Positions 1-64,000 of a DNA stretch of 64,000 nt are shown in pieces; positions within the stretch are counted from its first letter, which is position 1; the number at the start of each line of letters is the position of its first letter. The notes beneath the pieces are model-generated. The model worked only from the letters and a program-made list of their open reading frames with translations, was not told where the DNA came from and ran no database searches. Where the stretch lies: assembly GCA_045546695.1 (NCBI GenBank), contig JAZQDE010000049.1, forward strand, positions 7,288 through 71,287, written 5' to 3'. Made by a program: the position numbers and the translations under genes. This DNA is from Clostridia bacterium (GTDB taxonomy: Bacteria > Bacillota > Clostridia > UBA1212 > UBA1255).

Positions 1-1119
1 GCCTTCATAAAGTTTATGTCCTGTAATTCTTTCCCACTGATTAAATACTTCGGGGTTAAGTGGCTCACCTGCCATACAGCAGTGATGCAGATATGAAAAA
101 TCAAACTGCTCTATATCTTCTTTGATCATGAATCTGTACATCGTTGCAGGTGCACAGAATGTTGTAATCTTAAAATGAGACATTACTTTCAGGAGTTTGA
201 ATGCGTCAAACTTTACGTGGTCATATCCGAGAACGGCAGAACCTGATATCCATTGTCCGTAAATTTTTCCCCATGAAAACTTTGCCCAGCCTGAGTCTGC
301 AACTGTAAGATGAAGGCCGTTTTCCTCAACGCACTGCCAATATTTAGCAGTTACAATATGTCCGAGCGGATATGACTGGATATGCTGAACCATTTTAGGC
401 ATGCCTGTCGTGCCTGACGTAAAGTAAATAATCATTAAATCTTCTGACATAACGTCATCTTCTGTACCTACAGGTCTGTCGTATACGTCACTTTGTGCCA
501 GATATCCTTCGCAATAGTTGAGCCAACCTTCACGGATATCTGTATTTGCAATGCCTGAAGGCTTTTTCGTTGCCTCCATCTGAGCTTTATCAAGCTTTTC
601 ACCGATAACAAGTGCCTTATATTGGAGTGACGGGCACTGATCCTGTGAATTCTCAACGTGGTCGATAATATACTCATCGGGTGCACATACAATCATCTTG
701 ACATTTGCTGCATTGATTCTGTATATAAGGTCTTTTTCAGTAAGCTGGAATGTCGCAGGGATAACGACTGCACCCAATTTATGGAGTGCTGTAACTGTAA
801 TCCAGTACTCATATCTGCGCTTCATAATGAGCATAACGCGGTCGCCTTTTCTGATACCGAGAGATTTGAAATAATTGCACATCTGATTGCTTCGTCTTTT
901 GATATCTGTAAAGGTAAAAACGTATTCTTCGTATGTGTCGCCCTCGTGGTCGTTGCACCATACGAGCGCTCTTTTGTCCGGCTCATTGTTTGCCCAGTCG
1001 TCAACAACGTCAAAACCGAAATTGAAATTGTCCGGAACGTTTACTTTATATCCTGCTTTGAAATCCTCATATGATTCAAAATCAACACGCGGAAGGTATT
1101 TTTTTAATATATAATCCAT
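1..1119 (-). CDS. AMP-dependent acyl-CoA synthetase/ligase. The N-terminal ~373 aa are in the window and the C-terminus lies beyond the left edge.
   Basis: Minus-strand translation from the ATG at 1119 gives MDYILKKYLPRVDFESYEDFKAGYKVNVPDNF... It contains the AMP-binding signature IYFTSGTTGMPK. The reading frame runs open to position 1 with no stop. GGGAG lies 11 nt upstream of the ATG. Confidence 0.8.
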   Translation of the reverse strand, partial: MDYILKKYLPRVDFESYEDFKAGYKVNVPDNFNFGFDVVDDWANNEPDKRALVWCNDHEGDTYEEYVFTFTDIKRRSNQMCNYFKSLGIRKGDRVMLIMKRRYEYWITVTALHKLGAVVIPATFQLTEKDLIYRINAANVKMIVCAPDEYIIDHVENSQDQCPSLQYKALVIGEKLDKAQMEATKKPSGIANTDIREGWLNYCEGYLAQSDVYDRPVGTEDDVMSEDLMIIYFTSGTTGMPKMVQHIQSYPLGHIVTAKYWQCVEENGLHLTVADSGWAKFSWGKIYGQWISGSAVLGYDHVKFDAFKLLKVMSHFKITTFCAPATMYRFMIKEDIEQFDFSYLHHCCMAGEPLNPEVFNQWERITGHKLYEG

Positions 1120-1144
1120 TTTATTTACAACTCCCTAAGTATTA

Positions 1145-1702
1145 TCAGAAAATAACAGTGAGGAACTTAGCGTCTTTGCCGTCAAGTGCCGTCTGTGCAT
1201 GCGGTACGGTCGGGTCAAAATAGAAGCAGTCGCCCTCGTTTAACAAGTAATCTTTGCCACCGAATATGACTCGCACTCGTCCTTCGACGACGTAGTTAAA
1301 TTCCTGACCGGGATGCGTAACGAGATGCGGAATATTATGCTCTGTATCTTTGCCCACGGTAACGATCATAGGCTCAATTTTTCTTCCGATAAATTTATAT
1401 GCGATACTTTCAAAATCGTAGCCTTCGTATCTGTCTACTGCGATGCCCTCGCCTTTTCTGACAAGCGAGCAATTTGCCAGTCTTGGTGAAACGCCTGTAA
1501 GTAATTCTGTCAGATCGACACCGAGTTGCGATGCCACTTCATACAGCACACTGACCGGAAAATCTTTTTCTGCAGCTTCGTATGCTTTATATAATTCAAC
1601 ATCGAGATTAAGCTTCAAAGCCATCTCTTCTACTGTCAGGTCAGATATTTCTCTTAATTCCTGTACTCTTGATGCTATTTCTTTTATCTTAACAGTGTTC
1701 AT
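1145..1702 (-). CDS. XRE-family HTH transcriptional regulator with C-terminal cupin domain
   Basis: 185 aa. The N-terminal HTH is IKEIASRVQELREISDLTVEEMALKLNLDVELYKAYE. The C-terminal half has a cupin-like fold (HPGQEFNYVVEGRVRV...GDCFYFDPTVPH). Confidence 0.75.
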   Translation of the reverse strand: MNTVKIKEIASRVQELREISDLTVEEMALKLNLDVELYKAYEAAEKDFPVSVLYEVASQLGVDLTELLTGVSPRLANCSLVRKGEGIAVDRYEGYDFESIAYKFIGRKIEPMIVTVGKDTEHNIPHLVTHPGQEFNYVVEGRVRVIFGGKDYLLNEGDCFYFDPTVPHAQTALDGKDAKFLTVIF

Positions 1703-1729
1703 TTACTTCCTCCACCTTTTAATATCAAT

Positions 1730-2986
1730 TTAACATTTAATTATATCACTGAAATCAAATGTTGCAAAGTAATCTTTGGGCGTCTCAGCTCTGCGGATGA
1801 GCTTTGTACTTCCGTCTTCACATTTGAGTAATTCTGCGCTTCTGAGTTTGCCGTTGTAGTTGTAACCCATCGCATATCCGTGTGCGCCTGCGTCCATAAT
1901 CGCAATAATGTCGCCTTTTTCAATCTTAGGAAGCTGCCTGTCGATTGCAAACTTATCATTATTTTCACAAAGGCCGCCTGTCACATCATATGTGTGGTCG
2001 CAAGGCATGTCCTCTTTGCCAACAACAATAATATGATGGTAAGCACCATAAATTGCCGGTCTCATAAGGTTTGCTGCACACGCATCGACGCCGATATAAT
2101 CCTTGTACGTAATCTTCTCATGCAGAACTTTTGTAACGAGCACGCCGTGAGGGCCTGTAATATATCTGCCAAGTTCTGTCTTGAGTGTTACGCTTCCAAG
2201 TGCAGACGGTGCTATAACTTCATCGTATGCTTTTTTAACTTCTGCTCCGATGTACTCAATATCCGGGTTGTTATCTTCCGGTCTGTACGGAATACCGATG
2301 CCACCGGACAGGTTAATATATTTTATATCAGCACCTGTTGCTTTATTAAGCTCTACAGCCGTCTCAAAAAGCACTCTGGCAAGTTTTGGATAATAATCAT
2401 TATTTGTCATATTGCTCGCCAGAAAAGCGTGAATACCGAATCTCTTTGCGCCCATTTTCATAAGCTTCTTAAGACCTTCTATTGACTGTTCATGTGTAAA
2501 ACCGTATTTTGCGTCAGCAGGTCTGCCCATGATAGCATTGTCAATTTTGAAATCTCCACCAGGATTGTATCTGATGAAAATCGTCTCTGGGATACCGCCA
2601 TTTTCTGCCAGAAAATCTATATGTGAAAAGTCATCAAGGTTGATTATTGCATTGAGGTCGCTCGCATATTGAAAGTCTTCTGCCGGTGTAACGTTGGAAG
2701 AAAACATAATGTCGTCACCCTTACAGCCAAGGCTCTGGGCGAGCATCAATTCTGTGTACGAAGAGCAGTCCACACCGCAACCTTCTTCAATCATCATTTT
2801 AATCAGGAACGGATTTGGGCAAGCTTTTACAGCAAAATATTCTTTGTATCCTTCGTTCCATGAAAAGGCCTTCTGCAGCCTGCGTATACCCTCTCTTATG
2901 CCTTTTTCATCATAAAGGTGAAAAGGTGTGGGATATTTTTCACATACTTCATCTATATATTTTTTGTCAAAAAACAGCTTTTTCAT
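1730..2986 (-). CDS. PLP-dependent decarboxylase of the Orn/DAP/Arg decarboxylase fold-type III family, probably diaminopimelate decarboxylase
   Basis: 418 aa. The N-terminus (TPFHLYDEKGIREGIRRLQKAF...YFAVKACPNP) matches the LysA-type alanine-racemase-like barrel pattern. It has Gly-rich motifs and a C-terminal beta-sandwich (DAGAHGYAMGYNYN). Confidence 0.65.
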   Translation of the reverse strand: MKKLFFDKKYIDEVCEKYPTPFHLYDEKGIREGIRRLQKAFSWNEGYKEYFAVKACPNPFLIKMMIEEGCGVDCSSYTELMLAQSLGCKGDDIMFSSNVTPAEDFQYASDLNAIINLDDFSHIDFLAENGGIPETIFIRYNPGGDFKIDNAIMGRPADAKYGFTHEQSIEGLKKLMKMGAKRFGIHAFLASNMTNNDYYPKLARVLFETAVELNKATGADIKYINLSGGIGIPYRPEDNNPDIEYIGAEVKKAYDEVIAPSALGSVTLKTELGRYITGPHGVLVTKVLHEKITYKDYIGVDACAANLMRPAIYGAYHHIIVVGKEDMPCDHTYDVTGGLCENNDKFAIDRQLPKIEKGDIIAIMDAGAHGYAMGYNYNGKLRSAELLKCEDGSTKLIRRAETPKDYFATFDFSDIIKC

Positions 2987-3582
2987 TCTTCTTCCTCCTC
3001 AGTTATTACGTTATCGATTGCCTTCCATAATTCGGGAATACCTGTTTTCTTTTCTGCTGAAACAGGATATACCGGCATATCGTCAGGCATATCAAGTGTT
3101 TTTTTAATAAGCTTTATATTCTCTTTAACCTGCATCTTGCTCAGCTTGTCCGTCTTTGTTGCCACAACAATGTATTCAAGGCCGGATGCCAGTATCCAGT
3201 TGTACATTTTAACGTCGTCTGCGCTCGGTTTGTGTCTGATATCGACGAGCATAATCATAAGATACAGCCTGTCTCTGACGTTGAGATACTGTTCGATTAC
3301 CTTTCCCCACAAGTCGAGTTCGCTTTTTGCTCTCATCGCAAAGCCATATCCCGGCAAATCAACAAAGTGAATCTCGTTGTTGATATTATAGAAGTTTATC
3401 ATTCTCGTCATACCCTGTCTTGAGCCGCTGTATGCCAGGTCTTTCCTGTTTACAAGTGCATTTATGAGTGATGATTTACCGACATTTGACCTTCCGGCAA
3501 ACGCAATCTCAAGCAAATCACCTTCCGGATATTGTTTCGGTGAAACAGCAGATATAACGAATTTAGAATTTTTTACTACCAT
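2983..3582 (-). CDS. engB: ribosome biogenesis GTP-binding protein YsxC/EngB
   Basis: 199 aa. G1 motif GRSNVGKSS and G3 motif DLPGYG are present. The length is typical of EngB. Confidence 0.9.
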   Translation of the reverse strand: MVVKNSKFVISAVSPKQYPEGDLLEIAFAGRSNVGKSSLINALVNRKDLAYSGSRQGMTRMINFYNINNEIHFVDLPGYGFAMRAKSELDLWGKVIEQYLNVRDRLYLMIMLVDIRHKPSADDVKMYNWILASGLEYIVVATKTDKLSKMQVKENIKLIKKTLDMPDDMPVYPVSAEKKTGIPELWKAIDNVITEEEEE

Positions 3583-3605
3583 ATTTTTCCTGCTTTTCTA
3601 TATTA

Positions 3606-4274
3606 TTACATTTCAAAGTTTTTAAGAAACGACCTTCTGTGTATATCGCTGTAGCCAAGGCTTCTTATAGCGTCGTAATGTTTTTTCGTTCCGTAACCTT
3701 TATGTCCGGCAAATCCATATCCCGGATATTTGCTGTCATATTCTACCATCATCCTGTCCCTGGTAACTTTTGCGATTATTGATGCCGCCGCAATTGATAC
3801 GCTAAGTGCGTCGCCGTGTGTTATAGAGACAGTCTTGCATGGCATTTTATCAAGCTTTACGTGGTCTATAAATATAACGTCCCAACTTGATAAGCCTGCT
3901 CCGTTTTGCTTTTCTGCAAGCATTTTCATGGCATTTTCACATGCAAGATGCATTGCCATATGAGTTGCTTTGAGTATGTTGACTTCGTCGATTGTAGTGT
4001 TGTCGATGATTCCGACTCCCCAAGCAAGGCAATTATTAATGATATCATCATAAAGCGCTTCGCGTTTTGCTTCGCTGAGCTTCTTTGAGTCATCTGCCAT
4101 CGGAAACTTGCAGTCCGCGCTGAAAAAGACACAGCCTGCTACAACAGGGCCTGCCAGCGGTCCTCTGCCGGCCTCATCTATTCCGCCGATTATTTTCGCA
4201 CCGCATGCAGCATATTCGCGCTCAAATTTACACATTTCTATGTATTTTTCTTCACTCATTGCCATCTTTATCAC
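3606..4274 (-). CDS. rnhB: ribonuclease HII
   Basis: 222 aa. It contains GIDEAGRGPLAGPVV, the RNase HII active-site region. Confidence 0.9.
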   Translation of the reverse strand: MIKMAMSEEKYIEMCKFEREYAACGAKIIGGIDEAGRGPLAGPVVAGCVFFSADCKFPMADDSKKLSEAKREALYDDIINNCLAWGVGIIDNTTIDEVNILKATHMAMHLACENAMKMLAEKQNGAGLSSWDVIFIDHVKLDKMPCKTVSITHGDALSVSIAAASIIAKVTRDRMMVEYDSKYPGYGFAGHKGYGTKKHYDAIRSLGYSDIHRRSFLKNFEM

Positions 4275-5178
4275 CTAAACAATCGCTATGATCAAGCGAA
4301 ATTCTGCCAAATTTTGCCTTCCTGTAATCATCAAGTAAATACATTGAAGCTCTGTACAAATCAACTTCGCCTTTTTTCACGAGGCAGCCTCTTTTTCTTC
4401 CAAAAGCTTCCAGCATCTCAAGACCTTCTTCAAATGATGGAAAATCGCCTTCGGCGCTGCTCTCTATTGAATATTTTTCTTTAAGAACGCCCGGGTAATA
4501 TCTGCTCATGTATCTTATGAGATATATTGCTATTTCCTGGACATCAAGAACGTCATTCTTAATCGCACCTGTTGCTGCAAGTTTATATCCCACAATCTGG
4601 TCATCAAACTTAGGCCACAAAAGTCCGGGTGTGTCGAGCAGGTAAATATTGTCAGACATTTTAAGCCACTGCTTGTTCCTTGTAACACCCGGCTTATCGC
4701 CTGTCACGGCGACATTCTGTCCTGCGACTTTATTTATGAATGATGACTTGCCTACGTTCGGGATGCCTACAATCATAGCCTTAATAATCGGTGCTTTGCG
4801 CCCCTTTTCAAGATATCTTGCAGTCTTTTCTGCCATAATCTCATTTATAGCCTTAATAACGTCTTTGCTGCCACCACCTGTTTTGCAGTCGGTGAAAAAT
4901 ATACGTTTGCCCTGAGATGCATAATAATTTGCCCAGAAGCTATTCTGAACAGGATCTGCAAGGTCTTTTTTATTGCCGATAATTACACGTGGCTTGTTCT
5001 GAATCAGCTTGTCAATTTCAGGATTACGGCTTGAAAAAGGAATTCTGCTGTCAACCAGCTCAACAACAACGTCGACAAGCTTAAGATTCTCCGACAGAAG
5101 TCGTCTTGCCTTTGCCATATGACCGGGAAACCATTGTATATTTGAGTTTTCTCTTAATTCATCATTGAAGTGGCTCAT
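4252..5178 (-). CDS. rbgA: ribosome biogenesis GTPase A (YlqF/RbgA)
   Basis: 308 aa. It shows the circularly permuted GTPase order (NKKDLADP ... GIPNVGKSSFINK ... DTPG) and the WFPGHM N-terminal signature. Confidence 0.85.
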   Translation of the reverse strand: MSHFNDELRENSNIQWFPGHMAKARRLLSENLKLVDVVVELVDSRIPFSSRNPEIDKLIQNKPRVIIGNKKDLADPVQNSFWANYYASQGKRIFFTDCKTGGGSKDVIKAINEIMAEKTARYLEKGRKAPIIKAMIVGIPNVGKSSFINKVAGQNVAVTGDKPGVTRNKQWLKMSDNIYLLDTPGLLWPKFDDQIVGYKLAATGAIKNDVLDVQEIAIYLIRYMSRYYPGVLKEKYSIESSAEGDFPSFEEGLEMLEAFGRKRGCLVKKGEVDLYRASMYLLDDYRKAKFGRISLDHSDCLGDKDGNE

Positions 5179-6262
5179 TTTCTACCTCATTATCTTCCTT
5201 GTTTTCAAAGTCATTAATTGGTGTATAGTCATTTATCGGATTACCCGCCCATACAATATTTTCCAGTGAATGCATATTCAGGATAACGTTAAAATCAGAA
5301 ATCAGATTATAGGAAACATTCAGTTCCCGTATAGACATGTCCCCGTTAAGGCAAGATATGTCAGTAATGATATTGTGGTTAACGTCAACGTATCCCAGAA
5401 TAAGCATGAAACAAATAGGCGAAATATCGTCAATATAGTTATGACCGATTTCCAGATAAGTAAGAGCTGCCAGAGATGATATGTTTCTGATATTTTTGAT
5501 GCCACAATCATTTGCGATTATGCTCCTGAGATATGGAAGTCTGTATAGTGGCTCTAATGTATCAATTGTACATTCAACACCTTCATCATTAACATATCTG
5601 TTTGAAGAAATATCCAGCTCTATCAGTGAAACGCAGTTACGTAATGATGATATATCTGATATTCTGTTGTTCGTAAGGTCTAACTTCTTTAAGACAGCCA
5701 GTGACGACAGTGCTGAAATATCAGTTATCATATTTTCACGAAGATCAAGTACTTCAAGATTAACGAGTGATTTGAGTGGTGAAATATCCAGTCCGTTTCT
5801 GTTGGATGAGTACAGAACGTTATAATTTTTACCCATATTAAGTTCTTTAAGCGACTTAAGGTTTGATATAGGCGTCAAATCGTTTATTCTGTTGCCATAC
5901 AAGTCAAGTTTTTCGAGCGATGAGAAATATTTCAACTCATCTACGTACATAATTCCACACACACGTGCCGTGAGTTCTTTTATTTGCTGTACGTCCGATA
6001 TAAGAATATCGCCGATATTCTTACCCAGCGCCTTGCGTATAACCGTCTCAAAATTAGGGTCTCTGAACGATATTGCCTGGTCTCCTACCGGCGTTGGAGA
6101 AGCTTTATTTGGATCCTGTGTCACAGATGGAGTAACAACAGCATCAATCGTAGGTCTGATGCTGCTGATTGCCTCTGTATCAGGAGATTGCTTGCAAGCA
6201 ATACCGGAAACAAAACATAAAACAACCAATATTAAAATTATATATTTTTTAATTAACTTCAT
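5162..6262 (-). CDS. leucine-rich-repeat (internalin-like) lipoprotein
   Basis: The likely true start is MKLIKKYIILILVVLCFVSGIAC (lipobox) at 6262. The 6337 start would overlap the upstream gene. The body has multiple LxxLxLxxN repeats (LDLYGNRINDL, LDLRENMITDI, LDLTNNRISDI). Confidence 0.75.
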   Translation of the reverse strand: MKLIKKYIILILVVLCFVSGIACKQSPDTEAISSIRPTIDAVVTPSVTQDPNKASPTPVGDQAISFRDPNFETVIRKALGKNIGDILISDVQQIKELTARVCGIMYVDELKYFSSLEKLDLYGNRINDLTPISNLKSLKELNMGKNYNVLYSSNRNGLDISPLKSLVNLEVLDLRENMITDISALSSLAVLKKLDLTNNRISDISSLRNCVSLIELDISSNRYVNDEGVECTIDTLEPLYRLPYLRSIIANDCGIKNIRNISSLAALTYLEIGHNYIDDISPICFMLILGYVDVNHNIITDISCLNGDMSIRELNVSYNLISDFNVILNMHSLENIVWAGNPINDYTPINDFENKEDNEVENEPLQ

Positions 6263-6275
6263 TTCTAACCCTTTT

Positions 6276-7823
6276 TTATCCTGCAATATCAACCGAATCG
6301 ATGCCTGTGTACTTACCGATTGCCTTACTTTCTCCATTATGCCATACGTAAACAGTATTATTTGATGAATATATAATGTGCTCTATATTTGAATCAAAAA
6401 AGACTTCATTTGCTATATTCTGGCAGATTCTTGTAGTTCTGTTTTCAATTACAAGGTCTAAAGAAAGCTTGTTTTCTGCGTATTTGCGGCAAAGCAGATA
6501 TTCATCATCTGCAAGGCCATAGAGCCTTATTTCGTTTGACATATCAATTTTTTCTATATCACCTTTTTTAAACAATATATAGGCATCCTGTGAGCCATCG
6601 TTTTTCTGGTATCCCATAATCTTTTTATTGTAATAACTGTATAAAAATCCCGTATTATCGGATATCTTTGATATTTTCAGGGATACGTCAAGAACTTTGT
6701 ATCTGTTCAGCGTTGCATCTTCGTTGCGGAAATACAAAAGACCTAATGACTCCTGGTATAAAAACGTTGCGTTTTTATCACACGTTATTTGCTTTTGCGG
6801 CTTATTTCCACCGGCAGACATATAAATTGTGGAAGAATATTCTGACTTGACCGTGTACAGTATCATGTCATCATTCTGCGAGTAATATATAACGTTTGAA
6901 ATTTCCTGCGCAACCTGTTTTATTTTACCATCTTTAAAATACATTAACGATGCGGTTGTTCCTTGTTCATTTGTAACAATATCTGTCAGTAAATACTTGA
7001 ATGGAACAGATTGGTTACATGGTATCTTCTCCGCTATTGGTTCGGTAATATATGACGCTGATGAATTCTTTACGAGCTGAGCACCTTGTTTTTTTGTAAC
7101 TATTTTTCCTTTTATATTTGCAAATACAAGTTCGCCATCTTTTTTATAACAGATATACTCCCCGTCTGAGTCAATATAAAACGATTTACCCGGATCTATA
7201 TTTTCAGCAACTTTTGTAACTTTAGCGTTTTTATCAGCATAAAGAAGGTCCATCTTACCTGTATCTTCCTTTGAATTATCTGCAAAAAGAACTCCATTTT
7301 CACCGATGCAATACAGGTTGTCTATCAATATGTTAGATACAGTATTTTCACTTATTTTGATATATTTATTGCCCTTATATAAGTAAAGATATGCGTCGTT
7401 ATTCAGATCCACTGTGAAAATAACTGATTTGTCTTCAAACAGGTTGAAAAATGCACAGTTGTCTACAAGCATTCTTCTGCTGTTTGTTGTAATATCGTAT
7501 TCAAAGAGTTGGCTTTCTCTGAGGTAGTATACGAGTGCGTTTGACGTATCGTGTACAGCCTGACCTACTGAGTCATCGACCGGTGTAACTTCATATTCTT
7601 CGTTAATAATATACAAATCAGAATTGCTGTCTGTGAAAATAAACGGAAACATCTGTACCCGGCTGACGCCCATATCGTCGTCCTGAGTCATATCCGTTAC
7701 ATTGCCCGGCATTAGTTCGAGTAGCGATATAACAACAAATACAACAAATACAACACAGAATGCAATTATTGCATTGCGTTTTTTATCTCGTGTTATATAC
7801 GTTTTGATTTTTTTCTCAGCCAT
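6276..7823 (-). CDS. hypothetical membrane-anchored (type II) extracytoplasmic protein
   Basis: 515 aa. An N-terminal basic stretch is followed by one TM helix ([18 protein letters not shown]). The rest is Y/N/D-rich beta-type repeats. I recognise no family. It overlaps the metA stop by 8 nt. Confidence 0.65.
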
Positions 7824-8775
7824 TTGTTATCATACCCTTCTGAACAGGAGCAAATTTATCATCAATATCTGATAAATCATAAGGTGTAGCCTGATATACG
7901 TAGTAATTGAGCCAGTTGGCATATAATAGATACGCGTGGCTCTTCCACTGAAATGTCGGAATGTTTTCCGGATTATCTTCAGGGAAATAATTCTGCGGAA
8001 TCGCTGTATCAAGACCTCTTTCGTGGTCGCGGAAGTATTCATTTTTCAAGGTATCTCTGTCATACTCCAGATGTCCGGTCATAAATATCTGTCTTCTGTC
8101 ATGCGATGCACAAATACAAAGACCGGCTTCTTCTGACGTTGCCAATATATCCAACTGCGGAATTTTCTTTACTTCTTCTGTTGATGTTGTTGTATATCTT
8201 GAATGTGGCACGTAGAAGCAATCATCAAAGCCTCTTAAAAGTCTCACAAATTCATTTTCAGATTTATGTTCAAAAATACCAAACATCTTTTGAGGCAGCG
8301 GATGTTTTTGAACACCATAATGATAATACATACCTGCCTGCGCGCCCCAGCAAAGGTGAAGTGTTGTTGTAACGTTAGTCTTTGACCATTCCATTACGTC
8401 GCATAATTCTGACCAATATTCAACTTTTTCAAATTCAAGAAGCTCTACAGGTGCCCCGGTTATTATCAGACCATCGTATTTCATGTTTTTAATATCATTA
8501 AAATTAACATAAAATGTATTAAGATGACTTGCCGACGTGTTTTTAGACACGTGCGTTTTTGGATGAATCAAGGTAACTTCTACCTGTAGTGGTGAATTAC
8601 TAAGAAGCCTCAGAAGCTGAGTCTCTGTCTCAATCTTTTTAGGCATAAGGTTCATAATCGCTATTTTGAGCGGTCTGATATCCTGATGATATGCCATATT
8701 CTCATCCATCGTAAAAACATGCTCTTGTAAAAGCGTTTCTTTTGCAGGTAAATCATTTGGAATTTTAATTGGCAT
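7816..8775 (-). CDS. metA: homoserine O-acyltransferase (MetA family)
   Basis: The MetA N-terminus is [21 protein letters not shown]...[19 protein letters not shown]. The ATG at 8775 is preferred because AAAGGA sits 9 nt upstream. The longer ORF start at 8784 abuts that RBS. Confidence 0.85.
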
Positions 8776-8866
8776 ATGCACCATCCTTTCAAATAGTATT
8801 ATCTTTTTATTTTACTATAGAAAAGGCAAAAAGTCTATTCTTTATTAAATAAAAATGAATGAAAAA

Positions 8867-8893
8867 AAGCTCTGCCTATGGCAGAGCTTTTAA
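8867..8893 (-). terminator. rho-independent terminator ending the ABC operon (bidirectional-capable)
   Basis: AAAAAAAGCTCTGCC-TAT-GGCAGAGCTTTT forms a 10-bp GC-containing stem. An A-run flanks one side and a T-run the other. It lies 22 nt past the stop of the 8915-10261 gene. Confidence 0.65.
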
Positions 8894-8914
8894 TACTGTA
8901 ATTATCAATTAATC

Positions 8915-10261
8915 TCAATAATCAACCAATGTAGACCAGAGGTCATTACATGTTGTCTGGAGTTCTGTAAAGGCATTTTCAAGTGATACACTACCTGCCA
9001 TTACTTTTGGAATAATCTTAGCCATTTCTGTGTTGATCTTAGTAGCGATTTCGTAAGGCATACGACATACTACCTGACCTACGATACTTGCTGTCTGTGC
9101 TTCAAATACGAAAGCATCCCAGTTCTTATTTACCCAGTCTGCTTCGTCAGGATATCTCCAAGAAGAGTCTTCTTTGAGGCTACCTACTACAGGAACTGAT
9201 GCACCGGGCTGTCCGTTATAAGCTCTCTGACCTTCCTCTGTGTAGAAGAAAAGTGCGAAAGCAGCTGCTGTATCCTGATTTCTTGTTCTGTTATAAACGC
9301 CGAAACCTGAAGAACCGCAACCAAATCCTCTGTTCTGACCATTTTCACCAAAGCCGGGGAATGCAACGATATCCCAGTCAACGCCTGCAGCGTCATAGTC
9401 TTTACCAGCGCTGAGAACCTGAGGATGTACGCAATACTTGAATACAGGAGTACCTTGAGTCTTGGTGCTCGTACCTGGATTGATGTAACCTGCTAAAGCA
9501 GCATCAATACATTCCTGCATAGCCTGGAGTGTACGACCATCTTCATCAATAAATGTAATCTTCTTCTCTTCTGTGTCGCACCATGTGCCACCAACAGCTG
9601 ATTCAAAGAATGTTACATATACAGGTGAATATGTAAGGTCAATGTTTGCACCATAGAATTTCTCGTTTGTCTCTGATGTAGCTTCTGTAACAGTCTTGGA
9701 AATCTCAAGAAGGTCACTCCAAGCCCAGTCATTCTTAACCATTGTAGCAAGGTTGTACTCTTTCAATTTGTCTACGTTGTATGTAAAGCAAATTGCGTTG
9801 TAGTCTCTTGATACATAGTACAGACGACCATCAATCTTACCTAACTCATAAATACCCATGTAAACGTCTGACAAGTCAAGGTCAAGAGCTGCAACATAGC
9901 CCTCAAGTGGCATGAGACCATTACATGTAACAGCATACTCGTAAATCTGTGTCTCAGCGAAGTAGAAAACGTCACCGATTGTACCACCGTTTACACGTGT
10001 AGCTGATGAGTCAGATGAATCGAGCTTAACAGATGCATTTGGATATGCACTCTCAAATGCTTTGATAAAAGAAGTAGCTGCTCTCTTAGCAAAAGCATTT
10101 GACACATTGAATGTCCAAGTGATCTCACCGGATACGTTTACATCGTAATCAGCGTTAACGTTAGTAACGTTTACGATAGGTGCCTGATTACATGCAACCA
10201 TTCCGAATAAAGTGAGAGTTACAATGAACAAGACAATTGCTCTTTTTACAATCTTTTTCAT
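8915..10261 (-). CDS. ABC transporter substrate-binding lipoprotein (extracellular solute-binding family 1, CUT1 type)
   Basis: 448 aa. Signal peptide plus lipobox LFGMVAC. GTIGDVFYF and the overall pattern match sugar binding proteins. It is a paralog of the next gene. Confidence 0.85.
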   Translation of the reverse strand: MKKIVKRAIVLFIVTLTLFGMVACNQAPIVNVTNVNADYDVNVSGEITWTFNVSNAFAKRAATSFIKAFESAYPNASVKLDSSDSSATRVNGGTIGDVFYFAETQIYEYAVTCNGLMPLEGYVAALDLDLSDVYMGIYELGKIDGRLYYVSRDYNAICFTYNVDKLKEYNLATMVKNDWAWSDLLEISKTVTEATSETNEKFYGANIDLTYSPVYVTFFESAVGGTWCDTEEKKITFIDEDGRTLQAMQECIDAALAGYINPGTSTKTQGTPVFKYCVHPQVLSAGKDYDAAGVDWDIVAFPGFGENGQNRGFGCGSSGFGVYNRTRNQDTAAAFALFFYTEEGQRAYNGQPGASVPVVGSLKEDSSWRYPDEADWVNKNWDAFVFEAQTASIVGQVVCRMPYEIATKINTEMAKIIPKVMAGSVSLENAFTELQTTCNDLWSTLVDY

Positions 10262-10363
10262 TAAATAAACCTCCTAAGTAGTATTCTACATTTACTATAA
10301 TAATATCATAGTTTCAAAAAAAGTAAACAATAATATGATGAATATTTTATTACAATTCACCAA

Positions 10364-11842
10364 TTAATGTGTGTTTACAGCATCCTGTATCTCCTGCATG
10401 TAAATATCAAATGAAATATCATCTGATTCTGCATAAAGACGGATTGCCTCGCCTATTGCATCGTTAATCTCTGCAGATGGAGCAAGTGGCAGGAATGAAG
10501 TGATTTCTGCCGGATAATCAAATGCACTATACAGTGAAAATACAGATGTGTTTTTACCATCTACAGGGAAATTTCTCCAATATTTCTTTGCGTTTGCTGT
10601 GATAAGAGCAGGAACACGATATCCATCCTCGCCTGTTATGGCAACAGCGGCTTCTTCAACCATCGCATAAAGAGCGAATGTGATTGAATTCTTGATTGTG
10701 TTTTCAACGTTCTCTTTTTCTTCTGCCAAAAGAACCTCATCAGTTATTGCATCGTATACGCCATTAACAACGTTGTAGTGTTCACGGTTAAATGCGGCTA
10801 AACCAATTGTCTGAACACCGATTGTAGCAACACTCGTTTCAGTCTTTTCATCATAGAATCTCGGGAAATGAGCAAGCTCCCAGTCAAAACCGTCTGAATT
10901 GCTTCCGGCAAGACCATTTGCCCATCTTACGATATCTGAGTGATTACAGATAACCATAGCATAATTTGCAAGATCTGCTGCAGAAAGTTCTGCAGGTGTT
11001 TTATCCGCAACAAAACCTGTTTTAATGAAGTTATTTGCAAGATATTCAATACCGCTCAGAACAGCAGGATTTGTAAGTTTTAATGCAATATCATTTTCAG
11101 CAAAATCTACCTCATTGTAAAGCGCTGCACTCTTGCTTCTTGCAAATGCACCCCATACTGAATAATCAGCATAATCCATAACGATAGGAGACTTGTGACC
11201 TGCTTCTACCAGAGCTTTTGCAATCTCTTCTACCTCTTGCCATGTCCAGTCATCTTTTGGTACGACAGGGTTGATTCCGATTTCATTCAACAAATCGATA
11301 TTAAGAAGCATTACGGTGTTGTTGTATTCAACAGGACACATAAACAGTCTTCCGTCATACATTGAATTTGCAAGAGCAGCCGGATAGAAAAGCTTTGAAG
11401 GATAAAGCTTTGTATACTCATCACTTGTATAGTCGATAACGCCTTCACTGTGTTCGCTGAGGTCAATTATATAATCTTTTTCTGCATACTTTGCAAGCAT
11501 AGCTGAATCAATGGTGAAAACGTCACCAATTGTTCCGTTTTCGATTCTTTCTTCTAATGTTGAAAAATATTCTTCAGCGCTGTCTGCAAGATCAAGCTCT
11601 ATGTCTACGCTCGGGTACTGCATTACAAAAGATTGCATATAGTTGAAGCTTGCAATCTCACCGTCATCACAACGATACGAAGAGAATACAACAGAGCCGA
11701 TAAGTTCTTCAGGAATCGGTACAGGAGTTGATAAGCCGATGAATTCGTCCTCATCATCATCTTTTCCCGAACATGAGATGAGTGACAATACCATAATTGC
11801 GGCTAACAACATTGTAAGGATTTTAATTATATTTTTATTCAT
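10364..11842 (-). CDS. ABC transporter substrate-binding lipoprotein (family 1)
   Basis: 492 aa. Lipobox LSLISCSG. GTIGDVFTI is shared with its neighbour. Binding-protein fold pattern. Confidence 0.85.
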   Translation of the reverse strand: MNKNIIKILTMLLAAIMVLSLISCSGKDDDEDEFIGLSTPVPIPEELIGSVVFSSYRCDDGEIASFNYMQSFVMQYPSVDIELDLADSAEEYFSTLEERIENGTIGDVFTIDSAMLAKYAEKDYIIDLSEHSEGVIDYTSDEYTKLYPSKLFYPAALANSMYDGRLFMCPVEYNNTVMLLNIDLLNEIGINPVVPKDDWTWQEVEEIAKALVEAGHKSPIVMDYADYSVWGAFARSKSAALYNEVDFAENDIALKLTNPAVLSGIEYLANNFIKTGFVADKTPAELSAADLANYAMVICNHSDIVRWANGLAGSNSDGFDWELAHFPRFYDEKTETSVATIGVQTIGLAAFNREHYNVVNGVYDAITDEVLLAEEKENVENTIKNSITFALYAMVEEAAVAITGEDGYRVPALITANAKKYWRNFPVDGKNTSVFSLYSAFDYPAEITSFLPLAPSAEINDAIGEAIRLYAESDDISFDIYMQEIQDAVNTH

Positions 11843-11863
11843 TAATATAGCCCTCCTACAAAA

Positions 11864-12901
11864 TTACTCAATGACACCAATTCGTTCGATACCGGCAACA
11901 AGTCTCTTCTGACCAAGAATATATACTATTAATACAGGTAACATTACCATAAGACATCCTGCGAAAAGAACCGGTTCTGAAGAAGCTCTCAGAGTTTCAC
12001 TGATAGCACCGCCATCATAACCTAACTCCTCAAGATAATTCTGCTGAATCTTACTGAGGGATTCCTGGAATGTATTATGTTGTGGCAAGTAAGTATATGT
12101 CAATGTCTCCTGGTTATCATTCCAATGCCATACAAACGAGAATATAAATACGATTGTGAGCGCTGATTTAACAAGCGGGAACATAATCTGACCAAATACT
12201 CTGATTGGACCGGCGCCGTCGATTCTCGCTGCATCGTCCATAACGTCCGGAATTCTCTGGAAGAAGTACATATAAATCAAGATGAACAACGCGCCTCTCA
12301 GACCATGTCCGAAAAGTGACGGAATCAATATAGCGTAGAAACCTTCTGCCATTCCCATCTGTGACCACATGAAGAATGATGCTGTGATCATTGTTTGCGG
12401 CGGGATTAAGAGAATAATGATAACAAATAACATTATAAACAATCTGCCTCTGAACTTAAATCTACCTAATGAATATCCTACAAGAGCACATGAAACGGAC
12501 TGAAGAATCGCACTGCCAAGTGAAAGAATGATGGTATTCAGAAGAGTTGAGTAATAATCACCTATTCCGGGATCAACCAAATCAAGATCCAGTGACGGAT
12601 CTACTGAAAAGACATCCAGACCCATCCATGCTTTCTGGAAGTTTTCCCAGTTAATATGTGTAGGTATGTACTGTACAGTAGGATCCATGTAATCCTGAGC
12701 TGACATCATCGACGTCGTAAAGATGTAGATAAATGGTAACAGGAAAAGATAAGCAAGCTCTATGAGCACATAGTATAAGAAAACTCTTCCGATTACAAAC
12801 TTAATCTTTTTCTTTACTTTATAGCCAAGATTTTCGTATTTAGTGTAAAGGCCAAGGAAAAACTCCTTGATTCTATTTATCAATCGCTTCATCTCAGCCA
12901 C
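11864..12901 (-). CDS. carbohydrate ABC transporter permease (MalG-like)
   Basis: 345 aa with about six TM segments. The EAA-like loop is DAARIDGAGPIRVFGQIMFPL. It has an enlarged extracytoplasmic loop. Confidence 0.85.
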   Translation of the reverse strand: MAEMKRLINRIKEFFLGLYTKYENLGYKVKKKIKFVIGRVFLYYVLIELAYLFLLPFIYIFTTSMMSAQDYMDPTVQYIPTHINWENFQKAWMGLDVFSVDPSLDLDLVDPGIGDYYSTLLNTIILSLGSAILQSVSCALVGYSLGRFKFRGRLFIMLFVIIILLIPPQTMITASFFMWSQMGMAEGFYAILIPSLFGHGLRGALFILIYMYFFQRIPDVMDDAARIDGAGPIRVFGQIMFPLVKSALTIVFIFSFVWHWNDNQETLTYTYLPQHNTFQESLSKIQQNYLEELGYDGGAISETLRASSEPVLFAGCLMVMLPVLIVYILGQKRLVAGIERIGVIE

Positions 12902-13770
12902 CTCCTTGTGAAGAGAATGAATATGAGAATAACAATTAATGTCATCAACATGTAAAGCCAGCTAAGAGCAGCTCTCTCTCCGTATTTATCCATATTGTTG
13001 AGAAGTCCCATTACCGGGTTAGATGAATCAACGAATGAGTCAACAAGCGCGTAAATACAGTTCAGGATAACGAACGGAGATACGTATGGTAATGTGATAT
13101 GCCAGAATGATTCCCATGCAGACGCACCGTCCAGGTCAACAACTTCATAAAGGATATCCGGAACACTCTGAAGAGCAGCAAGGAAGATAAGAATCTCTAC
13201 ACTACTTCTCCACATTATGTGACCAATTTCTGAGGCAATTCCTCCGAATCCTCTCAGGAACTGATTGTTTGCAACAATCTGACCGAAGATACTAATATTA
13301 CCAACGTCATCACTGAAAAGATATGACATGATAACACCGGAAAGGATAACCGGGATAAAGAATATAACTCTGAAGTAAACTCTTCCGGGGAATTTCTGCT
13401 TTAACAGTACTGCAACAAACAATGCAAATGCAACGATTACAGGTACCTGATAAAGAGCATTCAAAAATGAATTTAACACAACCTGACCCGATTCAGGATC
13501 CTGAATAACCTCAATATAGTTATCAATACCTACCCATGTACTAAGGCCTGTATTACACCACAAGTCCTGTCCGTTAACGTTGTAAAAACTCATTTTTACA
13601 GACATGAAGAGTGGAATAAACAAGAACCAAACGAGGCCTATTAACCATGGAATTGAGAAAACCAAGCCTTCAAGATTACGTCTTCTTTCGAAAGATAAAA
13701 ACGTAGTCTTAACTCTTCTATGAGCCAGCTGTTTCTTTGTTAAAACTTTTGTTTTTTTATTATCTGCCAT
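12889..13770 (-). CDS. carbohydrate ABC transporter permease (MalF-like)
   Basis: 293 aa. Polytopic, with the EAA motif region LDGASAWESFWHITLPY. Confidence 0.85.
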   Translation of the reverse strand: MADNKKTKVLTKKQLAHRRVKTTFLSFERRRNLEGLVFSIPWLIGLVWFLFIPLFMSVKMSFYNVNGQDLWCNTGLSTWVGIDNYIEVIQDPESGQVVLNSFLNALYQVPVIVAFALFVAVLLKQKFPGRVYFRVIFFIPVILSGVIMSYLFSDDVGNISIFGQIVANNQFLRGFGGIASEIGHIMWRSSVEILIFLAALQSVPDILYEVVDLDGASAWESFWHITLPYVSPFVILNCIYALVDSFVDSSNPVMGLLNNMDKYGERAALSWLYMLMTLIVILIFILFTRRWLR

Positions 13771-13773
13771 AGA

Positions 13774-16332
13774 TTACTCCCCCTTAGCGCTTATTACGCT
13801 ATATCCTTGACCATCAAATGATAATACGTCATTTGTGTAAGGATCCGTTATCTCAATTGCTTCTTTTTCGTAGCAAACGTATACTCTTGCTCCGCCTGAA
13901 TATTCGGTGCAGTATACTTCAGCATCAGCTGAAAGCTTGTAATGGTTTACAATCTCTTCGTTAACGAAAGGAGCAACAGCTTCTTCAATTGCTTTATAAA
14001 CCATTTCAATTGTACCAAGCTGATCAAGCAGTTCATACTCTGATTTATATAATGTATTGTAATATGTCCACTTAAGCAACGCAGATTCTTCTTTTGTTAC
14101 TTCAATTGAACCTAATGCACCATATTCAATGGATCTGAGCAATGCATCATATTCTACGTCACAGTTATTAATTGGCATTGAATAGTAAGGTACTATGCCA
14201 TGGTAAATCATCTGTACAAACGGAATCTCCTCATCAAGTACAACGTGTGAAGACTTTGTCATAGACATATCGTAAATTGATGATACGAAAGGAACAACAT
14301 ATGAATTACCATTGTATACTGATACAGTATCAAATTTTTCATTGTATTTGATAAGCCAGTCAACATATTTATTGATTAACTGAATTCTGAATAATGCATT
14401 GAACTGGTTATAGTCTGAATAAAGCTGATCACCAATCTGCTGAAGAGTAACGCCTGATACATCATAGTCGCGGAGTCTACCGATATTCTTTGAAAGAATC
14501 TTACTCTCAAAGTATAAAGGACTGAGAATATATCCGTTTCCACCTCTATAATAAGCACCGGAAACTGTCTTGAGCTTATAGTTCAGATAGAACGTACTTG
14601 GAATCTTCACGACAGAATTTCTGAGTGTAGCACTGCCTGACGGTGAACCATACAGGTACAATAAGTTGTTATCATAGTTGACTGTTATACCATTCTCCTC
14701 TGCCCATGCGTTGAATTCTTCCATGTCAAGGCCATCATCATAGCTGCTGTCGGGCTTAAGTTTAGATGTGGAATTCCAGAAATAACCATTATTCATCCAA
14801 CCAACCATTGTCATGGTAATATCTGACATTCCCTTGTTCTTGAGATCATTATAAATATTCTGAGCATCCTTGAATGTTGTCATTACCTTAAGCTGGTTTG
14901 TTACGCCACCTACAGCATTTTCTGCACCCATGAATGTTCTGAGATTCAGAATATCAGCATCAGAAATGTTTCCGATTGTAACGTCAACTCCGTATCTTTC
15001 TTTCCACTGAGCAATCATTTTTGTCTGAACAGTCTTTGCAAGGTCGTTGTAACTATATTCTTTTTCTTCAGATAAATCAAATCTGATACGCTGCTCTACG
15101 TCACCGAGCTGCATAGTTCTTGTAATATCTGAATATGAAGAACCTGACTTTGAAACCTGTCTGTTGAAATACTCTCTATATGTGTACTGAACGTATATCG
15201 CATAGAACGGAACGTTTCTTACACCCGGATTTGATACTCTCAGGTATGCATTTGCTTCACCCTGTTCAATAAATCCGGTAATCATTGAGTTTGCATATTT
15301 ATTAACGTCTTTTGCATCCTCACTCAGATTTTCAATAATACCATATGCCCCAAGAAGGATTGTATGGTTGTTATATCTTGGCTGAGATTCAGCATCCGTT
15401 ACAGAGTCAATTGTATAATCCCAACCGTAAATTCTTTTTGCGTATTCACTTGAGTTACTTACTCTTGATACTGAGAAGTCAGTAACTGCACCTGAACCAT
15501 CCGGAACAACAAAGTAACCGGATTCACCGCTACGATGAGCAAAAAGATATGGAAGAACAGCAAGAGATGAAAGAAGTGGTCTTTCTTCTGCTGTCTGATC
15601 TTCAATATCATCGCTCAGATATGGGCGCTCGATGATACCATTTTTAGGAATGAAATATACAACTTCATTACCATCAAGTGTAATTTCCACAGAAAACTCG
15701 AGTTCGAGGTCTACCATTTCATAAGTCAACCTGATACCATTTTCGATATAGTATACATTTTTAACATGTTCCTGAGTATTTACACCGACAAACAGACCAC
15801 TGTCTCGGCCGGACATCTTTGTGTATCCAATGAATACAGGTGAAGTAATAATATTACCGGTAGAAGTACCCTTCTTGAAAATATCTATATCACCCGGATC
15901 ATCTTCTGTCGCCTGAATCGGCTCAGGATAACTTCTGAAGATCTCACCTGTTGCATTATCCTTGAAAATAAACAAGTCATTCTTTGGGGAATAGCTCATT
16001 GTGAGATATTCATTCTGTGCAATAACTGTCATTCCCTCGTCTCCGAGCATCTGACCGTTAATGCCTTTATCTTTCAGTGGTGCTGATACCTGTACGTCGC
16101 TCTTTATACCTTCGTCGCTGAATGAGATTAAAGATGATTCAGCAAAACCCACCTTGATAATAAGGAAGCCGAGTAAAAATACTGTAACAAGAGCTACAAC
16201 AATCTTAACAATTCTGAGGTAGAATTTCTTTTTTGCCATCTTGGCAGCATATGCTGCAGCTTCTGCCTCATCAATATATAAAGAAGTTTTTTTGGTTTCA
16301 ACATCAATATCTTTTTTCTTTTTCTTAAACAA
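13774..16332 (-). CDS. large N-terminally membrane-anchored extracytoplasmic protein of unknown function. It may be a TIM-barrel glycosidase-like family of the DUF5696 type.
   Basis: 852 aa. A Lys-rich N-terminus (MFKKKKKDIDVETKK) is followed by a single TM (IVKIVVALVTVFLLGFLIIKV). The extracellular body has motifs VPDGSGAV, MTMVGWMNNGYFWN and PFVQMIYHGIVPY. It is translationally coupled to the genes on both sides. Confidence 0.7.
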   Translation of the reverse strand: MFKKKKKDIDVETKKTSLYIDEAEAAAYAAKMAKKKFYLRIVKIVVALVTVFLLGFLIIKVGFAESSLISFSDEGIKSDVQVSAPLKDKGINGQMLGDEGMTVIAQNEYLTMSYSPKNDLFIFKDNATGEIFRSYPEPIQATEDDPGDIDIFKKGTSTGNIITSPVFIGYTKMSGRDSGLFVGVNTQEHVKNVYYIENGIRLTYEMVDLELEFSVEITLDGNEVVYFIPKNGIIERPYLSDDIEDQTAEERPLLSSLAVLPYLFAHRSGESGYFVVPDGSGAVTDFSVSRVSNSSEYAKRIYGWDYTIDSVTDAESQPRYNNHTILLGAYGIIENLSEDAKDVNKYANSMITGFIEQGEANAYLRVSNPGVRNVPFYAIYVQYTYREYFNRQVSKSGSSYSDITRTMQLGDVEQRIRFDLSEEKEYSYNDLAKTVQTKMIAQWKERYGVDVTIGNISDADILNLRTFMGAENAVGGVTNQLKVMTTFKDAQNIYNDLKNKGMSDITMTMVGWMNNGYFWNSTSKLKPDSSYDDGLDMEEFNAWAEENGITVNYDNNLLYLYGSPSGSATLRNSVVKIPSTFYLNYKLKTVSGAYYRGGNGYILSPLYFESKILSKNIGRLRDYDVSGVTLQQIGDQLYSDYNQFNALFRIQLINKYVDWLIKYNEKFDTVSVYNGNSYVVPFVSSIYDMSMTKSSHVVLDEEIPFVQMIYHGIVPYYSMPINNCDVEYDALLRSIEYGALGSIEVTKEESALLKWTYYNTLYKSEYELLDQLGTIEMVYKAIEEAVAPFVNEEIVNHYKLSADAEVYCTEYSGGARVYVCYEKEAIEITDPYTNDVLSFDGQGYSVISAKGE

Positions 16333-18436
16333 GATAACTCAACTCCTTTACCAATTGTGCGATAAATGTGAACAGCTGACTTGTCAATGCATATACGAGA
16401 ATGAATAACATTGCAACTGCTGAAACACCGACAACTGTTATGAAAAATACAACAAATGCTTTAACCGGGTGGAAGCCGTGTATACCCTTGATGGCAAAGT
16501 ATACAAGGAACACTACCAATATCATAAGGATTGTATTCGCAAGATTCCACAGACTTTGTTCATTAAGAGTAAGAACATGTGTCAAAGCATGAAGTGGAAG
16601 TAATGCTATCATCCACGGAACGTGACAATATGCACCTGCGATAAATACGTCTCTGAGACGACCTTCACCATACATGATTGTTGTAACGCCGTAGTTAACA
16701 ACACACATAACAAGCCATGGAATCAATGAGAACAATATTGTCTCAAATGGATTAATCAGGTCGAGAGAAGAGCCTCCTCTGAATATAAAGCTTGTAGCAT
16801 ATTCAGAAGCAACTGAAACGGCAGTGTAAAGTAACATTACAAGCACCATATCTGTATAAGAACCCTGGTTCTCATATCTGATACCTTCAAATCCATCAAC
16901 AGGATGACGTACCACGCCATAGCTTCTGCTGAAGAACTTCTTGACCTTAGTAAACGCATTGTTTTTCTCCGGAGGAACACCATACTTACGTTTTCTGTAA
17001 CGTTTGAATGTCTTCCACGCAATAGCAAGTAACAACAATGCGATGATTGAGATAACAATAACAGTAAAGTAATCTCTTATAAAATATGTTCTGATCTCGT
17101 CAAACGCATCAGAAGCATTTGTGGCATCTTCTGCATCTACAAAATAATCGTATGCTATCTTGTAGTTCTCTTCCTGCATCTTACGCATTTCTATTTTACC
17201 CATGTTAAGAAGAGCAAGTGTATAGAAGCTGTCTTTTTCAAGAATTTCTTTCCAGATCGGAAGAGATTCATCATATTTACCATCAATAAAGAGATTGTTG
17301 GCTTCATGAACCGTCTTGATAAAATCTGTCGGCTCGTAAACTGTAATTGTTGAAGTTGCGTTATCAAGAACGTATACCCTACCTCTGCTGTCAACTTCTA
17401 TACTGATTGGAACTCTGATCTGACCGTATCCAAGACCATCACTGCCGAATACACAAAGGTTGTTGCCCCATTCGTCATATGAATAAATACGGCAATATCT
17501 CTGATCGAGAATGAACATGTTACCATTGCTGTCAACTGTTACATCGATAAATGTCTGGTTAACATCTGAATAGTTGTTTGACAAGCTCGTATCACTGAAG
17601 TTGAATGATCCGTACAATACGTCAGAACCTGCAATGTTAATCTTTCTTACCTGAGGTGGTGTATCTGTTGTTGTAGTCGCATACATATAACCATCGTCAG
17701 ATGCGTAAATGTTTGTGAAAGTATACGGGAGCGTAACGATAGAACCTTTTCTGTCCTCTCTGTCCCAGAGTACTTTTGCAATTGATTCCCAGAAGGAAAG
17801 GTTTACTTTGTTTGTGCCATAGTAACTTCTGAATTCACCATCTGCACTAAGCTGCATGATACCGTTATAGTCACCTGTGTTACATACGTAAATATAACCT
17901 CTGGTATCCTTTGTAACTTTTAAGGGCTGATAGTTAAAATCAACTGATAAAAGTTCACTTTGCGGCATTTCATATGAATATCTCAAGTTACCATATTTTG
18001 TATATTCAACAAGTCTTGAATTACCTGAGTCTGCTACAAGGATTGTACCTGAACCTGAATCAACGTAAACACACATAGGATTCTTGAGTGCTGACTGATC
18101 TTCAGGATATGTACCCTTACCTGATACTTCCAATACAAAATTATAATCAGAATCGTATTTTACTATTCTGTTGTTACCGGTATCTACAACATAAATATTA
18201 TCATCATCATCAATGAAAATATCTTCCGGTTTGCTGAGTTTACCCTCTTCTTTAGTAGGTTTATCAATAACTGTGCAAACTTCGTATGCTGCCGGAATCG
18301 GATAAGGCTTATCCAGAGCACCGTTGTACATATTCAGATAATAGTTCGGATATGGAGTATCGGCACTTACAGTAAACGTACATGTGAATACGAGAGCAAA
18401 TAACAGGAGTAAACAAACATATTTTTTCATTTTCAT
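16325..18436 (-). CDS. secreted NHL-repeat beta-propeller fused to a C-terminal Yip1-like multi-pass membrane domain
   Basis: 703 aa. Signal peptide MKMKKYVCLLLLFALVFTCTFTVSA. There are five or six NHL blades (YVVDTGNNRIVKYD, ILVADSGNSRLVEY, IYVCNTGDYNGIMQL, MFILDQRYCRIYSYD, VYVLDNATSTITVYE). After a TM helix and a basic cytoplasmic linker come about five further TM helices resembling Yip1-domain proteins. Confidence 0.8.
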   Translation of the reverse strand: MKMKKYVCLLLLFALVFTCTFTVSADTPYPNYYLNMYNGALDKPYPIPAAYEVCTVIDKPTKEEGKLSKPEDIFIDDDDNIYVVDTGNNRIVKYDSDYNFVLEVSGKGTYPEDQSALKNPMCVYVDSGSGTILVADSGNSRLVEYTKYGNLRYSYEMPQSELLSVDFNYQPLKVTKDTRGYIYVCNTGDYNGIMQLSADGEFRSYYGTNKVNLSFWESIAKVLWDREDRKGSIVTLPYTFTNIYASDDGYMYATTTTDTPPQVRKINIAGSDVLYGSFNFSDTSLSNNYSDVNQTFIDVTVDSNGNMFILDQRYCRIYSYDEWGNNLCVFGSDGLGYGQIRVPISIEVDSRGRVYVLDNATSTITVYEPTDFIKTVHEANNLFIDGKYDESLPIWKEILEKDSFYTLALLNMGKIEMRKMQEENYKIAYDYFVDAEDATNASDAFDEIRTYFIRDYFTVIVISIIALLLLAIAWKTFKRYRKRKYGVPPEKNNAFTKVKKFFSRSYGVVRHPVDGFEGIRYENQGSYTDMVLVMLLYTAVSVASEYATSFIFRGGSSLDLINPFETILFSLIPWLVMCVVNYGVTTIMYGEGRLRDVFIAGAYCHVPWMIALLPLHALTHVLTLNEQSLWNLANTILMILVVFLVYFAIKGIHGFHPVKAFVVFFITVVGVSAVAMLFILVYALTSQLFTFIAQLVKELSYLV

Positions 18437-18450
18437 AATCTGTAACCTCC

Positions 18451-19329
18451 TTATTTAATACCTGAATGTGCCATTGTATCCATAACACGGCTTTGCTGAA
18501 TTATGAATATTATGATACTTGGCAACGTCATAATTAACGATGAAACTGCTGTCGCACCTGTTCTTGCAACGTTACCGCCAATTGTTGACATAAAGAACGC
18601 AAGTGTTCTTAAGTTCTCTTCATAAATGTATGTGTTTGATGTACCTGCATCGCCCCAGATACCACCGAATGAAAGGATGATAGCTGTTGCCTGAGCATTC
18701 TTCAGAAGCGGCAATGCAATCTTTGTATACAGCTTCCATTCACTTGCACCGTCAATCTTACCAGCCTCAAAAATCGAATCAGGAACCTGATCCAGGAACT
18801 GTTTCATAAGGAAGAGGATTGTCGTTGAAGCCAGACCCGGGATAATATAAACAAAATATGTATTATCAATACCGAGCTTTGTAATAATCAGGTATGAAGG
18901 AATACCTGCAGCTGCTGTTACGAACATCAGGGCTGTTGTAATGAGCTTGAACAAAGCTTTATGTCCTGGGAACTTATGCTTTGAAAGCGGATAACAAGCC
19001 ATTGTGTCTACCATAATCAATGCAAACAAGTAACAGATAGTTACAAATATTGTATTGAAAAGATATCTTGAAAATGGTACCAAGCTGTTTGATGTTACTG
19101 TACTGAGGTCAGAGAAGTTCTGTAGCGTCGGATTCTTAACGAAGAACGTCGGCGGATACAGGAACAATTCCTCCGGTGGCTTGAAGGCCGTGCTTACGAG
19201 GTAAATCAAAGGAAGGAATGATAGGATACCTGCCAGGGACAGGAATATAACAATTATCTTACCAGAGTAATCTCTATGTTTTCTCGCTTTTTTTAAATAA
19301 TCAACGTCAACTTGTAACATATGCATCAC
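18451..19329 (-). CDS. carbohydrate ABC transporter permease (MalG-like)
   Basis: 292 aa, polytopic. EAA loop EAGKIDGASEWKLYTKIALPLL. Confidence 0.85.
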   Translation of the reverse strand: MMHMLQVDVDYLKKARKHRDYSGKIIVIFLSLAGILSFLPLIYLVSTAFKPPEELFLYPPTFFVKNPTLQNFSDLSTVTSNSLVPFSRYLFNTIFVTICYLFALIMVDTMACYPLSKHKFPGHKALFKLITTALMFVTAAAGIPSYLIITKLGIDNTYFVYIIPGLASTTILFLMKQFLDQVPDSIFEAGKIDGASEWKLYTKIALPLLKNAQATAIILSFGGIWGDAGTSNTYIYEENLRTLAFFMSTIGGNVARTGATAVSSLIMTLPSIIIFIIQQSRVMDTMAHSGIK

Positions 19330-20312
19330 TCCTTATCTTGTAAGAGTTTGAACGCAATACGTCCAAGACCCAATATTAATATTGACAACACAACGGCTAT
19401 CGCCGACGCGTAACCAACCTCAAATCGTGTACCGGAGTAGTCTCCTAAGTGCAACATAATCGTAAGACCTGCATCCTCCGGAGACGGGTGACCTGCCATC
19501 GTAGAACCTACAGTAAACGCACCTGTAATCTGTAATACGGCTGCGAAGAGCAACTGTGGCATTGTCTGCGGAATATCAACATACAGAAGTCTCTGGAATC
19601 TTGATGTAACACCGTCAACGGCAGCTGCGTCATATAGCTCGCGGTCAACGCCTCTGAAACCGGCAACAAATGACAAGAATCCTGTACCAAGTGATGACCA
19701 CAAAGCAACTACGATTGTAACCGGCATGATAAGGTTAACGTCCTGAGTCCACATGATAGGCTCATTTATGAAGCCCATCTTCAAGAGTAACGCATTCAGG
19801 TAACCTGTACTATCGTTAGAGAAGAGTACTCCCCATACAACCGTCATCGCTACAGCACTTGTAAGTGACGGAGCATAGAATGCCAGAACGTAGACTGCTC
19901 TGATTTTGTCAGGAACCTGGTTGATAAGCCATGCAAAGAAATATGATGCAACATATCCACAAGGACCAACAATAACAGCATAATAGAGAGTGTTACTGAA
20001 AGCCTTTAAGAAGAGCGGGTCATCAACGAAAAGGTACTGATAGTTTGTAAGACCATTGAATACCGGATCTTCAAGAATACTCCAATAAGTAAAGCTCAAT
20101 GCTGTTGATGCAATCAACGGAAGCAGTGAAAAAATTATAAATACTATAAAGAATGGTGCGATGAGACCATATGACATTTTATAACGCCACATCTCATGCA
20201 GTGTGTAGCCAAAACGTTTCTCAACGTTGAAGAAACGTTTTTTAGGCTTTTGAACTGCAGGCACAGCCGATTCTTTTTTGTTTGAATCTTTATTTTTTGA
20301 CACTCTACTCAC
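19326..20312 (-). CDS. carbohydrate ABC transporter permease (MalF-like) with basic N-terminal extension
   Basis: 328 aa. A Lys-rich cytoplasmic N-terminus is followed by six TM segments. EAA loop DAAAVDGVTSRFQRLLYVDIP. Confidence 0.85.
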   Translation of the reverse strand: MSRVSKNKDSNKKESAVPAVQKPKKRFFNVEKRFGYTLHEMWRYKMSYGLIAPFFIVFIIFSLLPLIASTALSFTYWSILEDPVFNGLTNYQYLFVDDPLFLKAFSNTLYYAVIVGPCGYVASYFFAWLINQVPDKIRAVYVLAFYAPSLTSAVAMTVVWGVLFSNDSTGYLNALLLKMGFINEPIMWTQDVNLIMPVTIVVALWSSLGTGFLSFVAGFRGVDRELYDAAAVDGVTSRFQRLLYVDIPQTMPQLLFAAVLQITGAFTVGSTMAGHPSPEDAGLTIMLHLGDYSGTRFEVGYASAIAVVLSILILGLGRIAFKLLQDKE

Positions 20313-20315
20313 CTC

Positions 20316-23300
20316 TTAATCTTCCTTAAGACTATGGAGACATGAACCAATACTCGGATCAGGACCATCGGCCAGGATATCCCAATATTGTTCTTGTTTA
20401 CGTCTCATCTCTTTATCTATCTCACGGATAGCATCTTCGAGAGCAACTCTTGCACTCTGTCCCTGCAATACTGTCTGGTTAAGAGCTGTAAGCAAGTACC
20501 TTGATGTGTAGTAGTCACCAAGAGTCTGAGGAGTCTCTTTGATCCAATCCCACTGAGCATTGATAACTTCGAGTTCTTCTGCTGTATAAGGTAATTCCTG
20601 TACAGCATTCTTGTTCGCAGAATTCCATCTGCCGGCAACACCGAATGTAGCTTCGATTTCTCTGCCATATTCTGCCTGGACGTCGTCAGAAGCCCACCAC
20701 TGCATGAATACCCATGAAGCTTCTTTTGTCTTTTCAAAATCAGGTCTTTCGTGATTGTTGATCATAATCGAACATGTAGCAACAGCGTTCATTGATCTGT
20801 CAATTACTACCTCACCTGCTTCGTTGAGTTTAGCCTGTCCGGGAACCGGCTTCATAGCCCATTTACCTTCAAGCTCAGGAGCTGCGTAATTGAGCTGACA
20901 ATAGAAGCCCATATCACCGATACCAATCGGCATCTCACCTGATTTAAATCTCATATAGAAGTTTGCAGCGTAAACGAAATTGTACTGTAAATAGAGGTTA
21001 CAATATTCAATAAATCCATCATAAGCTGCCTGCGTACCAAGAGCAGATGTCATACCATGTTCATCATAGAATGTACCACCGTGCTGGTAGAGGAATGGTG
21101 TGTAGCCACCTACACCATAGTTATAACAGAAATCGTAACCTGAGTTTGTAAGAATCGGAATAATATCATATACGTCTTCCCATGTATCAGGAGCAACGAT
21201 TCCTAATTCTTCAAATATATCAGTTCTGTAGAAAAGTGCTGACCAACCCTGTGTCTCCGGGAAACCATAACAGTGATCCTTGAAGTTGATAGGTTTGAAT
21301 ACTTCTTCATAATATGAAGATGCCTTAAGGTCATCAAATCCGAGGTATGCCTCGCCGTTGAACTCGCCTGATTCAAATGTATCAAGCGGAACAAGCGCAT
21401 CTCTTACAGCGTATTCAAACGGAGTACCTACACCGATTGATATAGCAACATCAGGAGCAGTACCTGCAACATAACGTGGCATGATAAGACCTTCAGAAGC
21501 ACCTGCAACCATGTTGAGGTTTACCTTGATACCATATCTTGAAGTAAAGTCTTCACCAATCATGTTCTCGAGAATTGTAACATACTCTCTGGCACGTGAT
21601 ACATATACGGTAATCTCTGTGTCAGCATCTGATGCGCCTTCTCTCAGACCATAGTTAGAATATTTTTCTGTATCGAATGAATCAAAGAATCTTACAACAC
21701 CAACTTTAAGATTCTGCCAACCTGAGCTGACTGTACCCGGATAATCATATCCATCTGTACAAAGAACCATGTAGTCAGCAGTCATAGGCTGATCTTTGAT
21801 TGATGAAAGTGTCGTACTGAGACCTGAAAGAGCATTGTTGATATCGTTAAGAGATGTAGGAATCTTTTCCAGATCTTCTTCGAACTTTTCAAAGAGCTCC
21901 TCTGCAACCTGAATTGCTGATGCGTAAGACGGTACCTTATTACCATTCAGAGCAAGAATCTCTTTATATGTCTCAGCAAAAAGCTCCTTGTATGTAACAA
22001 CGTCATCCTGGATAGAAGGAATGTACTTCTGCAAATCCCAGTCACGGTTTGCATCAACAATATAGCCACCCGAGCTTGAACGTGTAGAAGCAGTAATCTT
22101 TACGATCTTGTTGATAAGAGTTGAAATTGAATCCATTGACTCTTCAAGTGCTACAAGAGCATGTCTGAGTGGACCAACCTTATTTGTAATAGTAATCGTA
22201 TGTGTGCCTGCTTCAAGATAGAACATGTAAGGATTCTGGTTTGCATCACAAAGAGAAGTAGCAATCCAGCCATCTGAGTATGGGAAGCAATATTCCTTCA
22301 TCTCTTCAAAAGGAATCTCGCCGTCAATCTTAATTTCTCTGTAGCATGCAACATATGTGAGTTGTGACTTGTATCTGAAACCGATCTCGTACCAGCCTGT
22401 CTCAGGAACCTCAAATGACCATTGAGCCATGTCGCCACCTGTATTCCAGTTGTCACCGCCGAAGATATTGTAAAGTGTCACTTTATAAGGAGATGCATTA
22501 ACGTCAGAAGATGTGCAATAGTTGCCATCTGTTTCCATACGTGTACTGATACTTGTGACAAAGTCAGCAACCTCAAGTTCAGTCTTGATGATGCCACCCT
22601 TATAGATAGCGCCTTCGCTGAAGCCGTTTGCTGTCTTGTAATCTTCGTATGAACCAATAACAGGAGGTGCTACAAAGCTGATACCATTGATAACACCGGG
22701 TTCTCTGTCAAATGTCATGGTGACAATATGTGTACCCTCTGTCATATAGAATCTGTAAGGATCCTTATAAAGGCCATCAGGGTTTGTCATAATCTGACTG
22801 TTCTGCTTATAAAGAATCATTGTCTTACCACGGATCTGGTTGCCTACGATATCTTTGTTGTTAGCGTAGTCAGTATCATAGAATGTATATGTACGCTTGA
22901 GTGACAGGTTACTTGCTTCAGCAAAAGGATATTTCTCATCAATTGTCAATGAAACAAGCATGTCAGCATACTTTCCACTCAAAAGATAATAATCGAGGTT
23001 CAATGAATACAATGCCGATTCAGGAATTGTAACCTCGAATGTAATAGTAGTCTTGCCTGTAGAAGCGTACAAGCCATCTTCGATGTCCGTAACGGTAACT
23101 TCTTCGTCCTTGGATGGATCTGTATATTTAAAGCCATCTTTGAACTTATCTACTTGTGAAAACAGCTTTAATGCTTCGGACGCATCATCACCCTCGACAA
23201 CAACAGCGCTGTCGGGATTGCCTGTCTCATAAATAGTAAGATTACCATTAGCGTCAGTTGAGAAATCAAGACTGATATCCTCACCTTCGTAATACTTGTA

Positions 23301-23534
23301 ACCCTTCGTTGCATATTTGCTGAGTACCTTACCGTACTCCAGCAAACTGTTATCAAGTCTGTCTTCGTTAGTTATAAACGGATTGAAATCCATCTCATCA
23401 TAATTCTCATAAGCAAATTGCTGCGCACCGGGTTCTTTGGTGAGAGAATTTACTACGAGGACTGCGATGAGAATAACAAGAAGACCGGCTACGACCGATA
23501 ACTGAATAATTCTCTTCTTCTTCTTTTTATTCAT
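20316..23534 (-). CDS. giant membrane-anchored solute-binding protein: an N-terminal TM anchor, a ~550-aa extension of unknown function and a C-terminal family-1 binding-protein domain
   Basis: The preferred start is MNKKKKKRIIQLSVVAGLLVILIAVLVVNSL at 23534, with GGAAGG 9 nt upstream. The 23591 start adds 19 implausible residues. The C-terminal ~480 aa have the binding-protein pattern (periplasmic-binding fold type II sugar binding proteins). It is the first gene of the operon. Confidence 0.75.
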   Translation of the reverse strand: MNKKKKKRIIQLSVVAGLLVILIAVLVVNSLTKEPGAQQFAYENYDEMDFNPFITNEDRLDNSLLEYGKVLSKYATKGYKYYEGEDISLDFSTDANGNLTIYETGNPDSAVVVEGDDASEALKLFSQVDKFKDGFKYTDPSKDEEVTVTDIEDGLYASTGKTTITFEVTIPESALYSLNLDYYLLSGKYADMLVSLTIDEKYPFAEASNLSLKRTYTFYDTDYANNKDIVGNQIRGKTMILYKQNSQIMTNPDGLYKDPYRFYMTEGTHIVTMTFDREPGVINGISFVAPPVIGSYEDYKTANGFSEGAIYKGGIIKTELEVADFVTSISTRMETDGNYCTSSDVNASPYKVTLYNIFGGDNWNTGGDMAQWSFEVPETGWYEIGFRYKSQLTYVACYREIKIDGEIPFEEMKEYCFPYSDGWIATSLCDANQNPYMFYLEAGTHTITITNKVGPLRHALVALEESMDSISTLINKIVKITASTRSSSGGYIVDANRDWDLQKYIPSIQDDVVTYKELFAETYKEILALNGNKVPSYASAIQVAEELFEKFEEDLEKIPTSLNDINNALSGLSTTLSSIKDQPMTADYMVLCTDGYDYPGTVSSGWQNLKVGVVRFFDSFDTEKYSNYGLREGASDADTEITVYVSRAREYVTILENMIGEDFTSRYGIKVNLNMVAGASEGLIMPRYVAGTAPDVAISIGVGTPFEYAVRDALVPLDTFESGEFNGEAYLGFDDLKASSYYEEVFKPINFKDHCYGFPETQGWSALFYRTDIFEELGIVAPDTWEDVYDIIPILTNSGYDFCYNYGVGGYTPFLYQHGGTFYDEHGMTSALGTQAAYDGFIEYCNLYLQYNFVYAANFYMRFKSGEMPIGIGDMGFYCQLNYAAPELEGKWAMKPVPGQAKLNEAGEVVIDRSMNAVATCSIMINNHERPDFEKTKEASWVFMQWWASDDVQAEYGREIEATFGVAGRWNSANKNAVQELPYTAEELEVINAQWDWIKETPQTLGDYYTSRYLLTALNQTVLQGQSARVALEDAIREIDKEMRRKQEQYWDILADGPDPSIGSCLHSLKED

Positions 23535-23690
23535 ACGCTCAACCTTCCATATTGTAGATTGTGAAACGATTATTAACTCAAAACATAACACAAAATACGC
23601 CCAAGTCAGATTTGGGCAAACTTAACAAAATGATTATATAGATTTTATGCAACAGTGTCAACTGTAACCTTTTTATTTTTTAAGATATTT

Positions 23691-25127
23691 TTATTTTTGG
23701 GAAAGCAAATTTACAATTTCTTTATATTTCCTGCCGCGCTCTTCAAAATTTCTGAAAAGGTCGAAACTGGTGCTTGCAGGAGACAGCAAAACTATGTCTC
23801 CCTCGCCCGCTGCTTCATACGCGCAGGCAACAGCGTCAGGATAATTGTCTTTTTTGATTATAGTGATATTATGACCGGGATTTGCAAGCAAAATAGCATC
23901 CTCGATAGCCTTTGAAGTCGGTCCTACAAGAACAAGAACCTTGACTTTTTCACAGATAGCAGGACCAATCTCATCGTAAGAGATTCCCTTATCTTTGCCA
24001 CCGGCGATCATAATTATTTTCTGATTGAATACTGATAAAGTAGATATCGTACGTTTGGGACTACTGTCTATAGAACTGTTATAGAAGCTGACGCCACTGA
24101 CTTTGCGGACAAATTCAAGGCGATGTTCAACCCCGCGAAAAGCATCGGTTGCCTTAATAATATCGTCTATATCAGCTTCATCCTTGACAGCACACATAGC
24201 AGCAAGGAAATTTTCGACGTTGAAAAAACCGGGAATACGGATATGAGCACGCTCCATTTTCAGGGATTTTTTATCATCCTTATAGCATAAAACAGTGCCA
24301 TTTTCTGTAAGAAGCGCATTTCCGGCAGCAAAATCAGGCACTATATCAGTTTTTGCGGAAAAATAAGATACATTTTCCCTTCTGTCGCCCAGAAGACGGA
24401 CTGACATCTCGTCTGTAGCATTCATAATAATGCGACCTTCCTTATTCTGGAAAGCAAAAATACTTTTTTTTGCAAACGCATACTCGTTATAACTCTTGTG
24501 TACGTCAAGATGGTTCGGGGACAGATTGGTAATAACTGCCACGTCCGTGCTTATTTTCATATCCATAAGCTGGAAGCTGCTGAGCTCCAGTACAATTCTG
24601 TCCTGAGGCTTAATCTGCGGAAGAACGTCAATAAGCGGAATACCGATATTTCCTCCGAGCCAGATCCTGGTATCTGTATCCTCATAATGAGCTGCCAGAA
24701 ATTTACTGATAAGCGTTGTTGTAGTGGTCTTGCCGTCGCTACCTGTGACACCGTATGTTTTGCAAGGAGCGAGCTGTAGCACAGTCTCTACTTCTGATGT
24801 CAGAATAGCACCTTTTGCTACACACTGAGCTATCTCTGGTGTGTCAAAACGGACAATCGGAGAACGGAAAATAATGTCATATCCGCCTTCAACCATGTGG
24901 TTAAGGTAACCTTCCCCATAATAATAATCACGCACACTGCCGGCAGATACCAGCTTTTCACAGGAATCGATAAATCCCTGAGCCGTTGTCTTGTCAAAAA
25001 TACTTATATTGTACGCTCCACAATCATTCAAAAAGCGTATTAAAGCTTGATTGCTGATACCGAGACCGATAACAGCAATCTTTTTATTACATATAAATTC
25101 TTTGTATTCTGACAGGTTTGTGATCAT
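23691..25127 (-). CDS. murD: UDP-N-acetylmuramoyl-L-alanine--D-glutamate ligase
   Basis: MITNLSEYKEFICNKKIAVIGLGISNQALIRFL shows the Rossmann N-terminus. The Mur ligase ATP site is GVTGSDGKTTTTTL. The 24 codons upstream of the MITN start are an ORF extension. Confidence 0.85.
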   Translation of the reverse strand: MITNLSEYKEFICNKKIAVIGLGISNQALIRFLNDCGAYNISIFDKTTAQGFIDSCEKLVSAGSVRDYYYGEGYLNHMVEGGYDIIFRSPIVRFDTPEIAQCVAKGAILTSEVETVLQLAPCKTYGVTGSDGKTTTTTLISKFLAAHYEDTDTRIWLGGNIGIPLIDVLPQIKPQDRIVLELSSFQLMDMKISTDVAVITNLSPNHLDVHKSYNEYAFAKKSIFAFQNKEGRIIMNATDEMSVRLLGDRRENVSYFSAKTDIVPDFAAGNALLTENGTVLCYKDDKKSLKMERAHIRIPGFFNVENFLAAMCAVKDEADIDDIIKATDAFRGVEHRLEFVRKVSGVSFYNSSIDSSPKRTISTLSVFNQKIIMIAGGKDKGISYDEIGPAICEKVKVLVLVGPTSKAIEDAILLANPGHNITIIKKDNYPDAVACAYEAAGEGDIVLLSPASTSFDLFRNFEERGRKYKEIVNLLSQK

Positions 25128-25137
25128 TTTGAGTACC

Positions 25138-26493
25138 TTATTCGAAAAATTCGTTATACAGGGCAACGACAGCTGCCTTGGCATCCTTTTCCTCAACACC
25201 GAACATGATGCTGACTTCAGAAGAGCCCTGGTTAATCATTTTGATGTTGATGTCTGAGCGTGAAAAAGCGGCCGTAGCTCTTGTGGCTACTCCTACGCTC
25301 TTTGTCATACCTCTACCTACCAGCATGACGATTGCCTGATTCTTTTCAACAACAACACTGTCAACAGCCAGAACAGTCTTAATCTCCTCTACCATCTTCT
25401 CAAGAATACCATTTGCGCAATGTTTTTCTCTTACAATAATAGAAATACTGTCCATTCCTGAAGGCATATGCTCGAAAGGAACGTTATTTTCTTCCAGAAT
25501 CTGGAGAAGCTTGCGACCAAAACCAATCTCACGGTTCATCATATATTTATGAACGTGAACTGTTATAAATCCCTTGTCTGCAGCTATACCTACAACAGGA
25601 AGTGTCGGCTTCGGAGCTATGCTGCTCGGAACAATCATCGTACCTTTTGCATCAGGATTGTTTGTGTTGCGGATATTTACAGGGATTCCCACTTTATAAA
25701 CGGGAGCAAGTGCCTCTTCGTGGAGCACGCTGAAACCTGCGTAAGAAAGCTCTTGCATCTCTTCGTATGTGAAAAGCGGTATCGGGAACGGATTGTTAAT
25801 GAGATTCGGGTTTGCAGCGTAAACAAAATCTACGTCTGTAAAATTCTCATATACAGATGCTTTGATAGCAGCCGCAAGAATACCACCTGTAACATCTGAG
25901 CCGCCACGTGAAAAAGTAACAACCTCTCCTTTTTCTGAATAACCGAAAAAGCCGGGGAAAATCATGATTGTATCGCGTTTTGCAAGCTCGCTGAGTTTAT
26001 CATAAGATGAAGGCAGTACCTGAGCATTACCAAATTCTTCCGTAAGAATCATGCCGGCATCCTGAGGATTTACATACTCTGCATTTACTCCCCTGCTTTG
26101 CAGGTAGCAAGCAATAAGCTTTGCGTTGTTGTCTTCGCCTGCAGCTTTGAGCAGGTCAACAAATTTGCCATAGTTTTCTGTCTTAGTATTAATGCGAGCT
26201 GTGAGGTCATCTTTGATGAGATTTACAATCTCATTATCAAGACCGAGGCTACGTGAGATACTTGCATATCTTTCTACTATCTCATCAAGGATAGCTTCTG
26301 TATTTTCACCATTGTAGCTTGCTTCTGCAAGAGAAATGAGCATATCTGTTACTTTTTTATCATCACTGTAACGCTTGCCGGGTGCCGAAACAACAACAAG
26401 TCGTCTTTCGTCGTCTGATAAAATAATCTTGCATACTTTTTTTATTTGTTTTGCGTCAGCAAGAGAGCTGCCGCCGAATTTTATAACTTTCAT
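25138..26493 (-). CDS. lysC: aspartate kinase
   Basis: The start MKVIKFGGSSLAD is the amino-acid-kinase signature. The C-terminal region has ACT-domain character. The upstream 9 codons are an extension. Confidence 0.85.
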   Translation of the reverse strand: MKVIKFGGSSLADAKQIKKVCKIILSDDERRLVVVSAPGKRYSDDKKVTDMLISLAEASYNGENTEAILDEIVERYASISRSLGLDNEIVNLIKDDLTARINTKTENYGKFVDLLKAAGEDNNAKLIACYLQSRGVNAEYVNPQDAGMILTEEFGNAQVLPSSYDKLSELAKRDTIMIFPGFFGYSEKGEVVTFSRGGSDVTGGILAAAIKASVYENFTDVDFVYAANPNLINNPFPIPLFTYEEMQELSYAGFSVLHEEALAPVYKVGIPVNIRNTNNPDAKGTMIVPSSIAPKPTLPVVGIAADKGFITVHVHKYMMNREIGFGRKLLQILEENNVPFEHMPSGMDSISIIVREKHCANGILEKMVEEIKTVLAVDSVVVEKNQAIVMLVGRGMTKSVGVATRATAAFSRSDINIKMINQGSSEVSIMFGVEEKDAKAAVVALYNEFFE

Positions 26494-26512
26494 TTTTCTT
26501 ACCACCAAATGC

Positions 26513-27766
26513 TTATTCAATTACTTTTAATTTATATTCTGCTTTAGCGCCTGTGATGTCACAGAAAGCAGCCAGTTTTGTTTCAAAATCAGCAGCTGTG
26601 CATTTATCTGTGATGAATGCCGCAATCTTGTTGTCCGAAAGTGAAGCGCCGAGGAATGATGCATTTTCACCGAAGCATTTTATAACGGCTACCTTGAGCT
26701 CATCGCTTTCGCAGTCGTGATTCTCAACAGAGATACGAACGTAATATTTGTTCTGAGCTTCGCTGTCTTCAATAACAACGGCGTTTGCAGATACAAAGCC
26801 CGGAAGTGCTTGCTTGCATGCGTCTGTGAGTACATCGATGATATCGCCTACTACTGCACTTGCTGTCGGGTGCTTGCCTGCGCCCTGACCATACATAAGT
26901 GTATCACCTGTGTAAGAGCCTTTAACGAGAACAGCATTGTAAACTGAGTTTACAGCCGCGAGCATATTTGTCTTTGGAACGAGCTTTGGCTCTACGCTGA
27001 TTGTAACTCCCTTGTCAGTATTGCGGCTGCCGGCGATAAGCTTGATTGCGTAACCTGCGCCTGCGGCAAATTCGTGGTCATCATAAATAACGTCTCTGAT
27101 ACCCATGCATTTTACGTCTTTGTAATCAACAAACTTGTTGTATGATATTGATGAAAGAATTGCAATCTTGCGGGCTGCATCGAAGCCATCAACGTCAGCA
27201 GACGGATTTGCCTCGGCATAACCTGCTGCCTGTGCATTTTTGAGTGCAACATCAAACGAGAGTCTGTCCTGATACATGCATGTGAGAATATAGTTTGTGG
27301 TACCATTAAGAATACCATTTATTTCATAGATATCGTTTGAAGCAAGGCAGAGATTGAGCGGACGGATAATCGGAATACCGCCACCTGCGCTGGCCTCATA
27401 AAGGAATCTTACGTTATTTTCATCAGCAAGAAGTGTCAGCTCAGTACCAACTGCAGCTACAACTTCTTTGTTTGACGTAACAACGTGGCGTCCTGATTTA
27501 AGAGCGCGTCTGCAGAAGTCAGCTGCAAGGTCAAGACCACCGATAGTCACAACGATAAGCTTAATCTCGTCATCGCCAAACACAACTTCCTTGTCGTTTG
27601 TATAATAAGGCTCGTATTTTGTGCCTGTCATATCCCTGATATCAAGAACGTATTTTAATGAAATATCTTTGTGAAAACGCTCTGAAAGCGCTTTGCTCTT
27701 GTCGATTAATATATCAGCAACGCCTGAACCTACAACGCCGCCTCCTAAAATAGCTATTTTGAACAA
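26513..27766 (-). CDS. hom: homoserine dehydrogenase
   Basis: 417 aa. N-terminal NAD-binding motif IAILGGGVVGSGV. The catalytic region is NGTTNYIL and a C-terminal ACT domain follows. Confidence 0.85.
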   Translation of the reverse strand: MFKIAILGGGVVGSGVADILIDKSKALSERFHKDISLKYVLDIRDMTGTKYEPYYTNDKEVVFGDDEIKLIVVTIGGLDLAADFCRRALKSGRHVVTSNKEVVAAVGTELTLLADENNVRFLYEASAGGGIPIIRPLNLCLASNDIYEINGILNGTTNYILTCMYQDRLSFDVALKNAQAAGYAEANPSADVDGFDAARKIAILSSISYNKFVDYKDVKCMGIRDVIYDDHEFAAGAGYAIKLIAGSRNTDKGVTISVEPKLVPKTNMLAAVNSVYNAVLVKGSYTGDTLMYGQGAGKHPTASAVVGDIIDVLTDACKQALPGFVSANAVVIEDSEAQNKYYVRISVENHDCESDELKVAVIKCFGENASFLGASLSDNKIAAFITDKCTAADFETKLAAFCDITGAKAEYKLKVIE

Positions 27767-29244
27767 AACTCATCTACCTCTTTCATCATGTCATTTTTGC
27801 TGCATACCTTATCATGCAGAATCTTTTTTTTATCAAGGTCTTTAAGCGGCCACGGTATCGGACTGCCTGTTTTTGTTGATAAATACTCAAGAATTTCAAA
27901 TTCATTCATTGCCGCCGTGTCTTTTTCACCAAAGATGCTGTCTGAAACAGTCTTGTTGAACTTGAACGGACTTGCAGTGGATACTGTAACTGTCTTTGTG
28001 GTATCTCCTGTTGAGATAACATATTTGTCGTAAACGTCAAAGCCAACACTTGTGTGAGGATCAATCAGATAACCATATCTGTCATAAACTGATTTGATGG
28101 TCCTGATGCAGTCATCCTCTGTAGCATATGAAGACCAGAAATGTGCTCCGATATTGTCCATTGTGCTCTTGTCTGCAGTATACACGCCATCTCTTTTGAG
28201 CGCAGTCATCATATCTGTTACTGCCTGGCTGTCGCTACCTGTCATATCAAAGAGCAGACGCTCCAGATTAGATGATATGAGAATATCCATTGCAGGTGAA
28301 ATAGTTTCCATAAACTTTCTGTTAGCGTCGTACTTGCCTGTATTGATAAAGTCGGAAACTACGTTGTTGTCATTCGTAGCGCAGATAATTCTATTAATCG
28401 GCAGACCGCATTTTTTTGCATAATAGCAAGCAAGAATATTACCAAAATTACCTGTCGGCACTGTGAAATTAATCTTTGTACCGAAGGATATCGCGCCTTT
28501 TTTACACATAAGGAAGTATGCGTAAAAATAATATACAACCTGAGGAAGAAGTCTTCCTATATTAATAGAGTTTGCAGAAGACAAGCTATAGCCTCTTTGC
28601 TGCATTGCCTGTGAAAATTCGTAATTTGCAAAGATGTTCTTGACACCTGTCTGTGCGTCGTCGAAGTTACCTTCTACAGCAACAACCTTAAGGTTTGCAC
28701 CCTCTTGTGTAATCATCTGCTGTCTTTGCATCTGGCTGACGCCATGTGCAGGATAGAATACCATGAGCTTTATGCCGGGTACGTCTTTAAAGCCCTTGAG
28801 TGCAGCGCTGCCTGTATCTCCTGAAGTCGCAGTGAGAATCGCAATCTTGTCATGTCTGTTGCTCTTTGTGAGTGCAACTGACATAAACTCCGGCAGAATC
28901 TGCAGAGCCATGTCCTTAAATGCGGCTGTCGGACCATGCCACAGCTCAAGCACATTAAGATATCCGTTTACAGAAGTAAGCTTAACGTCCAAACCTGTGT
29001 ACGCGTTATCAACGCATCTTCTAATCTCTTCTTTTGTGAAATCTGTCGCATAGCGGCTGAAAATCTCGCAAGCCAGACTCTTGTAATCCATTGTAGAGAG
29101 TTCAGATAGCTGAAATGAATCGTACACGTAAAAATCATCCGGAATAAAAAGACCGCCATCAGGTGCAATACCTCTTAGTACTGCGTCTGAAAAGCTATAT
29201 CCTTTGCTCATTCCCCTCGTGCTACCGAATGTCATATTAATCAC
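27754..29244 (-). CDS. thrC: threonine synthase (long form)
   Basis: 496 aa. The PLP-lysine region is AFKDMALQ. It has the overall fold-type II pattern. It overlaps the hom start. Confidence 0.85.
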   Translation of the reverse strand: MINMTFGSTRGMSKGYSFSDAVLRGIAPDGGLFIPDDFYVYDSFQLSELSTMDYKSLACEIFSRYATDFTKEEIRRCVDNAYTGLDVKLTSVNGYLNVLELWHGPTAAFKDMALQILPEFMSVALTKSNRHDKIAILTATSGDTGSAALKGFKDVPGIKLMVFYPAHGVSQMQRQQMITQEGANLKVVAVEGNFDDAQTGVKNIFANYEFSQAMQQRGYSLSSANSINIGRLLPQVVYYFYAYFLMCKKGAISFGTKINFTVPTGNFGNILACYYAKKCGLPINRIICATNDNNVVSDFINTGKYDANRKFMETISPAMDILISSNLERLLFDMTGSDSQAVTDMMTALKRDGVYTADKSTMDNIGAHFWSSYATEDDCIRTIKSVYDRYGYLIDPHTSVGFDVYDKYVISTGDTTKTVTVSTASPFKFNKTVSDSIFGEKDTAAMNEFEILEYLSTKTGSPIPWPLKDLDKKKILHDKVCSKNDMMKEVDEFCSK

Positions 29245-29326
29245 CTATTAAAGTATTTAATCATTAAAATAGTATAACAAACACATATAATACTGTTTGC
29301 ATGGTGAAAAGTCAAGAAATAAGATG

Positions 29327-31486
29327 TCAGGCGTTGTAGTATTTATGGTACAAATACACAGGAATTGCACTCCAGCCGTGGCATAAACTGCCCGCATTAT
29401 CAAAATCCCACGCGCCGTTTTCTGTTTCCCAGAAAGAAGTAGCACCGTTAAAGAGCATATTTCCCCATTTTTGGGCAATCTGGTCGTATACAAAATCAGA
29501 ATACGTATCTCCAAGCATCAGAAGCGCTTCATATTTGAATATAGAAGCACTGAGGCTCGTATCAATCATAGAATCATCGTATGCGAGTTTATCAGCAACT
29601 ATCATGACTTTGTCCTTTGGCACAAGACCTGCGTAAAGAGCAAGTGCATTTGCAAGTTTGCAATAATGATCTGCCTGTTTTCCGTTGACAATAAATGTAG
29701 TATAGCAGCGCTTTTCTTCATTCCAGAAAGTGGAATCAAAAGATTCTTTGATTCCCTCGCACAGCATCTCAAACCATGAAGCTTTTTCCATAAAATCTAT
29801 ATCCTCACTCGTATACGGGACAAGCATTTTTGTAAGCTTTGTCATCCGGTCGAGAGCAACCATATACAAGCAAGACAGCGGTGCATCATAATTGTCACGG
29901 TTATTTCTGTCGCGCACATCTGCCATATATCCGCCGCTGAGGCCGGGCATCCACTCATAAAATTCCCAACATGCTTTGTCGAACCACGGACCAACAAGAT
30001 CCCTGCCACCGGCTTTTCTCCAGAAAGTGGAAATAATCCGCTCTGCGCACGGCCACATTTCGAGACCGAAATCTGTGTCGCCGCTATATAAAACATATTC
30101 GTATAATTCAAGAATCCATTGGAGTGAAAATGACGGTATAGTTATGTGAGATTTTGCCGGTGCACATATTTCAAGAAGACCGCTCGGAAGCTGGCTTAAG
30201 CTAAGGAGCTTTATGCTCGCCTTTGGCATATCAAACTCTTCAAAAGCATAATATCCGCAAAGAATCTGATTGCGCGAATCCATCGCATATAAGGCCTGCT
30301 CTCTCCACGGGGTGTCTTCGTAATGCTCGTGCATACAAAGTCTCAGAGTATCTACACAAACATCATAAATTTTATTTTGTAAATAGTCAGCGCTGTCAAG
30401 GCGTCTGATCTTTTTCACAGGATAAACTGTCGGCAGTACGCCTGCGTAATAAAGGTCAAAGTTGCCACTTTCTACCAGAAGTTCGATATATCTGAGTCCG
30501 AATCTCTTATTGTATTGTGTGAAATGTTCTATCCCCTCACCAGAGCAAGTATATTTGCAGGCAAAACATCTGCCGCCCACACTGCTTCTTACCCTCAGGT
30601 CATCTAAGTGTTCTCCGTAACCAATATTTACCACTGTGCCACGGTCAGCTTCTATAACGAGGTCAAATACGCCTGCCGTTTCTTTTCCGAGGTCGATTAT
30701 AAGATATACACCGTCATCGCAGTCACAATTAACAGAAAATGGCTTTTCACCATCTAAAACAAACGGAGCCGCACCTGAGCCGGGAGCTACCATGCCAAGC
30801 TCACGCGCAGATAAATACGCACGCTGCATTTTTTGTGCCGTAGTATCGCCCGGTGCATTGTCTGCATGCATGAAAACGCCCTGCGCAACAATTTTTGCCA
30901 GTGGTCTACCTTCGATAACAAGCTTCGGTATCGGTCTTGGGTTCATTCTCATAGGCCTGCCAACCACGACTGCTTTTTGCCAGTTATTGTCTGCAGATTT
31001 TGTTGCGTCATATTCAAAAGCATAACCGAGCTGACCTGTAATCCTCTCCATAGGACCATTTCTGTATTCTTTTGCAACTGCGCACTCTACATTGGTGTCG
31101 CTGCTGAGAATGATTGTATTCCCTTCTGACAAGGTAAAGAGCAAGCCGGCTCTTCCGGTAATATATGTAAAAGAGCTCTGTCCCTGGTAATACGCAAGAA
31201 TGTACACTTTGTTTTCACCGGGAATGACATAATCTGTCACATCAAGTGTGTCATAACACTTGTACTCCGGAAAATCGGCATATTGACCATAGTCTACAAA
31301 ACGGTCGTTAATCCACAACGCGTACTGGCTGTCTGCGCTGATTCTGAAAGTGTATTGGGTGTTTTCATCAATCTCTTCACCTATAATAAACGATGTTCTG
31401 AAATGAACGTACAGATTTTCATTTATATCATATCCGTCGGCTGTCCATATCCATTTGCAGTCAGTATTATTCATGAATTCACCCAC
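29327..31486 (-). CDS. alpha-L-rhamnosidase-like glycoside hydrolase (GH78-like), cytoplasmic
   Basis: 719 aa with no signal peptide. The N-terminus is KWIWTADG...LYVHFRTSF. A central concanavalin-like region is followed by a C-terminal six-hairpin domain ending LCHGWSAIP, a pattern seen in the bacterial rhamnosidase family. Confidence 0.6.
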   Translation of the reverse strand: MGEFMNNTDCKWIWTADGYDINENLYVHFRTSFIIGEEIDENTQYTFRISADSQYALWINDRFVDYGQYADFPEYKCYDTLDVTDYVIPGENKVYILAYYQGQSSFTYITGRAGLLFTLSEGNTIILSSDTNVECAVAKEYRNGPMERITGQLGYAFEYDATKSADNNWQKAVVVGRPMRMNPRPIPKLVIEGRPLAKIVAQGVFMHADNAPGDTTAQKMQRAYLSARELGMVAPGSGAAPFVLDGEKPFSVNCDCDDGVYLIIDLGKETAGVFDLVIEADRGTVVNIGYGEHLDDLRVRSSVGGRCFACKYTCSGEGIEHFTQYNKRFGLRYIELLVESGNFDLYYAGVLPTVYPVKKIRRLDSADYLQNKIYDVCVDTLRLCMHEHYEDTPWREQALYAMDSRNQILCGYYAFEEFDMPKASIKLLSLSQLPSGLLEICAPAKSHITIPSFSLQWILELYEYVLYSGDTDFGLEMWPCAERIISTFWRKAGGRDLVGPWFDKACWEFYEWMPGLSGGYMADVRDRNNRDNYDAPLSCLYMVALDRMTKLTKMLVPYTSEDIDFMEKASWFEMLCEGIKESFDSTFWNEEKRCYTTFIVNGKQADHYCKLANALALYAGLVPKDKVMIVADKLAYDDSMIDTSLSASIFKYEALLMLGDTYSDFVYDQIAQKWGNMLFNGATSFWETENGAWDFDNAGSLCHGWSAIPVYLYHKYYNA

Positions 31487-32640
31487 TCCTTTATTTTTTC
31501 AATCGCTGTTTTTATATGTTCAATTGAGTATGCATAAGAAACTCTTACGAAGCCCTCGGCATTTTCACCAAATGCTGTGCCGGGTACGAGTGCGACTTTT
31601 TTGTCCATGAGCAAACGCTCGCAGAATTCGTCGGACGTCATGCCTGTCGACTTTATGCACGGGAAACAGTAAAAGGCGCCTTGTGGTTCAAAGCATGTAA
31701 ATCCCAGTTTGTTGAAGCTGTCTACTATGTATCTGCGTCTGTAATTATATTCTTTACGCATCATGTCGATGTCGTCGTCTCCGTAGCGGATTGCTTCTAT
31801 AGCCGCATATTGGCTCGTGGTCGGTGCGCACATAATCGCATATTGGTGAAGTTTGACAAATTGTTTTACAAATGCAGATGACGCACACAAGTAACCCATG
31901 CGCCAGCCTGTCATAGAATATGCCTTTGAAAAGCCGTTTACGAGGATAGTCCTCTCCTTCATGCCATCTAACTGTGCAATCGAAACGTGGCCCTCTTGTG
32001 TGTAATTAAGTTCTGCATATATTTCATCAGAAAGAACTGCAATATTTGTCTCTCTGAGGACATGCGCTATAGCCTCAAGGTCTTCGCGGTCCATAATCGC
32101 ACCTGTTGGATTGTTAGGAAATGGGAGAACGAGAAGCTTGGTTTTCGATGTAATGGCAGCCTTGAGATCTTTTGCAGTCAGTTTGAAGTTGTTTTCCTCT
32201 TTAAGGTAAACCGGCACAACAGTCGCGCCACAAAGCTGAGCAATCGGCTCGTAGCAAACAAAGCAAGGAAAAGGAATTATTACTTCGTCTCCGGGTGTAA
32301 TAATCGCGCGCATGCAAAGGTCAATCGCTTCGCTGCCACCGACAGTAACAAGTATATTGTCGTCGGGATTGTATTCGAGTGAAAATTTTCTCATCAGATA
32401 TTCTGATATAGCGCGTCTTAATTCAGCAAGTCCGGCATTCGACGTATATTGAGTGCGGTTGCCTTCGAGCGAACGGATGCCTGCGTCGCGTACGTGCCAC
32501 GGCGTCGGAAAATCAGGTTCGCCTACACCAAGAGAGATGACACCTTCCATTTGATTTGCTATATCAAAAAATTTACGTATCCCCGACGGCTTTATATTTG
32601 TAAGAGTCGGGCTTAATAATAAATCAGGATTGAAATTCAA
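31471..32640 (-). CDS. class I/II pyridoxal-phosphate aminotransferase (AspC/PatA-like)
   Basis: 389 aa. PLP-lysine motif SKAYSMTGWRMGY. The N-terminus has the IKPSGIRKF substrate motif. Confidence 0.85.
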   Translation of the reverse strand: MNFNPDLLLSPTLTNIKPSGIRKFFDIANQMEGVISLGVGEPDFPTPWHVRDAGIRSLEGNRTQYTSNAGLAELRRAISEYLMRKFSLEYNPDDNILVTVGGSEAIDLCMRAIITPGDEVIIPFPCFVCYEPIAQLCGATVVPVYLKEENNFKLTAKDLKAAITSKTKLLVLPFPNNPTGAIMDREDLEAIAHVLRETNIAVLSDEIYAELNYTQEGHVSIAQLDGMKERTILVNGFSKAYSMTGWRMGYLCASSAFVKQFVKLHQYAIMCAPTTSQYAAIEAIRYGDDDIDMMRKEYNYRRRYIVDSFNKLGFTCFEPQGAFYCFPCIKSTGMTSDEFCERLLMDKKVALVPGTAFGENAEGFVRVSYAYSIEHIKTAIEKIKEWVNS

Positions 32641-33116
32641 AATGACACCGCCTGTCTTTCGTCTTTAGAAGGAGTCTCAAAAAGCATACCGTCTTGTTTG
32701 TATTTTTTTAAAACAAAGTGTGTGGCTGTGCTTATTACTGTGTCCATCGGAGCCAGTTTTTGGGCAACAAACAGTGCTACTTCTGTAAGAGTTCTGCCTT
32801 CAATTATGAGCGCGATATCGTATCCGCCTGACATAAGATATACAGACTTAACCTGTTCATACTGGTAAAAACGCTCTGCAATCTCGTCAAAGCCTCTTCC
32901 AAATTGTGGAGTTACCTTTACTTCGATAAAAGCCGTAACAAATTCACGGGCAGTCTTCTGCCAGTTGATAATCAATTTATTGCCAACAATAACACCGGCT
33001 TTTTTATATTCTTCTATCTCCGCGCTGATTTCTCCGGCGCTTCTTCCGAGCATTACCGCCATCTCGTCTATAGTTAATTCACTGTGCTTATCAAGCAGAT
33101 CAAGTACACCTTCCAT
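32637..33116 (-). CDS. Lrp/AsnC-family transcriptional regulator
   Basis: 159 aa. N-terminal HTH LDLLDKHSELTIDEMAVMLGRSAGEI. The C-terminal RAM/AsnC_trans domain has the FxxVKV pattern. It overlaps the aminotransferase start by 4 nt. Confidence 0.8.
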   Translation of the reverse strand: MEGVLDLLDKHSELTIDEMAVMLGRSAGEISAEIEEYKKAGVIVGNKLIINWQKTAREFVTAFIEVKVTPQFGRGFDEIAERFYQYEQVKSVYLMSGGYDIALIIEGRTLTEVALFVAQKLAPMDTVISTATHFVLKKYKQDGMLFETPSKDERQAVSF

Positions 33117-33216
33117 AAAAAACTCTCCTTATTCATAATTGCATTTATTATATCTCTGATTTATAATAATTAAAAGCCCTTTTTCACAGGCCTTTATTTA
33201 CAAAAAGGAGTTTTTT

Positions 33217-33990
33217 ATGCACACAAAGAGAATTATTCCATGTCTTGACGTCAAAGACGGCCGCGTTGTGAAGGGTGTCAATTTTGTTAACCTGATTGAT
33301 GCGGGCGATCCTGTTGAGTGTGCCAAGGTTTATGATGCACAGGGCGCAGACGAATTAGTCTTTCTTGACATCACTGCCTCTTCTGATGCACGCGCAACAA
33401 GACTTGACATGGTGAAAAGAATTGCAGAAAATATTTTCCTTCCTTTTACAGTCGGAGGCGGCATCAGAACGAGTAATGATATTCGTGATACGCTACTTGC
33501 CGGTGCTGACAAGGTCGGTATTAATTCTGCTGCGCTGAAGAACCCGGATTTAATCGCCGACGGTGCATACCGCTTTGGTAGTCAGTGTATCGTCGTTGCG
33601 ATAGATGCAAAAAGACGTTATGATTCTTTAGGCAACATAGTTGGCTACGATGCGTATCTGAACGGTGGCCGTGTAAATACAGGTATTGATGCTGTAAAAT
33701 GGGCAATAAAATGTGCCGAACTTGGTGCCGGTGAGCTTCTGCTTACGAGTATGGATTGCGACGGCACAAAGAGCGGATACGACATTGAGCTTACAAGAAT
33801 TGTCAGCGACAACGTCGGCATTCCCGTTATCGCATCAGGTGGCGCCGGCACAATGGAACATTTTTACGATTGTTTCACAAATGGACACGCCGAGGCTGTG
33901 CTGGCAGCTTCACTTTTTCACTTTAAAGAACTGGGTATTCCCGAGCTCAAAAAATATTTGAGCGACAAAGGTATTCCCGTGAGAATATGA
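33217..33990 (+). CDS. hisF: imidazole glycerol phosphate synthase cyclase subunit
   Basis: 257 aa. [26 protein letters not shown]...DPV matches the canonical HisF TIM barrel. AAAAAGGAG sits 7 nt upstream. Confidence 0.9.
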
Positions 33991-34010
33991 TTATTTTATG
34001 AGGAGAATGA

Positions 34011-35137
34011 TGAAAATGGCAAGAAAGTTTTTCACATCAGAATCAGTTACAGAAGGACATCCCGATAAGATCTGCGATACTATCGCTGACCGTATTCTGG
34101 ATGCTATTATAAGCGATGACCCTACTGCAAGAGTTGCCTGTGAGGTTACTGCTGCGACAGGACAAATCCTTATTATGGGAGAGATCACTACCACAACATA
34201 TGTGGATTTCCAGAAAATAGTAAGAGATACTGTTGTTGAGATTGGATACGATTCATCAGATCTCGGTTTTGACGGACATACGTGCGCAGTTCTTAATTGC
34301 GTACACGAACAGTCTCCCGATATTGCCCTTGGTGTTGATATTGAAGGCGCCGGCGACCAGGGTATGATGTTTGGTTATGCGTGTGACGAGACACCTGAGC
34401 TTATGCCACTTCCTGTCAGCCTTGCCCACAAATTATCATACAAGCTGACACAGGTCAGGCGCGACGGCATTCTCCCCTACCTGCGTCCGGATGGAAAGTC
34501 ACAGGTTACGATTGAATATGATGAAAACAACAAGCCAATCCGCGTAGAGGCAGTCGTTGTTTCAAGCCAGCATGCGGCTGACGTTGATATTGAAGTTCTT
34601 CGCAGGGACATCAAGGAGCACGTTATCAAGGCTGTTATTCCGGCTGAATTGATTGATGAAAATACTAAATTCTTTATAAATCCGACAGGCAGATTCGTGC
34701 TCGGCGGACCTTGCGCAGATTCAGGTCTTACAGGTCGTAAGATCATTGTTGATACGTACGGCGGCATGGGTCGTCACGGTGGCGGAGCTTTCAGTGGCAA
34801 AGATCCGACGAAGGTTGACCGTAGCAGTGCATATATGGCACGTCACATTGCAAAGAGTATCGTAGCTTCAAAGCTTGCCTCCAGATGTGAGATTCAGCTC
34901 AGCTACGCAATCGGCGTTGCAGAGCCTGTCAGTGTCCGTGTTGAAACTTTCGGCACAAATACTATTCCCGAGAGCGAGATTGAAGCGCGCGTTCTTGAGC
35001 GTTTTGATATGCGCCCGGCCTCAATTATCAAATATCTGAATTTGCGTACTCCTTTATATGCAAAGACAACAAACTACGGTCACTTCGGCAAAGAAAATCT
35101 TGGTCTTAAGTGGGAGGAGGTTGTTGATTTAAAATGA
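34011..35137 (+). CDS. metK: S-adenosylmethionine synthetase
   Basis: [22 protein letters not shown] and [16 protein letters not shown] are hallmark MetK motifs. The start is chosen 6 to 8 nt after AGGAGA at 34001. ATGs at 33998, 34008 and 34017 are alternatives. Confidence 0.9.
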
Positions 35138-36270
35138 GTGACATGAAGCGAATTGCCAGTTTTGACGTTAATCACGACGTGCTTAATCCCGGAATGTATA
35201 TTTCTCGCGTAGACGGTGATGTGGTAACGTACGACATTCGTTTTATCAAACCCAATACCCCACCTTATGTAAGTGTTGAAGCAGCTCACACAATTGAGCA
35301 TATTTTTGCTACATACGTGCGCAACAGCCGTTTTGCAGATAGTGTCGTTTATTTTGGTCCTATGGGTTGCATGACAGGTTTTTATCTGTTGTTGCGTGAC
35401 AGTGTATCATATGAAGACGCTATTTTACTCGTACGTGAAGCTCTGCAGTTTGTGGCAGATTTTGGTGCAGACAGCTGTGATGCGTCTCTCATTCCGGGTG
35501 TTTCGCGCATTGAATGCGGCAATTACCTTTCACATAACCTGGCGCAGGCACGTGCTCTTGCATCAGATATGGTTAAAGTTCTTGCCGGTTGGAATGTCGG
35601 TATGCTGAAATACCGCGGCCTTACTCTCATTCAGGGTGCAATGTTTGTTGAGATTGAAAAATTCCTTGAAAAGCGTGACTTTAAGGAAGTTTGTATTAAT
35701 GATTTCAAATTCTACGTTTCAGATGATCTCGTTATAAGTCTTACAGGAATTGGTATGACGAATGCTACAATTGCAACTGTTATTGCAATCAATGAATTCC
35801 ACCCCACTTGTATTATCAACCAGGGTACTGCCGGAGGACATACAGAGTACCTCCACGTCGGTGATTTTGTAGTTGCAGACAAGAGTGTCAATATCAATAT
35901 TAATTTTGGCAGCGATGATGATTCTATTCCTCTTGCCAATCAGTTCAAGTACTTTGACGCCGATGCTTCTCTCGTGAAAAAAATGGCAGAAGGTGCTGCC
36001 AAGCCTGACAATACGGGTCTTTTCACCGGTACAATCGGAAGCGGCGACGTATTCAACAAGGATGCAGAAAAAATCAATAAGGTAAATGCTATGTATGGTG
36101 AACTTGCCGAGGATATGGAAACGGCCGCAGTATTTGAAGTGTGTAAGCACTTTAACGTCCCTTGCGTGGGTATCCGTGTTATTTCAAACAATGAATTAAC
36201 AAAAGAAGCTTACGTGCGTGAGACTGCACATAAGCTTCAGCATTACGTTTACCAGTGTGTGGTAGATTAA
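35134..36270 (+). CDS. luxS-mtnN: bifunctional fusion of S-ribosylhomocysteine lyase (LuxS, N-terminal) with 5'-methylthioadenosine/S-adenosylhomocysteine nucleosidase (MtnN/Pfs, C-terminal)
   Basis: Residues 1-160 are [13 protein letters not shown] ... [12 protein letters not shown], which carry the LuxS metal-ligand motifs HxxEH and the Cys. Residues 165-378 are [32 protein letters not shown] and RVISN, the Pfs signatures in canonical order. There is one continuous frame with no internal stop. The start overlaps the metK stop (ATGA). Confidence 0.85.
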
Positions 36271-37751
36271 TTACCGTTATATAGATAATTTGATGCGAAA
36301 CGGGGCTCGACTGTCAGGTTGAGTCCTATTTTTTTGAGAATATGCTCATCTGTCGGATTGAGAATCGTAGTTGAGTGTGCCTCAAGGCCACGAAGCGTCT
36401 CAAGCTGAGCCAGAGCTTTTGCGGCATTATCATCTGATGCGGCGCATATCGTCAGGGCAATGAGAATCTCCTCAATGTTCAGAATAAGGTCCTTCTTACC
36501 ATTAAGGGACTCTTTGAGTTTAATAATCGGCGTCAGAACTTCCGGTGAAATGAGTAATAATTCATCGGGCATGTCTGCAAGTTTTTTGAGTGCATTAAGT
36601 ACGCTGCTGGCAGACGCTACCATAAGATCTGTGTCACGGCCTGTTACTATCGTGCCGTCGGGAAGTTCGATTGCAATAGCCTGCTTACCTGACTGTATGC
36701 GTTTGTCGGTCGCCGCTTTGACAACCAGTCTGTCTTCAGGCATAAGGTCAGCCTGCTGCATAATAATGCTTATCTTGTCTACTGTTTCAGCGTCTACGAG
36801 GCCCTGCACGTAGTCTGCCTGAATACGGTAATAACGCCTGATAATCTCATCTTTTGCAGCCTTGCATACAACGTCGTTGTCTACGATTGCATACCCTGCC
36901 ATATTTACGCCCATATCAGTCGGTGACTTGTATACGTCCTCTCCCAGGATCTTGTTGAGTATTGTCTTTACTACAGGGAATATTTCTATATCTCTGTTGT
37001 AATTTACTGTCAGCTCACCATATGATTCAAGATGATAAGGGTCTATCATGTTAACGTCGTTATGGTCTGCCGTTGCAGCCTCGTATGCAAGATTTACAGG
37101 GTGCTTGAGCGGGATATTCCATATTGGGAAAGTCTCAAACTTGGCATATCCGGCCTTGATTCCCCTCTTGTTTTCATGATACAGCTGTGAAAGGCACGTT
37201 GCCATTTTTCCGCTGCACGGGCCGGGAGCCGTAACGACTACGAGTTTACGTGTCGTGGGTATGTACTCATTTTTACCATAACCATCGTCGCTTACAATCA
37301 AATTAACGTTTGTCGGATAACCTTTTATCGGATAATGAAGATACGTATGTATGCCACGTCTTTCCAGTTTGTTCCTGAATTTGTCAACTGACGACTGACC
37401 GTTGTACTGTGTAATAACTACGCTGTCAATTTTCAGGTCGAGTTCGCGCATTGAGTCAATAAGTCTGAGCAGCTCAAGATCATAAGTAAGGCCTAAATCT
37501 GCGCGGATCTTGCTTTTTTCTATATCAGTTGCGTTGATACAGAATAATATTTCGCAAATATCCTTGAATTCGCAAAGCAGACGAATCTTGCCGTCGGCTT
37601 TGAATCCGGGCAGTACTCTTGCTGCGTGAAAATCATCAAATAGTTTTCCTCCAAATTCAAGATAGAGCTTATCTCCAAAGCGTTCTATGCGCTTTTTGAT
37701 CTGTTCAGTCTGTTTTTGCAAATACTTATTATTATCAAATCCTGTTTGCAT
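36267..37751 (-). CDS. UPF0371 / DUF1846 family protein
   Basis: 494 aa. KLYLEFGGKLFDDFHAARVLPGF and FETFPIWNIPLKHPVNLAYEAATADHNDVNMIDPYHLESYGELTVNYNRDIEIFPV match the conserved core of the Firmicutes UPF0371 family as I recall it. Its stop overlaps the stop of luxS-mtnN (convergent TTAA). Confidence 0.75.
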   Translation of the reverse strand: MQTGFDNNKYLQKQTEQIKKRIERFGDKLYLEFGGKLFDDFHAARVLPGFKADGKIRLLCEFKDICEILFCINATDIEKSKIRADLGLTYDLELLRLIDSMRELDLKIDSVVITQYNGQSSVDKFRNKLERRGIHTYLHYPIKGYPTNVNLIVSDDGYGKNEYIPTTRKLVVVTAPGPCSGKMATCLSQLYHENKRGIKAGYAKFETFPIWNIPLKHPVNLAYEAATADHNDVNMIDPYHLESYGELTVNYNRDIEIFPVVKTILNKILGEDVYKSPTDMGVNMAGYAIVDNDVVCKAAKDEIIRRYYRIQADYVQGLVDAETVDKISIIMQQADLMPEDRLVVKAATDKRIQSGKQAIAIELPDGTIVTGRDTDLMVASASSVLNALKKLADMPDELLLISPEVLTPIIKLKESLNGKKDLILNIEEILIALTICAASDDNAAKALAQLETLRGLEAHSTTILNPTDEHILKKIGLNLTVEPRFASNYLYNGN

Positions 37752-37840
37752 ACGATTTAATCCTGTTCTTCAAAATTATATTTGTTTGGCGTCCGACCAA
37801 CGTCTTCATATGATATCACTAAGCCGGCAAAAAAACAATG

Positions 37841-40840
37841 TTATTTTATGTTAACTTTGAATGTTCTTGCGCTACCATTATCATCCATTTCAACCACGAA
37901 TGAATAGCTGTACGTGCCGTCTTCGTTGTAGTCAATCTGATGTCCGTCAAAATCTTTTTCATTGATTACATATTCTGTCCAGCCAGATCCTGTTTTTTCC
38001 TGGATAGAAATGCCTGACATTGATGTTATGCCGTCGATTCTTACGGTGAATCTGTTGCGTCCGCCGGAGAGCGTAAACTCAGCCGCGTTGTTGTCAGCCT
38101 TAACAATCGGAATATATGTATCTTCAACAACTGTGCCTGTCTGTGCCGTAATCTTCAGCTTGTTGAAAACTGAGTCTTGTCTTACATACTGAACGTTGCT
38201 GTCATCTGTATCTGTACCTGTTCCCCACGGCACCAGAATGAAGTCGAGTCTGATGTAGTCACCTTTTTTGAATTTAACAGTATCTTCCATGAGTGACAAG
38301 TCACCATAGTTCAGGTTGCCGTTAAATGCATTACGGAAAGCAAAGTCGCCATTCCATTTTTCACCGCCGATTACGATATCGTAATCCACCATAATGTAGG
38401 CAAAGTTCATGATATTTGTATTGGCGTTGTTAAGTCCGTAGTATGTGAAATACGGTGCCTTGTTGCCAATATTTAACAGTTCGTATGCGCCGTCTGTCTT
38501 TGTGGTGCGTTTGTTTACGGGGTTGCCGTTTTCATCAGTATATCCGACATAGTCAAAATTCTCTGCCCTGCCGTCGAAGCTGAATAACGTAAAGTTTGTT
38601 TTTACGTCTTCAATTGTCAGATCTTTGAGGAAATTAAGATCCATTGTGTAGTATGTTCTGTTCTCGTCATCCTGCGGGAATTCAACGTGTCTTAACGTGT
38701 ACTCGTATGAACCGCAATCTGAGATATAGTTGTAGTCCATATCTGCATATGTGTTTCCTGAAGACCTTATGTCTGTGTCCGTGTATTCAGCGGCGTACGT
38801 TATGTTGTCCTTTACGTATGACGCAAAGCGCAGTCTGCCTACTGCGTTGAACTGTGGCTGTGATGCCCACATTGTTCCGCTGCAGCCTCTGAAATCAGGC
38901 AGTGTCCACTGGTCTTTGCCATATACAAAGTATGGCGCGATACAGTTCGATTCTGTTACACCTGTTGACAGGTGGTAATATGAAATGTGGAACTGGATTG
39001 ATGATATTTGTTTGAGTGGGAATTTACCCCAGTTCTGGTACAGGTGGTGAATTGAGTAATTAAGCGTCTGTCCTGCAGATATTTTCAGCGGAATGAAGCT
39101 GTCGCCGTATCCTGTGTCTGCAGGCTCGTAGAAGGGCTCTTCTTTTTCACCGGAGAAATTCTTGCAGACCTGAGGGTTGATAGGTGTCAGCAGGCCGTTT
39201 GAATCTACGACTGCTGCGCCTTCGAGTGCTCCTGTTATACTGTTCGTCCAGATGTACATGTTGCGGTCAACGCCTGTGTCGTTCGTGATTGACACGTCTG
39301 CTGTGTAGTATTCATTTCTGTTCTTGTACGCTACGTTGAAGTCTGAGCCGCCCATTTTTATATGATACGAACCTCTGTATGGGTCATATTCTATGTATTT
39401 TGCGCCTACTTTTCTTGCAGATTCTGCCGTAATCTGTGTAATAGGATTACGCTCGAGTTTTGCTTCTGCTGCAATGCCGTCAAACGAGTTTGTTTCGTCG
39501 TTATAAATGCGGCTTCCGATTGTGAGTATTCTCTTGTTGTATTCTATTTCCTGTCTGATAACGAGGTACTCGCCTTCCGGCTGTGCTGTTACGTTGTATT
39601 CGATTTCGTCTTTAGGAATAATAAAACCTATAACGCCTGCATATTTTACGCTGGCAGCTACGTATTCCGGCTCGCCGTTTTCATCGAATGACACTTTGTA
39701 ATCGAGTACGTTTTCGAGTGGAATTTTGAGTTCGATGCCGTAGGTTTCAAATTCTGTAAGCGCATCACCAATTCTGCTTTTTACAAGGCGATATTCCTGA
39801 TGTACTTTATCAGAATATACGTGGAAAGTCTTGTCGAGTTTGTATATAGGTGTGCTGACTTCTTTACCGATTACCTTAATACTCTTTATTGTAAATGTAT
39901 CGCCTACTTTTTGGCCAAAGTCAAATCTTACACCTACGAGGCCTTCTTTAGCGCCTTTTATTGACGACAGGTCTATTCTGTATGTGCGGTCTGTACCGTC
40001 TGATACAATACCAAAGGAGAGGCGCTGTTCTGCGTTGAAGCCTTTACCTGATGTTGTCGCGATGAAAAGTTCAGCATTAGAGGTCTGACCGACTGAGTTG
40101 ATTGTAACTTCGATGTGTGTTGATGCTTCGCCGGCAACTTCAAAGTTGTTAAGACAGCAGTATGGGTCGTGTGTGTCTGTTGCTTTGATTGTTACTGTTC
40201 CGTTTTTGTATTCCGGATTTGACATTTGGTTTACAGTCCATCCGGTATCAATTTTTAACTCTTCACTGCTTGTTATTTCATCCTGAAACTCACTTTCAGA
40301 TATATCTTCGCCGAAGCCGAGTTCGCGGATATGTGTTTCGTAATAGTAGTAGCCCAGGCGTACTGTGTTCATTCTTGCGTACGTTGGTGAATAAGCTGAC
40401 GAGTATACTGTGCCATCTTTACCTTTGAGGTATACGTCAAGTGTATCGTGTGCGTATGAGATGCCGTCTTTGTTTGCTATATCCCTGACGCTTAATTTAT
40501 CTGTTGTGTCCATCGTATGCACAAGGCTCATATCTGTGTTTACGAGTGCATAGTAGTGTCTTGTAGGATCTGCATAGAAGCCCTGTACTGTGTTTTCAAG
40601 GCTACTTGAGTAGGCAAAACTTGCAGACAGTGGGCTGTCGTTATTTATTTCATGTGCGCCCGGCTCTATCGCCTTTATGCCGAAGCTCAACGGATCGTCA
40701 GGAATGTTGTTTTCCGGCTTCTTTTTGTCGTTGTCTGTCGTTTTGCACGCTACCATTGATAATACTATTGTAGCTAATACGGCGATTGCAACGATTGATA
40801 AACATATTTTCATCATTTTTGTAATGCGCATAAGAAACAC
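37841..40840 (-). CDS. large exported lipoprotein of unknown function
   Basis: 999 aa. Signal peptide and lipobox (AIAVLATIVLSMVACKTT). The body is Y/N/D/G-rich all-beta type with no recognised catalytic motif. Confidence 0.7.
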   Translation of the reverse strand: MFLMRITKMMKICLSIVAIAVLATIVLSMVACKTTDNDKKKPENNIPDDPLSFGIKAIEPGAHEINNDSPLSASFAYSSSLENTVQGFYADPTRHYYALVNTDMSLVHTMDTTDKLSVRDIANKDGISYAHDTLDVYLKGKDGTVYSSAYSPTYARMNTVRLGYYYYETHIRELGFGEDISESEFQDEITSSEELKIDTGWTVNQMSNPEYKNGTVTIKATDTHDPYCCLNNFEVAGEASTHIEVTINSVGQTSNAELFIATTSGKGFNAEQRLSFGIVSDGTDRTYRIDLSSIKGAKEGLVGVRFDFGQKVGDTFTIKSIKVIGKEVSTPIYKLDKTFHVYSDKVHQEYRLVKSRIGDALTEFETYGIELKIPLENVLDYKVSFDENGEPEYVAASVKYAGVIGFIIPKDEIEYNVTAQPEGEYLVIRQEIEYNKRILTIGSRIYNDETNSFDGIAAEAKLERNPITQITAESARKVGAKYIEYDPYRGSYHIKMGGSDFNVAYKNRNEYYTADVSITNDTGVDRNMYIWTNSITGALEGAAVVDSNGLLTPINPQVCKNFSGEKEEPFYEPADTGYGDSFIPLKISAGQTLNYSIHHLYQNWGKFPLKQISSIQFHISYYHLSTGVTESNCIAPYFVYGKDQWTLPDFRGCSGTMWASQPQFNAVGRLRFASYVKDNITYAAEYTDTDIRSSGNTYADMDYNYISDCGSYEYTLRHVEFPQDDENRTYYTMDLNFLKDLTIEDVKTNFTLFSFDGRAENFDYVGYTDENGNPVNKRTTKTDGAYELLNIGNKAPYFTYYGLNNANTNIMNFAYIMVDYDIVIGGEKWNGDFAFRNAFNGNLNYGDLSLMEDTVKFKKGDYIRLDFILVPWGTGTDTDDSNVQYVRQDSVFNKLKITAQTGTVVEDTYIPIVKADNNAAEFTLSGGRNRFTVRIDGITSMSGISIQEKTGSGWTEYVINEKDFDGHQIDYNEDGTYSYSFVVEMDDNGSARTFKVNIK

Positions 40841-40926
40841 CTACCTTGATTTGTTACGTAATTGTTAACATTGATTTTACTATAGTCCCCGTTTATATGT
40901 CAAGGTGAGTATTTCCCGGGAAATAC

Positions 40927-42117
40927 ATGATTATTTTGCTTTTTACGCTGTCTTGTAATAGAATTGTTGCCATGGCCATATTTTTTGATTTACCTGACAG
41001 CCGGAATGCAATTGATGATGTGTACGCGCTTTTGCGTGCGCAGCTTCTTTCTGCAGCAAAGACCAGCTTCCGGATTACTTCGTTGCTTAAAGGGATGGTT
41101 GATCCCGGTCAAATTCGTTTTTACAAAAAATATGTGAAGTACAAGCCTAAAGGCTCTCAGACTACCCGTGTTTATGAATATAACAGTCATTATTTGCGTT
41201 ATAGTGAAAATGTTGTTGACAAAAAAGGTAATATCAGGACTCGTTATTTTACGCGTATTCTGCCGAATGAGGAGTACGAGAAGATTCAGCGGGATAGTAA
41301 TCTGTTCAGGTATCTTTCAGTGGCGCGTGAATGCGTGAATAATATTCTCGACAGGACAAAAGCGCTTCTCTTGTCTTCTTTTTATTATAATCCAAACGAT
41401 TATCCCGACATTGATTCTGAAATATCACTTGCTGTGTGTGCGGAAAAGGATTCTGAGGACTCCCGCCGCTGGCATATTGAGAACAGAGTTTGTTATTCGC
41501 CTGAAAAATATAAATGTATTGATTTGCATTCTCTACCTTTTATGTCGCGGGGTGAGTTATTGCTTTATGAGGCATTTGCTCATTGTGGCTTATCTCCAAA
41601 ATATGAAGCTCCTTTGCAAATTTCCGGTCCGCGCCACGCCGGCAAGACTTATTATCCTGACTTTACATGCGAGTGCAATGGTAAGACGTATTATTTTGAA
41701 TATTTCGGCATGATGAATGACCCTGCATATTTTGCAGACGCCTGTCGTAAGATTGAAGATTATACGAGACATGGTCTTGTACCCGGACACAACTTTATTG
41801 CTTTTTGTTCTGGTGATTCAAGTGCTATCAATCTTGAAGTTGTAGTTAAAGTTTTGCAAAAAATCGTATCAGGTCAATCTCTACTTGAGAAGGATAATTA
41901 TATTTCTATGCCAGGTATAGTGCGTCTTGACTCTATTTCCTCGTGGTCTTTACCGCAAGATCTTTGCAATATAATTGCAGAAGAATCAAAGAGGTTCATT
42001 CCCAAAAAACACAAGACAAAGTCTCGTCAGCGCAATATTAAGACGGAAAAACGCGAAAATCCTGTTTTATCGACGCCTGATGAGTATAGTGATGTCATTT
42101 TAAAAATTGAAGAATAG
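40927..42117 (+). CDS. hypothetical protein with a basic C-terminal tail and an uncertain start
   Basis: 396 aa ORF. There is no clear RBS. Alternative ATGs at 40927 and 40972 remain open. No signal peptide. The C-terminal tail is KKHKTKSRQRNIKTEKREN. Function unknown. Confidence 0.55.
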   Translation: MIILLFTLSCNRIVAMAIFFDLPDSRNAIDDVYALLRAQLLSAAKTSFRITSLLKGMVDPGQIRFYKKYVKYKPKGSQTTRVYEYNSHYLRYSENVVDKKGNIRTRYFTRILPNEEYEKIQRDSNLFRYLSVARECVNNILDRTKALLLSSFYYNPNDYPDIDSEISLAVCAEKDSEDSRRWHIENRVCYSPEKYKCIDLHSLPFMSRGELLLYEAFAHCGLSPKYEAPLQISGPRHAGKTYYPDFTCECNGKTYYFEYFGMMNDPAYFADACRKIEDYTRHGLVPGHNFIAFCSGDSSAINLEVVVKVLQKIVSGQSLLEKDNYISMPGIVRLDSISSWSLPQDLCNIIAEESKRFIPKKHKTKSRQRNIKTEKRENPVLSTPDEYSDVILKIEE

Positions 42118-42198
42118 TCAATTTTCTGCCCTTTTGCCCTCTTGCTGCCATTTTTTGGCAATTTGACGTCTGCCAGGGCCTTTCACCCTTGCTTCCTC

Positions 42199-42437
42199 CC
42201 GGTTTTGCAAATAGTTCCCCGCCTTCATTTGCAAAACCGCAAGTGAGAGATAGCCCTTTTTGCCTGCTCTACCTCGGTTTTGCAAATAATTTGCCGCTTT
42301 CATTTGCAAAACGGCATAGCGTAATGGCCGACCTTGCACCTGATGCCCCGGTTTTGCAAATAATTTGCCATTTTCATTTGCAAAACCGAGATGATAAACA
42401 GCGTAAAAAAGGCCGGTTTTGCAAATGCAAAACCGGC
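42199..42437. repeat. tandem array of hairpin repeats. Three 40-nt units sit 75 and 74 bp apart, followed by one loop-deleted unit.
   Basis: The units are at 42199-42238, 42274-42313 and 42348-42387. Each is CGGTTTTGCAAAT-[14-nt loop AATTTGCC(G/A)(C/T)TTTC]-ATTTGCAAAACCG, a 12-13 bp perfect stem. The fourth copy at 42410-42437 is GGCCGGTTTTGCAAATGCAAAACCGGCC, which is the stem without the loop. Spacers are 35, 34 and 22 nt. Spacers 1 and 2 are weakly similar to each other (TTGCCTGCT vs TTGCACCTGAT). Confidence 0.8.
42404..42437 (-). terminator. rho-independent terminator of the 42463-43791 lipoprotein gene
   Basis: On the minus strand a 12-bp GC-rich stem (GGCCGGTTTTGC/GCAAAACCGGCC, 4-nt loop) is followed directly by TTTTTT. 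It lies 25 nt past the stop codon. Confidence 0.7.
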
Positions 42438-42462
42438 CGCGGTTAAACTTGGCTCAGCAGGC

Positions 42463-43791
42463 TCAGTCAACTAATTTAGCGGGCACATAGCCTGAAGTCT
42501 TGAATGTAGTATTCTTGAATTTATATGCTGTATTAATTGTATTGCCATCTTCATTGCTGTCTATAACACATGGCAGCACACCGATATCAACGCCTGCTGC
42601 CGGAGCAAATGCAGTGGTATCAATTTTACCCTCTTTAAGCTGCATTTCAGACCACGGAATAAATGCCTCAATGATGTAGCTTGAACTGCCTGATGTGTGG
42701 CCTGCGGCTTTCGCTGTTACCTTGTCAGATATAATACCCTCTTTATAATTATTACGATAGGTTACAACACTGCCATCTTCTTTCGCGCCAAAAGTGAAGA
42801 ATATTCCGTCAGTATAATTGCCTGTCATCAGATAGCCCGGATTAAAAGCAATCTGCACACAGTCTGCGCCAACCCATGATTCCTTATCGCCACGATAGCC
42901 TGGGGTTGAATCAGTCACTTCCGCAGCGTAATAGAAGCCGCTGTCGTCCCACGACATATAAATTGTAGTCTTGTTGTTTCCGATAGCACTACCTACCCAC
43001 GGAGAACAAGAGCTTTTGTCCATAACGTATGATGTCTTGTATTCGCCGTCTGCAATTGCAGCGTCAACCGTTGCTGTTCCACGATGGATTTCAAAAGAAA
43101 TACCGATATCTGGTGTTGCAACAGGAGCCAACGGGTCATCGTTGTCATCATCAGGATAATCTTTGTCGAGCATCAGGTCATTCGGTCTGTATGCATACAT
43201 AAAGCCCGTAATCGGCTCTAAAAATGGTTGCTCACCAGCATTATACTCTGTACCTTTATTACATTGAATTCTTGCATCACTGCCCGCGTCATATCTGAGG
43301 AAAGTACCATCTTCATTCATTGAGCTTGCACACATAAACGTATGCGCAGGTTTATAATCAGCATTAGGATTTACAAAAACAATATCTCCTGCCTGAAGTT
43401 CTTCAAGATTCTCAATCTTTTCAAAGCCCTGAGACTCGCACCATCCGGGAAGCGCCCATACGGTTACGCCCTGTGTATACGGCTGGTCTGTATATCCTAC
43501 ACGATATAAAATCCAGTCGACAAGTCTGTCGCAGCTAACCTTTTTTTCGGAAGGATCAATAGCCTTCTCGGGGTCAAGATGTTCCCAGTTTATAGCAGGG
43601 TTAATTCTTGCATCACCATAAACAAAGTCATTATCACGAATAAAATCAGCAACAACCTGCGCCTCTTTCATAAGATGTTCACGCAAGGTCATTCCACCCT
43701 CTTCACCATCATCGCCTTCTTTACAAGATACTCCCGCAAAAGCCAGCATAAACACCAGCAAAAGCGACAAAACTCTGACAAAATTTCTCAT
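42463..43791 (-). CDS. exported lipoprotein. The N-terminal domain may be a papain-like (CHAP/NlpC-P60-type) Cys/His domain and the C-terminal domain is a CBM9/DOMON-like sugar-binding domain.
   Basis: 442 aa. Lipobox LAFAGVSC. The N-terminal domain has a conserved Cys (CDRLVDWIL) and a downstream His (PAHTFMC). The C-terminal ~200 aa are an all-beta region resembling carbohydrate-binding family 9. The domain calls are tentative. Confidence 0.65.
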   Translation of the reverse strand: MRNFVRVLSLLLVFMLAFAGVSCKEGDDGEEGGMTLREHLMKEAQVVADFIRDNDFVYGDARINPAINWEHLDPEKAIDPSEKKVSCDRLVDWILYRVGYTDQPYTQGVTVWALPGWCESQGFEKIENLEELQAGDIVFVNPNADYKPAHTFMCASSMNEDGTFLRYDAGSDARIQCNKGTEYNAGEQPFLEPITGFMYAYRPNDLMLDKDYPDDDNDDPLAPVATPDIGISFEIHRGTATVDAAIADGEYKTSYVMDKSSCSPWVGSAIGNNKTTIYMSWDDSGFYYAAEVTDSTPGYRGDKESWVGADCVQIAFNPGYLMTGNYTDGIFFTFGAKEDGSVVTYRNNYKEGIISDKVTAKAAGHTSGSSSYIIEAFIPWSEMQLKEGKIDTTAFAPAAGVDIGVLPCVIDSNEDGNTINTAYKFKNTTFKTSGYVPAKLVD

Positions 43792-43805
43792 AATATACCT
43801 CCTTG

Positions 43806-45020
43806 TTATTTATCATACAAAGCAGGACACTCAAGTCCGGACTTATAATAACGAATATACTCACAAAGCCATTTATAATACTTATCACCATGGCCGCCCT
43901 TCATAGGCTCAATATCGCGGCTGTATTCCTGATTGAAGTTGTCGGTGAAAATATAACCGACACCATCGACCTTATAAAGCTGCGCACACCATTCATTCCA
44001 CCATGTAACAGTAACAATTTTGGGATGATGCTCAAAAGCCGTCTTCCACTGCTCGTTCCAGAATCTGCCACCGTCACGGCCGTGGGCAGTCGGCAGAGAC
44101 ATATATGTTTCCTGCGTTGCGACAGCAGCACAAACGTGCTCGGGATTACCATCAGCGTCATAAGCAACAGTATTCGAATTGTTTACTTCAAGGTACGACC
44201 ACTGATTTTCATAAACAACACTCTGAAGTCCGTACATGCCCTTAATCTTGAAATAATCATTTTCGACAAAATCATAGCGCCAGTCAAGAAGCAGAGGCTT
44301 TGAGTCCCAATATACGAAACAATCCTGCCACTTTTCAACGCCATAAAAAAACTTTTCAAGGAATCTGTACATGCTATCAGAGCTCACCCAATACACAACG
44401 TACGGAGTTCCCAGACCTTCTGCACGCATCTGCATAATAGTATCAAGCAAAGCCACAGACGGGTTGTAAATATATTGATTCCATGCCGACTGACCGGGCG
44501 AATAAGCACCGGCAGAAGCATACGTATAGTCAAGAATAATAAAATCAACGCCGGCGTTATAAAGGAGCGTCATGTTGTTTCTTATAGCGGCAGTGTCAGT
44601 GCTTCTGTAGTACCCTTGCGCAGGCTCAGACCAGTAGTGGAACTTTGTAACGCGATTATACTGCTTATTCTCATCACCAAAGCCATACTCCTTGCTAAAG
44701 CCATACTTTGCAGTCATTTCTTCAACGTTGCAAACATCAGTAATCGGGCCCGTACCTGAGCCGTTAATCGCATCGAACCACATAGAATAACAAATACTTA
44801 CAAGGTCCTTTTTATCTGTAATATCAAGGCCCAGTGTGTGACCGGGCAACGCTTCTGCTTTCACAACAATCTCCCCTTCTACTATCTCAGTTGTATAATT
44901 GACGCGACCTTCGCCAAATTTACCTTCAGGAACACTCCATGTCGGCTCCGGTTCAGGCGTGCATGCAAACATCCCGATTGCAAAACAAATCATAATAAGT
45001 AATAATATCGCTCTTTTCAT
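43806..45020 (-). CDS. exported lipoprotein, probably a TIM-barrel glycoside-hydrolase-like enzyme
   Basis: 404 aa. Lipobox AIGMFAC. Motifs FHYWSEP, GVDFIILDY and WWNEW are typical of (beta/alpha)8 glycosidase-like folds. The family is not assigned. Confidence 0.65.
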   Translation of the reverse strand: MKRAILLLIMICFAIGMFACTPEPEPTWSVPEGKFGEGRVNYTTEIVEGEIVVKAEALPGHTLGLDITDKKDLVSICYSMWFDAINGSGTGPITDVCNVEEMTAKYGFSKEYGFGDENKQYNRVTKFHYWSEPAQGYYRSTDTAAIRNNMTLLYNAGVDFIILDYTYASAGAYSPGQSAWNQYIYNPSVALLDTIMQMRAEGLGTPYVVYWVSSDSMYRFLEKFFYGVEKWQDCFVYWDSKPLLLDWRYDFVENDYFKIKGMYGLQSVVYENQWSYLEVNNSNTVAYDADGNPEHVCAAVATQETYMSLPTAHGRDGGRFWNEQWKTAFEHHPKIVTVTWWNEWCAQLYKVDGVGYIFTDNFNQEYSRDIEPMKGGHGDKYYKWLCEYIRYYKSGLECPALYDK

Positions 45021-46315
45021 GTTTCCCCTCCAACGTCAAATAAAATCTTCTGTCTGACTTCAGTCGCCTGTTCTTCTGTCAACTTCCATAAATTAACAAT
45101 CGGCATCAGGTCGTATCCGTCCACACTTGTAACCTCCGCCGGATAGTCATCCGGAAGACCGGTTACCTGCGCATAAATAATATCTCCATCGGTGAAAAGA
45201 TAACCATTTTTTGCCACATTGCCCTCTGTCTGTGCATAAAGCAGGTCGCAATTATCAGTGATATATTCAAGGCCCTCTGCAAATCTCATAGTACAGCAGA
45301 AAAACGCCTCGTACATAAGAGTATGGGATTCGTGCTCAGCCTCCGGCAGAATTATAGTATCAGTACCGGCGCCACCATTAGGTCTTTGAGCCGTAGCAAG
45401 ACCGTTATGGTAAATTCTGGCAGCGATAACTCTGTATTTCTCGTCATTCCTGACCTTATACAATTCGCAAGAGAGCATCAATGAATCGACAATCGCACAT
45501 GGCTCTGTCCACGTATCCGGTCTGCCCCACCAGTTAAGATTCTGGTAAGTCATCGTCATACCGCCACCATTGACATATAAATCCCAGATATTGTCAGCAC
45601 CGTCAAGATATCTGACGTCGCCGGACAGTCTGTACATACGCATCATGCCACGCGCGGCAGTCAGCGTACAATGCGTCTGTACCTTAAGCGCCACCTTGTC
45701 AATTGCAAGGAAAACATCAATCATTTCGTCGAGCAATTCCTTAATCCGTGCGTCTTTTAATATCTCATATGCATGTGAAAGGCCGTCGACAGACATAAAT
45801 GCACAGCCGATATCACTTGAAAGAATCCACTGCCCTATACAAAGCCCTGACGAGCCTGAAACGCCGCCCGTGTTTTCACCGGACCTGTTAATGGGATACG
45901 TGTGAAAACGGCCTTTAAGAGGCAGAAAAAGGTTCTCTACGATTTTCTGCACAGAAGCCTTGCTGTAGTCGTCACCGAATGCCATAAAATGGTTACAAAG
46001 ACCGCGAAGAAGCCACGAGTGACCGGACAGTTGCTGTTCGTGTATTTTATCTGAAAAAACAGGCCCGAAGTAGCCACCGCTATTAAGGTGAGCATCCATG
46101 GCCTGCATCAACTTATCCATGCAAGGAATCTTTTCGCCGGACATATTGTAGTGGCAAACAAATGCGAGCAATGCCCTGCCCTCTTTGTCTGCATACCAGT
46201 CATAATCATCAGGCGCAAAAATATTATCAAACTGGTAATAATCACCTGTTTCAAGTCGTTTTCTGTTAAGAGCGACTCTTGCTTTTAAATCGTTTTCGTT
46301 AATATTTATTATCAT
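45017..46315 (-). CDS. hypothetical cytoplasmic protein. It may be a six-hairpin (alpha/alpha)6 enzyme of the GH127/DUF1680-like or LanC-like type, with low confidence.
   Basis: The MIININENDL start at 46315 overlaps the upstream zinc-ribbon stop by 4 nt. There is no signal peptide. It has many conserved Cys/His (GHSWLLRGLCNHF, SGLCIGQW, FFCCTMRF). Confidence 0.6.
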   Translation of the reverse strand: MIININENDLKARVALNRKRLETGDYYQFDNIFAPDDYDWYADKEGRALLAFVCHYNMSGEKIPCMDKLMQAMDAHLNSGGYFGPVFSDKIHEQQLSGHSWLLRGLCNHFMAFGDDYSKASVQKIVENLFLPLKGRFHTYPINRSGENTGGVSGSSGLCIGQWILSSDIGCAFMSVDGLSHAYEILKDARIKELLDEMIDVFLAIDKVALKVQTHCTLTAARGMMRMYRLSGDVRYLDGADNIWDLYVNGGGMTMTYQNLNWWGRPDTWTEPCAIVDSLMLSCELYKVRNDEKYRVIAARIYHNGLATAQRPNGGAGTDTIILPEAEHESHTLMYEAFFCCTMRFAEGLEYITDNCDLLYAQTEGNVAKNGYLFTDGDIIYAQVTGLPDDYPAEVTSVDGYDLMPIVNLWKLTEEQATEVRQKILFDVGGET

Positions 46316-46614
46316 CTTTTCGCTCCACATCCTGCACAAAATTTGTCATCCGGTCCGAACTTTTTACCACATCGAGTACAAAAAGAAGCTGTACCCTGTG
46401 TCTGGGCGTTTGGTTCAGAGAAGACCTGTGCATTGATGGCGTATTTTTCGTTATGTCTCAAGGGAGTCTTACACTTAGGACAATATACAAAACCATCCGG
46501 AAACCATGGTCTGTAATCAAGGTGTGTGTCTTGATATTGAACCGCTATACCACAGCAATGACAAGTCTGGATATATGTGAGGCCACTGTGCCACTCTGCC
46601 CGTTTATATGACAT
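46312..46614 (-). CDS. small zinc-ribbon domain protein
   Basis: 100 aa with four CxxC pairs (CHCC, CPKC, CTRC, CAGC). The C-terminal CTRCGKKFGPDDKFCAGCGAKR is a classic zinc-ribbon. GGAGGG RBS. Confidence 0.6.
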   Translation of the reverse strand: MSYKRAEWHSGLTYIQTCHCCGIAVQYQDTHLDYRPWFPDGFVYCPKCKTPLRHNEKYAINAQVFSEPNAQTQGTASFCTRCGKKFGPDDKFCAGCGAKR

Positions 46615-46661
46615 TATTACGCCCTCCTGAATTTTTCAACTATATTTTTAATATCCTAACA

Positions 46662-46690
46662 CTGTGAAAATATAGTGTCAAGCAAAATGT
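46662..46690 (-). promoter_or_regulatory. putative sigma-70 promoter for the zinc-ribbon gene
   Basis: Minus strand: TTGACA (46685-46690), a 17-nt spacer, then TAGGAT (46662-46667). The RBS GGAGGG and the ATG at 46614 follow. Confidence 0.4.
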
Positions 46691-47545
46691 TTACCATGAG
46701 CCCTTGTAGCCAACGCCATATGTATCGGTATAATAATCAATCCTGTCATTGTCGGTGAAAACAGGTGGATAAATATTTTCATCGGGATTTATACCGGCAA
46801 GGACGCAGACAGCAGCGTGACTTCTTATGACAAGATCATCGATCTGCTCCCTAAAAGGTAAGTTCTCATCACGATAAAGAGGCGTGCCGATATTCAGAGT
46901 AAAGCGGGCTGCCTGACCGAATATTTTTTTGCGGATCCAGCCGGGCTTGCGATAAGAAAAAGCCATCGGTAGTAGTGGCACGTTGTTTTTACAGGCAAAA
47001 TATGCCGCGCCTGATGAAAAAGGGCGTATGGGCGCGTAATATTCCCACATACTGCCTTCAGCATAAACGTGAAGCCACCCATTATTTGCCAGTAAACCAT
47101 TAATCGCGCGCGTGTATGCGCGGGTAGCACTGACAGAGCCTTCGGGTATAGGAATCCCTCCTACATGACGGATAAGAGAACCCATTTCGCCATTTATATT
47201 GTCCTTCCATGTAAGAATGCGTGATTTGCGCGGTCTGATGGCATTCAATATTGCCAGATAATCCCACATATGAACGTGATTACAACATGAAACAACAGCA
47301 TTATTTTTGAGCTTTTTGATGTTTTCGCGGCCTTTTGTCCTGAGACCGAGGCGGACAACGGTAGCCGGCAACACGGCACACCTCAGAAGCACCCTCATAA
47401 GAAAATCCACAAACCGGAAACCCTTGCTGCTATCTATATATGGATAATCAGCATCAAAGACAATGCCACAATCCTTTTTTATCTTAAGATAGTGTCCGTT
47501 TGTTTTGGCTGTATATGGAAATTTGTCGGTTTTCGGATCAAACAC
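46691..47545 (-). CDS. lysophospholipid (1-acyl-sn-glycerol-3-phosphate) acyltransferase, PlsC family
   Basis: 284 aa. HX4D acyltransferase motif CNHVHMWD. Downstream are the PEG and IPIPEG-type motifs (GGIPIPEG). Confidence 0.8.
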   Translation of the reverse strand: MFDPKTDKFPYTAKTNGHYLKIKKDCGIVFDADYPYIDSSKGFRFVDFLMRVLLRCAVLPATVVRLGLRTKGRENIKKLKNNAVVSCCNHVHMWDYLAILNAIRPRKSRILTWKDNINGEMGSLIRHVGGIPIPEGSVSATRAYTRAINGLLANNGWLHVYAEGSMWEYYAPIRPFSSGAAYFACKNNVPLLPMAFSYRKPGWIRKKIFGQAARFTLNIGTPLYRDENLPFREQIDDLVIRSHAAVCVLAGINPDENIYPPVFTDNDRIDYYTDTYGVGYKGSW

Positions 47546-47600
47546 TTCCGCCCCACCTTTTAAACTATAAAATCCAGATTAATAATATCACGACAAAGCA

Positions 47601-47628
47601 AAAAAACCAAGTCATAAGACTTGGTTTT
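47601..47628 (-). terminator. rho-independent terminator downstream of tRNA-Tyr
   Basis: Minus strand: AAAAACCAAGTC-TTAT-GACTTGGTTTTT followed by T residues. It starts 2 nt after the tRNA 3' end. Confidence 0.6.
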
Positions 47629-47629
47629 T

Positions 47630-47711
47630 ATGGGAGATTGTGGATTCGAACCACAGAAGTCGTCGACAACAGATTTACAGTCTGCCCCCTTTGGCCGCTC
47701 GGGAAATCTCC
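47630..47711 (-). tRNA. tRNA-Tyr (anticodon GTA), type II with long variable arm
   Basis: Reverse complement: GGGAGAT TT CCCG AGCGGCCAAA GGGGG C AGACTGTAAATCT GTTGTCGACGACTTC TGTGG TTCGAATC CACA ATCTCCC A. It has a 7-bp acceptor stem, an anticodon loop with GTA and the GTTCGAATC T-loop. 82 nt. No 3' CCA is encoded. Confidence 0.9.
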
Positions 47712-47741
47712 CAGCTTCCGAAATATTCAATTTTCGGAACA

Positions 47742-47814
<73 letters not shown>

Positions 47815-47842
47815 CTTGTGCTTGTTTTCAAGCAACGTGTGA

Positions 47843-47871
47843 CATTATACCCACTTTTACGATGTCTGTCA
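47843..47871 (-). promoter_or_regulatory. consensus sigma-70 promoter of the tRNA-Thr/Tyr operon with an upstream A/T-rich UP-like element
   Basis: Minus strand: TTGACA (47866-47871), a 17-nt spacer, then TATAAT (47843-47848). It sits about 28 nt upstream of the tRNA-Thr 5' end. The preceding sequence is TAATTTTTAAAAATATTTTTAAATAG. Confidence 0.6.
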
Positions 47872-47892
47872 ACACCCTATTTAAAAATATTT

Positions 47893-49776
47893 TTAAAAAT
47901 TATCAGGCCATTTATCGAGGTTAAAATCGAAGCAAAGTGGCAGATGATCTGATGTTTTCCGGATAAAAGTCGGGTCAATTATGTCAAAGAAAACAGGCTC
48001 AATATCACCCATATAATAGATGTGGTCAATGGCCCTTTCGAGCTTCGCTTTTGTTGCACTTCCGATTGAATAATAGTACTCATAATATCTGTCATATTTT
48101 GGATATCCGCACGTTGTATTGCGTAAATCCGTAACCGGAGATGTGCGCTGCGCAGATTTAAATCCATATTCTTCCAGCTCCGTAAGAGCTATACGACCAT
48201 CATACAGTTCTTTAGTTGCAGTAAACTCCAGGTCTCTGTATGCGCTGTTGAGGTCTCCGCCGAGGATAACAGGCAAATTGGCATATTCCGGAACAGATTT
48301 AACTGTCTCCAGCACTTGCTTAAGCTCACGAATGTTGTCAAGACGTCCGGCCAGTGATCCGGCGAGATATCTGATGTCGTCTGTTTCATATTCAACGCCG
48401 TCTGCAGACTCTTTATCGGCATTATAATACAAATGCGTGTTCATCAGTATAAAACGCTTACCGGTCTGATTTACCTCCATAACAGCCCATATGACGCTCT
48501 TAGTAGCAGCCGGGGCTATTCTGGTGTCCTCCGGATAAACGTAGGTATATTGGTGATAGCCTGTCTCCAGTGCCGTCAGCACGTCGCTCTTGTAGAAAAA
48601 CGGCGTATAAAGCGGCATCGCGCCGGTCTCAACCTTCCCCTGCACGTATCCGAACTTTTTTATGTAGCCCGAAACGAGGTTGTACGCTTTTTCTTTGAAT
48701 TCCTGGAAAATCAATATATCCGCGTCAAATTCGTTATATATATCTCTTTGTATCCTATAGCGGCGTGTCGGATTTATGGTAGGCGTCCTGTCATTGCCAT
48801 ATACGTTGTGGTCAATAATTCTGAGCTCGCCTGTTTTGCCGAGAATGGCATTATTTTCCTTTTCGAACTTCTCAGTGAGATCTTCATTTACCTCCCACTC
48901 TCCTTCAAAGATGAACTCGTTGCCGGTGAAAAGCCTTTCACAGAGCTTCTCGTATGCTTCGTCATATGCATACGTCGAGCCGGCTGCGATATATACGTTG
49001 CTGTCTTTGATTGCAAGAGAATAATTGACAAGAGTCATTTCGTCAAGCAAGCCTGTCGCTTTGCCAACGTAAATTGCCTTGCCTGTTTCTTTGCCTTTAT
49101 CTTCTATTTCTAGAAAATGGCCGTACTTATTTGCTATTTCCTGTCTGATTACATGAGCAAGTTCTTCCTCGATAGTAGAACAATTTTCGTCGAGCACAAT
49201 GGCGTAATCCTTCATATCATTGCCATTTATTACCATTTTTCCAACAGTATACTCTCCCGTGAGCGCAGCCTCCATTGTATTGTTGAATTCAAGATATCTG
49301 TCGCGTTCAAACGTTGTCTCTTCAAGTGCGGTACAAAAAGCCTCCACAGCTTTTATTGTTGATTTAACGCTGCTACCTGTGATGACAATTTTTTTACCGG
49401 AGCGCTTTATAACGTAATCATTGAACATTAAAGGAGCTCTTGCTTCTTCGCTCTCGGGAAAAGTTGTGTCGCCTATGTATATTTCGTACATATCCTCTTC
49501 GTACAAAAGCGCCTGACGCACCTCAGCCGGTATCTGTGCGCCCGTCTTGTCGGCAATTATTGTACGGAGTTTTTCAACAGCGTCTTTAAGGTCCCAGTCT
49601 GCCTCGGATTCTTTTTCACAATATACGATTGAAAAACGAGTCACACCGTCTGACGCGATAGTGTACGCGTTGTCGTTGAAAACTTCATACGGCGGCTCCT
49701 GCGGCTCTGGTTTGCAGCCTGCCATTCCTGTTAACAATAATAAACCTGCCAATAACAATGCTGTAATTTTTTTCAT
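47893..49776 (-). CDS. exported lipoprotein with a C-terminal endonuclease/exonuclease/phosphatase (EEP) family domain
   Basis: The MKKITALLLAGLLLLTGMAGC start (lipobox) is at 49776. The upstream 24 codons are an ORF extension. The C-terminal half has EEP motifs (RIIDHNVYGN ... ADILIFQEF ... ILMNTHL ... GGDLNS). Confidence 0.75.
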   Translation of the reverse strand: MKKITALLLAGLLLLTGMAGCKPEPQEPPYEVFNDNAYTIASDGVTRFSIVYCEKESEADWDLKDAVEKLRTIIADKTGAQIPAEVRQALLYEEDMYEIYIGDTTFPESEEARAPLMFNDYVIKRSGKKIVITGSSVKSTIKAVEAFCTALEETTFERDRYLEFNNTMEAALTGEYTVGKMVINGNDMKDYAIVLDENCSTIEEELAHVIRQEIANKYGHFLEIEDKGKETGKAIYVGKATGLLDEMTLVNYSLAIKDSNVYIAAGSTYAYDEAYEKLCERLFTGNEFIFEGEWEVNEDLTEKFEKENNAILGKTGELRIIDHNVYGNDRTPTINPTRRYRIQRDIYNEFDADILIFQEFKEKAYNLVSGYIKKFGYVQGKVETGAMPLYTPFFYKSDVLTALETGYHQYTYVYPEDTRIAPAATKSVIWAVMEVNQTGKRFILMNTHLYYNADKESADGVEYETDDIRYLAGSLAGRLDNIRELKQVLETVKSVPEYANLPVILGGDLNSAYRDLEFTATKELYDGRIALTELEEYGFKSAQRTSPVTDLRNTTCGYPKYDRYYEYYYSIGSATKAKLERAIDHIYYMGDIEPVFFDIIDPTFIRKTSDHLPLCFDFNLDKWPDNF

Positions 49777-49845
49777 AATATTTCTCTTTCCGGCGAAAAT
49801 TCTTTGTCTAATAGTAGAGATAAACGAAACGGATGTCAATATTTT

Positions 49846-49877
49846 CAAAAAAAAACTCCCGGTGAAAAAGCCGGGAG
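49846..49877 (-). terminator. rho-independent terminator of the 49897-51165 surface-protein gene
   Basis: Minus strand: AGACTCCCGGC-TTTTT-CACCGGGAG followed by T9. Confidence 0.6.
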
Positions 49878-49896
49878 TCTGAGTTAAAAAGCAATA

Positions 49897-51165
49897 TTAT
49901 CTCTTTTTCTTGAGAACTACGCATGCTGCAAGGATCATTGCAACGTGAGCGATAACTGCTGATGAGCCGCAGCCGCCTTCTTCTTCCTTAGCCGGAGCCT
50001 GGATAGGAGCTGCTGTCGGAGCCTCTGTCGGAGCCTCTGTCGGAGCTTCAGTCGGAGCTACTGTAGGCTCAACTGGAGGTTCAACTGTAGGCTCAGGTGT
50101 AGCGTTCGGATCTTCAAACTCTGTGCCTGATTCAACAAACTGTGCACCTGCTTCTGCAATAAGTGAGAACCATAAATGACGACCCTGTGGGTTACGGTTT
50201 GTAGCATTTGTCCATTTCTGGAAATATAATTCGTTTTCAGTTTCATCCTCGTATAATATCGGACCTGTACCGATCCACAGCTGTGGGCTACCTGCCTCTA
50301 CGGGATCAAATGTCTCAGTAACCTGGAGAACTAATAAGTATTCGCCTGCAGGAATAGGTTCATCGAATGTACATACACAGTACTGGTTTGTATCAGATGA
50401 AAATTCTTCTGTGGAAGAAACCGGATCTTCATCATATTCAAAAGCGCCCGGGTTTGAACCATAGTTCTTATCGCCCCAGTCTTCATCATACGGATAAATC
50501 TCAACTGTAAAGGTAACGCCGCCATTTGGACGCATTACCTGGAATGCTATTTCCTGGAAAGCGCCGGAAACTGTAAAGTGCTGTGCATAATACTGGCCTA
50601 CGCCTGTGCCCATAACGACAGCCGTGCTATAGTGATTTGTAGTAGAGTCAAGAGAAACAGGTGACAGTGAAACCTTTGTTCCCTCAGGGAATGCTTCGCC
50701 ATAATAAGAAATAGTCGGAGCCTTTACGTTTATACCTGACTCAATGAGGTTGATACTGAACTTATATGTACCGGCTTCTTCAACCTTAAAATACAACTTA
50801 TGGTCTGTGTATGTTGTCCAGTTGCCTGCTGCGGCAAAACCATTTACAACGCTCTGCGGAGCACCGTTGATAGAGCAACCAACCTTACCTGCGCCCGCAT
50901 TTGAGCAAATAGGTGTAACAGCTTCGTAAACGCCCGGTTTGCTTACCGTAATTTCCCATGAAATTTCGTCAAGAGCTGTAATATAACCAAAGTTACCGCC
51001 TTCTTCAAGTTTGAGCTGACCATTTTTAATGGATGTAAGTGTTGCCGCATTCGGATCAAGTGCTACAGAACCTTCTGCAGGAATCTCAACTGCTGCGTTA
51101 GATGTTATAGCAAACATACTGATAAGCATACATGCCACAACTATAAAAAGTGTTAATTTCTTCAT
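49897..51165 (-). CDS. cell-surface protein with a Pro/Thr/Glu/Ala-rich linker and a C-terminal hydrophobic anchor
   Basis: 422 aa. Signal peptide MKKLTLFIVVACMLISMFAITSNA. The body is beta-rich (CBM-like). The C-terminus is EPTVEPPVEPTVAPTEAPTEAPTEAPTAAP...GGCGSSAVIAHVAMILAACVVLKKKR. The DNA carries a 15-nt tandem repeat, 3 copies, at 49981-50041. Confidence 0.7.
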   Translation of the reverse strand: MKKLTLFIVVACMLISMFAITSNAAVEIPAEGSVALDPNAATLTSIKNGQLKLEEGGNFGYITALDEISWEITVSKPGVYEAVTPICSNAGAGKVGCSINGAPQSVVNGFAAAGNWTTYTDHKLYFKVEEAGTYKFSINLIESGINVKAPTISYYGEAFPEGTKVSLSPVSLDSTTNHYSTAVVMGTGVGQYYAQHFTVSGAFQEIAFQVMRPNGGVTFTVEIYPYDEDWGDKNYGSNPGAFEYDEDPVSSTEEFSSDTNQYCVCTFDEPIPAGEYLLVLQVTETFDPVEAGSPQLWIGTGPILYEDETENELYFQKWTNATNRNPQGRHLWFSLIAEAGAQFVESGTEFEDPNATPEPTVEPPVEPTVAPTEAPTEAPTEAPTAAPIQAPAKEEEGGCGSSAVIAHVAMILAACVVLKKKR

Positions 51166-51219
51166 ATTATCCTCCTAGGTTATTTTATTCACAAATAATA
51201 CTCCAGATTCAGATTTGTG

Positions 51220-51945
51220 TCAATAATTTTCAGTATTGCCTGTAAAAGCAAACCGCCCGTCAAGGCACTTTGCCATCTGGAAAGTTTTACTGTTTTCGTA
51301 AGCTTTATCAACAAAAATCATCTTCTCAAATCCATTTTCCGGATTCTTTACCACGTGGATTTCTTCATACATATCAGCCATCTGCCACATATCCCCGATT
51401 GTTTTTTTGAAATACCCGTCTTTGGCATTTTTTTCATAACAGTCGAGCAATTTACAAGCAAGGTCTTCTGTCATATCGCTGCTCGTGTATATGGTAATAT
51501 TTGCCTTCTCTTCTTCGGTGAAAAACGCCGCCGGGCAGTACTCAGAGTAAGTTTCAAAGCCACTTTTTTCGTAAAAGGCAGGTATTTCAGTAGAAAGCTG
51601 AAGTACAGACAGCGCTTTGTTTTCACCATAATAATCAGACAGATAATCCATTATTTTCCGGCTGATACCCTGCCCTCTGAAGGCAGAATGAGTACATACA
51701 CCGACAATAAAGCCTGAGCTTACAAGCGACTTTTTATTGTCATAATATGTCTTTTGAGGAATGACGTTTATCATTGAAACAAGTGACTTTTCATCAAAAG
51801 CAGCAAAGCATACGGCGTCGTCCGCAATAAGACGATGGCTGATATAATAGTCAATAAATTCAGCATCGTCTTCCGGAAAACAAGCCAGCCATAATGCTGC
51901 TATTTGAGGGCGGTATTCATTTATGTCAATAATTCTGATATCCAT
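51220..51945 (-). CDS. GNAT-family N-acetyltransferase
   Basis: The start is MDIRIIDINEYRPQIAALW. The acetyl-CoA binding region is VCTHSAFRGQGISRKIMD (Q/RxxGxG/A pattern). The upstream 17 codons are an ORF extension. Confidence 0.75.
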   Translation of the reverse strand: MDIRIIDINEYRPQIAALWLACFPEDDAEFIDYYISHRLIADDAVCFAAFDEKSLVSMINVIPQKTYYDNKKSLVSSGFIVGVCTHSAFRGQGISRKIMDYLSDYYGENKALSVLQLSTEIPAFYEKSGFETYSEYCPAAFFTEEEKANITIYTSSDMTEDLACKLLDCYEKNAKDGYFKKTIGDMWQMADMYEEIHVVKNPENGFEKMIFVDKAYENSKTFQMAKCLDGRFAFTGNTENY

Positions 51946-51963
51946 TGAAAAAATCCTTTGTAT

Positions 51964-51994
51964 AAAAAAAACAGGCAGCATGAATGCTGCCTGC
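51964..51994 (-). terminator. rho-independent terminator of hydCBA
   Basis: Minus strand: CAGGCAGCA-TTCA-TGCTGCCTG followed by T8. It lies 12 nt past the hydA stop. Confidence 0.65.
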
Positions 51995-52005
51995 ATAAAG
52001 TGCGA

Positions 52006-53769
52006 TTATTTAAATCTCTTCTTTGTTTCATAAGTTGTGTGCAGAAGCTCGTGAGCTTTGTGTGAATTAGGAGCTCCGAGGTAGTCTTCGTACAACTTCT
52101 GAATCTGAACGTTGTTGTGTGACTGTCTGATTGCCTGACGCTCGTCTTCGCTGTAAAGAGCCTGAGCACGTTTTGCTTTGAATGTGTCAAGAATGTCAGG
52201 ATCTTCGTTAGGAAGGAAGCAAGGCTTAACGTAAGGCTGTCCGCCACCTGCGATACATCCGCCGGGGCATCCCATGATTTCGATGAACGTGTATTTTGAT
52301 GTGCCTGCACGGATCTCATCGAGGAGAACTTTTGCGTTCTTCATGCCTGATGCAACAGCAACGTTGATAACTTTACCTTCGATATCGATTGAAGCTTCTT
52401 TGATACCCTCAAGGCCACGAACCTGCTCAAATTTGATGAGCTCGTGCTCTTTGCCTGTAAGAGCGTGATATGCTGTACGTAGTGCTGCTTCCATAACTCC
52501 GCCTGTTACGCCGAAGATAACGCCTGCGCCTGTGTAGTCGCCGAGTAAGTCAGCGTCAAATTCTTCATCAGGAAGAGCGTTGAAGTTGATACCTGAACGT
52601 TTGATAAGGTCGCCGAGCTCACGTGTTGTGAGTACTGCATCAACGTCAGCGATACCATCTTTCTGGAGCTGGTCTCTTACTGCCTCGCCTTTTTTAGCTG
52701 TACAAGGCATAATTGATACTACGAAGATATCCTTAGGATCGAGGTTGTTCTTTTCAGCGAAATATGACTTAACGATTGCGCCCATCATCTCGTGAGGAGA
52801 CTTGCATGATGAGAGGTGGTCGAGCTGGTCGCCATAGTAGAACTCAGCGTAGTTAACCCATCCCGGTGAGCATGACGTAATCATAGGAAGCACGCCGCCA
52901 TTCTGGATTCTGTCGAGAAGCTCTGTAGCTTCTTCCATAATAGTAAGGTCAGCTGCAAAGTTTGTGTCATATACTTTGTTGAAGCCAAGACGCTTGAGAG
53001 CTGCAACCATCTTACCTGTTACAGGAGTACCGATCTTCATGCCGAACTCTTCGCCAAGAGCTGCACGTACTGCCGGAGCTGTCTGAACAACGATATATTT
53101 TCCTGCCTTTTTAGCAGCGTCAATCTTGGAAATTTCTGATTTTTCCATAAGAGCGCCTGTAGGACATACGTTTACGCACTGGCCGCACATGATACAAGGA
53201 GATGTATTAAATGAGCGGTTGCCTGCAGGAGCAACGATTGTTGAAAAACCACGGTTTTCAAAGCCGAGCACACCAAGGCCGTGAGCGTTTGCACATCTTG
53301 CTACGCAGCGACCGCAAAGGATACATTTTGATGTATCACGGATGATTGCAGGTGAAATCTCATCAACAGTAACAGGTGTCTTTGAACCGATATATTTGTT
53401 TTCTCTTGCGCCTGTGATCTTGGCAACGTGAAGAAGCTCACATTTACCATTTTTGTCACACTGCTGGCAGTTAAGAGAGTGGTTTGAAAGGAGAAGTTCA
53501 ACAGATGCTCTACGTGCTTCTACAGCCTTGGGAGAAGAAATTGTAATTTCCATACCCTCAGCTACAGGATATACGCAAGATGCAACGAGGCCACGTGCGC
53601 CGGTTGCTTCTACGAGACATACACGGCAAGAACCTTTTGAACATTCACCATGATTGTATGCGCAAAGAGAAGGAATCTCGTAGCCGCAAAGCTTTGCAGC
53701 TTCAAGAATTGTAAGACCTTCTTCTACCTGATAGGGATAACCTTCAATTTTAATGTTTACTAATGCCAT
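52006..53769 (-). CDS. hydA: [FeFe] hydrogenase catalytic subunit (bifurcating HydA / HndD type)
   Basis: 587 aa. The N-terminal domain is 2Fe-2S ferredoxin-like (CAYNHGECSKGSCRVC). There are two 4Fe-4S ferredoxin motifs. The H-cluster motifs TSCSPGW, MPCTAKK and EIMGCPGGC are present. A C-terminal extension follows. Confidence 0.9.
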   Translation of the reverse strand: MALVNIKIEGYPYQVEEGLTILEAAKLCGYEIPSLCAYNHGECSKGSCRVCLVEATGARGLVASCVYPVAEGMEITISSPKAVEARRASVELLLSNHSLNCQQCDKNGKCELLHVAKITGARENKYIGSKTPVTVDEISPAIIRDTSKCILCGRCVARCANAHGLGVLGFENRGFSTIVAPAGNRSFNTSPCIMCGQCVNVCPTGALMEKSEISKIDAAKKAGKYIVVQTAPAVRAALGEEFGMKIGTPVTGKMVAALKRLGFNKVYDTNFAADLTIMEEATELLDRIQNGGVLPMITSCSPGWVNYAEFYYGDQLDHLSSCKSPHEMMGAIVKSYFAEKNNLDPKDIFVVSIMPCTAKKGEAVRDQLQKDGIADVDAVLTTRELGDLIKRSGINFNALPDEEFDADLLGDYTGAGVIFGVTGGVMEAALRTAYHALTGKEHELIKFEQVRGLEGIKEASIDIEGKVINVAVASGMKNAKVLLDEIRAGTSKYTFIEIMGCPGGCIAGGGQPYVKPCFLPNEDPDILDTFKAKRAQALYSEDERQAIRQSHNNVQIQKLYEDYLGAPNSHKAHELLHTTYETKKRFK

Positions 53770-53786
53770 TATAGTTTACCCTCCTA

Positions 53787-55658
53787 TTATTCTTTAATTA
53801 TTGCATTGAACTTACAGCTTGATACGCACATGCCGCACTTGATACACTTGCTCTGGTCAATTACGAAAGGACTCTTTACAACGCCTGAGATAGCGTTTAC
53901 AGGACACTTACGTGAGCAAAGTGAGCAGCCCTTACAAAGTTCAGGAACAATCTTGTACTGCATGAGGTTCTTACAAACTTTAGCAGGACATTTCTTTTCC
54001 TGGATATGAGCAATATACTCATTTCTGAAGTGCTTGAGTGTAGACATTACGGGGTTTGCAGCTGTCTGACCGAGAGCGCAAAGAGAATTTGCTTTGATAG
54101 TAGCAGCAAGTTCTTCTAACTCTTCGAGGTCTTCCATAGTACCATTACCGTCTGTAATCTTGTTGAGGATCTCAAGAAGACGCTTTGTACCGATACGGCA
54201 AGGTGAGCATTTACCGCAAGACTCGTCACAAATAAATTCCATGTAGAATTTAGCAACGTCAACCATACAGTTGTCTTCGTCCATTACGATAGCGCCGCCT
54301 GAACCCATCATTGAGCCTTTAGCTGACAGTGAGTCGAAGTCGATTGGCTCATCATAGAATTCTTCTGTAAGACATCCGCCTGAAGGGCCGCCTGTCTGGA
54401 TGGCCTTAAACTTCTTACCGTTGGGAATACCGCCGCCGATATCATAAATAAGTTCGCGAAGAGTTGTTCCCATAGGAATCTCAACAAGACCTACGTTGTT
54501 TACTTTACCGCCGAGCGCGAATACTTTTGTACCCTTTGACTTCTCTGTACCATACTGTGTAAATGACTCAACGCCATTGCGCAGAATATAAGGTACACAA
54601 GCGAGTGTCTCAACGTTGTTAACAATCGTGGGCTTCTCCCATAAACCTTTAACTGCCGGGAACGGAGGTCTTGGACGAGGCATACCACGCATACCTTCGA
54701 TTGAGTTAAGGAGGGCTGTCTCTTCTCCGCATACGAATGCACCTGCAACAAGACGGACATGTAAATCAAAGTTAAAGCCCGTACCTAAGATATTCTCACC
54801 GAGAAGGCCTTCTGCTCTTGCCTCTTCAATAGCAAGTCTAAGACGCTTAACTGCGATAGGATATTCTGCACGAACGTAGAAGTAGCCGTTGCTGGCACCG
54901 ATTGCGTATCCGGCAATTGCCATACCCTCGATAACTGCAAGCGGGTTACCTTCGAAAATAGAACGATCCATGAATGCGCCCGGGTCACCTTCGTCACCAT
55001 TACAAACAACGTATTTCTCGTCGCTCTTCTGGTTGTAGGCAAACTGCCATTTTCTGCCGGTCGGGAATCCGCCGCCGCCACGGCCACGCAAACCTGAATC
55101 AAGGATTGTATTGATAACTTCCTGAGGCTCCATTGTCAGAGCTTTAGCGAGGCCGGCAAATGCGCCCCAGCCAAATGCTTCATCAATGCATTCAGGATCG
55201 ATTGTACCGCAACCGCTAAGAGCGATACGGTGCTGTTTTTTATAGAATGTAATATCATCCTGTTTTTGTACTTTTTCGCCTGTAACAGGATCAACGTAAA
55301 GGAGTCTTTCTACAACTTCACCGCCGATAAGATCTTTTTCAACAATCTCATCAACGTCATCAATTGAAACCATTCTGTAAAGGGTATCTTCCGGGAAAAT
55401 TTTTACGAAAGGTCCTTGTGAACAGAAACCGAAACAGCCGGCCTGGTTAACTGAAATCTTATCACTAAGGCCTTTTGCTGCGATTGTTTCCTTTAACTTT
55501 GCCATAATCTCTGCAGAATTTGAAGAAAGACAGCCTGTACCGCCGCAGAGAACTATTGCTCTCTTGCCGTCTTTACCTTCGAATTTGTCAGCAAGCTTAG
55601 CAGCACAGCTTTCTATTCTTTGTCTGAGTTCTTCAGGTGTTTTTATCATTTTAGCCAT
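53787..55658 (-). CDS. hydB: NADH-binding flavoprotein subunit of the bifurcating hydrogenase (NuoF-like, HydB/HndC)
   Basis: 623 aa. An N-terminal thioredoxin-like 2Fe-2S domain is followed by the NuoF FMN/NADH core (GRGGGGFPTGRKW, CNGDEGDPGAF). A 4Fe-4S motif is ESCGKCSPCR. The C-terminus has 2x CxxCxxCxxxCP. Confidence 0.9.
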   Translation of the reverse strand: MAKMIKTPEELRQRIESCAAKLADKFEGKDGKRAIVLCGGTGCLSSNSAEIMAKLKETIAAKGLSDKISVNQAGCFGFCSQGPFVKIFPEDTLYRMVSIDDVDEIVEKDLIGGEVVERLLYVDPVTGEKVQKQDDITFYKKQHRIALSGCGTIDPECIDEAFGWGAFAGLAKALTMEPQEVINTILDSGLRGRGGGGFPTGRKWQFAYNQKSDEKYVVCNGDEGDPGAFMDRSIFEGNPLAVIEGMAIAGYAIGASNGYFYVRAEYPIAVKRLRLAIEEARAEGLLGENILGTGFNFDLHVRLVAGAFVCGEETALLNSIEGMRGMPRPRPPFPAVKGLWEKPTIVNNVETLACVPYILRNGVESFTQYGTEKSKGTKVFALGGKVNNVGLVEIPMGTTLRELIYDIGGGIPNGKKFKAIQTGGPSGGCLTEEFYDEPIDFDSLSAKGSMMGSGGAIVMDEDNCMVDVAKFYMEFICDESCGKCSPCRIGTKRLLEILNKITDGNGTMEDLEELEELAATIKANSLCALGQTAANPVMSTLKHFRNEYIAHIQEKKCPAKVCKNLMQYKIVPELCKGCSLCSRKCPVNAISGVVKSPFVIDQSKCIKCGMCVSSCKFNAIIKE

Positions 55659-55675
55659 TTCCTTTCATATAATAA

Positions 55676-56152
55676 TTAAGCATTCTTGTATGATTCAATA
55701 ATGCCGGGAACGTCAGAAACTTTAACCTTTGGATATACCTTACCATTTATTGTAACAGCGGGAGCGATACCGCAAGCACCGATACAACGAAGAGCATCCA
55801 GAGTGAAAAGTCCGTCAGCTGTTGTCTCGCCCGGTTTGATACCGAGAACTTCTGCAAACTTATCGAGAACAGGGCCTGCACCCTTTACGTAGCAAGCAGT
55901 ACCGAGACATACACCGATAATGTACTTGCCCTTTGGTTCAAGGGAGAAGAAAGAATAAAATGTTACTACACCGTAAATATCAGCAACTGATACGCCGATT
56001 TCTTCAGATACGATCTCTTGTACTTCCAGCGGAATATAACCGAATTCATTCTGGATATCACTGAGAATCATCATAAGGGGCGTATTTTCAGATGCATACG
56101 ATGCACAAATCTCACGAATACGCGCAACTGCCTTTTCATTAATGTGAGCCAT
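55676..56152 (-). CDS. hydC: NuoE-like 2Fe-2S subunit of the bifurcating hydrogenase (HydC)
   Basis: The start MAHINEK is at 56152, with AGGAGG 6 nt upstream. The longer 56179 ORF start lacks an RBS. The thioredoxin-like [2Fe-2S] ligands are CLGTACY...CIGACG. Confidence 0.85.
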   Translation of the reverse strand: MAHINEKAVARIREICASYASENTPLMMILSDIQNEFGYIPLEVQEIVSEEIGVSVADIYGVVTFYSFFSLEPKGKYIIGVCLGTACYVKGAGPVLDKFAEVLGIKPGETTADGLFTLDALRCIGACGIAPAVTINGKVYPKVKVSDVPGIIESYKNA

Positions 56153-56248
56153 ATGAAGCCTCCTGTTTAAGTAATTCATAATAAGACGCGTGAAAAGTTA
56201 TGCGCGACCAAAAAAGAGGCGTGCATAACAACCACAAATCCGTGGTTC

Positions 56249-56276
56249 ATTATAACACACCTCTTGTTTTTTGCAA
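56249..56276 (-). promoter_or_regulatory. possible extended -10 promoter for hydCBA
   Basis: Minus strand: TTGCAA (56271-56276), a 15-nt spacer, TG at 56257-56258, then TTATAAT (56249-56255). The spacing is suboptimal. Confidence 0.3.
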
Positions 56277-56298
56277 CATGATTTTAGAGTGGTCTCTA

Positions 56299-57714
56299 TC
56301 AATTCAACAACTGTTCATCAATTGATTTTGCAGCCGTTTTTCCGGCGCCCATTGCAAGAATAATTGTAGCTGCGCCTGTCACAGCATCTCCTCCTGCGTA
56401 CACGCCGTCTTTCGTTGTTCTGCCTGTCTCCTCCTCTACTATAATGCCACCTTGCCTGTTTACGTCAAGGCCTTCTGTAGATGATTTGATAAGAGGATTG
56501 GAGGTCGTTCCGATTGCGATGATAACGCAATCTGCATCAATAACCACTTCGCTGCCGGGAATATCAACGGGCTTGCGGCGTCCACGCTCATCAGGTTCGC
56601 CAAGCTCACATCTGATACATTTTATACCTGTGACGAAACCATTTTTAGGATCTCGTTTGTCTTCAGGATTGTTGTAACCAATAATTTCCACCGGATTATG
56701 AAGAAGTCTGAATTCAATGCCTTCTTCTTTCGCATGTTCCACTTCTTCTTTTCTGGCAGGAATTTCCTCGAAAGTACGTCTGTATACGATTGATACTTCT
56801 TTTGCACCGAGTCTCAGGGCTGTGCGGGCAGCGTCCATAGCGACATTTCCGCCACCGACAACGGCAACCTTTTTGGCATGCATGATTGGTGTAGAAGAAT
56901 TATCTTTATATGCCTTCATGAGATTGTTTCTCGTAAGGAATTCATTGGCAGAATATACGCCCTTAAGAGCCTCTCCGGGTATGCCCATAAAGCGCGGCAA
57001 TCCGGCGCCCGAGCCGATAAAAGCAGCCTCGTAGCCATTTTCAAAAAGTTCGTCAATCGTAAGTGTCTTGCCGATAACAACGTTTGTCTGAATCTCAACG
57101 CCGAGAGCCTCAAGAGACTCAATCTCTTTTTGAACGATAGTCTTTGGAAGTCTGAACTCCGGTATACCATAAACAAGTACGCCTCCGGCTAAGTGAAGGG
57201 CTTCAAAAACAGTAACGGCATATCCTTTTTTTGCCAGGTCTCCTGCGCATGTAAGGCTGGCAGGACCTGAGCCTATAATTGCCACTTTATGGCCGTTCGG
57301 CTGTGGTTTTTCAGGCAGAGTATTGCAATGCTCGTTGTGCCAGTCGGCGACAAATCTTTCCAGTCTGCCGATACCGACACTCTCACCTTTAATACCTCTT
57401 ACACACTTTGCTTCGCACTGTGTTTCCTGAGGGCATACGCGACCGCAGACCGCCGGCAAAGATGAGCTTTGAGATATCACCTGATAAGCTCCTTCAAAAT
57501 CACATTCTTTAATCTTACGTATAAATTCCGGAATATGGATTTTCACCGGGCAACCGTCTGCACATGGCATCGTCTTGCAGTCAAGACAACGCATAGCTTC
57601 GTTTATAGCCATTTCTTCCGTATAACCCAATGCAACTTCGTCAAAGTTCTTTATTCTGATCAGGGGTTCTTGTGACGGCATGGGATTTTTTATCAGCGAC
57701 ATATTATGTGCCAT
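56299..57714 (-). CDS. nfnB: NADH-dependent reduced ferredoxin:NADP+ oxidoreductase large subunit (GltD-like, NfnB)
   Basis: The start MAHNMSLIKNP is 1 nt after the nfnA stop (TGA-T-ATG). It has 2x [4Fe-4S] Cys clusters (CLDCKTMPCADGCP, CGRVCPQETQCEAKC). The FAD and NADPH Rossmann motifs are VAIIGSGPASL and VAVVGGGNVAMD. The upstream 52 codons of the ORF overlap nfnA. Confidence 0.85.
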   Translation of the reverse strand: MAHNMSLIKNPMPSQEPLIRIKNFDEVALGYTEEMAINEAMRCLDCKTMPCADGCPVKIHIPEFIRKIKECDFEGAYQVISQSSSLPAVCGRVCPQETQCEAKCVRGIKGESVGIGRLERFVADWHNEHCNTLPEKPQPNGHKVAIIGSGPASLTCAGDLAKKGYAVTVFEALHLAGGVLVYGIPEFRLPKTIVQKEIESLEALGVEIQTNVVIGKTLTIDELFENGYEAAFIGSGAGLPRFMGIPGEALKGVYSANEFLTRNNLMKAYKDNSSTPIMHAKKVAVVGGGNVAMDAARTALRLGAKEVSIVYRRTFEEIPARKEEVEHAKEEGIEFRLLHNPVEIIGYNNPEDKRDPKNGFVTGIKCIRCELGEPDERGRRKPVDIPGSEVVIDADCVIIAIGTTSNPLIKSSTEGLDVNRQGGIIVEEETGRTTKDGVYAGGDAVTGAATIILAMGAGKTAAKSIDEQLLN

Positions 57715-57715
57715 A

Positions 57716-58558
57716 TCACTCGACCTCCTTTTTGAAAAGATTGCACGTCTCCTCATAAGAATGACGCTCGAAATCTCTGTACATAGCGCCTCTTGAGATT
57801 GCCTCGTCAAAGTCAACCTCAAAGCCGTTAAAATCAGGACCGTCAACGCACGCAAATTTTGTGCAGCCACCTACAGTCAGTCTGCAACCGCCGCACATAC
57901 CTGTGCCGTCAATCATTATCGGGCTCATCGACACGGTGGTAGGTACATTGTATGGTCTCGTTGTTGCAACAACGAATTTCATCATAACAAGAGGCCCGAT
58001 AGTGATAACCTCGTCGTAATTTTCACCGGCTTCAATAGCCTCTTTAAGAGCCGCAGTTACCAGACCTTGTCTGCCGATACTGCCATCATCTGTCATTATT
58101 GTATATTTATCCGAACATGCGCGGAATTCATCTTCCAGAATAAGTAAATCTTTGCTGCGGAAGCCAACGATTGAATGAACCTCACAACCCATTTCGTGGA
58201 GCTTCTGCGCGATAGGAAGCGCAATTGAGCAACCTACTCCGCCACCAACGATGCAGACCTTTTTGAGACCGTCAAGCTTTGTAGCCTTTCCGAGAGGACC
58301 AACAAAATCGCGGATGTATTCGCCTTGCTCTTTTTTATTAAGAAGTGTAGTTGTAGTACCCACAACCTGGAAAATAATCCTGACAGTACCTGCCTGTCTG
58401 TCGTAACCGGCAATTGTAAGCGGAATTCTCTCCCCTTCTTCGTCAACACGAAGAATAATAAACTGGCCGGGCTGTGCCTTGGCTGCAACAAGGGGCGCCT
58501 CAATTTCCATCATTGTAACTGTTGGATTAAGGACTTTTTTGTTAGTAATTTTATACAT
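57716..58558 (-). CDS. nfnA: NfnA small subunit (PyrK-like ferredoxin-NADP reductase fold with 2Fe-2S)
   Basis: 280 aa. FAD-binding barrel RPYNV-like motif. NAD-binding motif GGGVGCSIALPIA. The C-terminal 2Fe-2S Cys cluster is CGGCRLTVGGCTKFAC. Confidence 0.85.
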   Translation of the reverse strand: MYKITNKKVLNPTVTMMEIEAPLVAAKAQPGQFIILRVDEEGERIPLTIAGYDRQAGTVRIIFQVVGTTTTLLNKKEQGEYIRDFVGPLGKATKLDGLKKVCIVGGGVGCSIALPIAQKLHEMGCEVHSIVGFRSKDLLILEDEFRACSDKYTIMTDDGSIGRQGLVTAALKEAIEAGENYDEVITIGPLVMMKFVVATTRPYNVPTTVSMSPIMIDGTGMCGGCRLTVGGCTKFACVDGPDFNGFEVDFDEAISRGAMYRDFERHSYEETCNLFKKEVE

Positions 58559-58685
58559 TTTTATGCCTTCTTTTGTTTATTTATCAGCGCCTGCAAAATA
58601 TATTACGCTGGAGTCGTTATTCTACAACAAAAAAAATTAAAAATAAATAGGATGACCGGTTTTCACATTTTATTAACACTTTTGC

Positions 58686-58709
58686 CACTTTTTCACGCGG
58701 TGAAAAGTG
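58686..58709. promoter_or_regulatory. inverted repeat CAC-T5-CAC-GCG-GTG-A4-GTG in the nfnA/marR divergent intergenic region
   Basis: CACTTTTTCACGCGGTGAAAAGTG has 7-bp arms TTTTCAC/GTGAAAA around GCG. It is a candidate operator. Confidence 0.3.
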
Positions 58710-58722
58710 TATCATCTGCAAT

Positions 58723-58740
58723 TAGTTAACGGCTTAACTA
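58723..58740. promoter_or_regulatory. Rex-like operator candidate
   Basis: TAGTTAACGGCTTAACTA compared with the clostridial Rex consensus TTGTTAA-N4-TTAACAA matches 12 of 14 specified positions. It sits between nfnA and marR. Confidence 0.35.
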
Positions 58741-58777
58741 TTAACACGTTAATCATTTTGTATCAAGGAGGCATAAA

Positions 58778-59278
58778 ATGGATAAGAATTGTCGCAAGAC
58801 GCCAAAAGAGCCTGATTTTCTTAAAGATAATCCCGGTGCGAAGCTTCACTGGAAGATGCGCAATATTGAACATTCCAGAATGATGATTATAAATACTATG
58901 CTCGCCCGTCACGATATCTGCTACACTCACCCGCGTATTCTCGGCGATATTATGCGCCACGGCAGTGTTACCCAGACAGAGATTGCGAATAGAATGAACA
59001 TATCAACGGCAGCTATGTCGTCTACTATAAAGGTGCTTCAGAAACAGGGTCTGGTGAAAAAGGACACCGATTCAAGTGATCTGCGCTACAACAAAATTTC
59101 GCTTACAGAAAAAGGTAAAAAAATGCACGACGAGACTCTTTCTCAGATGCTAAAAATTGACAAAGAAATGTTAAGCGGCTTTACGGATGAAGAAGCTCAG
59201 TTATTTCTTACTATGCTTGATAAAGTACAGCTTAATCTGAATAAACTATCGGAGGACCAGGAAGAAAAAGATGATTAA
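58778..59278 (+). CDS. MarR-family transcriptional regulator
   Basis: 166 aa. Winged HTH region GSVTQTEIANRMNISTAAMSSTIKVLQKQGLVKK. AAGGAGG RBS. Confidence 0.85.
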   Translation: MDKNCRKTPKEPDFLKDNPGAKLHWKMRNIEHSRMMIINTMLARHDICYTHPRILGDIMRHGSVTQTEIANRMNISTAAMSSTIKVLQKQGLVKKDTDSSDLRYNKISLTEKGKKMHDETLSQMLKIDKEMLSGFTDEEAQLFLTMLDKVQLNLNKLSEDQEEKDD

Positions 59279-61052
59279 AAGATTATTTTCCTATTATAAG
59301 AATTACAAAATCTATGCGATTTTAAGCCCGATAATGATGCTTTGCGAAGTAATGGCAGACGTTGCAATCCCGATGTTGATGGGATTGATTTTAAACCGCG
59401 TCAGCAAAGCCTCGCTGTCGGCAGCAGATATCGAATACATAGCATTGATAGGCGGCGCAATGGTAGCGTTGGCACTTTTTGCCATGTTCTGCGGCGGTTA
59501 CAGCAACCGTCTGGCGGCAAAAGCTTCCATGGGAGCAGGCGCAGAAATAAGAGAAGATCTATTTGTGAAAATACAGAGTTTTTCATTTGCAGACGTTGAC
59601 AAATTCTCTACCCCTTCCCTCATCACAAGGCTCACAACTGACGTAAACAACCTGCAGCAATCATCAATGATGGTGCTCAGAATGGCTGTGCGAAGCCCGT
59701 TTATGTTCTTGTTTGCCTTCATCGCAGCAGCTCTCATAAACGCAAAGCTTGCGTCTATCTTCCTGATAGCTGTTCCGATTCTTGCCACCGTCATCGTTAT
59801 AATAATGAGAAAGGCGCACCCGCGTTTCAGTAAATTCCATCACGAAATTGATAACCTCAATACATCTGTACAGGAAAATCTTGTAAACGCGCGTGTTGTC
59901 AAGACATTTGTCCGTGAAGATTATGAAAAAGGAAAATTCAGAAAAGCAAATGACAAGCTGACAGATACTGCCATAAACGCAATCAAGCTCGTTATTATGA
60001 ACATGCCCTTTATGCAGCTTATTGTTTATGCTTGTATTATTGCCATTTTATGGTTCGGAAGCAGCATCGTCCTCGACACTTCGATCGGCCATTTACTGGG
60101 AACTATTGAGGAAAACACAGGCATGATGGCCGGCAATCTCATGAGTCTTATTACATACGTAACGCAGATTCTTATGTCCCTTATGATGCTTTCTATGATG
60201 TTTTTGCAATTTACGCGTGCAAGAACTTCTGCAGAGCGTGTACTCGAAGTCCTTGACACAGAGCCGAGCCTCAGAAACCCCGACGAACCTGTTTTCACCG
60301 TTCAAAACGGCTCTATTGAGTTCAATAACGTTTGTTTCAGATACGAAGGCGGCACAATCGACGACACTCTCAAAGACATTTCTTTCCACATTAAGTCCGG
60401 TGAAACGATTGGTATCATCGGTTCTACAGGCTCTGCCAAGTCAACCCTGGTGCAGCTAATCCCTCGCCTTTATGACGTCAAGAGCGGCTCTGTCAGCGTA
60501 GGCGGCCTTGACGTGCGCAAGTACGATCTTGAAGTGCTGCGCGACAGCGTTGCGATGGTTCTGCAGAAAAACACGCTGTTTTCCGGTACTATCCGTGAAA
60601 ATATGCAATGGGGCAAGCCTGATGCAACTGACGATGAAATAACTGATGCACTTAAAAATGCACAGGCATGGAATTTTGTCAGCAGCTTCCCCGATGGACT
60701 TGATACCGACTTAAGTCAGGGCGGCGTGAATCTTTCAGGCGGCCAGAAGCAAAGACTTTGTATCGCAAGAGCGCTGCTTAAGAAGCCGAAAATCATTATT
60801 TTAGATGACTCCACGAGCGCTGTGGATATGGCGACCGACGCCCATATTATGGAAGCTTTTGAACGTGAGCTCAAGGACGTCACAACGATTATCATTGCAC
60901 AGAGAATCAGGTCTATCCAGACTGCTGACAGAATTATCGTTCTCGACGAAGGCACGGTCAACGCTGTCGGTACGCACAGCGAACTGATGGAAAATAATGA
61001 AATTTACCGTGATATTTATATTTCACAGCAGGAAGGAGTGATGGAGCAATGA
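59271..61052 (+). CDS. ABC exporter fused permease/ATPase (type I exporter, first half of a heterodimer)
   Basis: 593 aa. Six TM helices are followed by the NBD with Walker A GSTGSAKST, signature LSGGQKQRL, Walker B IIILDDSTSAVD and H-loop IIAQR. It overlaps marR by 8 nt. Confidence 0.85.
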   Translation: MIKRLFSYYKNYKIYAILSPIMMLCEVMADVAIPMLMGLILNRVSKASLSAADIEYIALIGGAMVALALFAMFCGGYSNRLAAKASMGAGAEIREDLFVKIQSFSFADVDKFSTPSLITRLTTDVNNLQQSSMMVLRMAVRSPFMFLFAFIAAALINAKLASIFLIAVPILATVIVIIMRKAHPRFSKFHHEIDNLNTSVQENLVNARVVKTFVREDYEKGKFRKANDKLTDTAINAIKLVIMNMPFMQLIVYACIIAILWFGSSIVLDTSIGHLLGTIEENTGMMAGNLMSLITYVTQILMSLMMLSMMFLQFTRARTSAERVLEVLDTEPSLRNPDEPVFTVQNGSIEFNNVCFRYEGGTIDDTLKDISFHIKSGETIGIIGSTGSAKSTLVQLIPRLYDVKSGSVSVGGLDVRKYDLEVLRDSVAMVLQKNTLFSGTIRENMQWGKPDATDDEITDALKNAQAWNFVSSFPDGLDTDLSQGGVNLSGGQKQRLCIARALLKKPKIIILDDSTSAVDMATDAHIMEAFERELKDVTTIIIAQRIRSIQTADRIIVLDEGTVNAVGTHSELMENNEIYRDIYISQQEGVMEQ

Positions 61053-62992
61053 GTGAGCAGAAATTCAAATCAGCTCCCGGCGGTCCGGGAGGCGGCCCCG
61101 GCGGCGGCCCCAACAGACATGGATACAGAAAGCCAAAAAATACCGGCAAAACTTTGCTCCGAATGTTCGTATACTTCAGGAAAAACCTGGGGCTGCTTAT
61201 TGTGGCTTTGTTTATGGTCGTGTTCTCCTCCCTTGCAGGTGTCACAGGCAACTACCTGTTAAAGCCTATCATCAACAACCTTGACACCGATATTGGTGCA
61301 ATTGTCGGTGACGACCTGACAGAAGCAGCTCTCCAGGCTGCAAAACACGATATAATGGAGTCTCTCGTCGGCTCACTTGCCGTTATGGCTGCAATCTATG
61401 CTCTCGGTGCGATATTCTCATATCTTTCCAGCCGTATCATGGTTTCCATCGCGCAGAGAACCACTAATACAATCCGTGCAGAGCTTTTCAACAAGCTCCA
61501 GAAATTGCCAATCGGCTATTTTGACAGCACACCAAACGGCAATATTATGAGTAGCTTTACGAACGATATGGACAACGTGGGAATGGCATTGGAGCAGAGC
61601 TTATCCCAGACAATAACGTCACTTTTCACCGTAGTAGCGACGTTTATTATGATGCTTGTTTTAAGTCCCCTGCTCACCATAATCGTAATCCTGATGCTGT
61701 TTATAATGCTGAAAATTGTTAAAGTTGTCGGCGGCCGAAGTGCCAGATATTTCCGCGAGCAACAAAAAGCACTTGCAAATGTTGACGGGTATATTGAGGA
61801 AATGGTTGAAGGTCAGAAAGTTATCAAGGTGTTTAACCACGAAGATGCTACGTGCAAGGAGTTTGCCGCTAAAAACGCAGAACTTAAACACGCTGCTACC
61901 AATGCGCAGACTTTTGCGGGACTCATAATGCCGATAATGGGTAACCTTTCGTATTTCCACTACGCAATCACAGCTGTTGCCGGCGCGATTATGATAGTAA
62001 ATCCCGGAAACTGGGCAATTTTCGCCGCAATGGACCTCGGTACTCTTGCCTCTTTTTTACAGTTTACAAGGTCGTTTTCACAGCCAATCACACAGATATC
62101 CAACCAGGTAAACGTTCTTTTGAGTGCACTTGCCGGTGCAGAGAGAATTTTTGAGATTATAGACGTTGAGCCGGAGGAAAATAATGGTAAGGTCCGTCTG
62201 GAAGTAAACGGAAATAATTACAGCTGGAATAATCCGGAAACGAATGAGGTGACCGAACTTAGGGGCGACGTGCGTTTCCACAATGTTACATTCTCATATG
62301 TTGAGGACCGGGTTGTTTTGCGAAACGTTTCTTTATATGCAAAGCCGGGTCAGAAGATTGCTTTTGTCGGCTCTACGGGCGCAGGCAAAACGACGATTAC
62401 AAATCTGATCAATCGTTTTTACGAGATTCAGGAAGGCACGATTACGTATGACGGCATCGACGTGCGCGATATAAACAAGGATGATTTGCGCCGTACGATG
62501 GGCATCGTGCTTCAGGACGTTCATCTTTTCAAAGGTACTATCCGTGAAAATATACGTTATGGTAAGCTTGATGCGACGGACGAGGAGATTGAGCGTGCGG
62601 CAAAAATTGCCAATGCGCACTCGTTTATTTCAAGGCTTCCTGACGGATACGATACGATGCTCACAGCCGATGGCACGAACCTTTCACAAGGACAAAGGCA
62701 GCTTATTTCTATCGCCAGGGCTGCGGTCGCTGACCCGCCGGTTCTGATTCTCGATGAAGCTACGAGTTCAATCGACACGCGTACGGAACGCCTCATCGAA
62801 AAAGGCATGGATAGCCTGATGTCCGGCAGAACTACGTTCGTTATCGCCCACCGTCTGTCTACCGTGCGTAACTCAAATGCGATTATGGTGCTTGAAAAGG
62901 GCGAGATTATTGAGCGTGGTACTCACGAGGAATTGCTGGAATTAAAAGGAAGATACTACAGCCTTTACACCGGCAAGAGCGAGCTATCGTAA
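61049..62992 (+). CDS. ABC exporter fused permease/ATPase (second half of the heterodimer) with a Gly/Pro-rich N-terminal extension
   Basis: 647 aa. The N-terminus is SAPGGPGGGPGGGPNRHGYRKPK, then 6 TM. Walker A GSTGAGKTT, a degenerate signature LSQGQRQLI, Walker B LILDEATSSID. It overlaps the upstream gene by 4 nt. Confidence 0.85.
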   Translation: MSEQKFKSAPGGPGGGPGGGPNRHGYRKPKNTGKTLLRMFVYFRKNLGLLIVALFMVVFSSLAGVTGNYLLKPIINNLDTDIGAIVGDDLTEAALQAAKHDIMESLVGSLAVMAAIYALGAIFSYLSSRIMVSIAQRTTNTIRAELFNKLQKLPIGYFDSTPNGNIMSSFTNDMDNVGMALEQSLSQTITSLFTVVATFIMMLVLSPLLTIIVILMLFIMLKIVKVVGGRSARYFREQQKALANVDGYIEEMVEGQKVIKVFNHEDATCKEFAAKNAELKHAATNAQTFAGLIMPIMGNLSYFHYAITAVAGAIMIVNPGNWAIFAAMDLGTLASFLQFTRSFSQPITQISNQVNVLLSALAGAERIFEIIDVEPEENNGKVRLEVNGNNYSWNNPETNEVTELRGDVRFHNVTFSYVEDRVVLRNVSLYAKPGQKIAFVGSTGAGKTTITNLINRFYEIQEGTITYDGIDVRDINKDDLRRTMGIVLQDVHLFKGTIRENIRYGKLDATDEEIERAAKIANAHSFISRLPDGYDTMLTADGTNLSQGQRQLISIARAAVADPPVLILDEATSSIDTRTERLIEKGMDSLMSGRTTFVIAHRLSTVRNSNAIMVLEKGEIIERGTHEELLELKGRYYSLYTGKSELS

Positions 62993-63014
62993 GTTAAATA
63001 TGTATCAAATTTTG

Positions 63015-63043
63015 TTGACATATCTACTTTTTTTACATAATAT
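63015..63043 (+). promoter_or_regulatory. sigma-70 promoter of mntP
   Basis: TTGACA (63015-63020), a 17-nt spacer, then TAATAT (63038-63043). Two GGAGG copies and the ATG at 63064 follow. Confidence 0.55.
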
Positions 63044-63063
63044 GTGGAGGTTTGGAGGTAAAC

Positions 63064-63648
63064 ATGGACCTGAGTTTTTACTTTTTTTTACATAGTCTGC
63101 TGCTCGGAGCCGGACTTGCGATGGACGCTTTTTCTGTGTCCCTGGCAAACGGTCTTAATGAGCCTTGCATGAAAAAAAGAAGGATGTTTGTGATTGCCTC
63201 TGTTTTCTCTTTTTTCCAGACAATTATGCCACTTATTGGCTGGATCTGCGTCTCTACAATTGCCAGATATTTCAATATTTTTGAAAAGGCAATTCCCTGG
63301 ATTGCGCTCGTTTTACTATGCTATATCGGAGGAAAAATGCTTTATGACAGCATGCATAACAAATCCTCCTGTGAGGAAGGAAAAGCCGTATGTTTCGGTG
63401 CGCTTCTTTTGCAGGGCGTTGCTACGTCTATTGATGCGCTGTCAGTCGGTTTTACAATATCTGACTATAATCTGCCGGAGGCTATTCTTGCCTGCCTGCT
63501 CATCGGCGTTGTTACTTTGCTTATCTGCCTTGCGGGCGTTTTCATCGGTAAAAAAGCCGGCACAAAGCTGGCCGACAAAGCAGGTATTCTCGGTGGCGCT
63601 ATACTGATTTTCATAGGCCTTGAGATATTTATAACGAGCTGGTTGTGA
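63064..63648 (+). CDS. mntP: manganese efflux pump MntP (DUF204 family)
   Basis: The ATG at 63064 (MDLSFYFFLHSLLLGAGLAMDAFSVSLANG) is preferred over the TTG at 63052. The duplicated LAMDAFSVS / SIDALSVGF half-motifs and six TM helices are typical of MntP. Confidence 0.8.
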   Translation: MDLSFYFFLHSLLLGAGLAMDAFSVSLANGLNEPCMKKRRMFVIASVFSFFQTIMPLIGWICVSTIARYFNIFEKAIPWIALVLLCYIGGKMLYDSMHNKSSCEEGKAVCFGALLLQGVATSIDALSVGFTISDYNLPEAILACLLIGVVTLLICLAGVFIGKKAGTKLADKAGILGGAILIFIGLEIFITSWL

Positions 63649-64000
63649 TTAAAACTTATTGTAATGCGACTGCCTCGATATATTCAGAAGGACTCCCATC
63701 GATGCCATAAGAATAACTAATGATGTACCGCCATAGCTAAATAATGGCAGTGAAATACCTGTAACCGGCATAGATTGGGATACCACGGCAAGATTCATAA
63801 TAACCTGAATTGCTATAAGAGACGTAATGCCTGATGCAAGGAGGGCGCCTGTGCGGTCAGGTGCATTTGCAGCAATCTTATAGCCGCGGAAGATGAAAAG
63901 AGCAAATAAAGCAATTACGATTGTTACGCCAATAAAGCCAAGTTCTTCTGCCAGAATCGAGAAAATAAAGTCATTATATGGTTCAGGAAGATACATGTAT
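63649..64000 (-). CDS. FtsW/RodA/SpoVE-family peptidoglycan glycosyltransferase. Only the C-terminal part is in the window and the gene continues past 64000.
   Basis: Minus-strand translation ...LPEPYNDFIFSILAEELGFIGVTIVIALFALF...GISLPLFSYGGTSL is the conserved SEDS C-terminus. The stop is at 63649. Confidence 0.8.
   Translation of the reverse strand, partial: YMYLPEPYNDFIFSILAEELGFIGVTIVIALFALFIFRGYKIAANAPDRTGALLASGITSLIAIQVIMNLAVVSQSMPVTGISLPLFSYGGTSLVILMASMGVLLNISRQSHYNKF

Follow-up and report, generated by a model that had tools for sequence, protein, structure and literature searches.

A predicted nine-gene sugar-uptake operon between murD and metA is a stripped copy of a widespread Gram-positive cassette

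The nine-gene block analyzed here, from a Clostridia bacterium, is a real operon, predicted to take up sugars, and one copy of a cassette that is widespread among Gram-positive bacteria, of which this lineage carries a stripped version placed between murD and metA. An annotated locus of C. bescii (Caldicellulosiruptor/Anaerocellum) is a published example of the layout, and the operon of the window (the whole 64-kb stretch of DNA that was analyzed) is not an oddity.

Gene Content and Genomic Setting

ORF calling in the 64-kb window identifies nine co-directional ORFs that occupy positions 8915..23591 of the minus strand:

g1, 20316..23534, minus strand: giant solute-binding protein, 1072 aa (Pfam SBP_bac_1, AF2, Foldseek)
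g2, 19326..20312, minus strand: MalF/UgpA-type permease with EAA loop (Pfam, NCBIfam)
g3, 18451..19329, minus strand: MalG/UgpE-type permease with EAA loop (Pfam, NCBIfam)
g4, 16325..18436, minus strand: 703-aa protein with signal peptide, NHL six-blade beta-propeller, helical linker and C-terminal Yip1 multi-pass domain (Pfam)
g5, 13774..16332, minus strand: DUF5696 protein, 852 aa, single-pass (N-in) membrane protein (Pfam, 390 bits)
g6, 12889..13770, minus strand: MalF/UgpA-type permease with EAA loop (NCBIfam; Pfam sub-threshold)
g7, 11864..12901, minus strand: MalG/UgpE-type permease with EAA loop (Pfam, NCBIfam)
g8, 10364..11842, minus strand: lipoprotein solute-binding protein (SBP_bac_1; lipobox LISC)
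g9, 8915..10261, minus strand: lipoprotein solute-binding protein (SBP_bac_1; lipobox MVAC)

Together with their Pfam and NCBIfam assignments, these ORFs confirm the original prediction of a nine-gene uptake operon with two permease pairs and three binding proteins, devoid of ATPase and regulator. The intergenic spacings from g1 to g9 are, in order, +3, -4, +14, -8, +3, -13, +21, and +102 nt; the predicted 102-bp gap is thus found between g8 and g9, whereas the figure of at most 20 nt given for the remaining gaps falls one base short of the largest (+21). Of the nine genes, three encode solute-binding proteins and four encode permeases of the MalF/MalG type, with Pfam SBP_bac_1 found in g1, g8, and g9, and BPD_transp_1 in g2, g3, and g7; g6 scores 21.1 bits against the latter profile, below its 26.4 cut-off, and is UgpA/MalF-like according to NCBIfam. 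EAA-type motifs are readable in all four permeases (g2, g3, g6, and g7), and the combination of MalF/MalG-type subunits, EAA loops, and MalE-fold binding proteins bears out the assignment of the operon to the CUT1-type ABC uptake systems. The two large non-transporter membrane proteins noticed earlier between the permease pairs can now be named as an NHL-Yip1 fusion (g4) and a putative GH129-like ecto-protein (g5).

As predicted, the upstream neighbor is murD (TIGR01087, 302.7 bits; cut-off 211.95) and the downstream neighbor is metA, of the acetyltransferase type, with murD, ask, hom, thrC, and metA making up the flanking genes. Both murD and metA are housekeeping genes, each with its own signals. 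Every neighbor scanned belongs to a non-regulatory family, in agreement with the reported lack of LacI, AraC, or two-component genes at either end, and the flanks of the operon in the window carry neither linked CAZymes nor a local regulator, features that are common, though not universal, in its relatives. An origin as a horizontal island was rejected, given the flat GC across the region and the persistence of murD/metA synteny in relatives down to 45% identity.

The two permease pairs are only ~22% identical to each other and each pair is orthologous across phyla, leading to the rejection of a recent duplication. No protein with Walker-A/LSGGQ motifs is encoded in the operon and no MalK/MsmK-type ATPase in the 64-kb window, whose sole ABC ATPase motifs lie in two fused exporter-sized ORFs (59271-62992). 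In a set of 103 genes that directly precede distant copies of the cassette, a MalK OB-fold domain is present in 10 and ABC_tran in 12, pointing to the presence of a MalK-type ATPase gene at those loci. In C. bescii, deletion of the shared MsmK shows that growth on cellobiose, cellulose, xylan, and pectin depends on it (PMC8579813). The suggestion that an MsmK-type ATPase may energize the operon in trans fits both observations.

The giant binding protein g1 comprises an N-terminal TM anchor, two CBM-like beta-sandwiches, a helical bundle or stalk, and a MalE-like SBP domain, with Pfam SBP_bac_1 spanning just its C-terminal third. Its AF2 model (pLDDT 86) retrieves MalE-type SBPs in Foldseek, and matches to CBM_35 or Golvesin_C are detected in 15-18 of 35 g1 homologues. 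The g1 gene most likely starts at the ATG at 23534, behind GGAAGG, and encodes a protein of 1072 aa, not 1091, since this start and its RBS are conserved in orthologues. For g8 and g9, the solved relatives (Lmo0181, YesO, and TMBP) are all distant, and no substrate is therefore assigned to either protein. With no glycoside hydrolase gene within the operon and only distant solved relatives for its binding proteins, the substrate of the operon cannot be named.

Promoter, Leader, and Terminator

The following signals were identified around and within the operon:

P1, 23633..23661, minus strand: main sigma-70 promoter (TTGACA, 17 nt, TATAAT; 12/12 consensus matches)
Leader box, 23612-23630 (leader element 23598..23630), minus strand: conserved box TTTTGTTAAGTTTGCCCAA, candidate operator or 5'-end element
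Internal element, 10300..10327, minus strand: promoter-like element in the 102-bp gap between g8 and g9 (TTTACT, 16 nt, TG-n-TATTAT)
Terminator, 8865..8891, minus strand: strong intrinsic terminator (12-bp stem and T-run)

The P1 region, from -35 to approximately +25, is kept in orthologous loci whose proteins share only 45-55% identity. The conserved box lies just past the -10 element, occurs once in the window and overlaps a 6-bp hairpin with a T-rich tail (23598-23618). A scan of metagenome contigs returned 70 matches to the box, of which five are located behind a nearby TATAAT; these five all precede a g1-type RBS and represent orthologous promoters of the same operon, while the other 65 have no such promoter. 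A regulon sharing the leader box is hence unsupported. A riboswitch or leader attenuator is likewise unsupported, since an Rfam search of the leader matched no family, its folding is no more stable than that of shuffled sequences (z -0.59) and the hairpin sequence is lost in one of the orthologous loci (L002). A candidate RAT antiterminator site, of only loose resemblance, was also dropped as unsupported. The presence of this conserved box points to regulated rather than constitutive expression, and the box is the only lead to the regulation, which was first described as unexplained.

A single strong terminator is present at the 3' end of the operon, as anticipated, and further terminator-like matches within coding sequences are weak. 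P1 and this terminator bracket the nine genes and uphold their description as one transcription unit, but the promoter-like element upstream of g9 qualifies it. At the corresponding position, four orthologous loci (L001, L011, L002, and L004) carry a TTGACA or TTTACT box with a TG-extended -10, and this conservation indicates that g9 may have its own promoter in addition to P1.

Distribution of the Cassette

Relatives with as little as 45% identity carry all nine genes flanked by murD and metA, and a seven-gene core order (giant SBP, two permeases, NHL/Yip1, DUF5696, two permeases) is seen in 64 of 75 assessable loci, with representatives in Paenibacillus, Cohnella, the Lachnospiraceae, the Oscillospiraceae, the Dictyoglomaceae, and the Spirochaetes. 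Both non-transporter genes, the loss of which from orthologous loci would have spoken against the original prediction, are present in all 75. The two permease pairs, initially deemed unusual for a single transcription unit, are instead a hallmark of this widespread cassette, for which there is a published annotated example. A species-genome scan with a profile from an 11-sequence alignment revealed that at least 549 species-genome stretches, among the 600 matches listed, encode a DUF5696 relative, and the DUF5696 family comprises ~5,300 clusters (50% identity) at E<=1e-10. Judging from these sequence matches, the cassette occurs in hundreds of Gram-positive species.

Gram-positive polysaccharide utilization loci bring together enzyme, transporter, and regulator. 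Distant copies of the cassette match this description: LacI, AraC, or two-component regulators, or in some cases a MalK-type ATPase, are encoded upstream, and GH32, GH43, GH26, GH38, GH30, GH2, and GH53 genes lie downstream. The copy in the window differs from such loci in having neither a regulator nor a canonical hydrolase, and a catabolic role for it, with no linked hydrolase or regulator of its own, would thus be read from relatives at ~23% identity. The small binding protein is missing beside the second permease pair in roughly one quarter to one third of the loci, and a simple scheme in which two importers work independently, each with an SBP to itself, therefore does not hold for all loci.

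The closest published parallel is the C. bescii xylan locus, annotated as xloEFG, Athe_0177 (NHL repeat protein), Athe_0178 (GH129), and axoFGE (PMC8579813). Its proximal part features an SBP, two permeases, an NHL-repeat protein, a GH129-like protein, two further permeases, and an SBP, a likeness to the window operon that is drawn from published annotation and gene order (Athe_0174-0181), not from sequences. Both systems are of the CUT1 type and lack an ATPase of their own, and the whole C. bescii run is jointly induced on xylan (PMC8579813). The C. bescii locus, however, runs on into seven CAZyme genes and is under XynR and AraR operators, whereas the window operon has no hydrolase gene and no known operator and is further distinguished by its two terminal SBPs, its murD/metA setting, and the lack of a local regulator. 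A further profile search aimed at named homologues, for instance those of Caldicellulosiruptor, returned only the earlier matches.

A Proposed Model for Glycan Uptake

On these observations, the block is probably a polycistronic locus for glycan uptake of the CUT1 type and represents one of many copies of a conserved cassette. In the proposed model, the giant binding protein g1 would catch the glycan at the cell surface and supply the first permease pair (g2/g3), while the lipoproteins g8 and g9 would supply the second (g6/g7). The GH129-like ecto-protein g5 might trim or hold the glycan beside the transporters, and the NHL-Yip1 protein g4 could serve as a scaffold in the membrane or assist in assembly. 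Power for both translocators would come from a MalK/MsmK-type ATPase whose gene lies elsewhere in the genome, and a regulator likewise encoded at another locus may act on the box conserved immediately past the -10 element. The import of oligosaccharides is here inferred from the glycoside hydrolase context of relatives and from the C. bescii literature. With CUT1 importers of the MalEFGK2, MsmEFGK, and UgpBAEC type, the operon shares MalF/MalG permeases with EAA loops and MalE-fold SBPs and, presumably, the use of a shareable MalK/MsmK ATPase. Unlike them, it combines in one unit two permease pairs with two extra membrane proteins between them, and its g1 is a TM-anchored SBP of 1072 aa that bears CBM-like modules and a helical stalk.

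The cassette is very common, and among Firmicutes from gut and soil it resides in loci for fructan, mannan, xylan/arabinan, galactan, and alpha-mannosides. Establishing the roles of the NHL-Yip1 protein and the GH129-like ecto-protein would explain how surface processing is coupled to ABC import in many Gram-positive glycan degraders, and would improve the annotation of very many genes now labeled as hypothetical. The window copy, lacking hydrolase and regulator, provides a clean minimal version in which to study the core by itself.

The DUF5696 Protein

According to its AF2 model (pTM 0.82), the extracellular part of g5 adopts a GH129-like arrangement of beta-sandwich, (beta/alpha)8 barrel, and beta-sandwich. 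The best Foldseek matches are 5opq, 8rzk, and 5wzn (E 1e-28 to 1e-18; target-normalized TM-score ~0.69), followed after GH129 by GH101, GH36, GH97, and GH31. The three-domain fold is thus common to g5 and to the GH129 enzymes ZgGH129, a 3,6-anhydro-D-galactosidase (5opq/8rzk), and NagBb, an alpha-N-acetylgalactosaminidase (5wzn), from which g5 differs in its identity of only 10-13%, its N-terminal membrane anchor, and its filing by Pfam as DUF5696. Searched against the PDB, the whole DUF5696 profile reaches E-values of 1e-8 (ZgGH129) and 4e-5 (NagBb) through short stretches that are each weak alone but collinear, covering both ends and the early barrel. A sub-profile of the catalytic region (residues 596-760) retrieved no GH129 chain from the PDB, and the catalytic residues are therefore not mappable. 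On the basis of the predicted fold, g5 is a putative glycosidase-like, membrane-anchored ecto-protein. In the literature searched, no paper mentions DUF5696, and the locus tags Athe_0177/0178 and Csac_2415/2416 have no main-text mention.

It is possible, although we lean against it, that DUF5696 proteins are lectin-like pseudo-glycosidases that only bind glycan, with hydrolysis left to unlinked enzymes. The cassette resides beside fructan, mannan, arabinan/xylan, galactan, and alpha-mannoside hydrolases, an odd range of company for a substrate-specific enzyme, yet one for which specificity divergence among family members could account. At the candidate nucleophile D640, 12 of 88 homologues carry another residue, and a sequence alignment to the GH129 catalytic segment was not obtained, but D640 is retained in the other 76 (86%). 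Moreover, several polar residues are near-invariant across these 88 homologues at ~23% identity (D278 in 88, N722 and E736 in 87 each, and R649 in 83), which suggests a preserved pocket.

The NHL-Yip1 Protein and the Coupling of the Two Importers

In g4, Pfam detects NHL (56.6 bits) and Yip1 (PF04893; residues 507-676, 39.0 bits, cut-off 28.6), the hydrophobic segments fall within residues 456-680, and multiple stretches match six-blade NHL propellers in the PDB, including the PknD sensor domain. From its sequence, g4 is predicted to be a secreted or extracellular NHL propeller joined to a Yip1 membrane domain. A literature search on Yip1 plus SBP yielded nothing relevant. The scaffold or assembly role proposed for g4 derives from the only tested bacterial Yip1 precedent, YknW of the B. 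subtilis YknWXYZ system, which is reported to modulate the assembly of an ABC complex (PMC4887032). Like g4, YknW is a membrane protein with a Yip1 domain whose gene accompanies those of an ABC transporter (PMC4887032), but it serves a MacB-type exporter and has no NHL propeller.

This precedent for Yip1 proteins as ABC assembly factors also lends itself to a bolder and, in our view, unlikely reading, in which the products of the seven core genes would assemble into a single machine in the membrane that captures, processes, and imports glycans, and that would be to Gram-positive bacteria what the Sus-like utilisome is to Bacteroidetes. Yip1 would organize both MalFG-type translocators, g1 and the NHL propeller would capture the polymer, and the DUF5696 ecto-enzyme would deliver what it produces straight to the second pair, with no binding protein dedicated to that step. 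In keeping with such a machine, the core order is fixed across phyla, with NHL/Yip1, DUF5696, and the second permease pair (P6 and P7) contiguous in all 75 assessable loci; g4 and g5 overlap by 8 nt in the window, and at other loci these two genes most often overlap by 4-8 nt; NHL and Yip1 are fused into one protein in 45 loci and encoded by neighboring genes in 41; and several complete loci (among them L009, L043, and an ATPase-containing Paenibacillus group) have the giant SBP as sole SBP for two permease pairs. Co-regulation alone, however, could also explain the conserved order, and the window operon has two ordinary lipoprotein SBPs able to serve the second pair. The giant-SBP triplet, in addition, lies 3' of P7 in two loci (L034 and L087) and is unrecognized in approximately five.

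Proposed Catabolic Role and Functional Linkage

It would be rather surprising if this lineage used a roughly constitutive cassette to recycle or remodel a cell-envelope or host-independent glycopolymer and not dietary polysaccharide. A perfect consensus promoter with neither local regulator nor hydrolase, the stable synteny with murD, and the flanks of a Ruminococcus locus (L024), which encode YfhO and a membrane glycerophosphodiester phosphodiesterase, are all compatible with that role. Against it, murD and metA are housekeeping genes with signals of their own, the majority of distant copies reside in clearly catabolic glycan loci, and the conserved box past the -10 element suggests regulated expression.

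Lastly, the notion that a pair of unrelated ABC importers and a pair of unrelated membrane proteins simply lie side by side without a functional link, which the ~22% identity of the paralogous pairs and the conserved promoter-like element in front of g9 might seem to favor, is very improbable and, in view of synteny, close to refuted, as the order recurs in 64 of 75 loci from distant taxa, the spacings are tight or overlapping, and the C. bescii genes are co-induced on xylan.

Operon organization

The minus strand between 8915 and 23591 is taken up by nine open reading frames (g1 to g9 in transcription order), successively spaced by +3, -4, +14, -8, +3, -13, +21 and +102 nt. The elements of this unit are as follows:

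23661..23633, minus strand: promoter, TTGACA-17-TATAAT (12/12 consensus matches)
20316..23534, minus strand: g1, giant solute-binding protein (SBP), with an SBP_bac_1 match confined to the last third of the protein (Pfam/NCBIfam)
minus strand: g2 and g3, MalF/UgpA-like and MalG/UgpE-like permeases, respectively (Pfam/NCBIfam)
16325..18436, minus strand: g4, NHL repeats and Yip1 domain (Pfam)
13774..16332, minus strand: g5, DUF5696, 390 bits (Pfam)
minus strand: g6 and g7, second permease pair, MalF-like and MalG-like (Pfam/NCBIfam)
minus strand: g8 and g9, lipobox-bearing lipoproteins that match SBP_bac_1
10300..10327, minus strand: promoter-like element in the 102-bp gap ahead of g9; its -10 is TG-extended, and the element is retained in orthologues
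8891..8865, minus strand: the only strong terminator, 12-bp stem and T-run

Translation of g1 likely starts at the ATG at 23534, which is preceded by GGAAGG and conserved among orthologues, and the translations of all four permeases contain an EAA-type coupling loop. The operon is preceded by murD (TIGR01087, 302.7 bits) and by genes for aspartate kinase, homoserine dehydrogenase and threonine synthase, and followed by metA. A motif search of the window returned no Walker-A/LSGGQ proteins except two exporter-sized ABC ORFs (59271-62992), and no regulator genes were found among the neighbours scanned. The reading frames and domain assignments, the promoter and single strong terminator, the missing ATPase and regulator and the murD/metA flanks thus bear out the original prediction of a nine-gene operon with two permease pairs and three SBPs, qualified by the promoter-like element ahead of g9. 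In several columns of the expression table of Caldicellulosiruptor bescii, counts for the terminal SBP gene Athe_0181 far exceed those for the genes upstream of it (PMC8579813).

Five genes upstream of the operon, beyond thrC, hom, ask and murD, lies a gene for a GH78-like six-hairpin protein (Bac_rhamnosid6H; 29327..31486, minus strand). On the other side, a 515-aa ORF without a family match (6276..7823, minus strand) overlaps the end of metA, and unannotated genes of similar size (512-517 aa) follow metA in three homologous loci (L001, L002 and L004).

A widespread seven-gene cassette

Relatives with 45-85% identical DUF5696 proteins keep all nine genes between murD and metA; among the matches listed, the closest genomes belong to uncultured animal-gut Clostridia and Oscillospiraceae. 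At approximately 23% identity, a core order persists: giant SBP, permease, permease, NHL/Yip1, DUF5696, permease, permease. When one genome per species was scanned for a pattern, at least 600 stretches matched. Within the 600 matches listed, a DUF5696 relative is encoded in 549; the 80 best matches belong to Paenibacillus, Cohnella, Bacillus, Lachnospiraceae, Oscillospiraceae, Dictyoglomaceae, Spirochaetes and others. When loci were classified through our own ORF and HMM analysis, counting order where the flank sufficed, 64 of 75 presented the canonical seven-gene order, and NHL/Yip1, DUF5696 and the second permease pair were separated in none of the assessable loci. NHL and Yip1 form one fused gene in 45 loci and adjacent separate genes in 41. 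The original prediction described a real operon and was largely correct, but the twin permease pairs that it deemed unusual are instead the signature of a common cassette. The doubling is ancient, since the paralogous permease and SBP pairs of the window are approximately 22% identical and each is orthologous across loci. In two loci (L034, L087) the triplet of giant SBP and two permeases follows the second permease pair instead of preceding the NHL-Yip1 gene, and no upstream giant SBP was recognised in five others (L030, L038, L039, L048, L051).

The cassette is already known from annotation. The proximal part of the C. bescii xylan degradation locus, described in a carbohydrate regulon reconstruction as xloEFG-X-GH129-axoFGE, is wholly induced on xylan and assigned to the XynR and AraR regulons (PMC8579813). 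Its annotated gene order equals that of the window operon, which suggests that the two loci are related. Every CUT1 system of C. bescii lacks an ATPase of its own, and a strain deleted for the shared msmK (Athe_1803) is severely impaired when grown on cellobiose, cellulose, xylan or pectin, an effect not seen with monosaccharides (PMC8579813).

The window copy is pared down, lacking genes for a hydrolase, an ATPase and a regulator. For distant copies, 103 immediately upstream genes include 12 ABC_tran matches (10 with a MalK OB-fold domain), 11 genes with AraC-type HTH domains, 5-8 of LacI type and 3-4 for histidine kinases or response regulators. Among 100 co-directional downstream genes, GH32 (11), GH43 (9), GH26 (7), GH38 (5) and GH30 (4) are commonest, with GH2 and GH53 also present; the core is thus used with many different glycans. 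The small SBP beside the second permease pair went undetected in some 25-33% of loci. In part this reflects truncated contigs or SBPs missed by the size filter used, but others are complete loci, among them L009, L043 and the Paenibacillus group that contains the ATPase.

A subgroup of ten Paenibacillus, Cohnella and spirochaete loci (L021, L027, L028, L031, L037, L042, L049, L050, L055 and L065) has a MalK-sized ATPase gene directly upstream of the giant SBP, and in six of them (L021, L027, L028, L031, L042, L049) no small SBP was detected nearby. In L021 the cassette is followed by an OmpR-type response regulator and a histidine kinase, with size-matched ORFs in L027 and L028. In a Ruminococcus sp. 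MAG (L024), the genes flanking the cassette encode a YfhO-family membrane protein and a membrane glycerophosphodiester phosphodiesterase, which is a cell-envelope rather than glycan-catabolic context.

Core proteins and proposed function

The main interest of these results lies in two core proteins, NHL-Yip1 and DUF5696, rather than in this particular locus. In g4, a signal peptide precedes an NHL beta-propeller that matches solved structures of six-blade NHL propellers, the extracellular PknD sensor domain among them; a short helical linker and the multi-pass Yip1 membrane domain follow. The Yip1 domain has a single tested precedent in bacteria, YknW, which reportedly modulates how the YknXYZ ABC transporter assembles (PMC4887032).

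A single N-terminal transmembrane helix is present in g5. Its profile (28 homologues) matches the GH129 chains ZgGH129 (E 1e-8) and NagBb (E 4e-5) in the PDB over stretches that are collinear, though each is weak. Foldseek places its AlphaFold model (pLDDT 78, pTM 0.82) closest to the same two proteins (E 1e-28 to 1e-18, target-normalised TM-score of about 0.69), followed by GH101, GH36, GH97 and GH31. On these grounds, g5 is a protein with a GH129-like fold that is anchored in the membrane and faces outward. Among 88 homologues, residues D278, N722 and E736 are practically invariant, R649 occurs in 83, and the candidate nucleophile D640 is retained in just 76; the catalytic segment could not be aligned to GH129 sequences. 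The family comprises approximately 5,300 clusters at 50% identity (E<=1e-10), and the literature searched contains no mention of DUF5696. Two homologues, P0151 (1859 aa) and P0039 (1186 aa), far exceed the usual length of about 850 aa and thus presumably carry extra domains.

The g1 model (pLDDT 86) combines a transmembrane anchor with a pair of beta-sandwich modules, a helical bundle and a domain resembling MalE, and about half of g1 homologues have weak CBM_35 or Golvesin_C matches in their N-terminal part. The best-supported reading is that of a CUT1-type glycan-uptake operon belonging to a widespread conserved cassette. The anchored, CBM-bearing g1 would serve the first translocator and the lipoprotein SBPs the second, with a MalK/MsmK-type ATPase energising transport in trans; the GH129-like ecto-protein might act in surface processing, possibly enzymatically, and the NHL-Yip1 membrane protein in scaffolding. 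The fixed gene order, the overlap of g4 and g5 and the existence of loci with just one binding protein would also fit a single machine formed by all seven core proteins, a reading that we consider improbable.

Regulation of the operon

From -35 to about +25, the promoter region of the operon is conserved in orthologues with only 45-55% identical proteins, while the adjacent intergenic DNA has diverged. Immediately behind the -10 element lies the box TTTTGTTWAGWKTGCCCAA, which occurs once in the window. In a metagenome scan, 5 of its 70 matches lay behind a nearby TATAAT, and no regulon can be inferred because all five are orthologous promoters of the same operon. A short hairpin overlaps the box, but its sequence is not retained in L002; the leader matched no Rfam family and its folding stability was not above that of shuffled controls. 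Our best guess is that the box constitutes a candidate repressor site or 5'-end element, and the gene for the regulator is not among the neighbours scanned.

Other features of the window

Directly after metK (33998..35137), a 378-aa ORF (35134..36270, plus strand) encodes a fusion of two domains, LuxS (residues 6-148) and the Pfs-like nucleosidase domain PNP_UDP_1 (166-356), hence combining two consecutive steps of the activated methyl cycle in one protein. A 999-aa ORF (37841..40840, minus strand) without Pfam or NCBIfam match is divergent from a 396-aa ORF (40927..42117, plus strand) without Pfam match. Three co-directional genes (42463..46339, minus strand), encoding a CBM9-like protein (442 aa), a 404-aa protein with no family named and a GH127-like protein (440 aa), may constitute a separate small glycan-degrading unit, and a tandem pair of tRNA genes is located at 47631..47815 (minus strand).

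Follow-up and report, generated by a model that had tools for sequence, protein, structure and literature searches.

What is the task of an extracellular β-propeller that is joined, within one polypeptide, to a Yip1-type membrane bundle and encoded among the genes of a sugar transporter? Glycan uptake by Gram-positive bacteria of gut, rumen and soil is usually drawn as the work of a binding protein, two permeases and a shared ATPase. The question was raised by a gene of a Clostridia bacterium (contig JAZQDE010000049.1), that lies in the stretch of 64,000 nucleotides analysed here as a whole (positions 7,288 to 71,287 of the contig; the window in the following) and whose product, termed NHL-Yip1, combines an NHL propeller, a TPR-like stalk, a transmembrane (TM) helix and a Yip1 domain. 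The features of the gene and of its surroundings are collected in Table 1.

ORF analysis revealed one single reading frame on the minus strand, with an ATG start codon and GGAGG placed 9 nt upstream of it. The Pfam NHL profile (PF01436) matches the product with E=1.7e-15 and 56.6 bits (cut-off 20), and this score above the curated cut-off, together with the predicted six-bladed fold, places the protein in the NHL family. The Yip1 profile (PF04893) matches residues 507-676 with E=9.7e-10 and 39 bits (cut-off 28.6) over profile positions 2-170 of 173, and the Yip1 part searched alone reached 45.8 bits. In the AlphaFold2 (AF2) model (mean pLDDT 85.6) the signal helix and its VSA/DT cleavage-type site are followed by a propeller of six blades with four strands each and a helical insertion at residues 215-232, by TPR-like and stalk helices (371-384, 388-401, 406-418, 422-434 and 438-485) and by five TM helices of the Yip1 region at residues 527-702. 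Hydropathy and the positive-inside rule are consistent with this topology, in which the single helix TM0 is predicted to bring the chain back to the cytoplasm; the cytoplasmic N-terminal segment and the five TM helices predicted after it by hydropathy, the positive-inside rule and the AF2 helices correspond to the topology of the Yip1 family. A lipoprotein anchor was ruled out, since no lipobox precedes the cysteines of the protein. A preliminary description, made from the sequence alone, had listed a signal peptide, NHL blades, one TM helix, a basic linker and about five Yip1-like TM helices, all of which were borne out by Pfam, AF2 and hydropathy, the blades being six; the minus strand and the TPR-like stalk were absent from it.

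Foldseek comparison of the predicted propeller fold retrieved six-bladed NHL structures of the TRIM71, Thin and Pizza/PknD type, with target-normalised TM-scores of 0.8-0.84, and Pizza/PknD, TRIM71 and Thin were also the PDB sequence matches of the propeller. For the Yip1 domain, the PDB profile search found no solved relative (best E=1.4).

Table 1. Positions in the window of the NHL-Yip1 gene, the parts of its product and the other elements of the operon
Feature	Position	Strand	Basis and remarks
NHL-TPR-TM-Yip1 gene, 703 aa	16325..18436	minus	ORF, Pfam NHL and Yip1, AF2 model; end 16325 includes the stop codon
Signal peptide, residues 1-25 (MKMKK, hydrophobic core, VSA/DT)	18362..18436	minus	Sequence, hydropathy peak at residues 7-25, AF2 helix 2-20 followed by low-confidence hinge
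Six-bladed NHL β-propeller, about residues 30-369, predicted extracellular	17330..18349	minus	Pfam NHL, PDB sequence matches, Foldseek, DSSP strands
TPR-like four-helix module and stalk helix, residues 371-454, extracellular	17075..17326	minus	AF2 helices, TPR Pfam matches in homologues, conservation
TM0, residues 455-474	17015..17074	minus	Hydropathy maximum 2.66 at 456-474; within long AF2 helix 438-485
Basic cytoplasmic linker, residues 475-526	16859..17014	minus	KR-rich sequence, split junctions, conservation in 158 Yip1 domains
Yip1 five-TM bundle, residues 527-703	16328..16858	minus	Pfam Yip1, AF2 helices, conservation
Anchored "big" solute-binding protein, first cassette gene	20316..23591	minus	Pfam SBP_bac_1, residues 674-973
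Permease A1 (MalF/UgpA-like)	19326..20312	minus	Pfam BPD_transp_1; NCBIfam UgpA and GlcT similarity
Permease A2 (MalG/UgpE-like), directly upstream of NHL-Yip1	18451..19329	minus	Pfam/NCBIfam, junction
DUF5696 protein, 852 aa	13774..16332	minus	DUF5696 profile, E=2.5e-116; start overlaps NHL-Yip1 stop
Permease B1 (MalF/UgpA-like)	12889..13770	minus	Pfam/NCBIfam
Permease B2 (MalG/UgpE-like)	11864..12901	minus	Pfam/NCBIfam
Lipoprotein solute-binding protein, 492 aa, lipobox LISC	10364..11842	minus	Pfam SBP_bac_1, sequence
Lipoprotein solute-binding protein, 448 aa, lipobox MVAC, last operon gene	8915..10261	minus	Pfam SBP_bac_1, sequence
Candidate operon promoter TTGACA-17-TATAAT	23633..23661	minus	Consensus match only, 12/12
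Candidate operon terminator, 12-bp stem followed by T run	8865..8891	minus	24 nt after last binding-protein gene

The operon comprises nine genes, bracketed by one promoter-like and one terminator-like element, in the order: TM-anchored CBM35-like binding protein, permease pair A, NHL-Yip1, DUF5696 protein, permease pair B and two lipoprotein binding proteins. The immediate neighbours are those named in the preliminary description, i.e., a MalG-like permease upstream and the 852-aa protein, now assigned to DUF5696, downstream, with the second permease pair behind it; it claimed translational coupling on both sides, and both junctions are tight, but genes overlap only downstream, where the TTG start of the DUF5696 gene overlaps the TAA stop of NHL-Yip1 by 8 nt (AAGGAG lies 10 nt upstream), whereas the junction with permease A2 is a 14-nt gap with a ribosome-binding site and no overlap. 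The big binding protein, whose true start is probably the ATG at 23534, is anchored by a TM helix at its N-terminus and further contains a pair of CBM6/CBM35-like modules, a helical region and the SBP_bac_1 domain. The profile of its N-terminal extension matches the CBM35 of CITase (5x7g, E=4.4e-10), its homologues give Pfam CBM_35, GH115_C and CBM_6 matches, and the best, though weak, match of its SBP domain is Lin1841 (5ysb). With three SBP_bac_1 binding proteins and two MalF-like/MalG-like permease pairs the system of the window is of the CUT1 type. No MalK/MsmX-type ATPase was found within the 64 kb; in Bacillota it is usual for MsmX-type ATPases to be encoded elsewhere and shared. No glycoside hydrolase gene adjoins the cassette in the window, and its flanks, that hold genes of amino-acid biosynthesis (thr, met, his), a murD-like gene and a GH78-like gene four genes (~5.7 kb) upstream, gave no substrate clue. 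A reading as defence system or mobile element was set aside, as nothing in the gene context pointed there.

The DUF5696 protein is held in the membrane by a TM anchor at its N-terminus and has an ectodomain of the GH129/DagB-like kind (β-sandwich, TIM barrel, β-sandwich), the relation to GH129/DagB being one of like fold and of a detectable sequence-profile match. Four carboxylates are conserved among 151 members: D640 (93%), E736 (89%), D305 (97%) and D278 (88%). The catalytic Asp435 of NagBb corresponds to Asp486 of DagB (PMC5698469), and D640 falls approximately at the expected place of the latter, as located by interpolation between aligned segments. Distant DUF5696 proteins, only 20-27% identical, occur in the same cassette type, and in unusually long variants (up to 1725 aa) Pfam found no extra annotated domains from which a substrate might be guessed. 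The heavy chains 4F2hc and rBAT of heteromeric amino-acid transporters offer an analogy only: they are eukaryotic, their GH13-like ectodomain is catalytically dead and their partners are LeuT-fold carriers, whereas DUF5696 is GH129/DagB-like and has conserved carboxylates. Judged by fold and sequence, the partners of NHL-Yip1 appear to be surface glycan proteins, one GH129/DagB-like (DUF5696) and one CBM35-like (the binding protein).

NHL-Yip1 has 337 homologues at E<=1e-3, one database protein is 100% identical to it, and relatives were found in at least 493 species genomes; a chance reading frame is thereby excluded. Loci were sought with a 7-sequence alignment, and in 68 of 85 genome loci from Bacilli and Clostridia the full order of seven genes is present: CBM35-bearing anchored binding protein, two permeases, NHL-Yip1, DUF5696 and two permeases. 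The deviating loci are mostly cut by contig ends, and wherever the contig permits judgement the NHL-Yip1 gene adjoins DUF5696 and/or CUT1-type permeases, in all 85 loci. DUF5696 comes after the Yip1 gene in every locus that has downstream sequence; in the reverse direction, metagenome loci seeded from DUF5696 have the Yip1 gene immediately upstream in 73/73 judgeable cases. The order NHL-Yip1, DUF5696, permease pair B is kept across two Bacillota classes. The tightest partner of NHL-Yip1 is DUF5696 rather than the permeases: NHL-Yip1 and DUF5696 form an invariant pair, while the binding proteins and permease pair A are not always present and keep no fixed position. Some loci (L011, L064 and about 12 from metagenomes) are half-cassettes that lack pair A, so that a role in bridging two transporters cannot be universal. 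The carriers include Paenibacillus, Cohnella, Bacillus, Lederbergia, Alkalibacterium, Ruminiclostridium, Ruminococcus flavefaciens, Lachnospiraceae and Oscillospiraceae; the NHL-Yip1 architecture is common in Bacillota and not peculiar to the window. The co-occurrence of Yip1, DUF5696 and CUT1 genes in Firmicutes, that the preliminary description had put forward, is therefore real in genome and metagenome loci alike, and the linkage to ABC transporter genes extends to other genomes of Clostridia and to Paenibacillus.

Related loci also give indications on the transported substance. In about 15 of them the cassette is immediately preceded by a MalK-type ATPase gene, and GH26+CBM35, GH130, GH2 β-mannosidase, CBM65 and GH94 SOGP are encoded in the flanks; on the basis of these ATPases and glycan enzymes the cassette is predicted to encode an ABC importer. 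The flanking enzymes suggest mostly β-mannan as the substrate and, in one case, β-1,2-glucan. In Paenibacillus lactis, for instance, the cassette adjoins genes for GH26 and a GH2 β-mannosidase, in Lederbergia citrea genes for GH94 SOGP and a glycoamylase-like product. Many of the loci contain their own LacI or two-component regulators.

Fusion of the propeller to the Yip1 domain is not the rule in all carriers. In 45 of 82 scored loci the protein is fused, in the remaining 37 it is split into two adjacent genes, NHL-TPR-TM and Yip1, and the split point is the same throughout, namely the cytoplasmic linker. The split-form Yip1 gene has its own start, that overlaps the stop of the upstream gene. 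Stand-alone Yip1 genes of the cassette match Pfam Yip1 in 20/20 cases (best E=6.8e-21), and these matches, together with that of the fused protein, place the C-terminal TM region in Yip1 and not in an unrelated family. The split-form propeller protein already bears its own TM anchor, and yet Yip1 is kept, which argues for a role of Yip1 beyond anchoring. In a 902-aa NHL-Yip1 variant Pfam found no extra annotated domains from which a substrate might be guessed. Conservation is high in the stalk, the linker and the membrane bundle: W395 and R449 of the TPR/stalk are invariant and S442 is nearly so (>=90%), residues that would be typical of protein-protein modules; the linker carries an HPxDGF motif (H511, P512 and G515 conserved in 158 Yip1 domains); and the near-invariant residues of Yip1 are N581, G590-E591-G592 in a cytoplasmic loop, Y603, P607, E626, H653 and E698.

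Several known systems share parts of this design. YknW, which belongs to the Yip1 family and is no transporter itself, is reported to modulate how the ABC transporter YknXYZ is assembled (PMC4887032, PMC4338810). Both YknW, of the Bacillus subtilis YknWXYZ system, and NHL-Yip1 are polytopic membrane proteins of the Yip1 family encoded in an ABC transporter operon. However, YknW is small, has no extracellular domain and is partnered by a MacB-type exporter with a membrane-fusion protein in toxin efflux, whereas NHL-Yip1 possesses a propeller and TPR ectodomain and is accompanied by the permeases of a type I CUT1 sugar importer and by SBP_bac_1 proteins; the likeness is one of family and operon setting. 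Since the partner is a set of importer permeases and not a MacB-type exporter, NHL-Yip1 is regarded as working like YknW and not as a member of that system, and YknW is, by analogy, the only studied precedent for its role. Eukaryotic Yip1/YIPF proteins belong to the same Pfam family above threshold and have the same five-TM bundle after a cytoplasmic segment. They reside in Golgi and ER and are linked to Rab GTPases and vesicle traffic (PMC6682643); bacteria have neither, so the shared fold is uninformative on mechanism here. The propellers of the Mycobacterium kinase PknD and of TRIM-NHL proteins are, as the best PDB sequence and fold matches, six-bladed NHL propellers like that of NHL-Yip1, and the PknD propeller is also extracellular and held by one TM helix. 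Yet in PknD the output domain is a kinase located in the cytoplasm, and the TRIM-NHL domains are RNA binders of eukaryotic cells that act intracellularly, while the propeller of NHL-Yip1 is joined to a Yip1 bundle in a transporter operon.

At the level of whole loci, Sus-like systems of Bacteroidota and CUT1 polysaccharide utilization loci (PULs) of Gram-positive bacteria, e.g., the β-mannan loci of Roseburia, share with the cassette the logic of surface capture (by CBM modules), surface glycosidase and import within one regulon. CUT1 permeases and SBP_bac_1 proteins are standard in Gram-positive PULs as in the cassette, and mannan enzymes of GH26, GH130 and GH2 flank related loci of the latter; what sets the cassette apart is its second permease pair, a binding protein that is TM-anchored and carries CBM modules, and the pairing of NHL-Yip1 with DUF5696. 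The accessible literature on Gram-positive mannan loci, including a 2026 paper on β-mannan use by Bacillota, does not mention a Yip1, NHL or DUF5696 component. A search by name returned no literature on DUF5696, searches combining Yip1 with solute-binding, glycoside-hydrolase or taxon terms returned nothing on an NHL-Yip1 system, and none was found that combines NHL repeat with mannan or ABC topics. These searches agree with the earlier claim that no characterised bacterial protein has this architecture.

What, then, does NHL-Yip1 do? Gene context and the fusion and fission of the gene make it very likely a dedicated part of a conserved uptake machine, and on these grounds the accessory role at the transporter that had been proposed at the outset is supported. 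We consider it somewhat probable that NHL-Yip1 is a dedicated non-transporting membrane subunit, an adaptor or scaffold, of a conserved Bacillota glycan-uptake machine. Such an adaptor would couple the surface glycosidase-like protein and the binding proteins to the ABC permeases. In the membrane the Yip1 five-helix bundle would pack against the permeases, against the single TM helices that anchor DUF5696 and the big binding protein, or against both, and would offer a conserved cytoplasmic face (HPxDGF, GEG, H653). Outside the membrane the propeller on its TPR-like stalk might hold the DUF5696 ectodomain and/or the binding proteins, or the glycan, over the transporter. The CBM modules would capture polymer that is trimmed at the surface, the products may pass directly to the two importers, and ATP would be hydrolysed by a MalK/MsmX-type ATPase encoded elsewhere in the genome. 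Operon conservation is evidence of shared function and not of contact. A further-reaching form of the adaptor would unite the cassette products in one supercomplex at the cell surface, the Gram-positive equivalent of the "utilisome" known from Bacteroidota: a Yip1 hub with its NHL/TPR platform would join two ABC importer cores, a tethered GH129-like glycosidase and the CBM-bearing binding protein, so that capture, cleavage and import of the polymer are physically channelled; this proposal is tentative and we rather doubt it.

One may ask if the propeller itself is the active part, i.e., an enzyme (lyase, lactonase or esterase) or a lectin acting on a surface glycan, so that NHL-Yip1 would be a catalytic or substrate-capture module and not a scaffold, with Yip1 only positioning the propeller near the transporter; the substrate-capture role that the preliminary description had considered belongs here. 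NHL and SGL propellers do include enzymes, and the propeller of NHL-Yip1 is predicted to be extracellular, beside CBM- and GH-like proteins. It has a weak Pfam SGL match (E=9.8e-4) and NCBIfam similarity to ScyF, but these reach 19.2 bits against a cut-off of 26.3 for SGL/SMP-30 (PF08450) and 72.7 bits against 350 for ScyF, and among solved structures its nearest relatives are propellers that bind or sense (PknD-derived Pizza, TRIM-NHL). Propeller conservation mostly follows the generic structural NHL repeat motif, so that no binding site or partner interface can be assigned on it, and a family-specific catalytic constellation was not seen. This reading moreover leaves unexplained why a separate Yip1 gene is constantly retained beside a self-anchored propeller, and we consider it unlikely.

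The similarity of the propeller to PknD-type NHL sensor domains, which is its highest in sequence, allows also for a sensor or gate, in which the propeller detects extracellular polymer, as is presumed for the sensor domain of PknD, and signals via TM0 and Yip1 to the cytoplasmic face, regulating permeases or ATPase instead of building the complex. Within Yip1 the strongest conservation is concentrated on the side predicted to face the cytoplasm (HPxDGF, GEG, H653), and YknW is said to modify rather than constitute its transporter (PMC4338810). Nevertheless, such a function seems distinctly unlikely for NHL-Yip1: it has no recognisable output domain, its cytoplasmic part amounts to only ~50 residues and short loops, transcriptional sensing is covered elsewhere by the regulators that many loci encode, and its strictest linkage is to the extracellular DUF5696 and not to an ATPase. 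That NHL-Yip1 and DUF5696 are a separate surface machine (e.g., for remodelling or recycling of the cell's own wall or exopolysaccharide), sharing the operon only for co-regulation and with Yip1 perhaps conducting a small molecule, would suit the invariance of the pair and the housekeeping genes (murD-like, thr, met, his) around the operon of the window, but is quite improbable in view of permease pair B, that always follows DUF5696 where sequence is available, of the plant-glycan catabolic enzymes and LacI repressors flanking the cassette in other genomes, and of transport activity being known for no Yip1 protein.

The cassette extends the usual uptake scheme by another permease pair and by three conserved surface proteins tethered to the membrane, and it is found in at least several hundred species, many Paenibacillus among them, often beside mannan-degrading enzymes. 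Even on the most cautious reading a portable seven-gene marker is now defined for an unstudied uptake system, and DUF5696 becomes a candidate glycosidase family of the GH129/DagB-like kind. If NHL-Yip1 is an assembly hub, it follows that ABC importers can form part of larger surface machines; a function could then be assigned to DUF5696 as well as to the bacterial Yip1 family, and a clear genetic and structural target would be available in culturable hosts. Were the supercomplex to prove true, a prokaryotic Yip1 domain would for the first time have a mechanistic role in an importer.

NHL-Yip1 is encoded by one ORF of 703 aa, whose ATG start is preceded by GGAGG 9 nt upstream. Pfam detected in it NHL repeats (E = 1.7e-15) and a Yip1 domain at residues 507-676 (39 bits versus a cut-off of 28.6), and NCBIfam added only NHL-type similarity to ScyF and ScyE, both sub-threshold. 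The AlphaFold2 model, for which 68 homologues served as input, has a mean pLDDT of 85.6 (elements in the table). Foldseek comparison with the PDB assigned the propeller to the six-bladed NHL type, matching TRIM71, Thin, Brat and Pizza/PknD, and a sequence search led to the same families. Hydropathy and the positive-inside rule predict that the propeller and stalk are located outside, and the linker and the invariant G590-E591-G592 loop inside. The domain architecture and predicted topology are established, and the preliminary description of a signal peptide, NHL blades, TM helix, basic linker and Yip1-like membrane domain was right, including both Pfam families it named; new relative to it are the minus strand, a definite number of six blades and the stalk of TPR-like helices. 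Most near-invariant Yip1 residues are predicted to face the cytoplasm (H511, P512, G515, G590, G592 and H653) or belong to helices (N581, Y603 and P607), and E626 and E698 are predicted outside; in the stalk W395 and R449 are invariant and S442 nearly so (≥90%). By their conservation, these positions are compatible with protein-protein contacts, which they do not prove.

Features of the window (nucleotide positions) and of NHL-Yip1 (residues)
Feature	Position	Strand	Basis
Leucine-rich-repeat protein	5162-6337		
515-aa ORF	6276-7823	minus	
metA-like gene	7816-8784		
Two lipoprotein binding proteins	10364-11842 + 8915-10261	minus	
Permease pair B	12889-13770 + 11864-12901	minus	
DUF5696 protein, 852 aa, N-terminal TM anchor	13774-16332	minus	
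NHL-Yip1	16325-18436	minus	
Permease pair A	19326-20312 + 18451-19329	minus	
Big binding protein, 1091 aa, N-terminal TM anchor	20316-23591	minus	
Terminator-like hairpin	23598-23618	minus	
Candidate consensus promoter	23661-23633		
Bac_rhamnosid6H gene	29327-31486	minus	
LuxS-PNP_UDP_1 ORF, 378 aa	35134-36270	plus	
999-aa ORF	37841-40840	minus	
Signal helix	N-terminus		AlphaFold2 model
Six four-stranded blades	~30-369 (helical insertion 215-232)		AlphaFold2 model
Four TPR-like helices and long stalk helix	371-454		AlphaFold2 model
TM helix	455-474		AlphaFold2 model
Very basic linker	475-526		AlphaFold2 model
Five TM helices	from linker to C-terminus		AlphaFold2 model

The cassette neighbours of NHL-Yip1 in the window are all encoded on the same strand. 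The TTG start of DUF5696 overlaps the NHL-Yip1 stop by 8 nt, and AAGGAG is found within the last codons of NHL-Yip1, ahead of this start. Just ahead of the operon's first gene is a candidate promoter that matches TTGACA-17-TATAAT perfectly, and just past its last gene a candidate terminator with a 12-bp stem; the flanks are housekeeping genes. No MalK-type ATPase was found anywhere in the 64-kb window. The short leader running from this candidate promoter to the probable start codon of the cassette's opening gene contains a terminator-like hairpin followed by T-rich sequence; this may be an attenuator or may match by chance. The sole glycosidase-like gene near the cassette encodes a GH78-type alpha-L-rhamnosidase-like protein (Bac_rhamnosid6H), with the thr operon and a murD-like gene lying in between. 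Elsewhere in the window, directly after a SAM synthetase gene, one ORF joins LuxS (residues 6-148) to a Pfs/MTA-SAH nucleosidase-like PNP_UDP_1 domain (residues 166-356), so that the two consecutive steps from S-adenosylhomocysteine to homocysteine appear to be fused. At E ≤ 0.001 Pfam recognised nothing in the 999-aa ORF. Neither Pfam nor NCBIfam matched the 515-aa ORF, which has a hydrophobic helix at its N-terminus, overlaps the metA-like gene's end by 8 nt at its own start and is followed by the leucine-rich-repeat protein.

The database holds 337 homologues of NHL-Yip1, nearly all with NHL and Yip1, and a scan of species-representative genomes confirmed at least 493 relatives. When six-frame ORFs from 85 genome loci were searched with the proteins of the window, the full order (big binding protein, A1, A2, NHL-Yip1, DUF5696, B1, B2) was found in 68, and most of the remaining 17 stop at a contig edge. 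The carriers include Paenibacillus, Cohnella, Bacillus, Lederbergia, Alkalibacterium, Ruminiclostridium hungatei, Ruminococcus flavefaciens, Lachnospiraceae and Oscillospiraceae, with protein identity to the window down to 25–30%. The reverse test used 80 metagenome loci picked out by a DUF5696 motif. Sequence upstream of DUF5696 is present in 73 of them, and in all 73 the adjoining gene on that side is a Yip1 gene; the other seven start at a contig end. Three distant DUF5696 members (20–27% identical) are each inside the cassette. The co-occurrence of Yip1 and DUF5696 genes with CUT1 transporters in Firmicutes, put forward in the preliminary description, is thereby borne out, and the linkage is kept across Clostridia and Paenibacillus. 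Pair A is absent from a half-cassette preceded by GH106-like, GH42 and GH2 genes (locus L011) and from an R. flavefaciens locus retaining the big binding protein (L064), and pair B is relocated to the cassette front in L074; the invariant core is NHL-Yip1, DUF5696, B1 and B2. Some cassettes are circularly permuted (NHL-Yip1, DUF5696, B1, B2, then big binding protein and A1) and some are half-cassettes without pair A; the metagenome loci L113, L136 and L137 are among the variants.

Of 82 scored loci, 37 carry two genes in place of a single NHL-Yip1 gene, divided exactly within the cytoplasmic linker. The first gene (~500 aa) starts with the signal peptide and propeller, continues through TPR and ends in a single TM helix plus basic tail; the second encodes a Yip1 protein of 205–230 aa, whose start codon in most split loci overlaps or abuts the preceding stop. 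For L038 a frameshift seems the likelier reading of the split. Twenty stand-alone Yip genes were compared with Pfam, and every one matched Yip1. With the Yip1 part alone as query, 527 clusters were retrieved at E ≤ 1e-10 from 1.84 billion representatives; the best 150 comprise a majority of fused length and a substantial minority of short proteins, some of which may be fragments. The fusion and fission are established, and since the split propeller protein already has an anchor, the constant presence of Yip1 argues that it does more than anchor.

The partners are glycan-related. In the DUF5696 model (pTM 0.82), an N-terminal TM helix precedes a TIM barrel that is flanked on both sides by beta-sandwiches, and independently of it the sequence profile matches DagB (1.8e-8) and NagBb (2.8e-4). 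D305, D640, R649, N722 and E736 are conserved at 89–99% in 151 members. For DagB, the barrel residue Asp486 and an Asp contributed by the N-terminal domain are among the catalytic candidates (PMC5698469), and D640 lies only roughly at the place expected for Asp486. Some DUF5696 proteins reach 1100–1725 aa, with large extra regions matching no Pfam family (L035:12149-17323, L039:12114-15899, L045:3400-7029 and others). The big binding protein carries a 450-residue N-terminal extension of two CBM6/CBM35-like modules and a helical region, and its binding domain is weakly closest to Lin1841, a sophoro-oligosaccharide binder. About 650 N-terminal residues, TM anchor included, precede its SBP_bac_1 domain; the helical region is coiled-coil-like, and the extension, for which Pfam has no separate family, recurs in almost every related locus. 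Enlarged B2 permeases (442–479 aa) with an insertion between the two halves were seen at L059:13767-15095, L066:15832-17157 and L041:16177-17613, and a 585-aa ORF with 300 unexplained N-terminal residues at the A2 position (L078:125-1879). Elsewhere the cassette is flanked by extra binding proteins (27 loci), a MalK-type ATPase directly upstream (~15), CBM65 proteins (10), GH26+CBM35 (9), LacI regulators (8) and GH130 (7), and in single loci by GH2 beta-mannosidase, or GH94 SOGP with a glycoamylase-like gene. The cassette is a carbohydrate import system, often tied to beta-mannan, in variable context.

As the most likely arrangement, we propose that the Yip1 bundle would sit in the membrane beside the permeases and the single-helix anchors, that the propeller on its TPR-like stalk may form an external platform for the GH129-like ectodomain, binding proteins or glycan, and that the complex could couple capture, trimming and import. 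That the propeller is instead an enzyme or a lectin seems unlikely, a sensor or gate function for NHL-Yip1 is somewhat less probable still, and a separate surface machine is improbable. A single bacterial precedent has been studied, YknW, a Yip1-family protein with a reported modulating effect on how the ABC exporter YknXYZ assembles (PMC4887032, PMC4338810). An exporter is another transporter class than the importer permeases found here, so NHL-Yip1 might at most work like YknW and is not a member of its system.

A literature search found no paper on DUF5696 or on the NHL-Yip1 architecture, in line with the earlier statement that no characterised bacterial protein of this kind was known, and databases name the protein 'YIP1 family protein' or 'hypothetical'. 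Its parts come from known families; their combination and the fixed cassette are uncharacterised, widespread and not peculiar to the window, and the NHL-Yip1 cassette is relevant to research on Gram-positive glycan uptake.

Follow-up and report, generated by a model that had tools for sequence, protein, structure and literature searches.

The DUF5696 family as a distant branch of the GH129/GH101 superfamily, encoded in a fixed propeller-Yip1 and ABC permease cassette

Within a 64,000-nucleotide stretch of DNA from a Clostridia bacterium, hereafter called the window, a gene for a large extracytoplasmic protein lies embedded among permease genes. The original prediction suggested a membrane-anchored, glycosidase-like protein, possibly a depolymerase feeding the transporter. 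The locus raises the question of what such a protein does beside an ABC transporter, and whether it is an enzyme at all. The gene and its membrane anchor are located as follows:

13774..16332, minus strand: DUF5696 gene, 852 aa, with a GH129/GH101-superfamily ectodomain
16147..16212, minus strand: transmembrane (TM) or signal-anchor helix, codons 41-62, from hydrophobicity and the AF2 model

The 852-aa open reading frame on the minus strand proved to be real. Its start codon is TTG, preceded by AGGAG, and this start is supported by the homologues because their consensus opens with MFKKK; one database homologue is identical (852 aa) and the others, of 850-854 aa, show 74-85% identity. A chance ORF is ruled out by homology (Pfam E 2.5e-116); the family forms 6512 clusters when grouped at 50% identity, and 3925 of these have E <= 1e-30. 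As predicted, the N-terminus is rich in lysine (12 K/R among residues 1-40) and is followed by the sole hydrophobic segment, residues 41-59 (KD 2.98). The AF2 model contains a helix from residue 22 to 63, and the ectodomain, proposed to be about 800 aa long, therefore comes to ~790 aa. The TM helix is flanked by a Lys-rich cytoplasmic tail before it and by a low-confidence stalk (residues 64-94) after it. With one TM helix close to the N-terminus, a positively charged tail on the inner side and no further TM segment, the protein has the features of a type II membrane anchor, though it might be cleaved after GFA (residue 64). The three motifs that had been quoted for the body were all located in the protein, VPDGSGAV at residues 276-283, MTMVGWMNNGYFWN at 507-520 and PFVQMIYHGIVPY at 704-716.

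The guess that the protein is of DUF5696 type turned out to be correct. Residues 193-828 match Pfam PF18952 (DUF5696) with 390.1 bits (gathering cut-off 25.6 bits) over positions 4-602 of the 612-position profile. No NCBIfam family was found with the protein, and neither PF11308 (Glyco_hydro_129) nor PF12905 (GH101) matched it, even at E <= 10. The AF2 model (pLDDT 77, pTM 0.80) agrees with the proposed TIM-barrel glycosidase-like fold: used as a Foldseek query, it matched best the GH129 enzyme DagB (5opq/8rzk, E 1.7e-30, TMt 0.70), second the GH129 enzyme NagBb (5wzp, E 8e-23), and then GH101, GH36, GH97 and GH31, with transferase and branching enzymes of related barrels in the lower ranks. 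The three domains of the GH129 fold, a beta-sandwich, a (beta/alpha)8 barrel and a second beta-sandwich, are all found in the model:

15073..16035, minus strand: N-terminal beta-sandwich, codons ~100-420, by DSSP, with the PDGSG (D278) and YGxD (Y302, D305) loops, both invariant
13963..15051, minus strand: partly broken (beta/alpha)8 barrel, codons ~428-790, by DSSP of the AF2 model and alignments; residues of note are W512, D554, D635, D640, R649, Y673, N676, D700, H711-G712 and N722
13792..13953, minus strand: C-terminal beta-sandwich, codons ~794-847, aligned with the C-terminal Ig-like domain of DagB and NagBb

A sequence search of the PDB with the protein alone gave no match, and only the family profile (A1) reached GH129 (E 1.8e-8 against the 5opq sequence). 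Comparison by hhalign with the DagB family, a set of 30 sequences with DagB homologues taken from a genome scan, aligned ~635 columns in all three domains (Prob 99.6-99.7%, E 6.5e-24 to 1.7e-26). A database search with GH129 fragments returned gene fragments only; the true NagBb chain was recovered via a NagBb-like sequence rebuilt from a frameshifted contig, and hhalign against NagBb covered the barrel and the C-terminal domain (Prob 90%, E 1.5e-6). In the reverse direction, the Pfam DUF5696 model scores NagBb with 52 bits and a DagB homologue with 40 bits, above its cut-off. DUF5696 belongs to the GH129/GH101 superfamily as a distant branch.

DagB, a 3,6-anhydro-D-galactosidase, has the three-domain architecture in common with the DUF5696 protein over the full length, at ~18% sequence identity. 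The residues shared (DUF5696/DagB) are W512/W382, D305/D201, R649/R500, H711/H556, N722/N570 and H797/H630. It differs in being a soluble or lipid-anchored enzyme of Bacteroidota PULs, whereas the DUF5696 protein is the TM-anchored partner of an ABC importer. NagBb, the alpha-N-acetylgalactosaminidase of Bifidobacterium bifidum (PDB 5wzn), lacks an N-terminal TM helix, to judge from the chain sequence that was recovered. GH101 (EngBF, SpGH101), GH36/GH31/GH27 and GH97 likewise combine a beta-sandwich with a (beta/alpha)8 barrel (Foldseek E 1e-16 to 1e-10), but with lower TM scores (TMq 0.34-0.42) and no sequence-level match to the protein.

The catalytic pair of GH129 is not conserved in this branch. 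The acid/base (NagBb E478 and the essential DagB E517) aligns with Tyr673 where a Glu would be expected, and DagB E531 falls in a gap. Across 192 family members, position 673 is D in 41, E in 38, Y in 33, N in 25 and S in 18. The DagB nucleophile D486 is paired by hhalign with position 635, which is Asp here and in just 51 of the 192 members, and is thus unconserved across DUF5696. HMMER with NagBb-like sequences puts the nucleophile opposite position 631, in another register; the beta4 alignment is ambiguous, and so is the counterpart of NagBb D435. The conserved Asp near beta4 is D640, five residues downstream of 635. Its assignment as the GH129 nucleophile is uncertain, as hhalign, anchored by R649/R500, gives 635 and HMMER gives 631. 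E736 was rejected as a catalytic candidate because it lies on the bottom face of the barrel, where helix alpha7 ends. The His-Asp/Glu dipeptide that precedes beta7 in NagBb and DagB is His-Gly here (hhalign sets NagBb H520-D521 opposite H711-G712), and Gly712 is invariant in the family. NagBb H320 and D322, altered in a deposited quadruple mutant, stand opposite T508 and V510 when the sequences are read by eye, this pairing not being a computed one. According to these alignments, DUF5696 appears to have replaced the canonical catalytic residues of the GH129/GH101 superfamily. A non-enzymatic fold with no conserved acidic catalytic pair had been named as grounds for giving up the original prediction; the modelled fold is that of an enzyme, and to this extent the prediction stands, but the canonical GH129 acidic pair is not conserved.

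Other residues are strongly conserved in the 192 sequences, namely D278 (181), Y302 (191) and D305 (182) in the N-domain and W512 (180), D640 (181), R649 (188), D700 (177) and N722 (191) in the barrel. The carboxylates D278, D305, D640 and D700 are thus 92-95% conserved. The protein keeps 43 of the 48 positions conserved at >=88%, including D278, D305, D640, D700, R649, N722 and W512. The conservation of these pocket-like residues was repeated in an independent metagenome set, where D700 falls to 57/74, and the family has invariant motifs of its own (PDGSG, SD[FY] and LD-x-x-PF). Acids at positions 635 and 673 almost exclude one another (OR 0.11, p 7e-7; OR 0.24, p 0.04 in the metagenome set), suggesting a need for one carboxylate at this place. 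Moreover, hhalign places Y302-D305 on the C198-D201 active-site loop of DagB, with DagB D202 opposite the variable Y306; in DagB, C198 contacts the ligand and D202 is essential (PMC5698469). In the DagB dimer, D202 acts in trans. By DSSP, D640 lies in the beta4-alpha4 loop and D700 in the beta6-alpha6 loop, 60 residues apart. The enzymes of clan GH-D (GH27/31/36) have an Asp pair after beta4 and beta6, the two residues about 5-6 Å apart, and on the basis of secondary structure D640 and D700 may be analogous to it. Taken together, sequence and model make catalysis by the DUF5696 protein plausible, with the canonical pair unconserved but these other carboxylates conserved.

The poor conservation of the GH129 catalytic positions (635 variable, 673 a Tyr here, 712 an invariant Gly) would also fit a non-catalytic GH-like ectodomain that acts as a glycan receptor, as a dock for solute-binding proteins (SBPs) or as an assembly or stability subunit of the importer. 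We regard this as possible but rather doubtful: near-invariant carboxylates, Asn, Trp and Tyr on the catalytic-face loops of the barrel and the N-domain loops are unusual for pseudoenzymes, and both the exclusivity of the acids at 635 and 673 and the mapping of the YGxD loop onto the DagB active-site loop speak against it. Alternatively, the same scaffold might carry out another chemistry: it could be a transglycosylase or a glycoside phosphorylase, an enzyme of lyase type or one that forms anhydro-sugars, or a hydrolase that inverts by means of acids at other places. The loss of the canonical retaining pair with retention of other acids, the transferase and branching enzymes among the lower Foldseek matches, and the drift of catalytic residues within the superfamily, where DagB shares just the Asp of the NagBb pair (PMC5698469), would be in line with this. 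However, no positive evidence favours any particular alternative reaction, the extracytoplasmic location argues against phosphorolysis, and neighbour genes encode ordinary hydrolases, so that we consider such a chemistry improbable.

The DUF5696 gene is the fifth gene of a nine-gene unit, the other features of which are listed in the direction of transcription:

23633..23661, minus strand: sigma-70-type promoter of the unit, TTGACA-17-TATAAT, 12/12 matches
23598..23618, minus strand: terminator-like hairpin of the 5' leader, downstream of the promoter and ahead of the first start codon
20316..23591, minus strand: giant membrane-anchored SBP, from Pfam, AF2 and Foldseek
19326..20312, minus strand: ABC permease of the first pair, BPD_transp_1 by Pfam
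18451..19329, minus strand: ABC permease of the first pair, BPD_transp_1 by Pfam
16325..18436, minus strand: NHL-Yip1 protein, from Pfam NHL and Yip1 and hydrophobic segments
12889..13770, minus strand: ABC permease of the second pair, divergent BPD_transp_1, 3 nt after the DUF5696 stop codon
11864..12901, minus strand: ABC permease of the second pair, BPD_transp_1 by Pfam
10364..11842, minus strand: SBP_bac_1 solute-binding protein, N-terminal hydrophobic segment followed by Cys (LISC)
8915..10261, minus strand: SBP_bac_1 solute-binding protein, N-terminal hydrophobic segment followed by Cys (MVAC)
8865..8891, minus strand: intrinsic terminator with a 12-bp stem and T-run, closing the unit

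The placement of the gene between two permease pairs was confirmed by Pfam on both sides, as was the 8-nt overlap with the NHL-Yip1 gene (16325-16332), but the spacer to the next permease gene, given as 4 nt, is actually 3 nt (TAA-tct-ATG). The NHL-Yip1 protein consists of a signal peptide, an NHL beta-propeller and a C-terminal multi-pass Yip1 membrane domain. The giant SBP, which probably starts at an ATG near 23534 (MNKKKKK), combines a TM helix with two CBM6/35-like beta-sandwiches and a helical bundle, and its C-terminal domain is SBP_bac_1; its AF2 model has a pLDDT of 89.6, Foldseek matches CBM35/CBM6 modules in the N-terminal part, and a homologue (P0222) has 1072 aa. The two smaller SBPs would be lipoproteins, to judge from their N-terminal sequences. 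A search of Rfam with the operon leader revealed no regulatory RNA family, and Pfam no ATPase gene within the unit. Such a lack is common among CUT1 systems that rely on a shared MsmK-type ATPase.

In the clade of this DNA the neighbours of the unit are housekeeping genes (murD-like, aspartate-kinase and metA-like), and no GH or regulator genes lie beside the cassette. The only substrate clue in the remainder of the window is a GH78-like rhamnosidase gene 6 kb from the unit. These housekeeping flanks, the missing regulator and catabolic GH genes, and a perfect consensus promoter suggestive of constitutive expression could mean that DUF5696 acts on the cell's own surface polymer, in envelope or exopolysaccharide processing or recycling, rather than in nutrient glycan uptake. 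We consider this very unlikely, as permeases and SBPs of this kind belong to binding-protein-dependent importers, the CBM6/35-like modules of the giant SBP are typical for plant or algal glycan binding, and elsewhere the cassette adjoins LacI/GntR regulators and catabolic GH26, GH2, GH20, GH38, GH43 and GH10 genes.

The gene context was surveyed in 80 metagenomic loci (23-55% identity). The order propeller-Yip1, DUF5696 and two permeases is nearly invariant: the propeller/Yip1 gene lies directly upstream in 63 of the 67 testable loci, two permease genes directly downstream in 63 of 66, and an SBP of at least 850 aa upstream in 33 of 45. At the present locus, too, a propeller/Yip1 gene precedes and two BPD_transp_1 genes follow on one strand, and the gene order is kept in relatives from 85% down to 23% identity, Paenibacillus lactis included. 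Together with the single nine-gene unit, its consensus promoter and its strong terminator, this conserved adjacency upholds the proposed co-expression with the transporter. The glycoside hydrolase genes around the cassette change between loci (GH43, GH10, GH26, GH18, GH1, GH20/GH38 and GH2, besides LacI/GntR regulators), and with GH neighbours so diverse a single fixed glycosidic specificity is harder to reconcile. DUF5696 is thus locked into a fixed propeller-Yip1 and ABC permease cassette across loci targeting different glycans. An invariant cassette amid varying GH families would fit the substrate-independent structural role expected of a non-catalytic ectodomain, as would the single-pass anchor and the translational linkage of the gene to membrane partners. 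A search of the available literature found no mention of DUF5696 or PF18952 and nothing combining Yip1, a solute-binding protein and polysaccharide utilization.

From the fold, homology, membrane anchor, operon and cassette conservation observed here we infer catalysis, a substrate and a physical complex, and we give an even chance to the reading that the DUF5696 protein, probably a glycosidase, serves a hitherto undescribed ABC cassette for glycan import in Bacillota as its dedicated surface subunit. It is a type-II (N-in, C-out) anchored ectoprotein rather than a free-standing enzyme. The fixed parts of the cassette are the beta-propeller-Yip1 protein, DUF5696, two MalF/G-type permeases and putative lipoprotein SBPs, usually coupled to a second importer with a ~1000-aa SBP bearing CBM6/35-like modules. 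A glycan might be held at the membrane surface by this CBM-bearing SBP and the propeller, and the DUF5696 ectodomain, tethered beside the permeases, would bind it and most likely cleave or trim it. The products would then be imported by the lipoprotein SBPs and the two permease pairs, energised by an ATPase encoded elsewhere. If catalytic, the protein would do without the Asp/Glu pair of GH129. Its probable pocket would comprise D640 and D700 on the catalytic face of the barrel, D278 and D305 from the N-domain loops, and a further carboxylate at 635 (clade of this DNA) or at 673 (most other members).

Among known systems, the Gram-positive CUT1-type carbohydrate importers and the Sus-like systems of Bacteroidota likewise group the genes for glycan binding, for a surface GH-like protein and for a transporter, often with regulator and catabolic GH genes nearby. 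In comparison, the cassette has propeller-Yip1 and DUF5696 as fixed additional membrane subunits, a second permease pair besides the first, and a ~1000-aa fusion of CBM and SBP that is anchored by a TM helix. A Yip1-family protein is also encoded with an ABC transporter in YknWXYZ of Bacillus, in which YknW acts as an assembly factor (PMC4887032). However, YknYZ belongs to the MacB-type exporters and has a membrane-fusion protein, whereas the Yip1 domain of the present cassette accompanies importers and has an extracellular NHL propeller fused or next to it. By way of analogy only, 4F2hc and rBAT, the heavy chains of heteromeric amino-acid transporters, also join a single-pass type-II anchor and a glycosidase-like ectodomain to a multi-pass transporter partner, but these eukaryotic proteins have a GH13-like fold without catalytic activity and a disulfide bond to an SLC7 carrier. 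A non-significant match of the family profile to 4F2hc ectodomains (E ~0.1) points, if anything, towards a non-catalytic role.

A bolder and more tentative proposal is that DUF5696 and propeller-Yip1 are obligate extracytoplasmic subunits of an unrecognised class of Bacillota ABC importers, with the GH129-like ectodomain docked on the permease pair. Docked in this way, it would couple surface glycan capture and cleavage to import, or gate the access of SBPs. Among 188 family proteins, none was found in which DUF5696 is fused with a Yip1, propeller, permease or SBP domain, which we counted against a physical complex. If this proposal holds, the cassette would be a Gram-positive counterpart of the Sus complexes and a bacterial parallel to 4F2hc-type heavy chains.

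DUF5696, a large family without experimental characterisation, is now placed in the GH129/GH101 superfamily. For an anonymous DUF there is now a testable hypothesis on how, in Gram-positive bacteria of gut and soil, glycan processing at the surface is coupled to ABC import. If catalytic, DUF5696 would represent a GH family or subfamily of its own, new in kind and non-canonical in its active site; if non-catalytic, it would be a bacterial glycosidase-like accessory subunit of a transporter. In both cases the polysaccharide-utilisation loci of Gram-positive bacteria would be better annotated in microbiome data.

The open reading frame at 13774-16332 on the minus strand, originally predicted to encode an 852-aa protein, proved to be real, with translation from a TTG codon and an AGGAG Shine-Dalgarno sequence ~10 nt 5' of it. 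One homologue is identical, with 852 aa, and others (74-85% identity) have 850-854 aa; these matching lengths, together with the family consensus N-terminus MFKKK, support the TTG start. The Lys-rich N-terminus (12 Lys/Arg within residues 1-40), the single transmembrane (TM) segment (residues 41-59, the sole hydrophobic stretch) and all three motifs quoted in the original prediction were found. Its guess of a DUF5696 assignment was also right (PF18952, 390 bits, E 2.5e-116, profile positions 4-602 of 612). The family comprises 6512 clusters at 50% identity, for which NCBIfam has no model, and no mention of DUF5696 was found in the literature searched.

A PDB search with the protein as a single sequence gave no match. 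An AlphaFold2 model built from 33 homologues (pLDDT 77, pTM 0.80) contains a long helix (residues 22-63), a low-confidence stalk (64-94) and a partly broken (beta/alpha)8 barrel (~428-790) flanked by N-terminal (~100-420) and C-terminal (794-847) beta-sandwiches, in keeping with the TIM-barrel glycosidase-like fold proposed before. The Foldseek comparison suggested at that time was run against the PDB, and the top match was the GH129-like 3,6-anhydro-D-galactosidase DagB (5opq/8rzk; E 1.7e-30, TM 0.70 on target), with GH101, GH36, GH97 and GH31 structures ranked lower. The DUF5696 family profile matched 5opq at E 1.8e-8 and NagBb, the GH129 alpha-N-acetylgalactosaminidase of Bifidobacterium bifidum, at 2.4e-4. 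Aligned by hhalign with a DagB family of 30 sequences taken from genomes, DUF5696 gave a probability of 99.6-99.7% with E-values from 6.5e-24 to 1.7e-26 across ~635 columns covering all three domains. On the Pfam DUF5696 model, NagBb (5wzn) and a DagB homologue scored 52.0 and 40.2 bits, both above the gathering cut-off, and an acidobacterial NagBb-like protein 98.9 bits; on PF11308/Glyco_hydro_129, NagBb scored 25.0 bits, under that model's cut-off. Because the Foldseek, profile, hhalign and Pfam cross-scores agree, DUF5696 belongs to the GH129/GH101 superfamily as one of its deep branches, and the window protein is a type-II membrane-anchored ectodomain of the GH129 superfamily. When a 130-aa fragment of DagB was used as query, TM-anchored proteins of 863-869 aa came up from Lachnospiraceae/Acetatifactor MAG contigs (L044-L048), with 27-37% identity to the fragment. 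They carry PEGGG where DUF5696 has PDGSG, the L044 protein scores 639 bits on DUF5696, and they bridge DagB-like and DUF5696 sequences.

The catalytic residues were mapped using the recovered NagBb chain (D435 in AYLDVF, E478 in TSSEEVSDW) and a DagB orthologue whose numbering agrees with the published essential residues D202, D486, E517 and E531 (PMC5698469). The acid/base Glu of GH129 falls on Tyr673 in both alignments. The nucleophile D486 of DagB lies opposite D635 in hhalign, anchored by a common Arg (R649/R500), and only 51 of the 192 family sequences have Asp at position 635; when NagBb-like sequences serve as a bridge, HMMER places the register at position 631 instead. The His-Asp/Glu preceding beta7 in NagBb and DagB corresponds to His711-Gly712, of which Gly712 is invariant. 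The window protein thus fails the GH129 membership test at the acid/base position, and with Tyr673 there, a variable position 635 and His-Gly for the His-acid dipeptide, the alignments indicate that the GH129 catalytic apparatus is not conserved in DUF5696.

A different, near-invariant polar set is kept among the 192 family sequences: D278 of PDGSG (181), Y302 and D305 of YGxD (191 and 182), W512 (180), D640 of SD[FY] (181), R649 (188), N676 (169), D700 (177) and N722 (191). The pattern recurred in an independent metagenomic set of 74 proteins, with D278 in 74, D640 in 70 and D700 in 57. According to the model secondary structure, D640 (beta4-alpha4 loop) and D700 (beta6-alpha6 loop) lie on the catalytic face, whereas E736, on the opposite face of the model, probably has a structural role. 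The YGxD loop aligns opposite the DagB active-site loop C198-D202. Among 163 sequences outside the query clade, an acid was present at 673 only in 74, at 635 only in 32, at both in 5 and at neither in 52 (OR 0.11, p 7e-7, phylogeny being ignored); the metagenome set showed the same direction (OR 0.24, p 0.04). The two acids thus rarely co-occur, a pattern which looks like a migrating carboxylate and suggests that the site requires one carboxylate, which either strand end could supply. The window clade has D635 and Y673.

The DUF5696 gene is co-transcribed with ABC importer genes and occupies fifth place in a nine-gene unit on the minus strand, in which genes were assigned by Pfam and the promoter by sequence match:

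23661-23633, minus strand: promoter, TTGACA-17-TATAAT, perfect sigma-70 consensus
within 23598-23661, minus strand: terminator-like leader hairpin, TGCCCAAATCTGACTTGGGCG plus T-run, 3' of the promoter
20316-23591, minus strand: gene 1, solute-binding protein (SBP) of ~1070 aa
after gene 1, minus strand: genes 2-3, two permeases
directly 5' of the DUF5696 gene, minus strand: gene 4, NHL-propeller-Yip1 protein
directly 3' of the DUF5696 gene, minus strand: genes 6-7, two permeases
3' end of the unit, minus strand: genes 8-9, two SBPs of standard size
8891-8865, minus strand: terminator hairpin, 12-bp stem plus T-run, the only strong one

The leader hairpin, ~65 nt 5' of where gene 1 probably starts, matches no Rfam family and could be an attenuator. 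The stop codon of the NHL-Yip1 gene lies within the start of the DUF5696 gene, giving the 8-nt overlap reported earlier, but the spacer to the following permease gene is 3 nt (TAA-tct-ATG) and not 4 nt. This permease (12889-13770, minus strand) is unusually divergent, with 21.1 bits on BPD_transp_1 against a cut-off of 26.4 bits, and its orthologue in the related contig L001 has no recorded Pfam match. Both standard-size SBPs have a hydrophobic stretch near the N-terminus together with a Cys, which may represent a lipobox. Neither an ATPase gene nor a regulator gene was found within the nine-gene unit.

The AlphaFold2 model of the first 650 residues of the giant SBP (pLDDT 89.6) shows a TM anchor followed by two beta-sandwiches and a helical bundle; the SBP domain comes after these. 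No Pfam model covers this architecture; the beta-sandwiches match CBM35/CBM6 modules in Foldseek, and homologues give weak CBM_35 Pfam matches. Its listed GTG start is probably 19 codons too long, as homologues open with MNKKKKK, corresponding to an ATG near 23534.

The gene order of the unit is kept in relatives at 85%, 53% and 45% identity. The relatives that bear a name are MAGs, entered as Clostridia or Ruminococcaceae bacterium. In Paenibacillus lactis (23% identity) the cassette order is kept with propeller and Yip1 as separate genes, and the locus also contains LacI, GH26 and GH2; further DUF5696 loci carry GntR, GH20 plus GH38, or GH109. A metagenome scan yielded 80 DUF5696 loci (23-55% identity). 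Among the testable ones, the propeller/Yip1 gene was directly 5' of DUF5696 in 63/67, two permease genes directly 3' in 63/66, and an SBP of 850 aa or more 5' in 33/45. The adjacency of DUF5696 to propeller-Yip1 and ABC importer genes is conserved in glycan-utilisation loci. Ninety-nine neighbouring proteins outside the cassette matched 143 Pfam families, including GH43 (7), GH1, GH10, GH26 and 'Glycoamylase' (3 each), GH18 (2), CBM35, GDSL esterases and LacI-type regulators. That the cassette is conserved independently of substrate, together with the loss of the canonical GH129 residues, speaks for a non-catalytic receptor or scaffold, a role that we consider possible but doubtful. A cassette serving the cell's own envelope polymers is very unlikely; besides its housekeeping flanks (murD-like and metA-like genes), the sole hint is the absence of a regulator in the window clade.

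Elsewhere in the window, a TM-anchored 515-aa protein (6276-7823, minus strand) without Pfam or NCBIfam match lies beside an LRR protein (5162-6337, minus strand); both are 3' of metA, outside the terminator-bounded unit, and syntenic in the related contigs L001-L003. A 999-aa ORF (37841-40840, minus strand) matches no Pfam family at E <= 1e-5. A GH78-like alpha-L-rhamnosidase (Bac_rhamnosid6H; 29327-31486, minus strand), ~6 kb 5' of the operon, is the only other glycoside hydrolase among ten large ORFs scanned outside it, with no evident link to the DUF5696 operon. A cluster of [FeFe]-hydrogenase large subunit, NuoF-like flavoprotein and GltD-like oxidoreductase (52006-57870, minus strand) agrees with a host among the Clostridia that lives anaerobically by fermentation.

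In the mechanism that we propose, the glycan would be held at the membrane surface by the propeller and the SBP with its CBM modules. DUF5696, anchored next to the permeases, would bind this glycan there and probably cleave or trim it in a candidate pocket of D640, D700, D278 and D305, completed by D635 or by residue 673; each permease pair would then receive the products from the SBPs. For a Yip1 protein that serves as assembly factor of an ABC transporter, YknW provides a precedent (PMC4887032). Glycosidic catalysis of some kind, all chemistries taken together, is fairly probable; that DUF5696 is a hydrolase acting as proposed has about an even chance, and an enzyme with another chemistry is improbable. 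In function, the protein would most resemble a surface glycoside hydrolase joined to a Gram-positive carbohydrate ABC importer. The protein resembles GH129 in fold and differs in its acid/base position; since the acid/base test fails and the GH129 and GH101 sequence models do not match it, it should be classified as a Pfam DUF5696 member and not as GH129 or GH101. The fixed cassette of propeller-Yip1, DUF5696 and permease genes, which a CBM-SBP fusion usually precedes, appears undescribed in the literature searched. As the neighbouring families vary while its order is kept, the cassette is the constant part around which the catabolic enzymes change, and since characterised GH129 enzymes score on the DUF5696 model, the DUF label hides a known enzyme superfamily.
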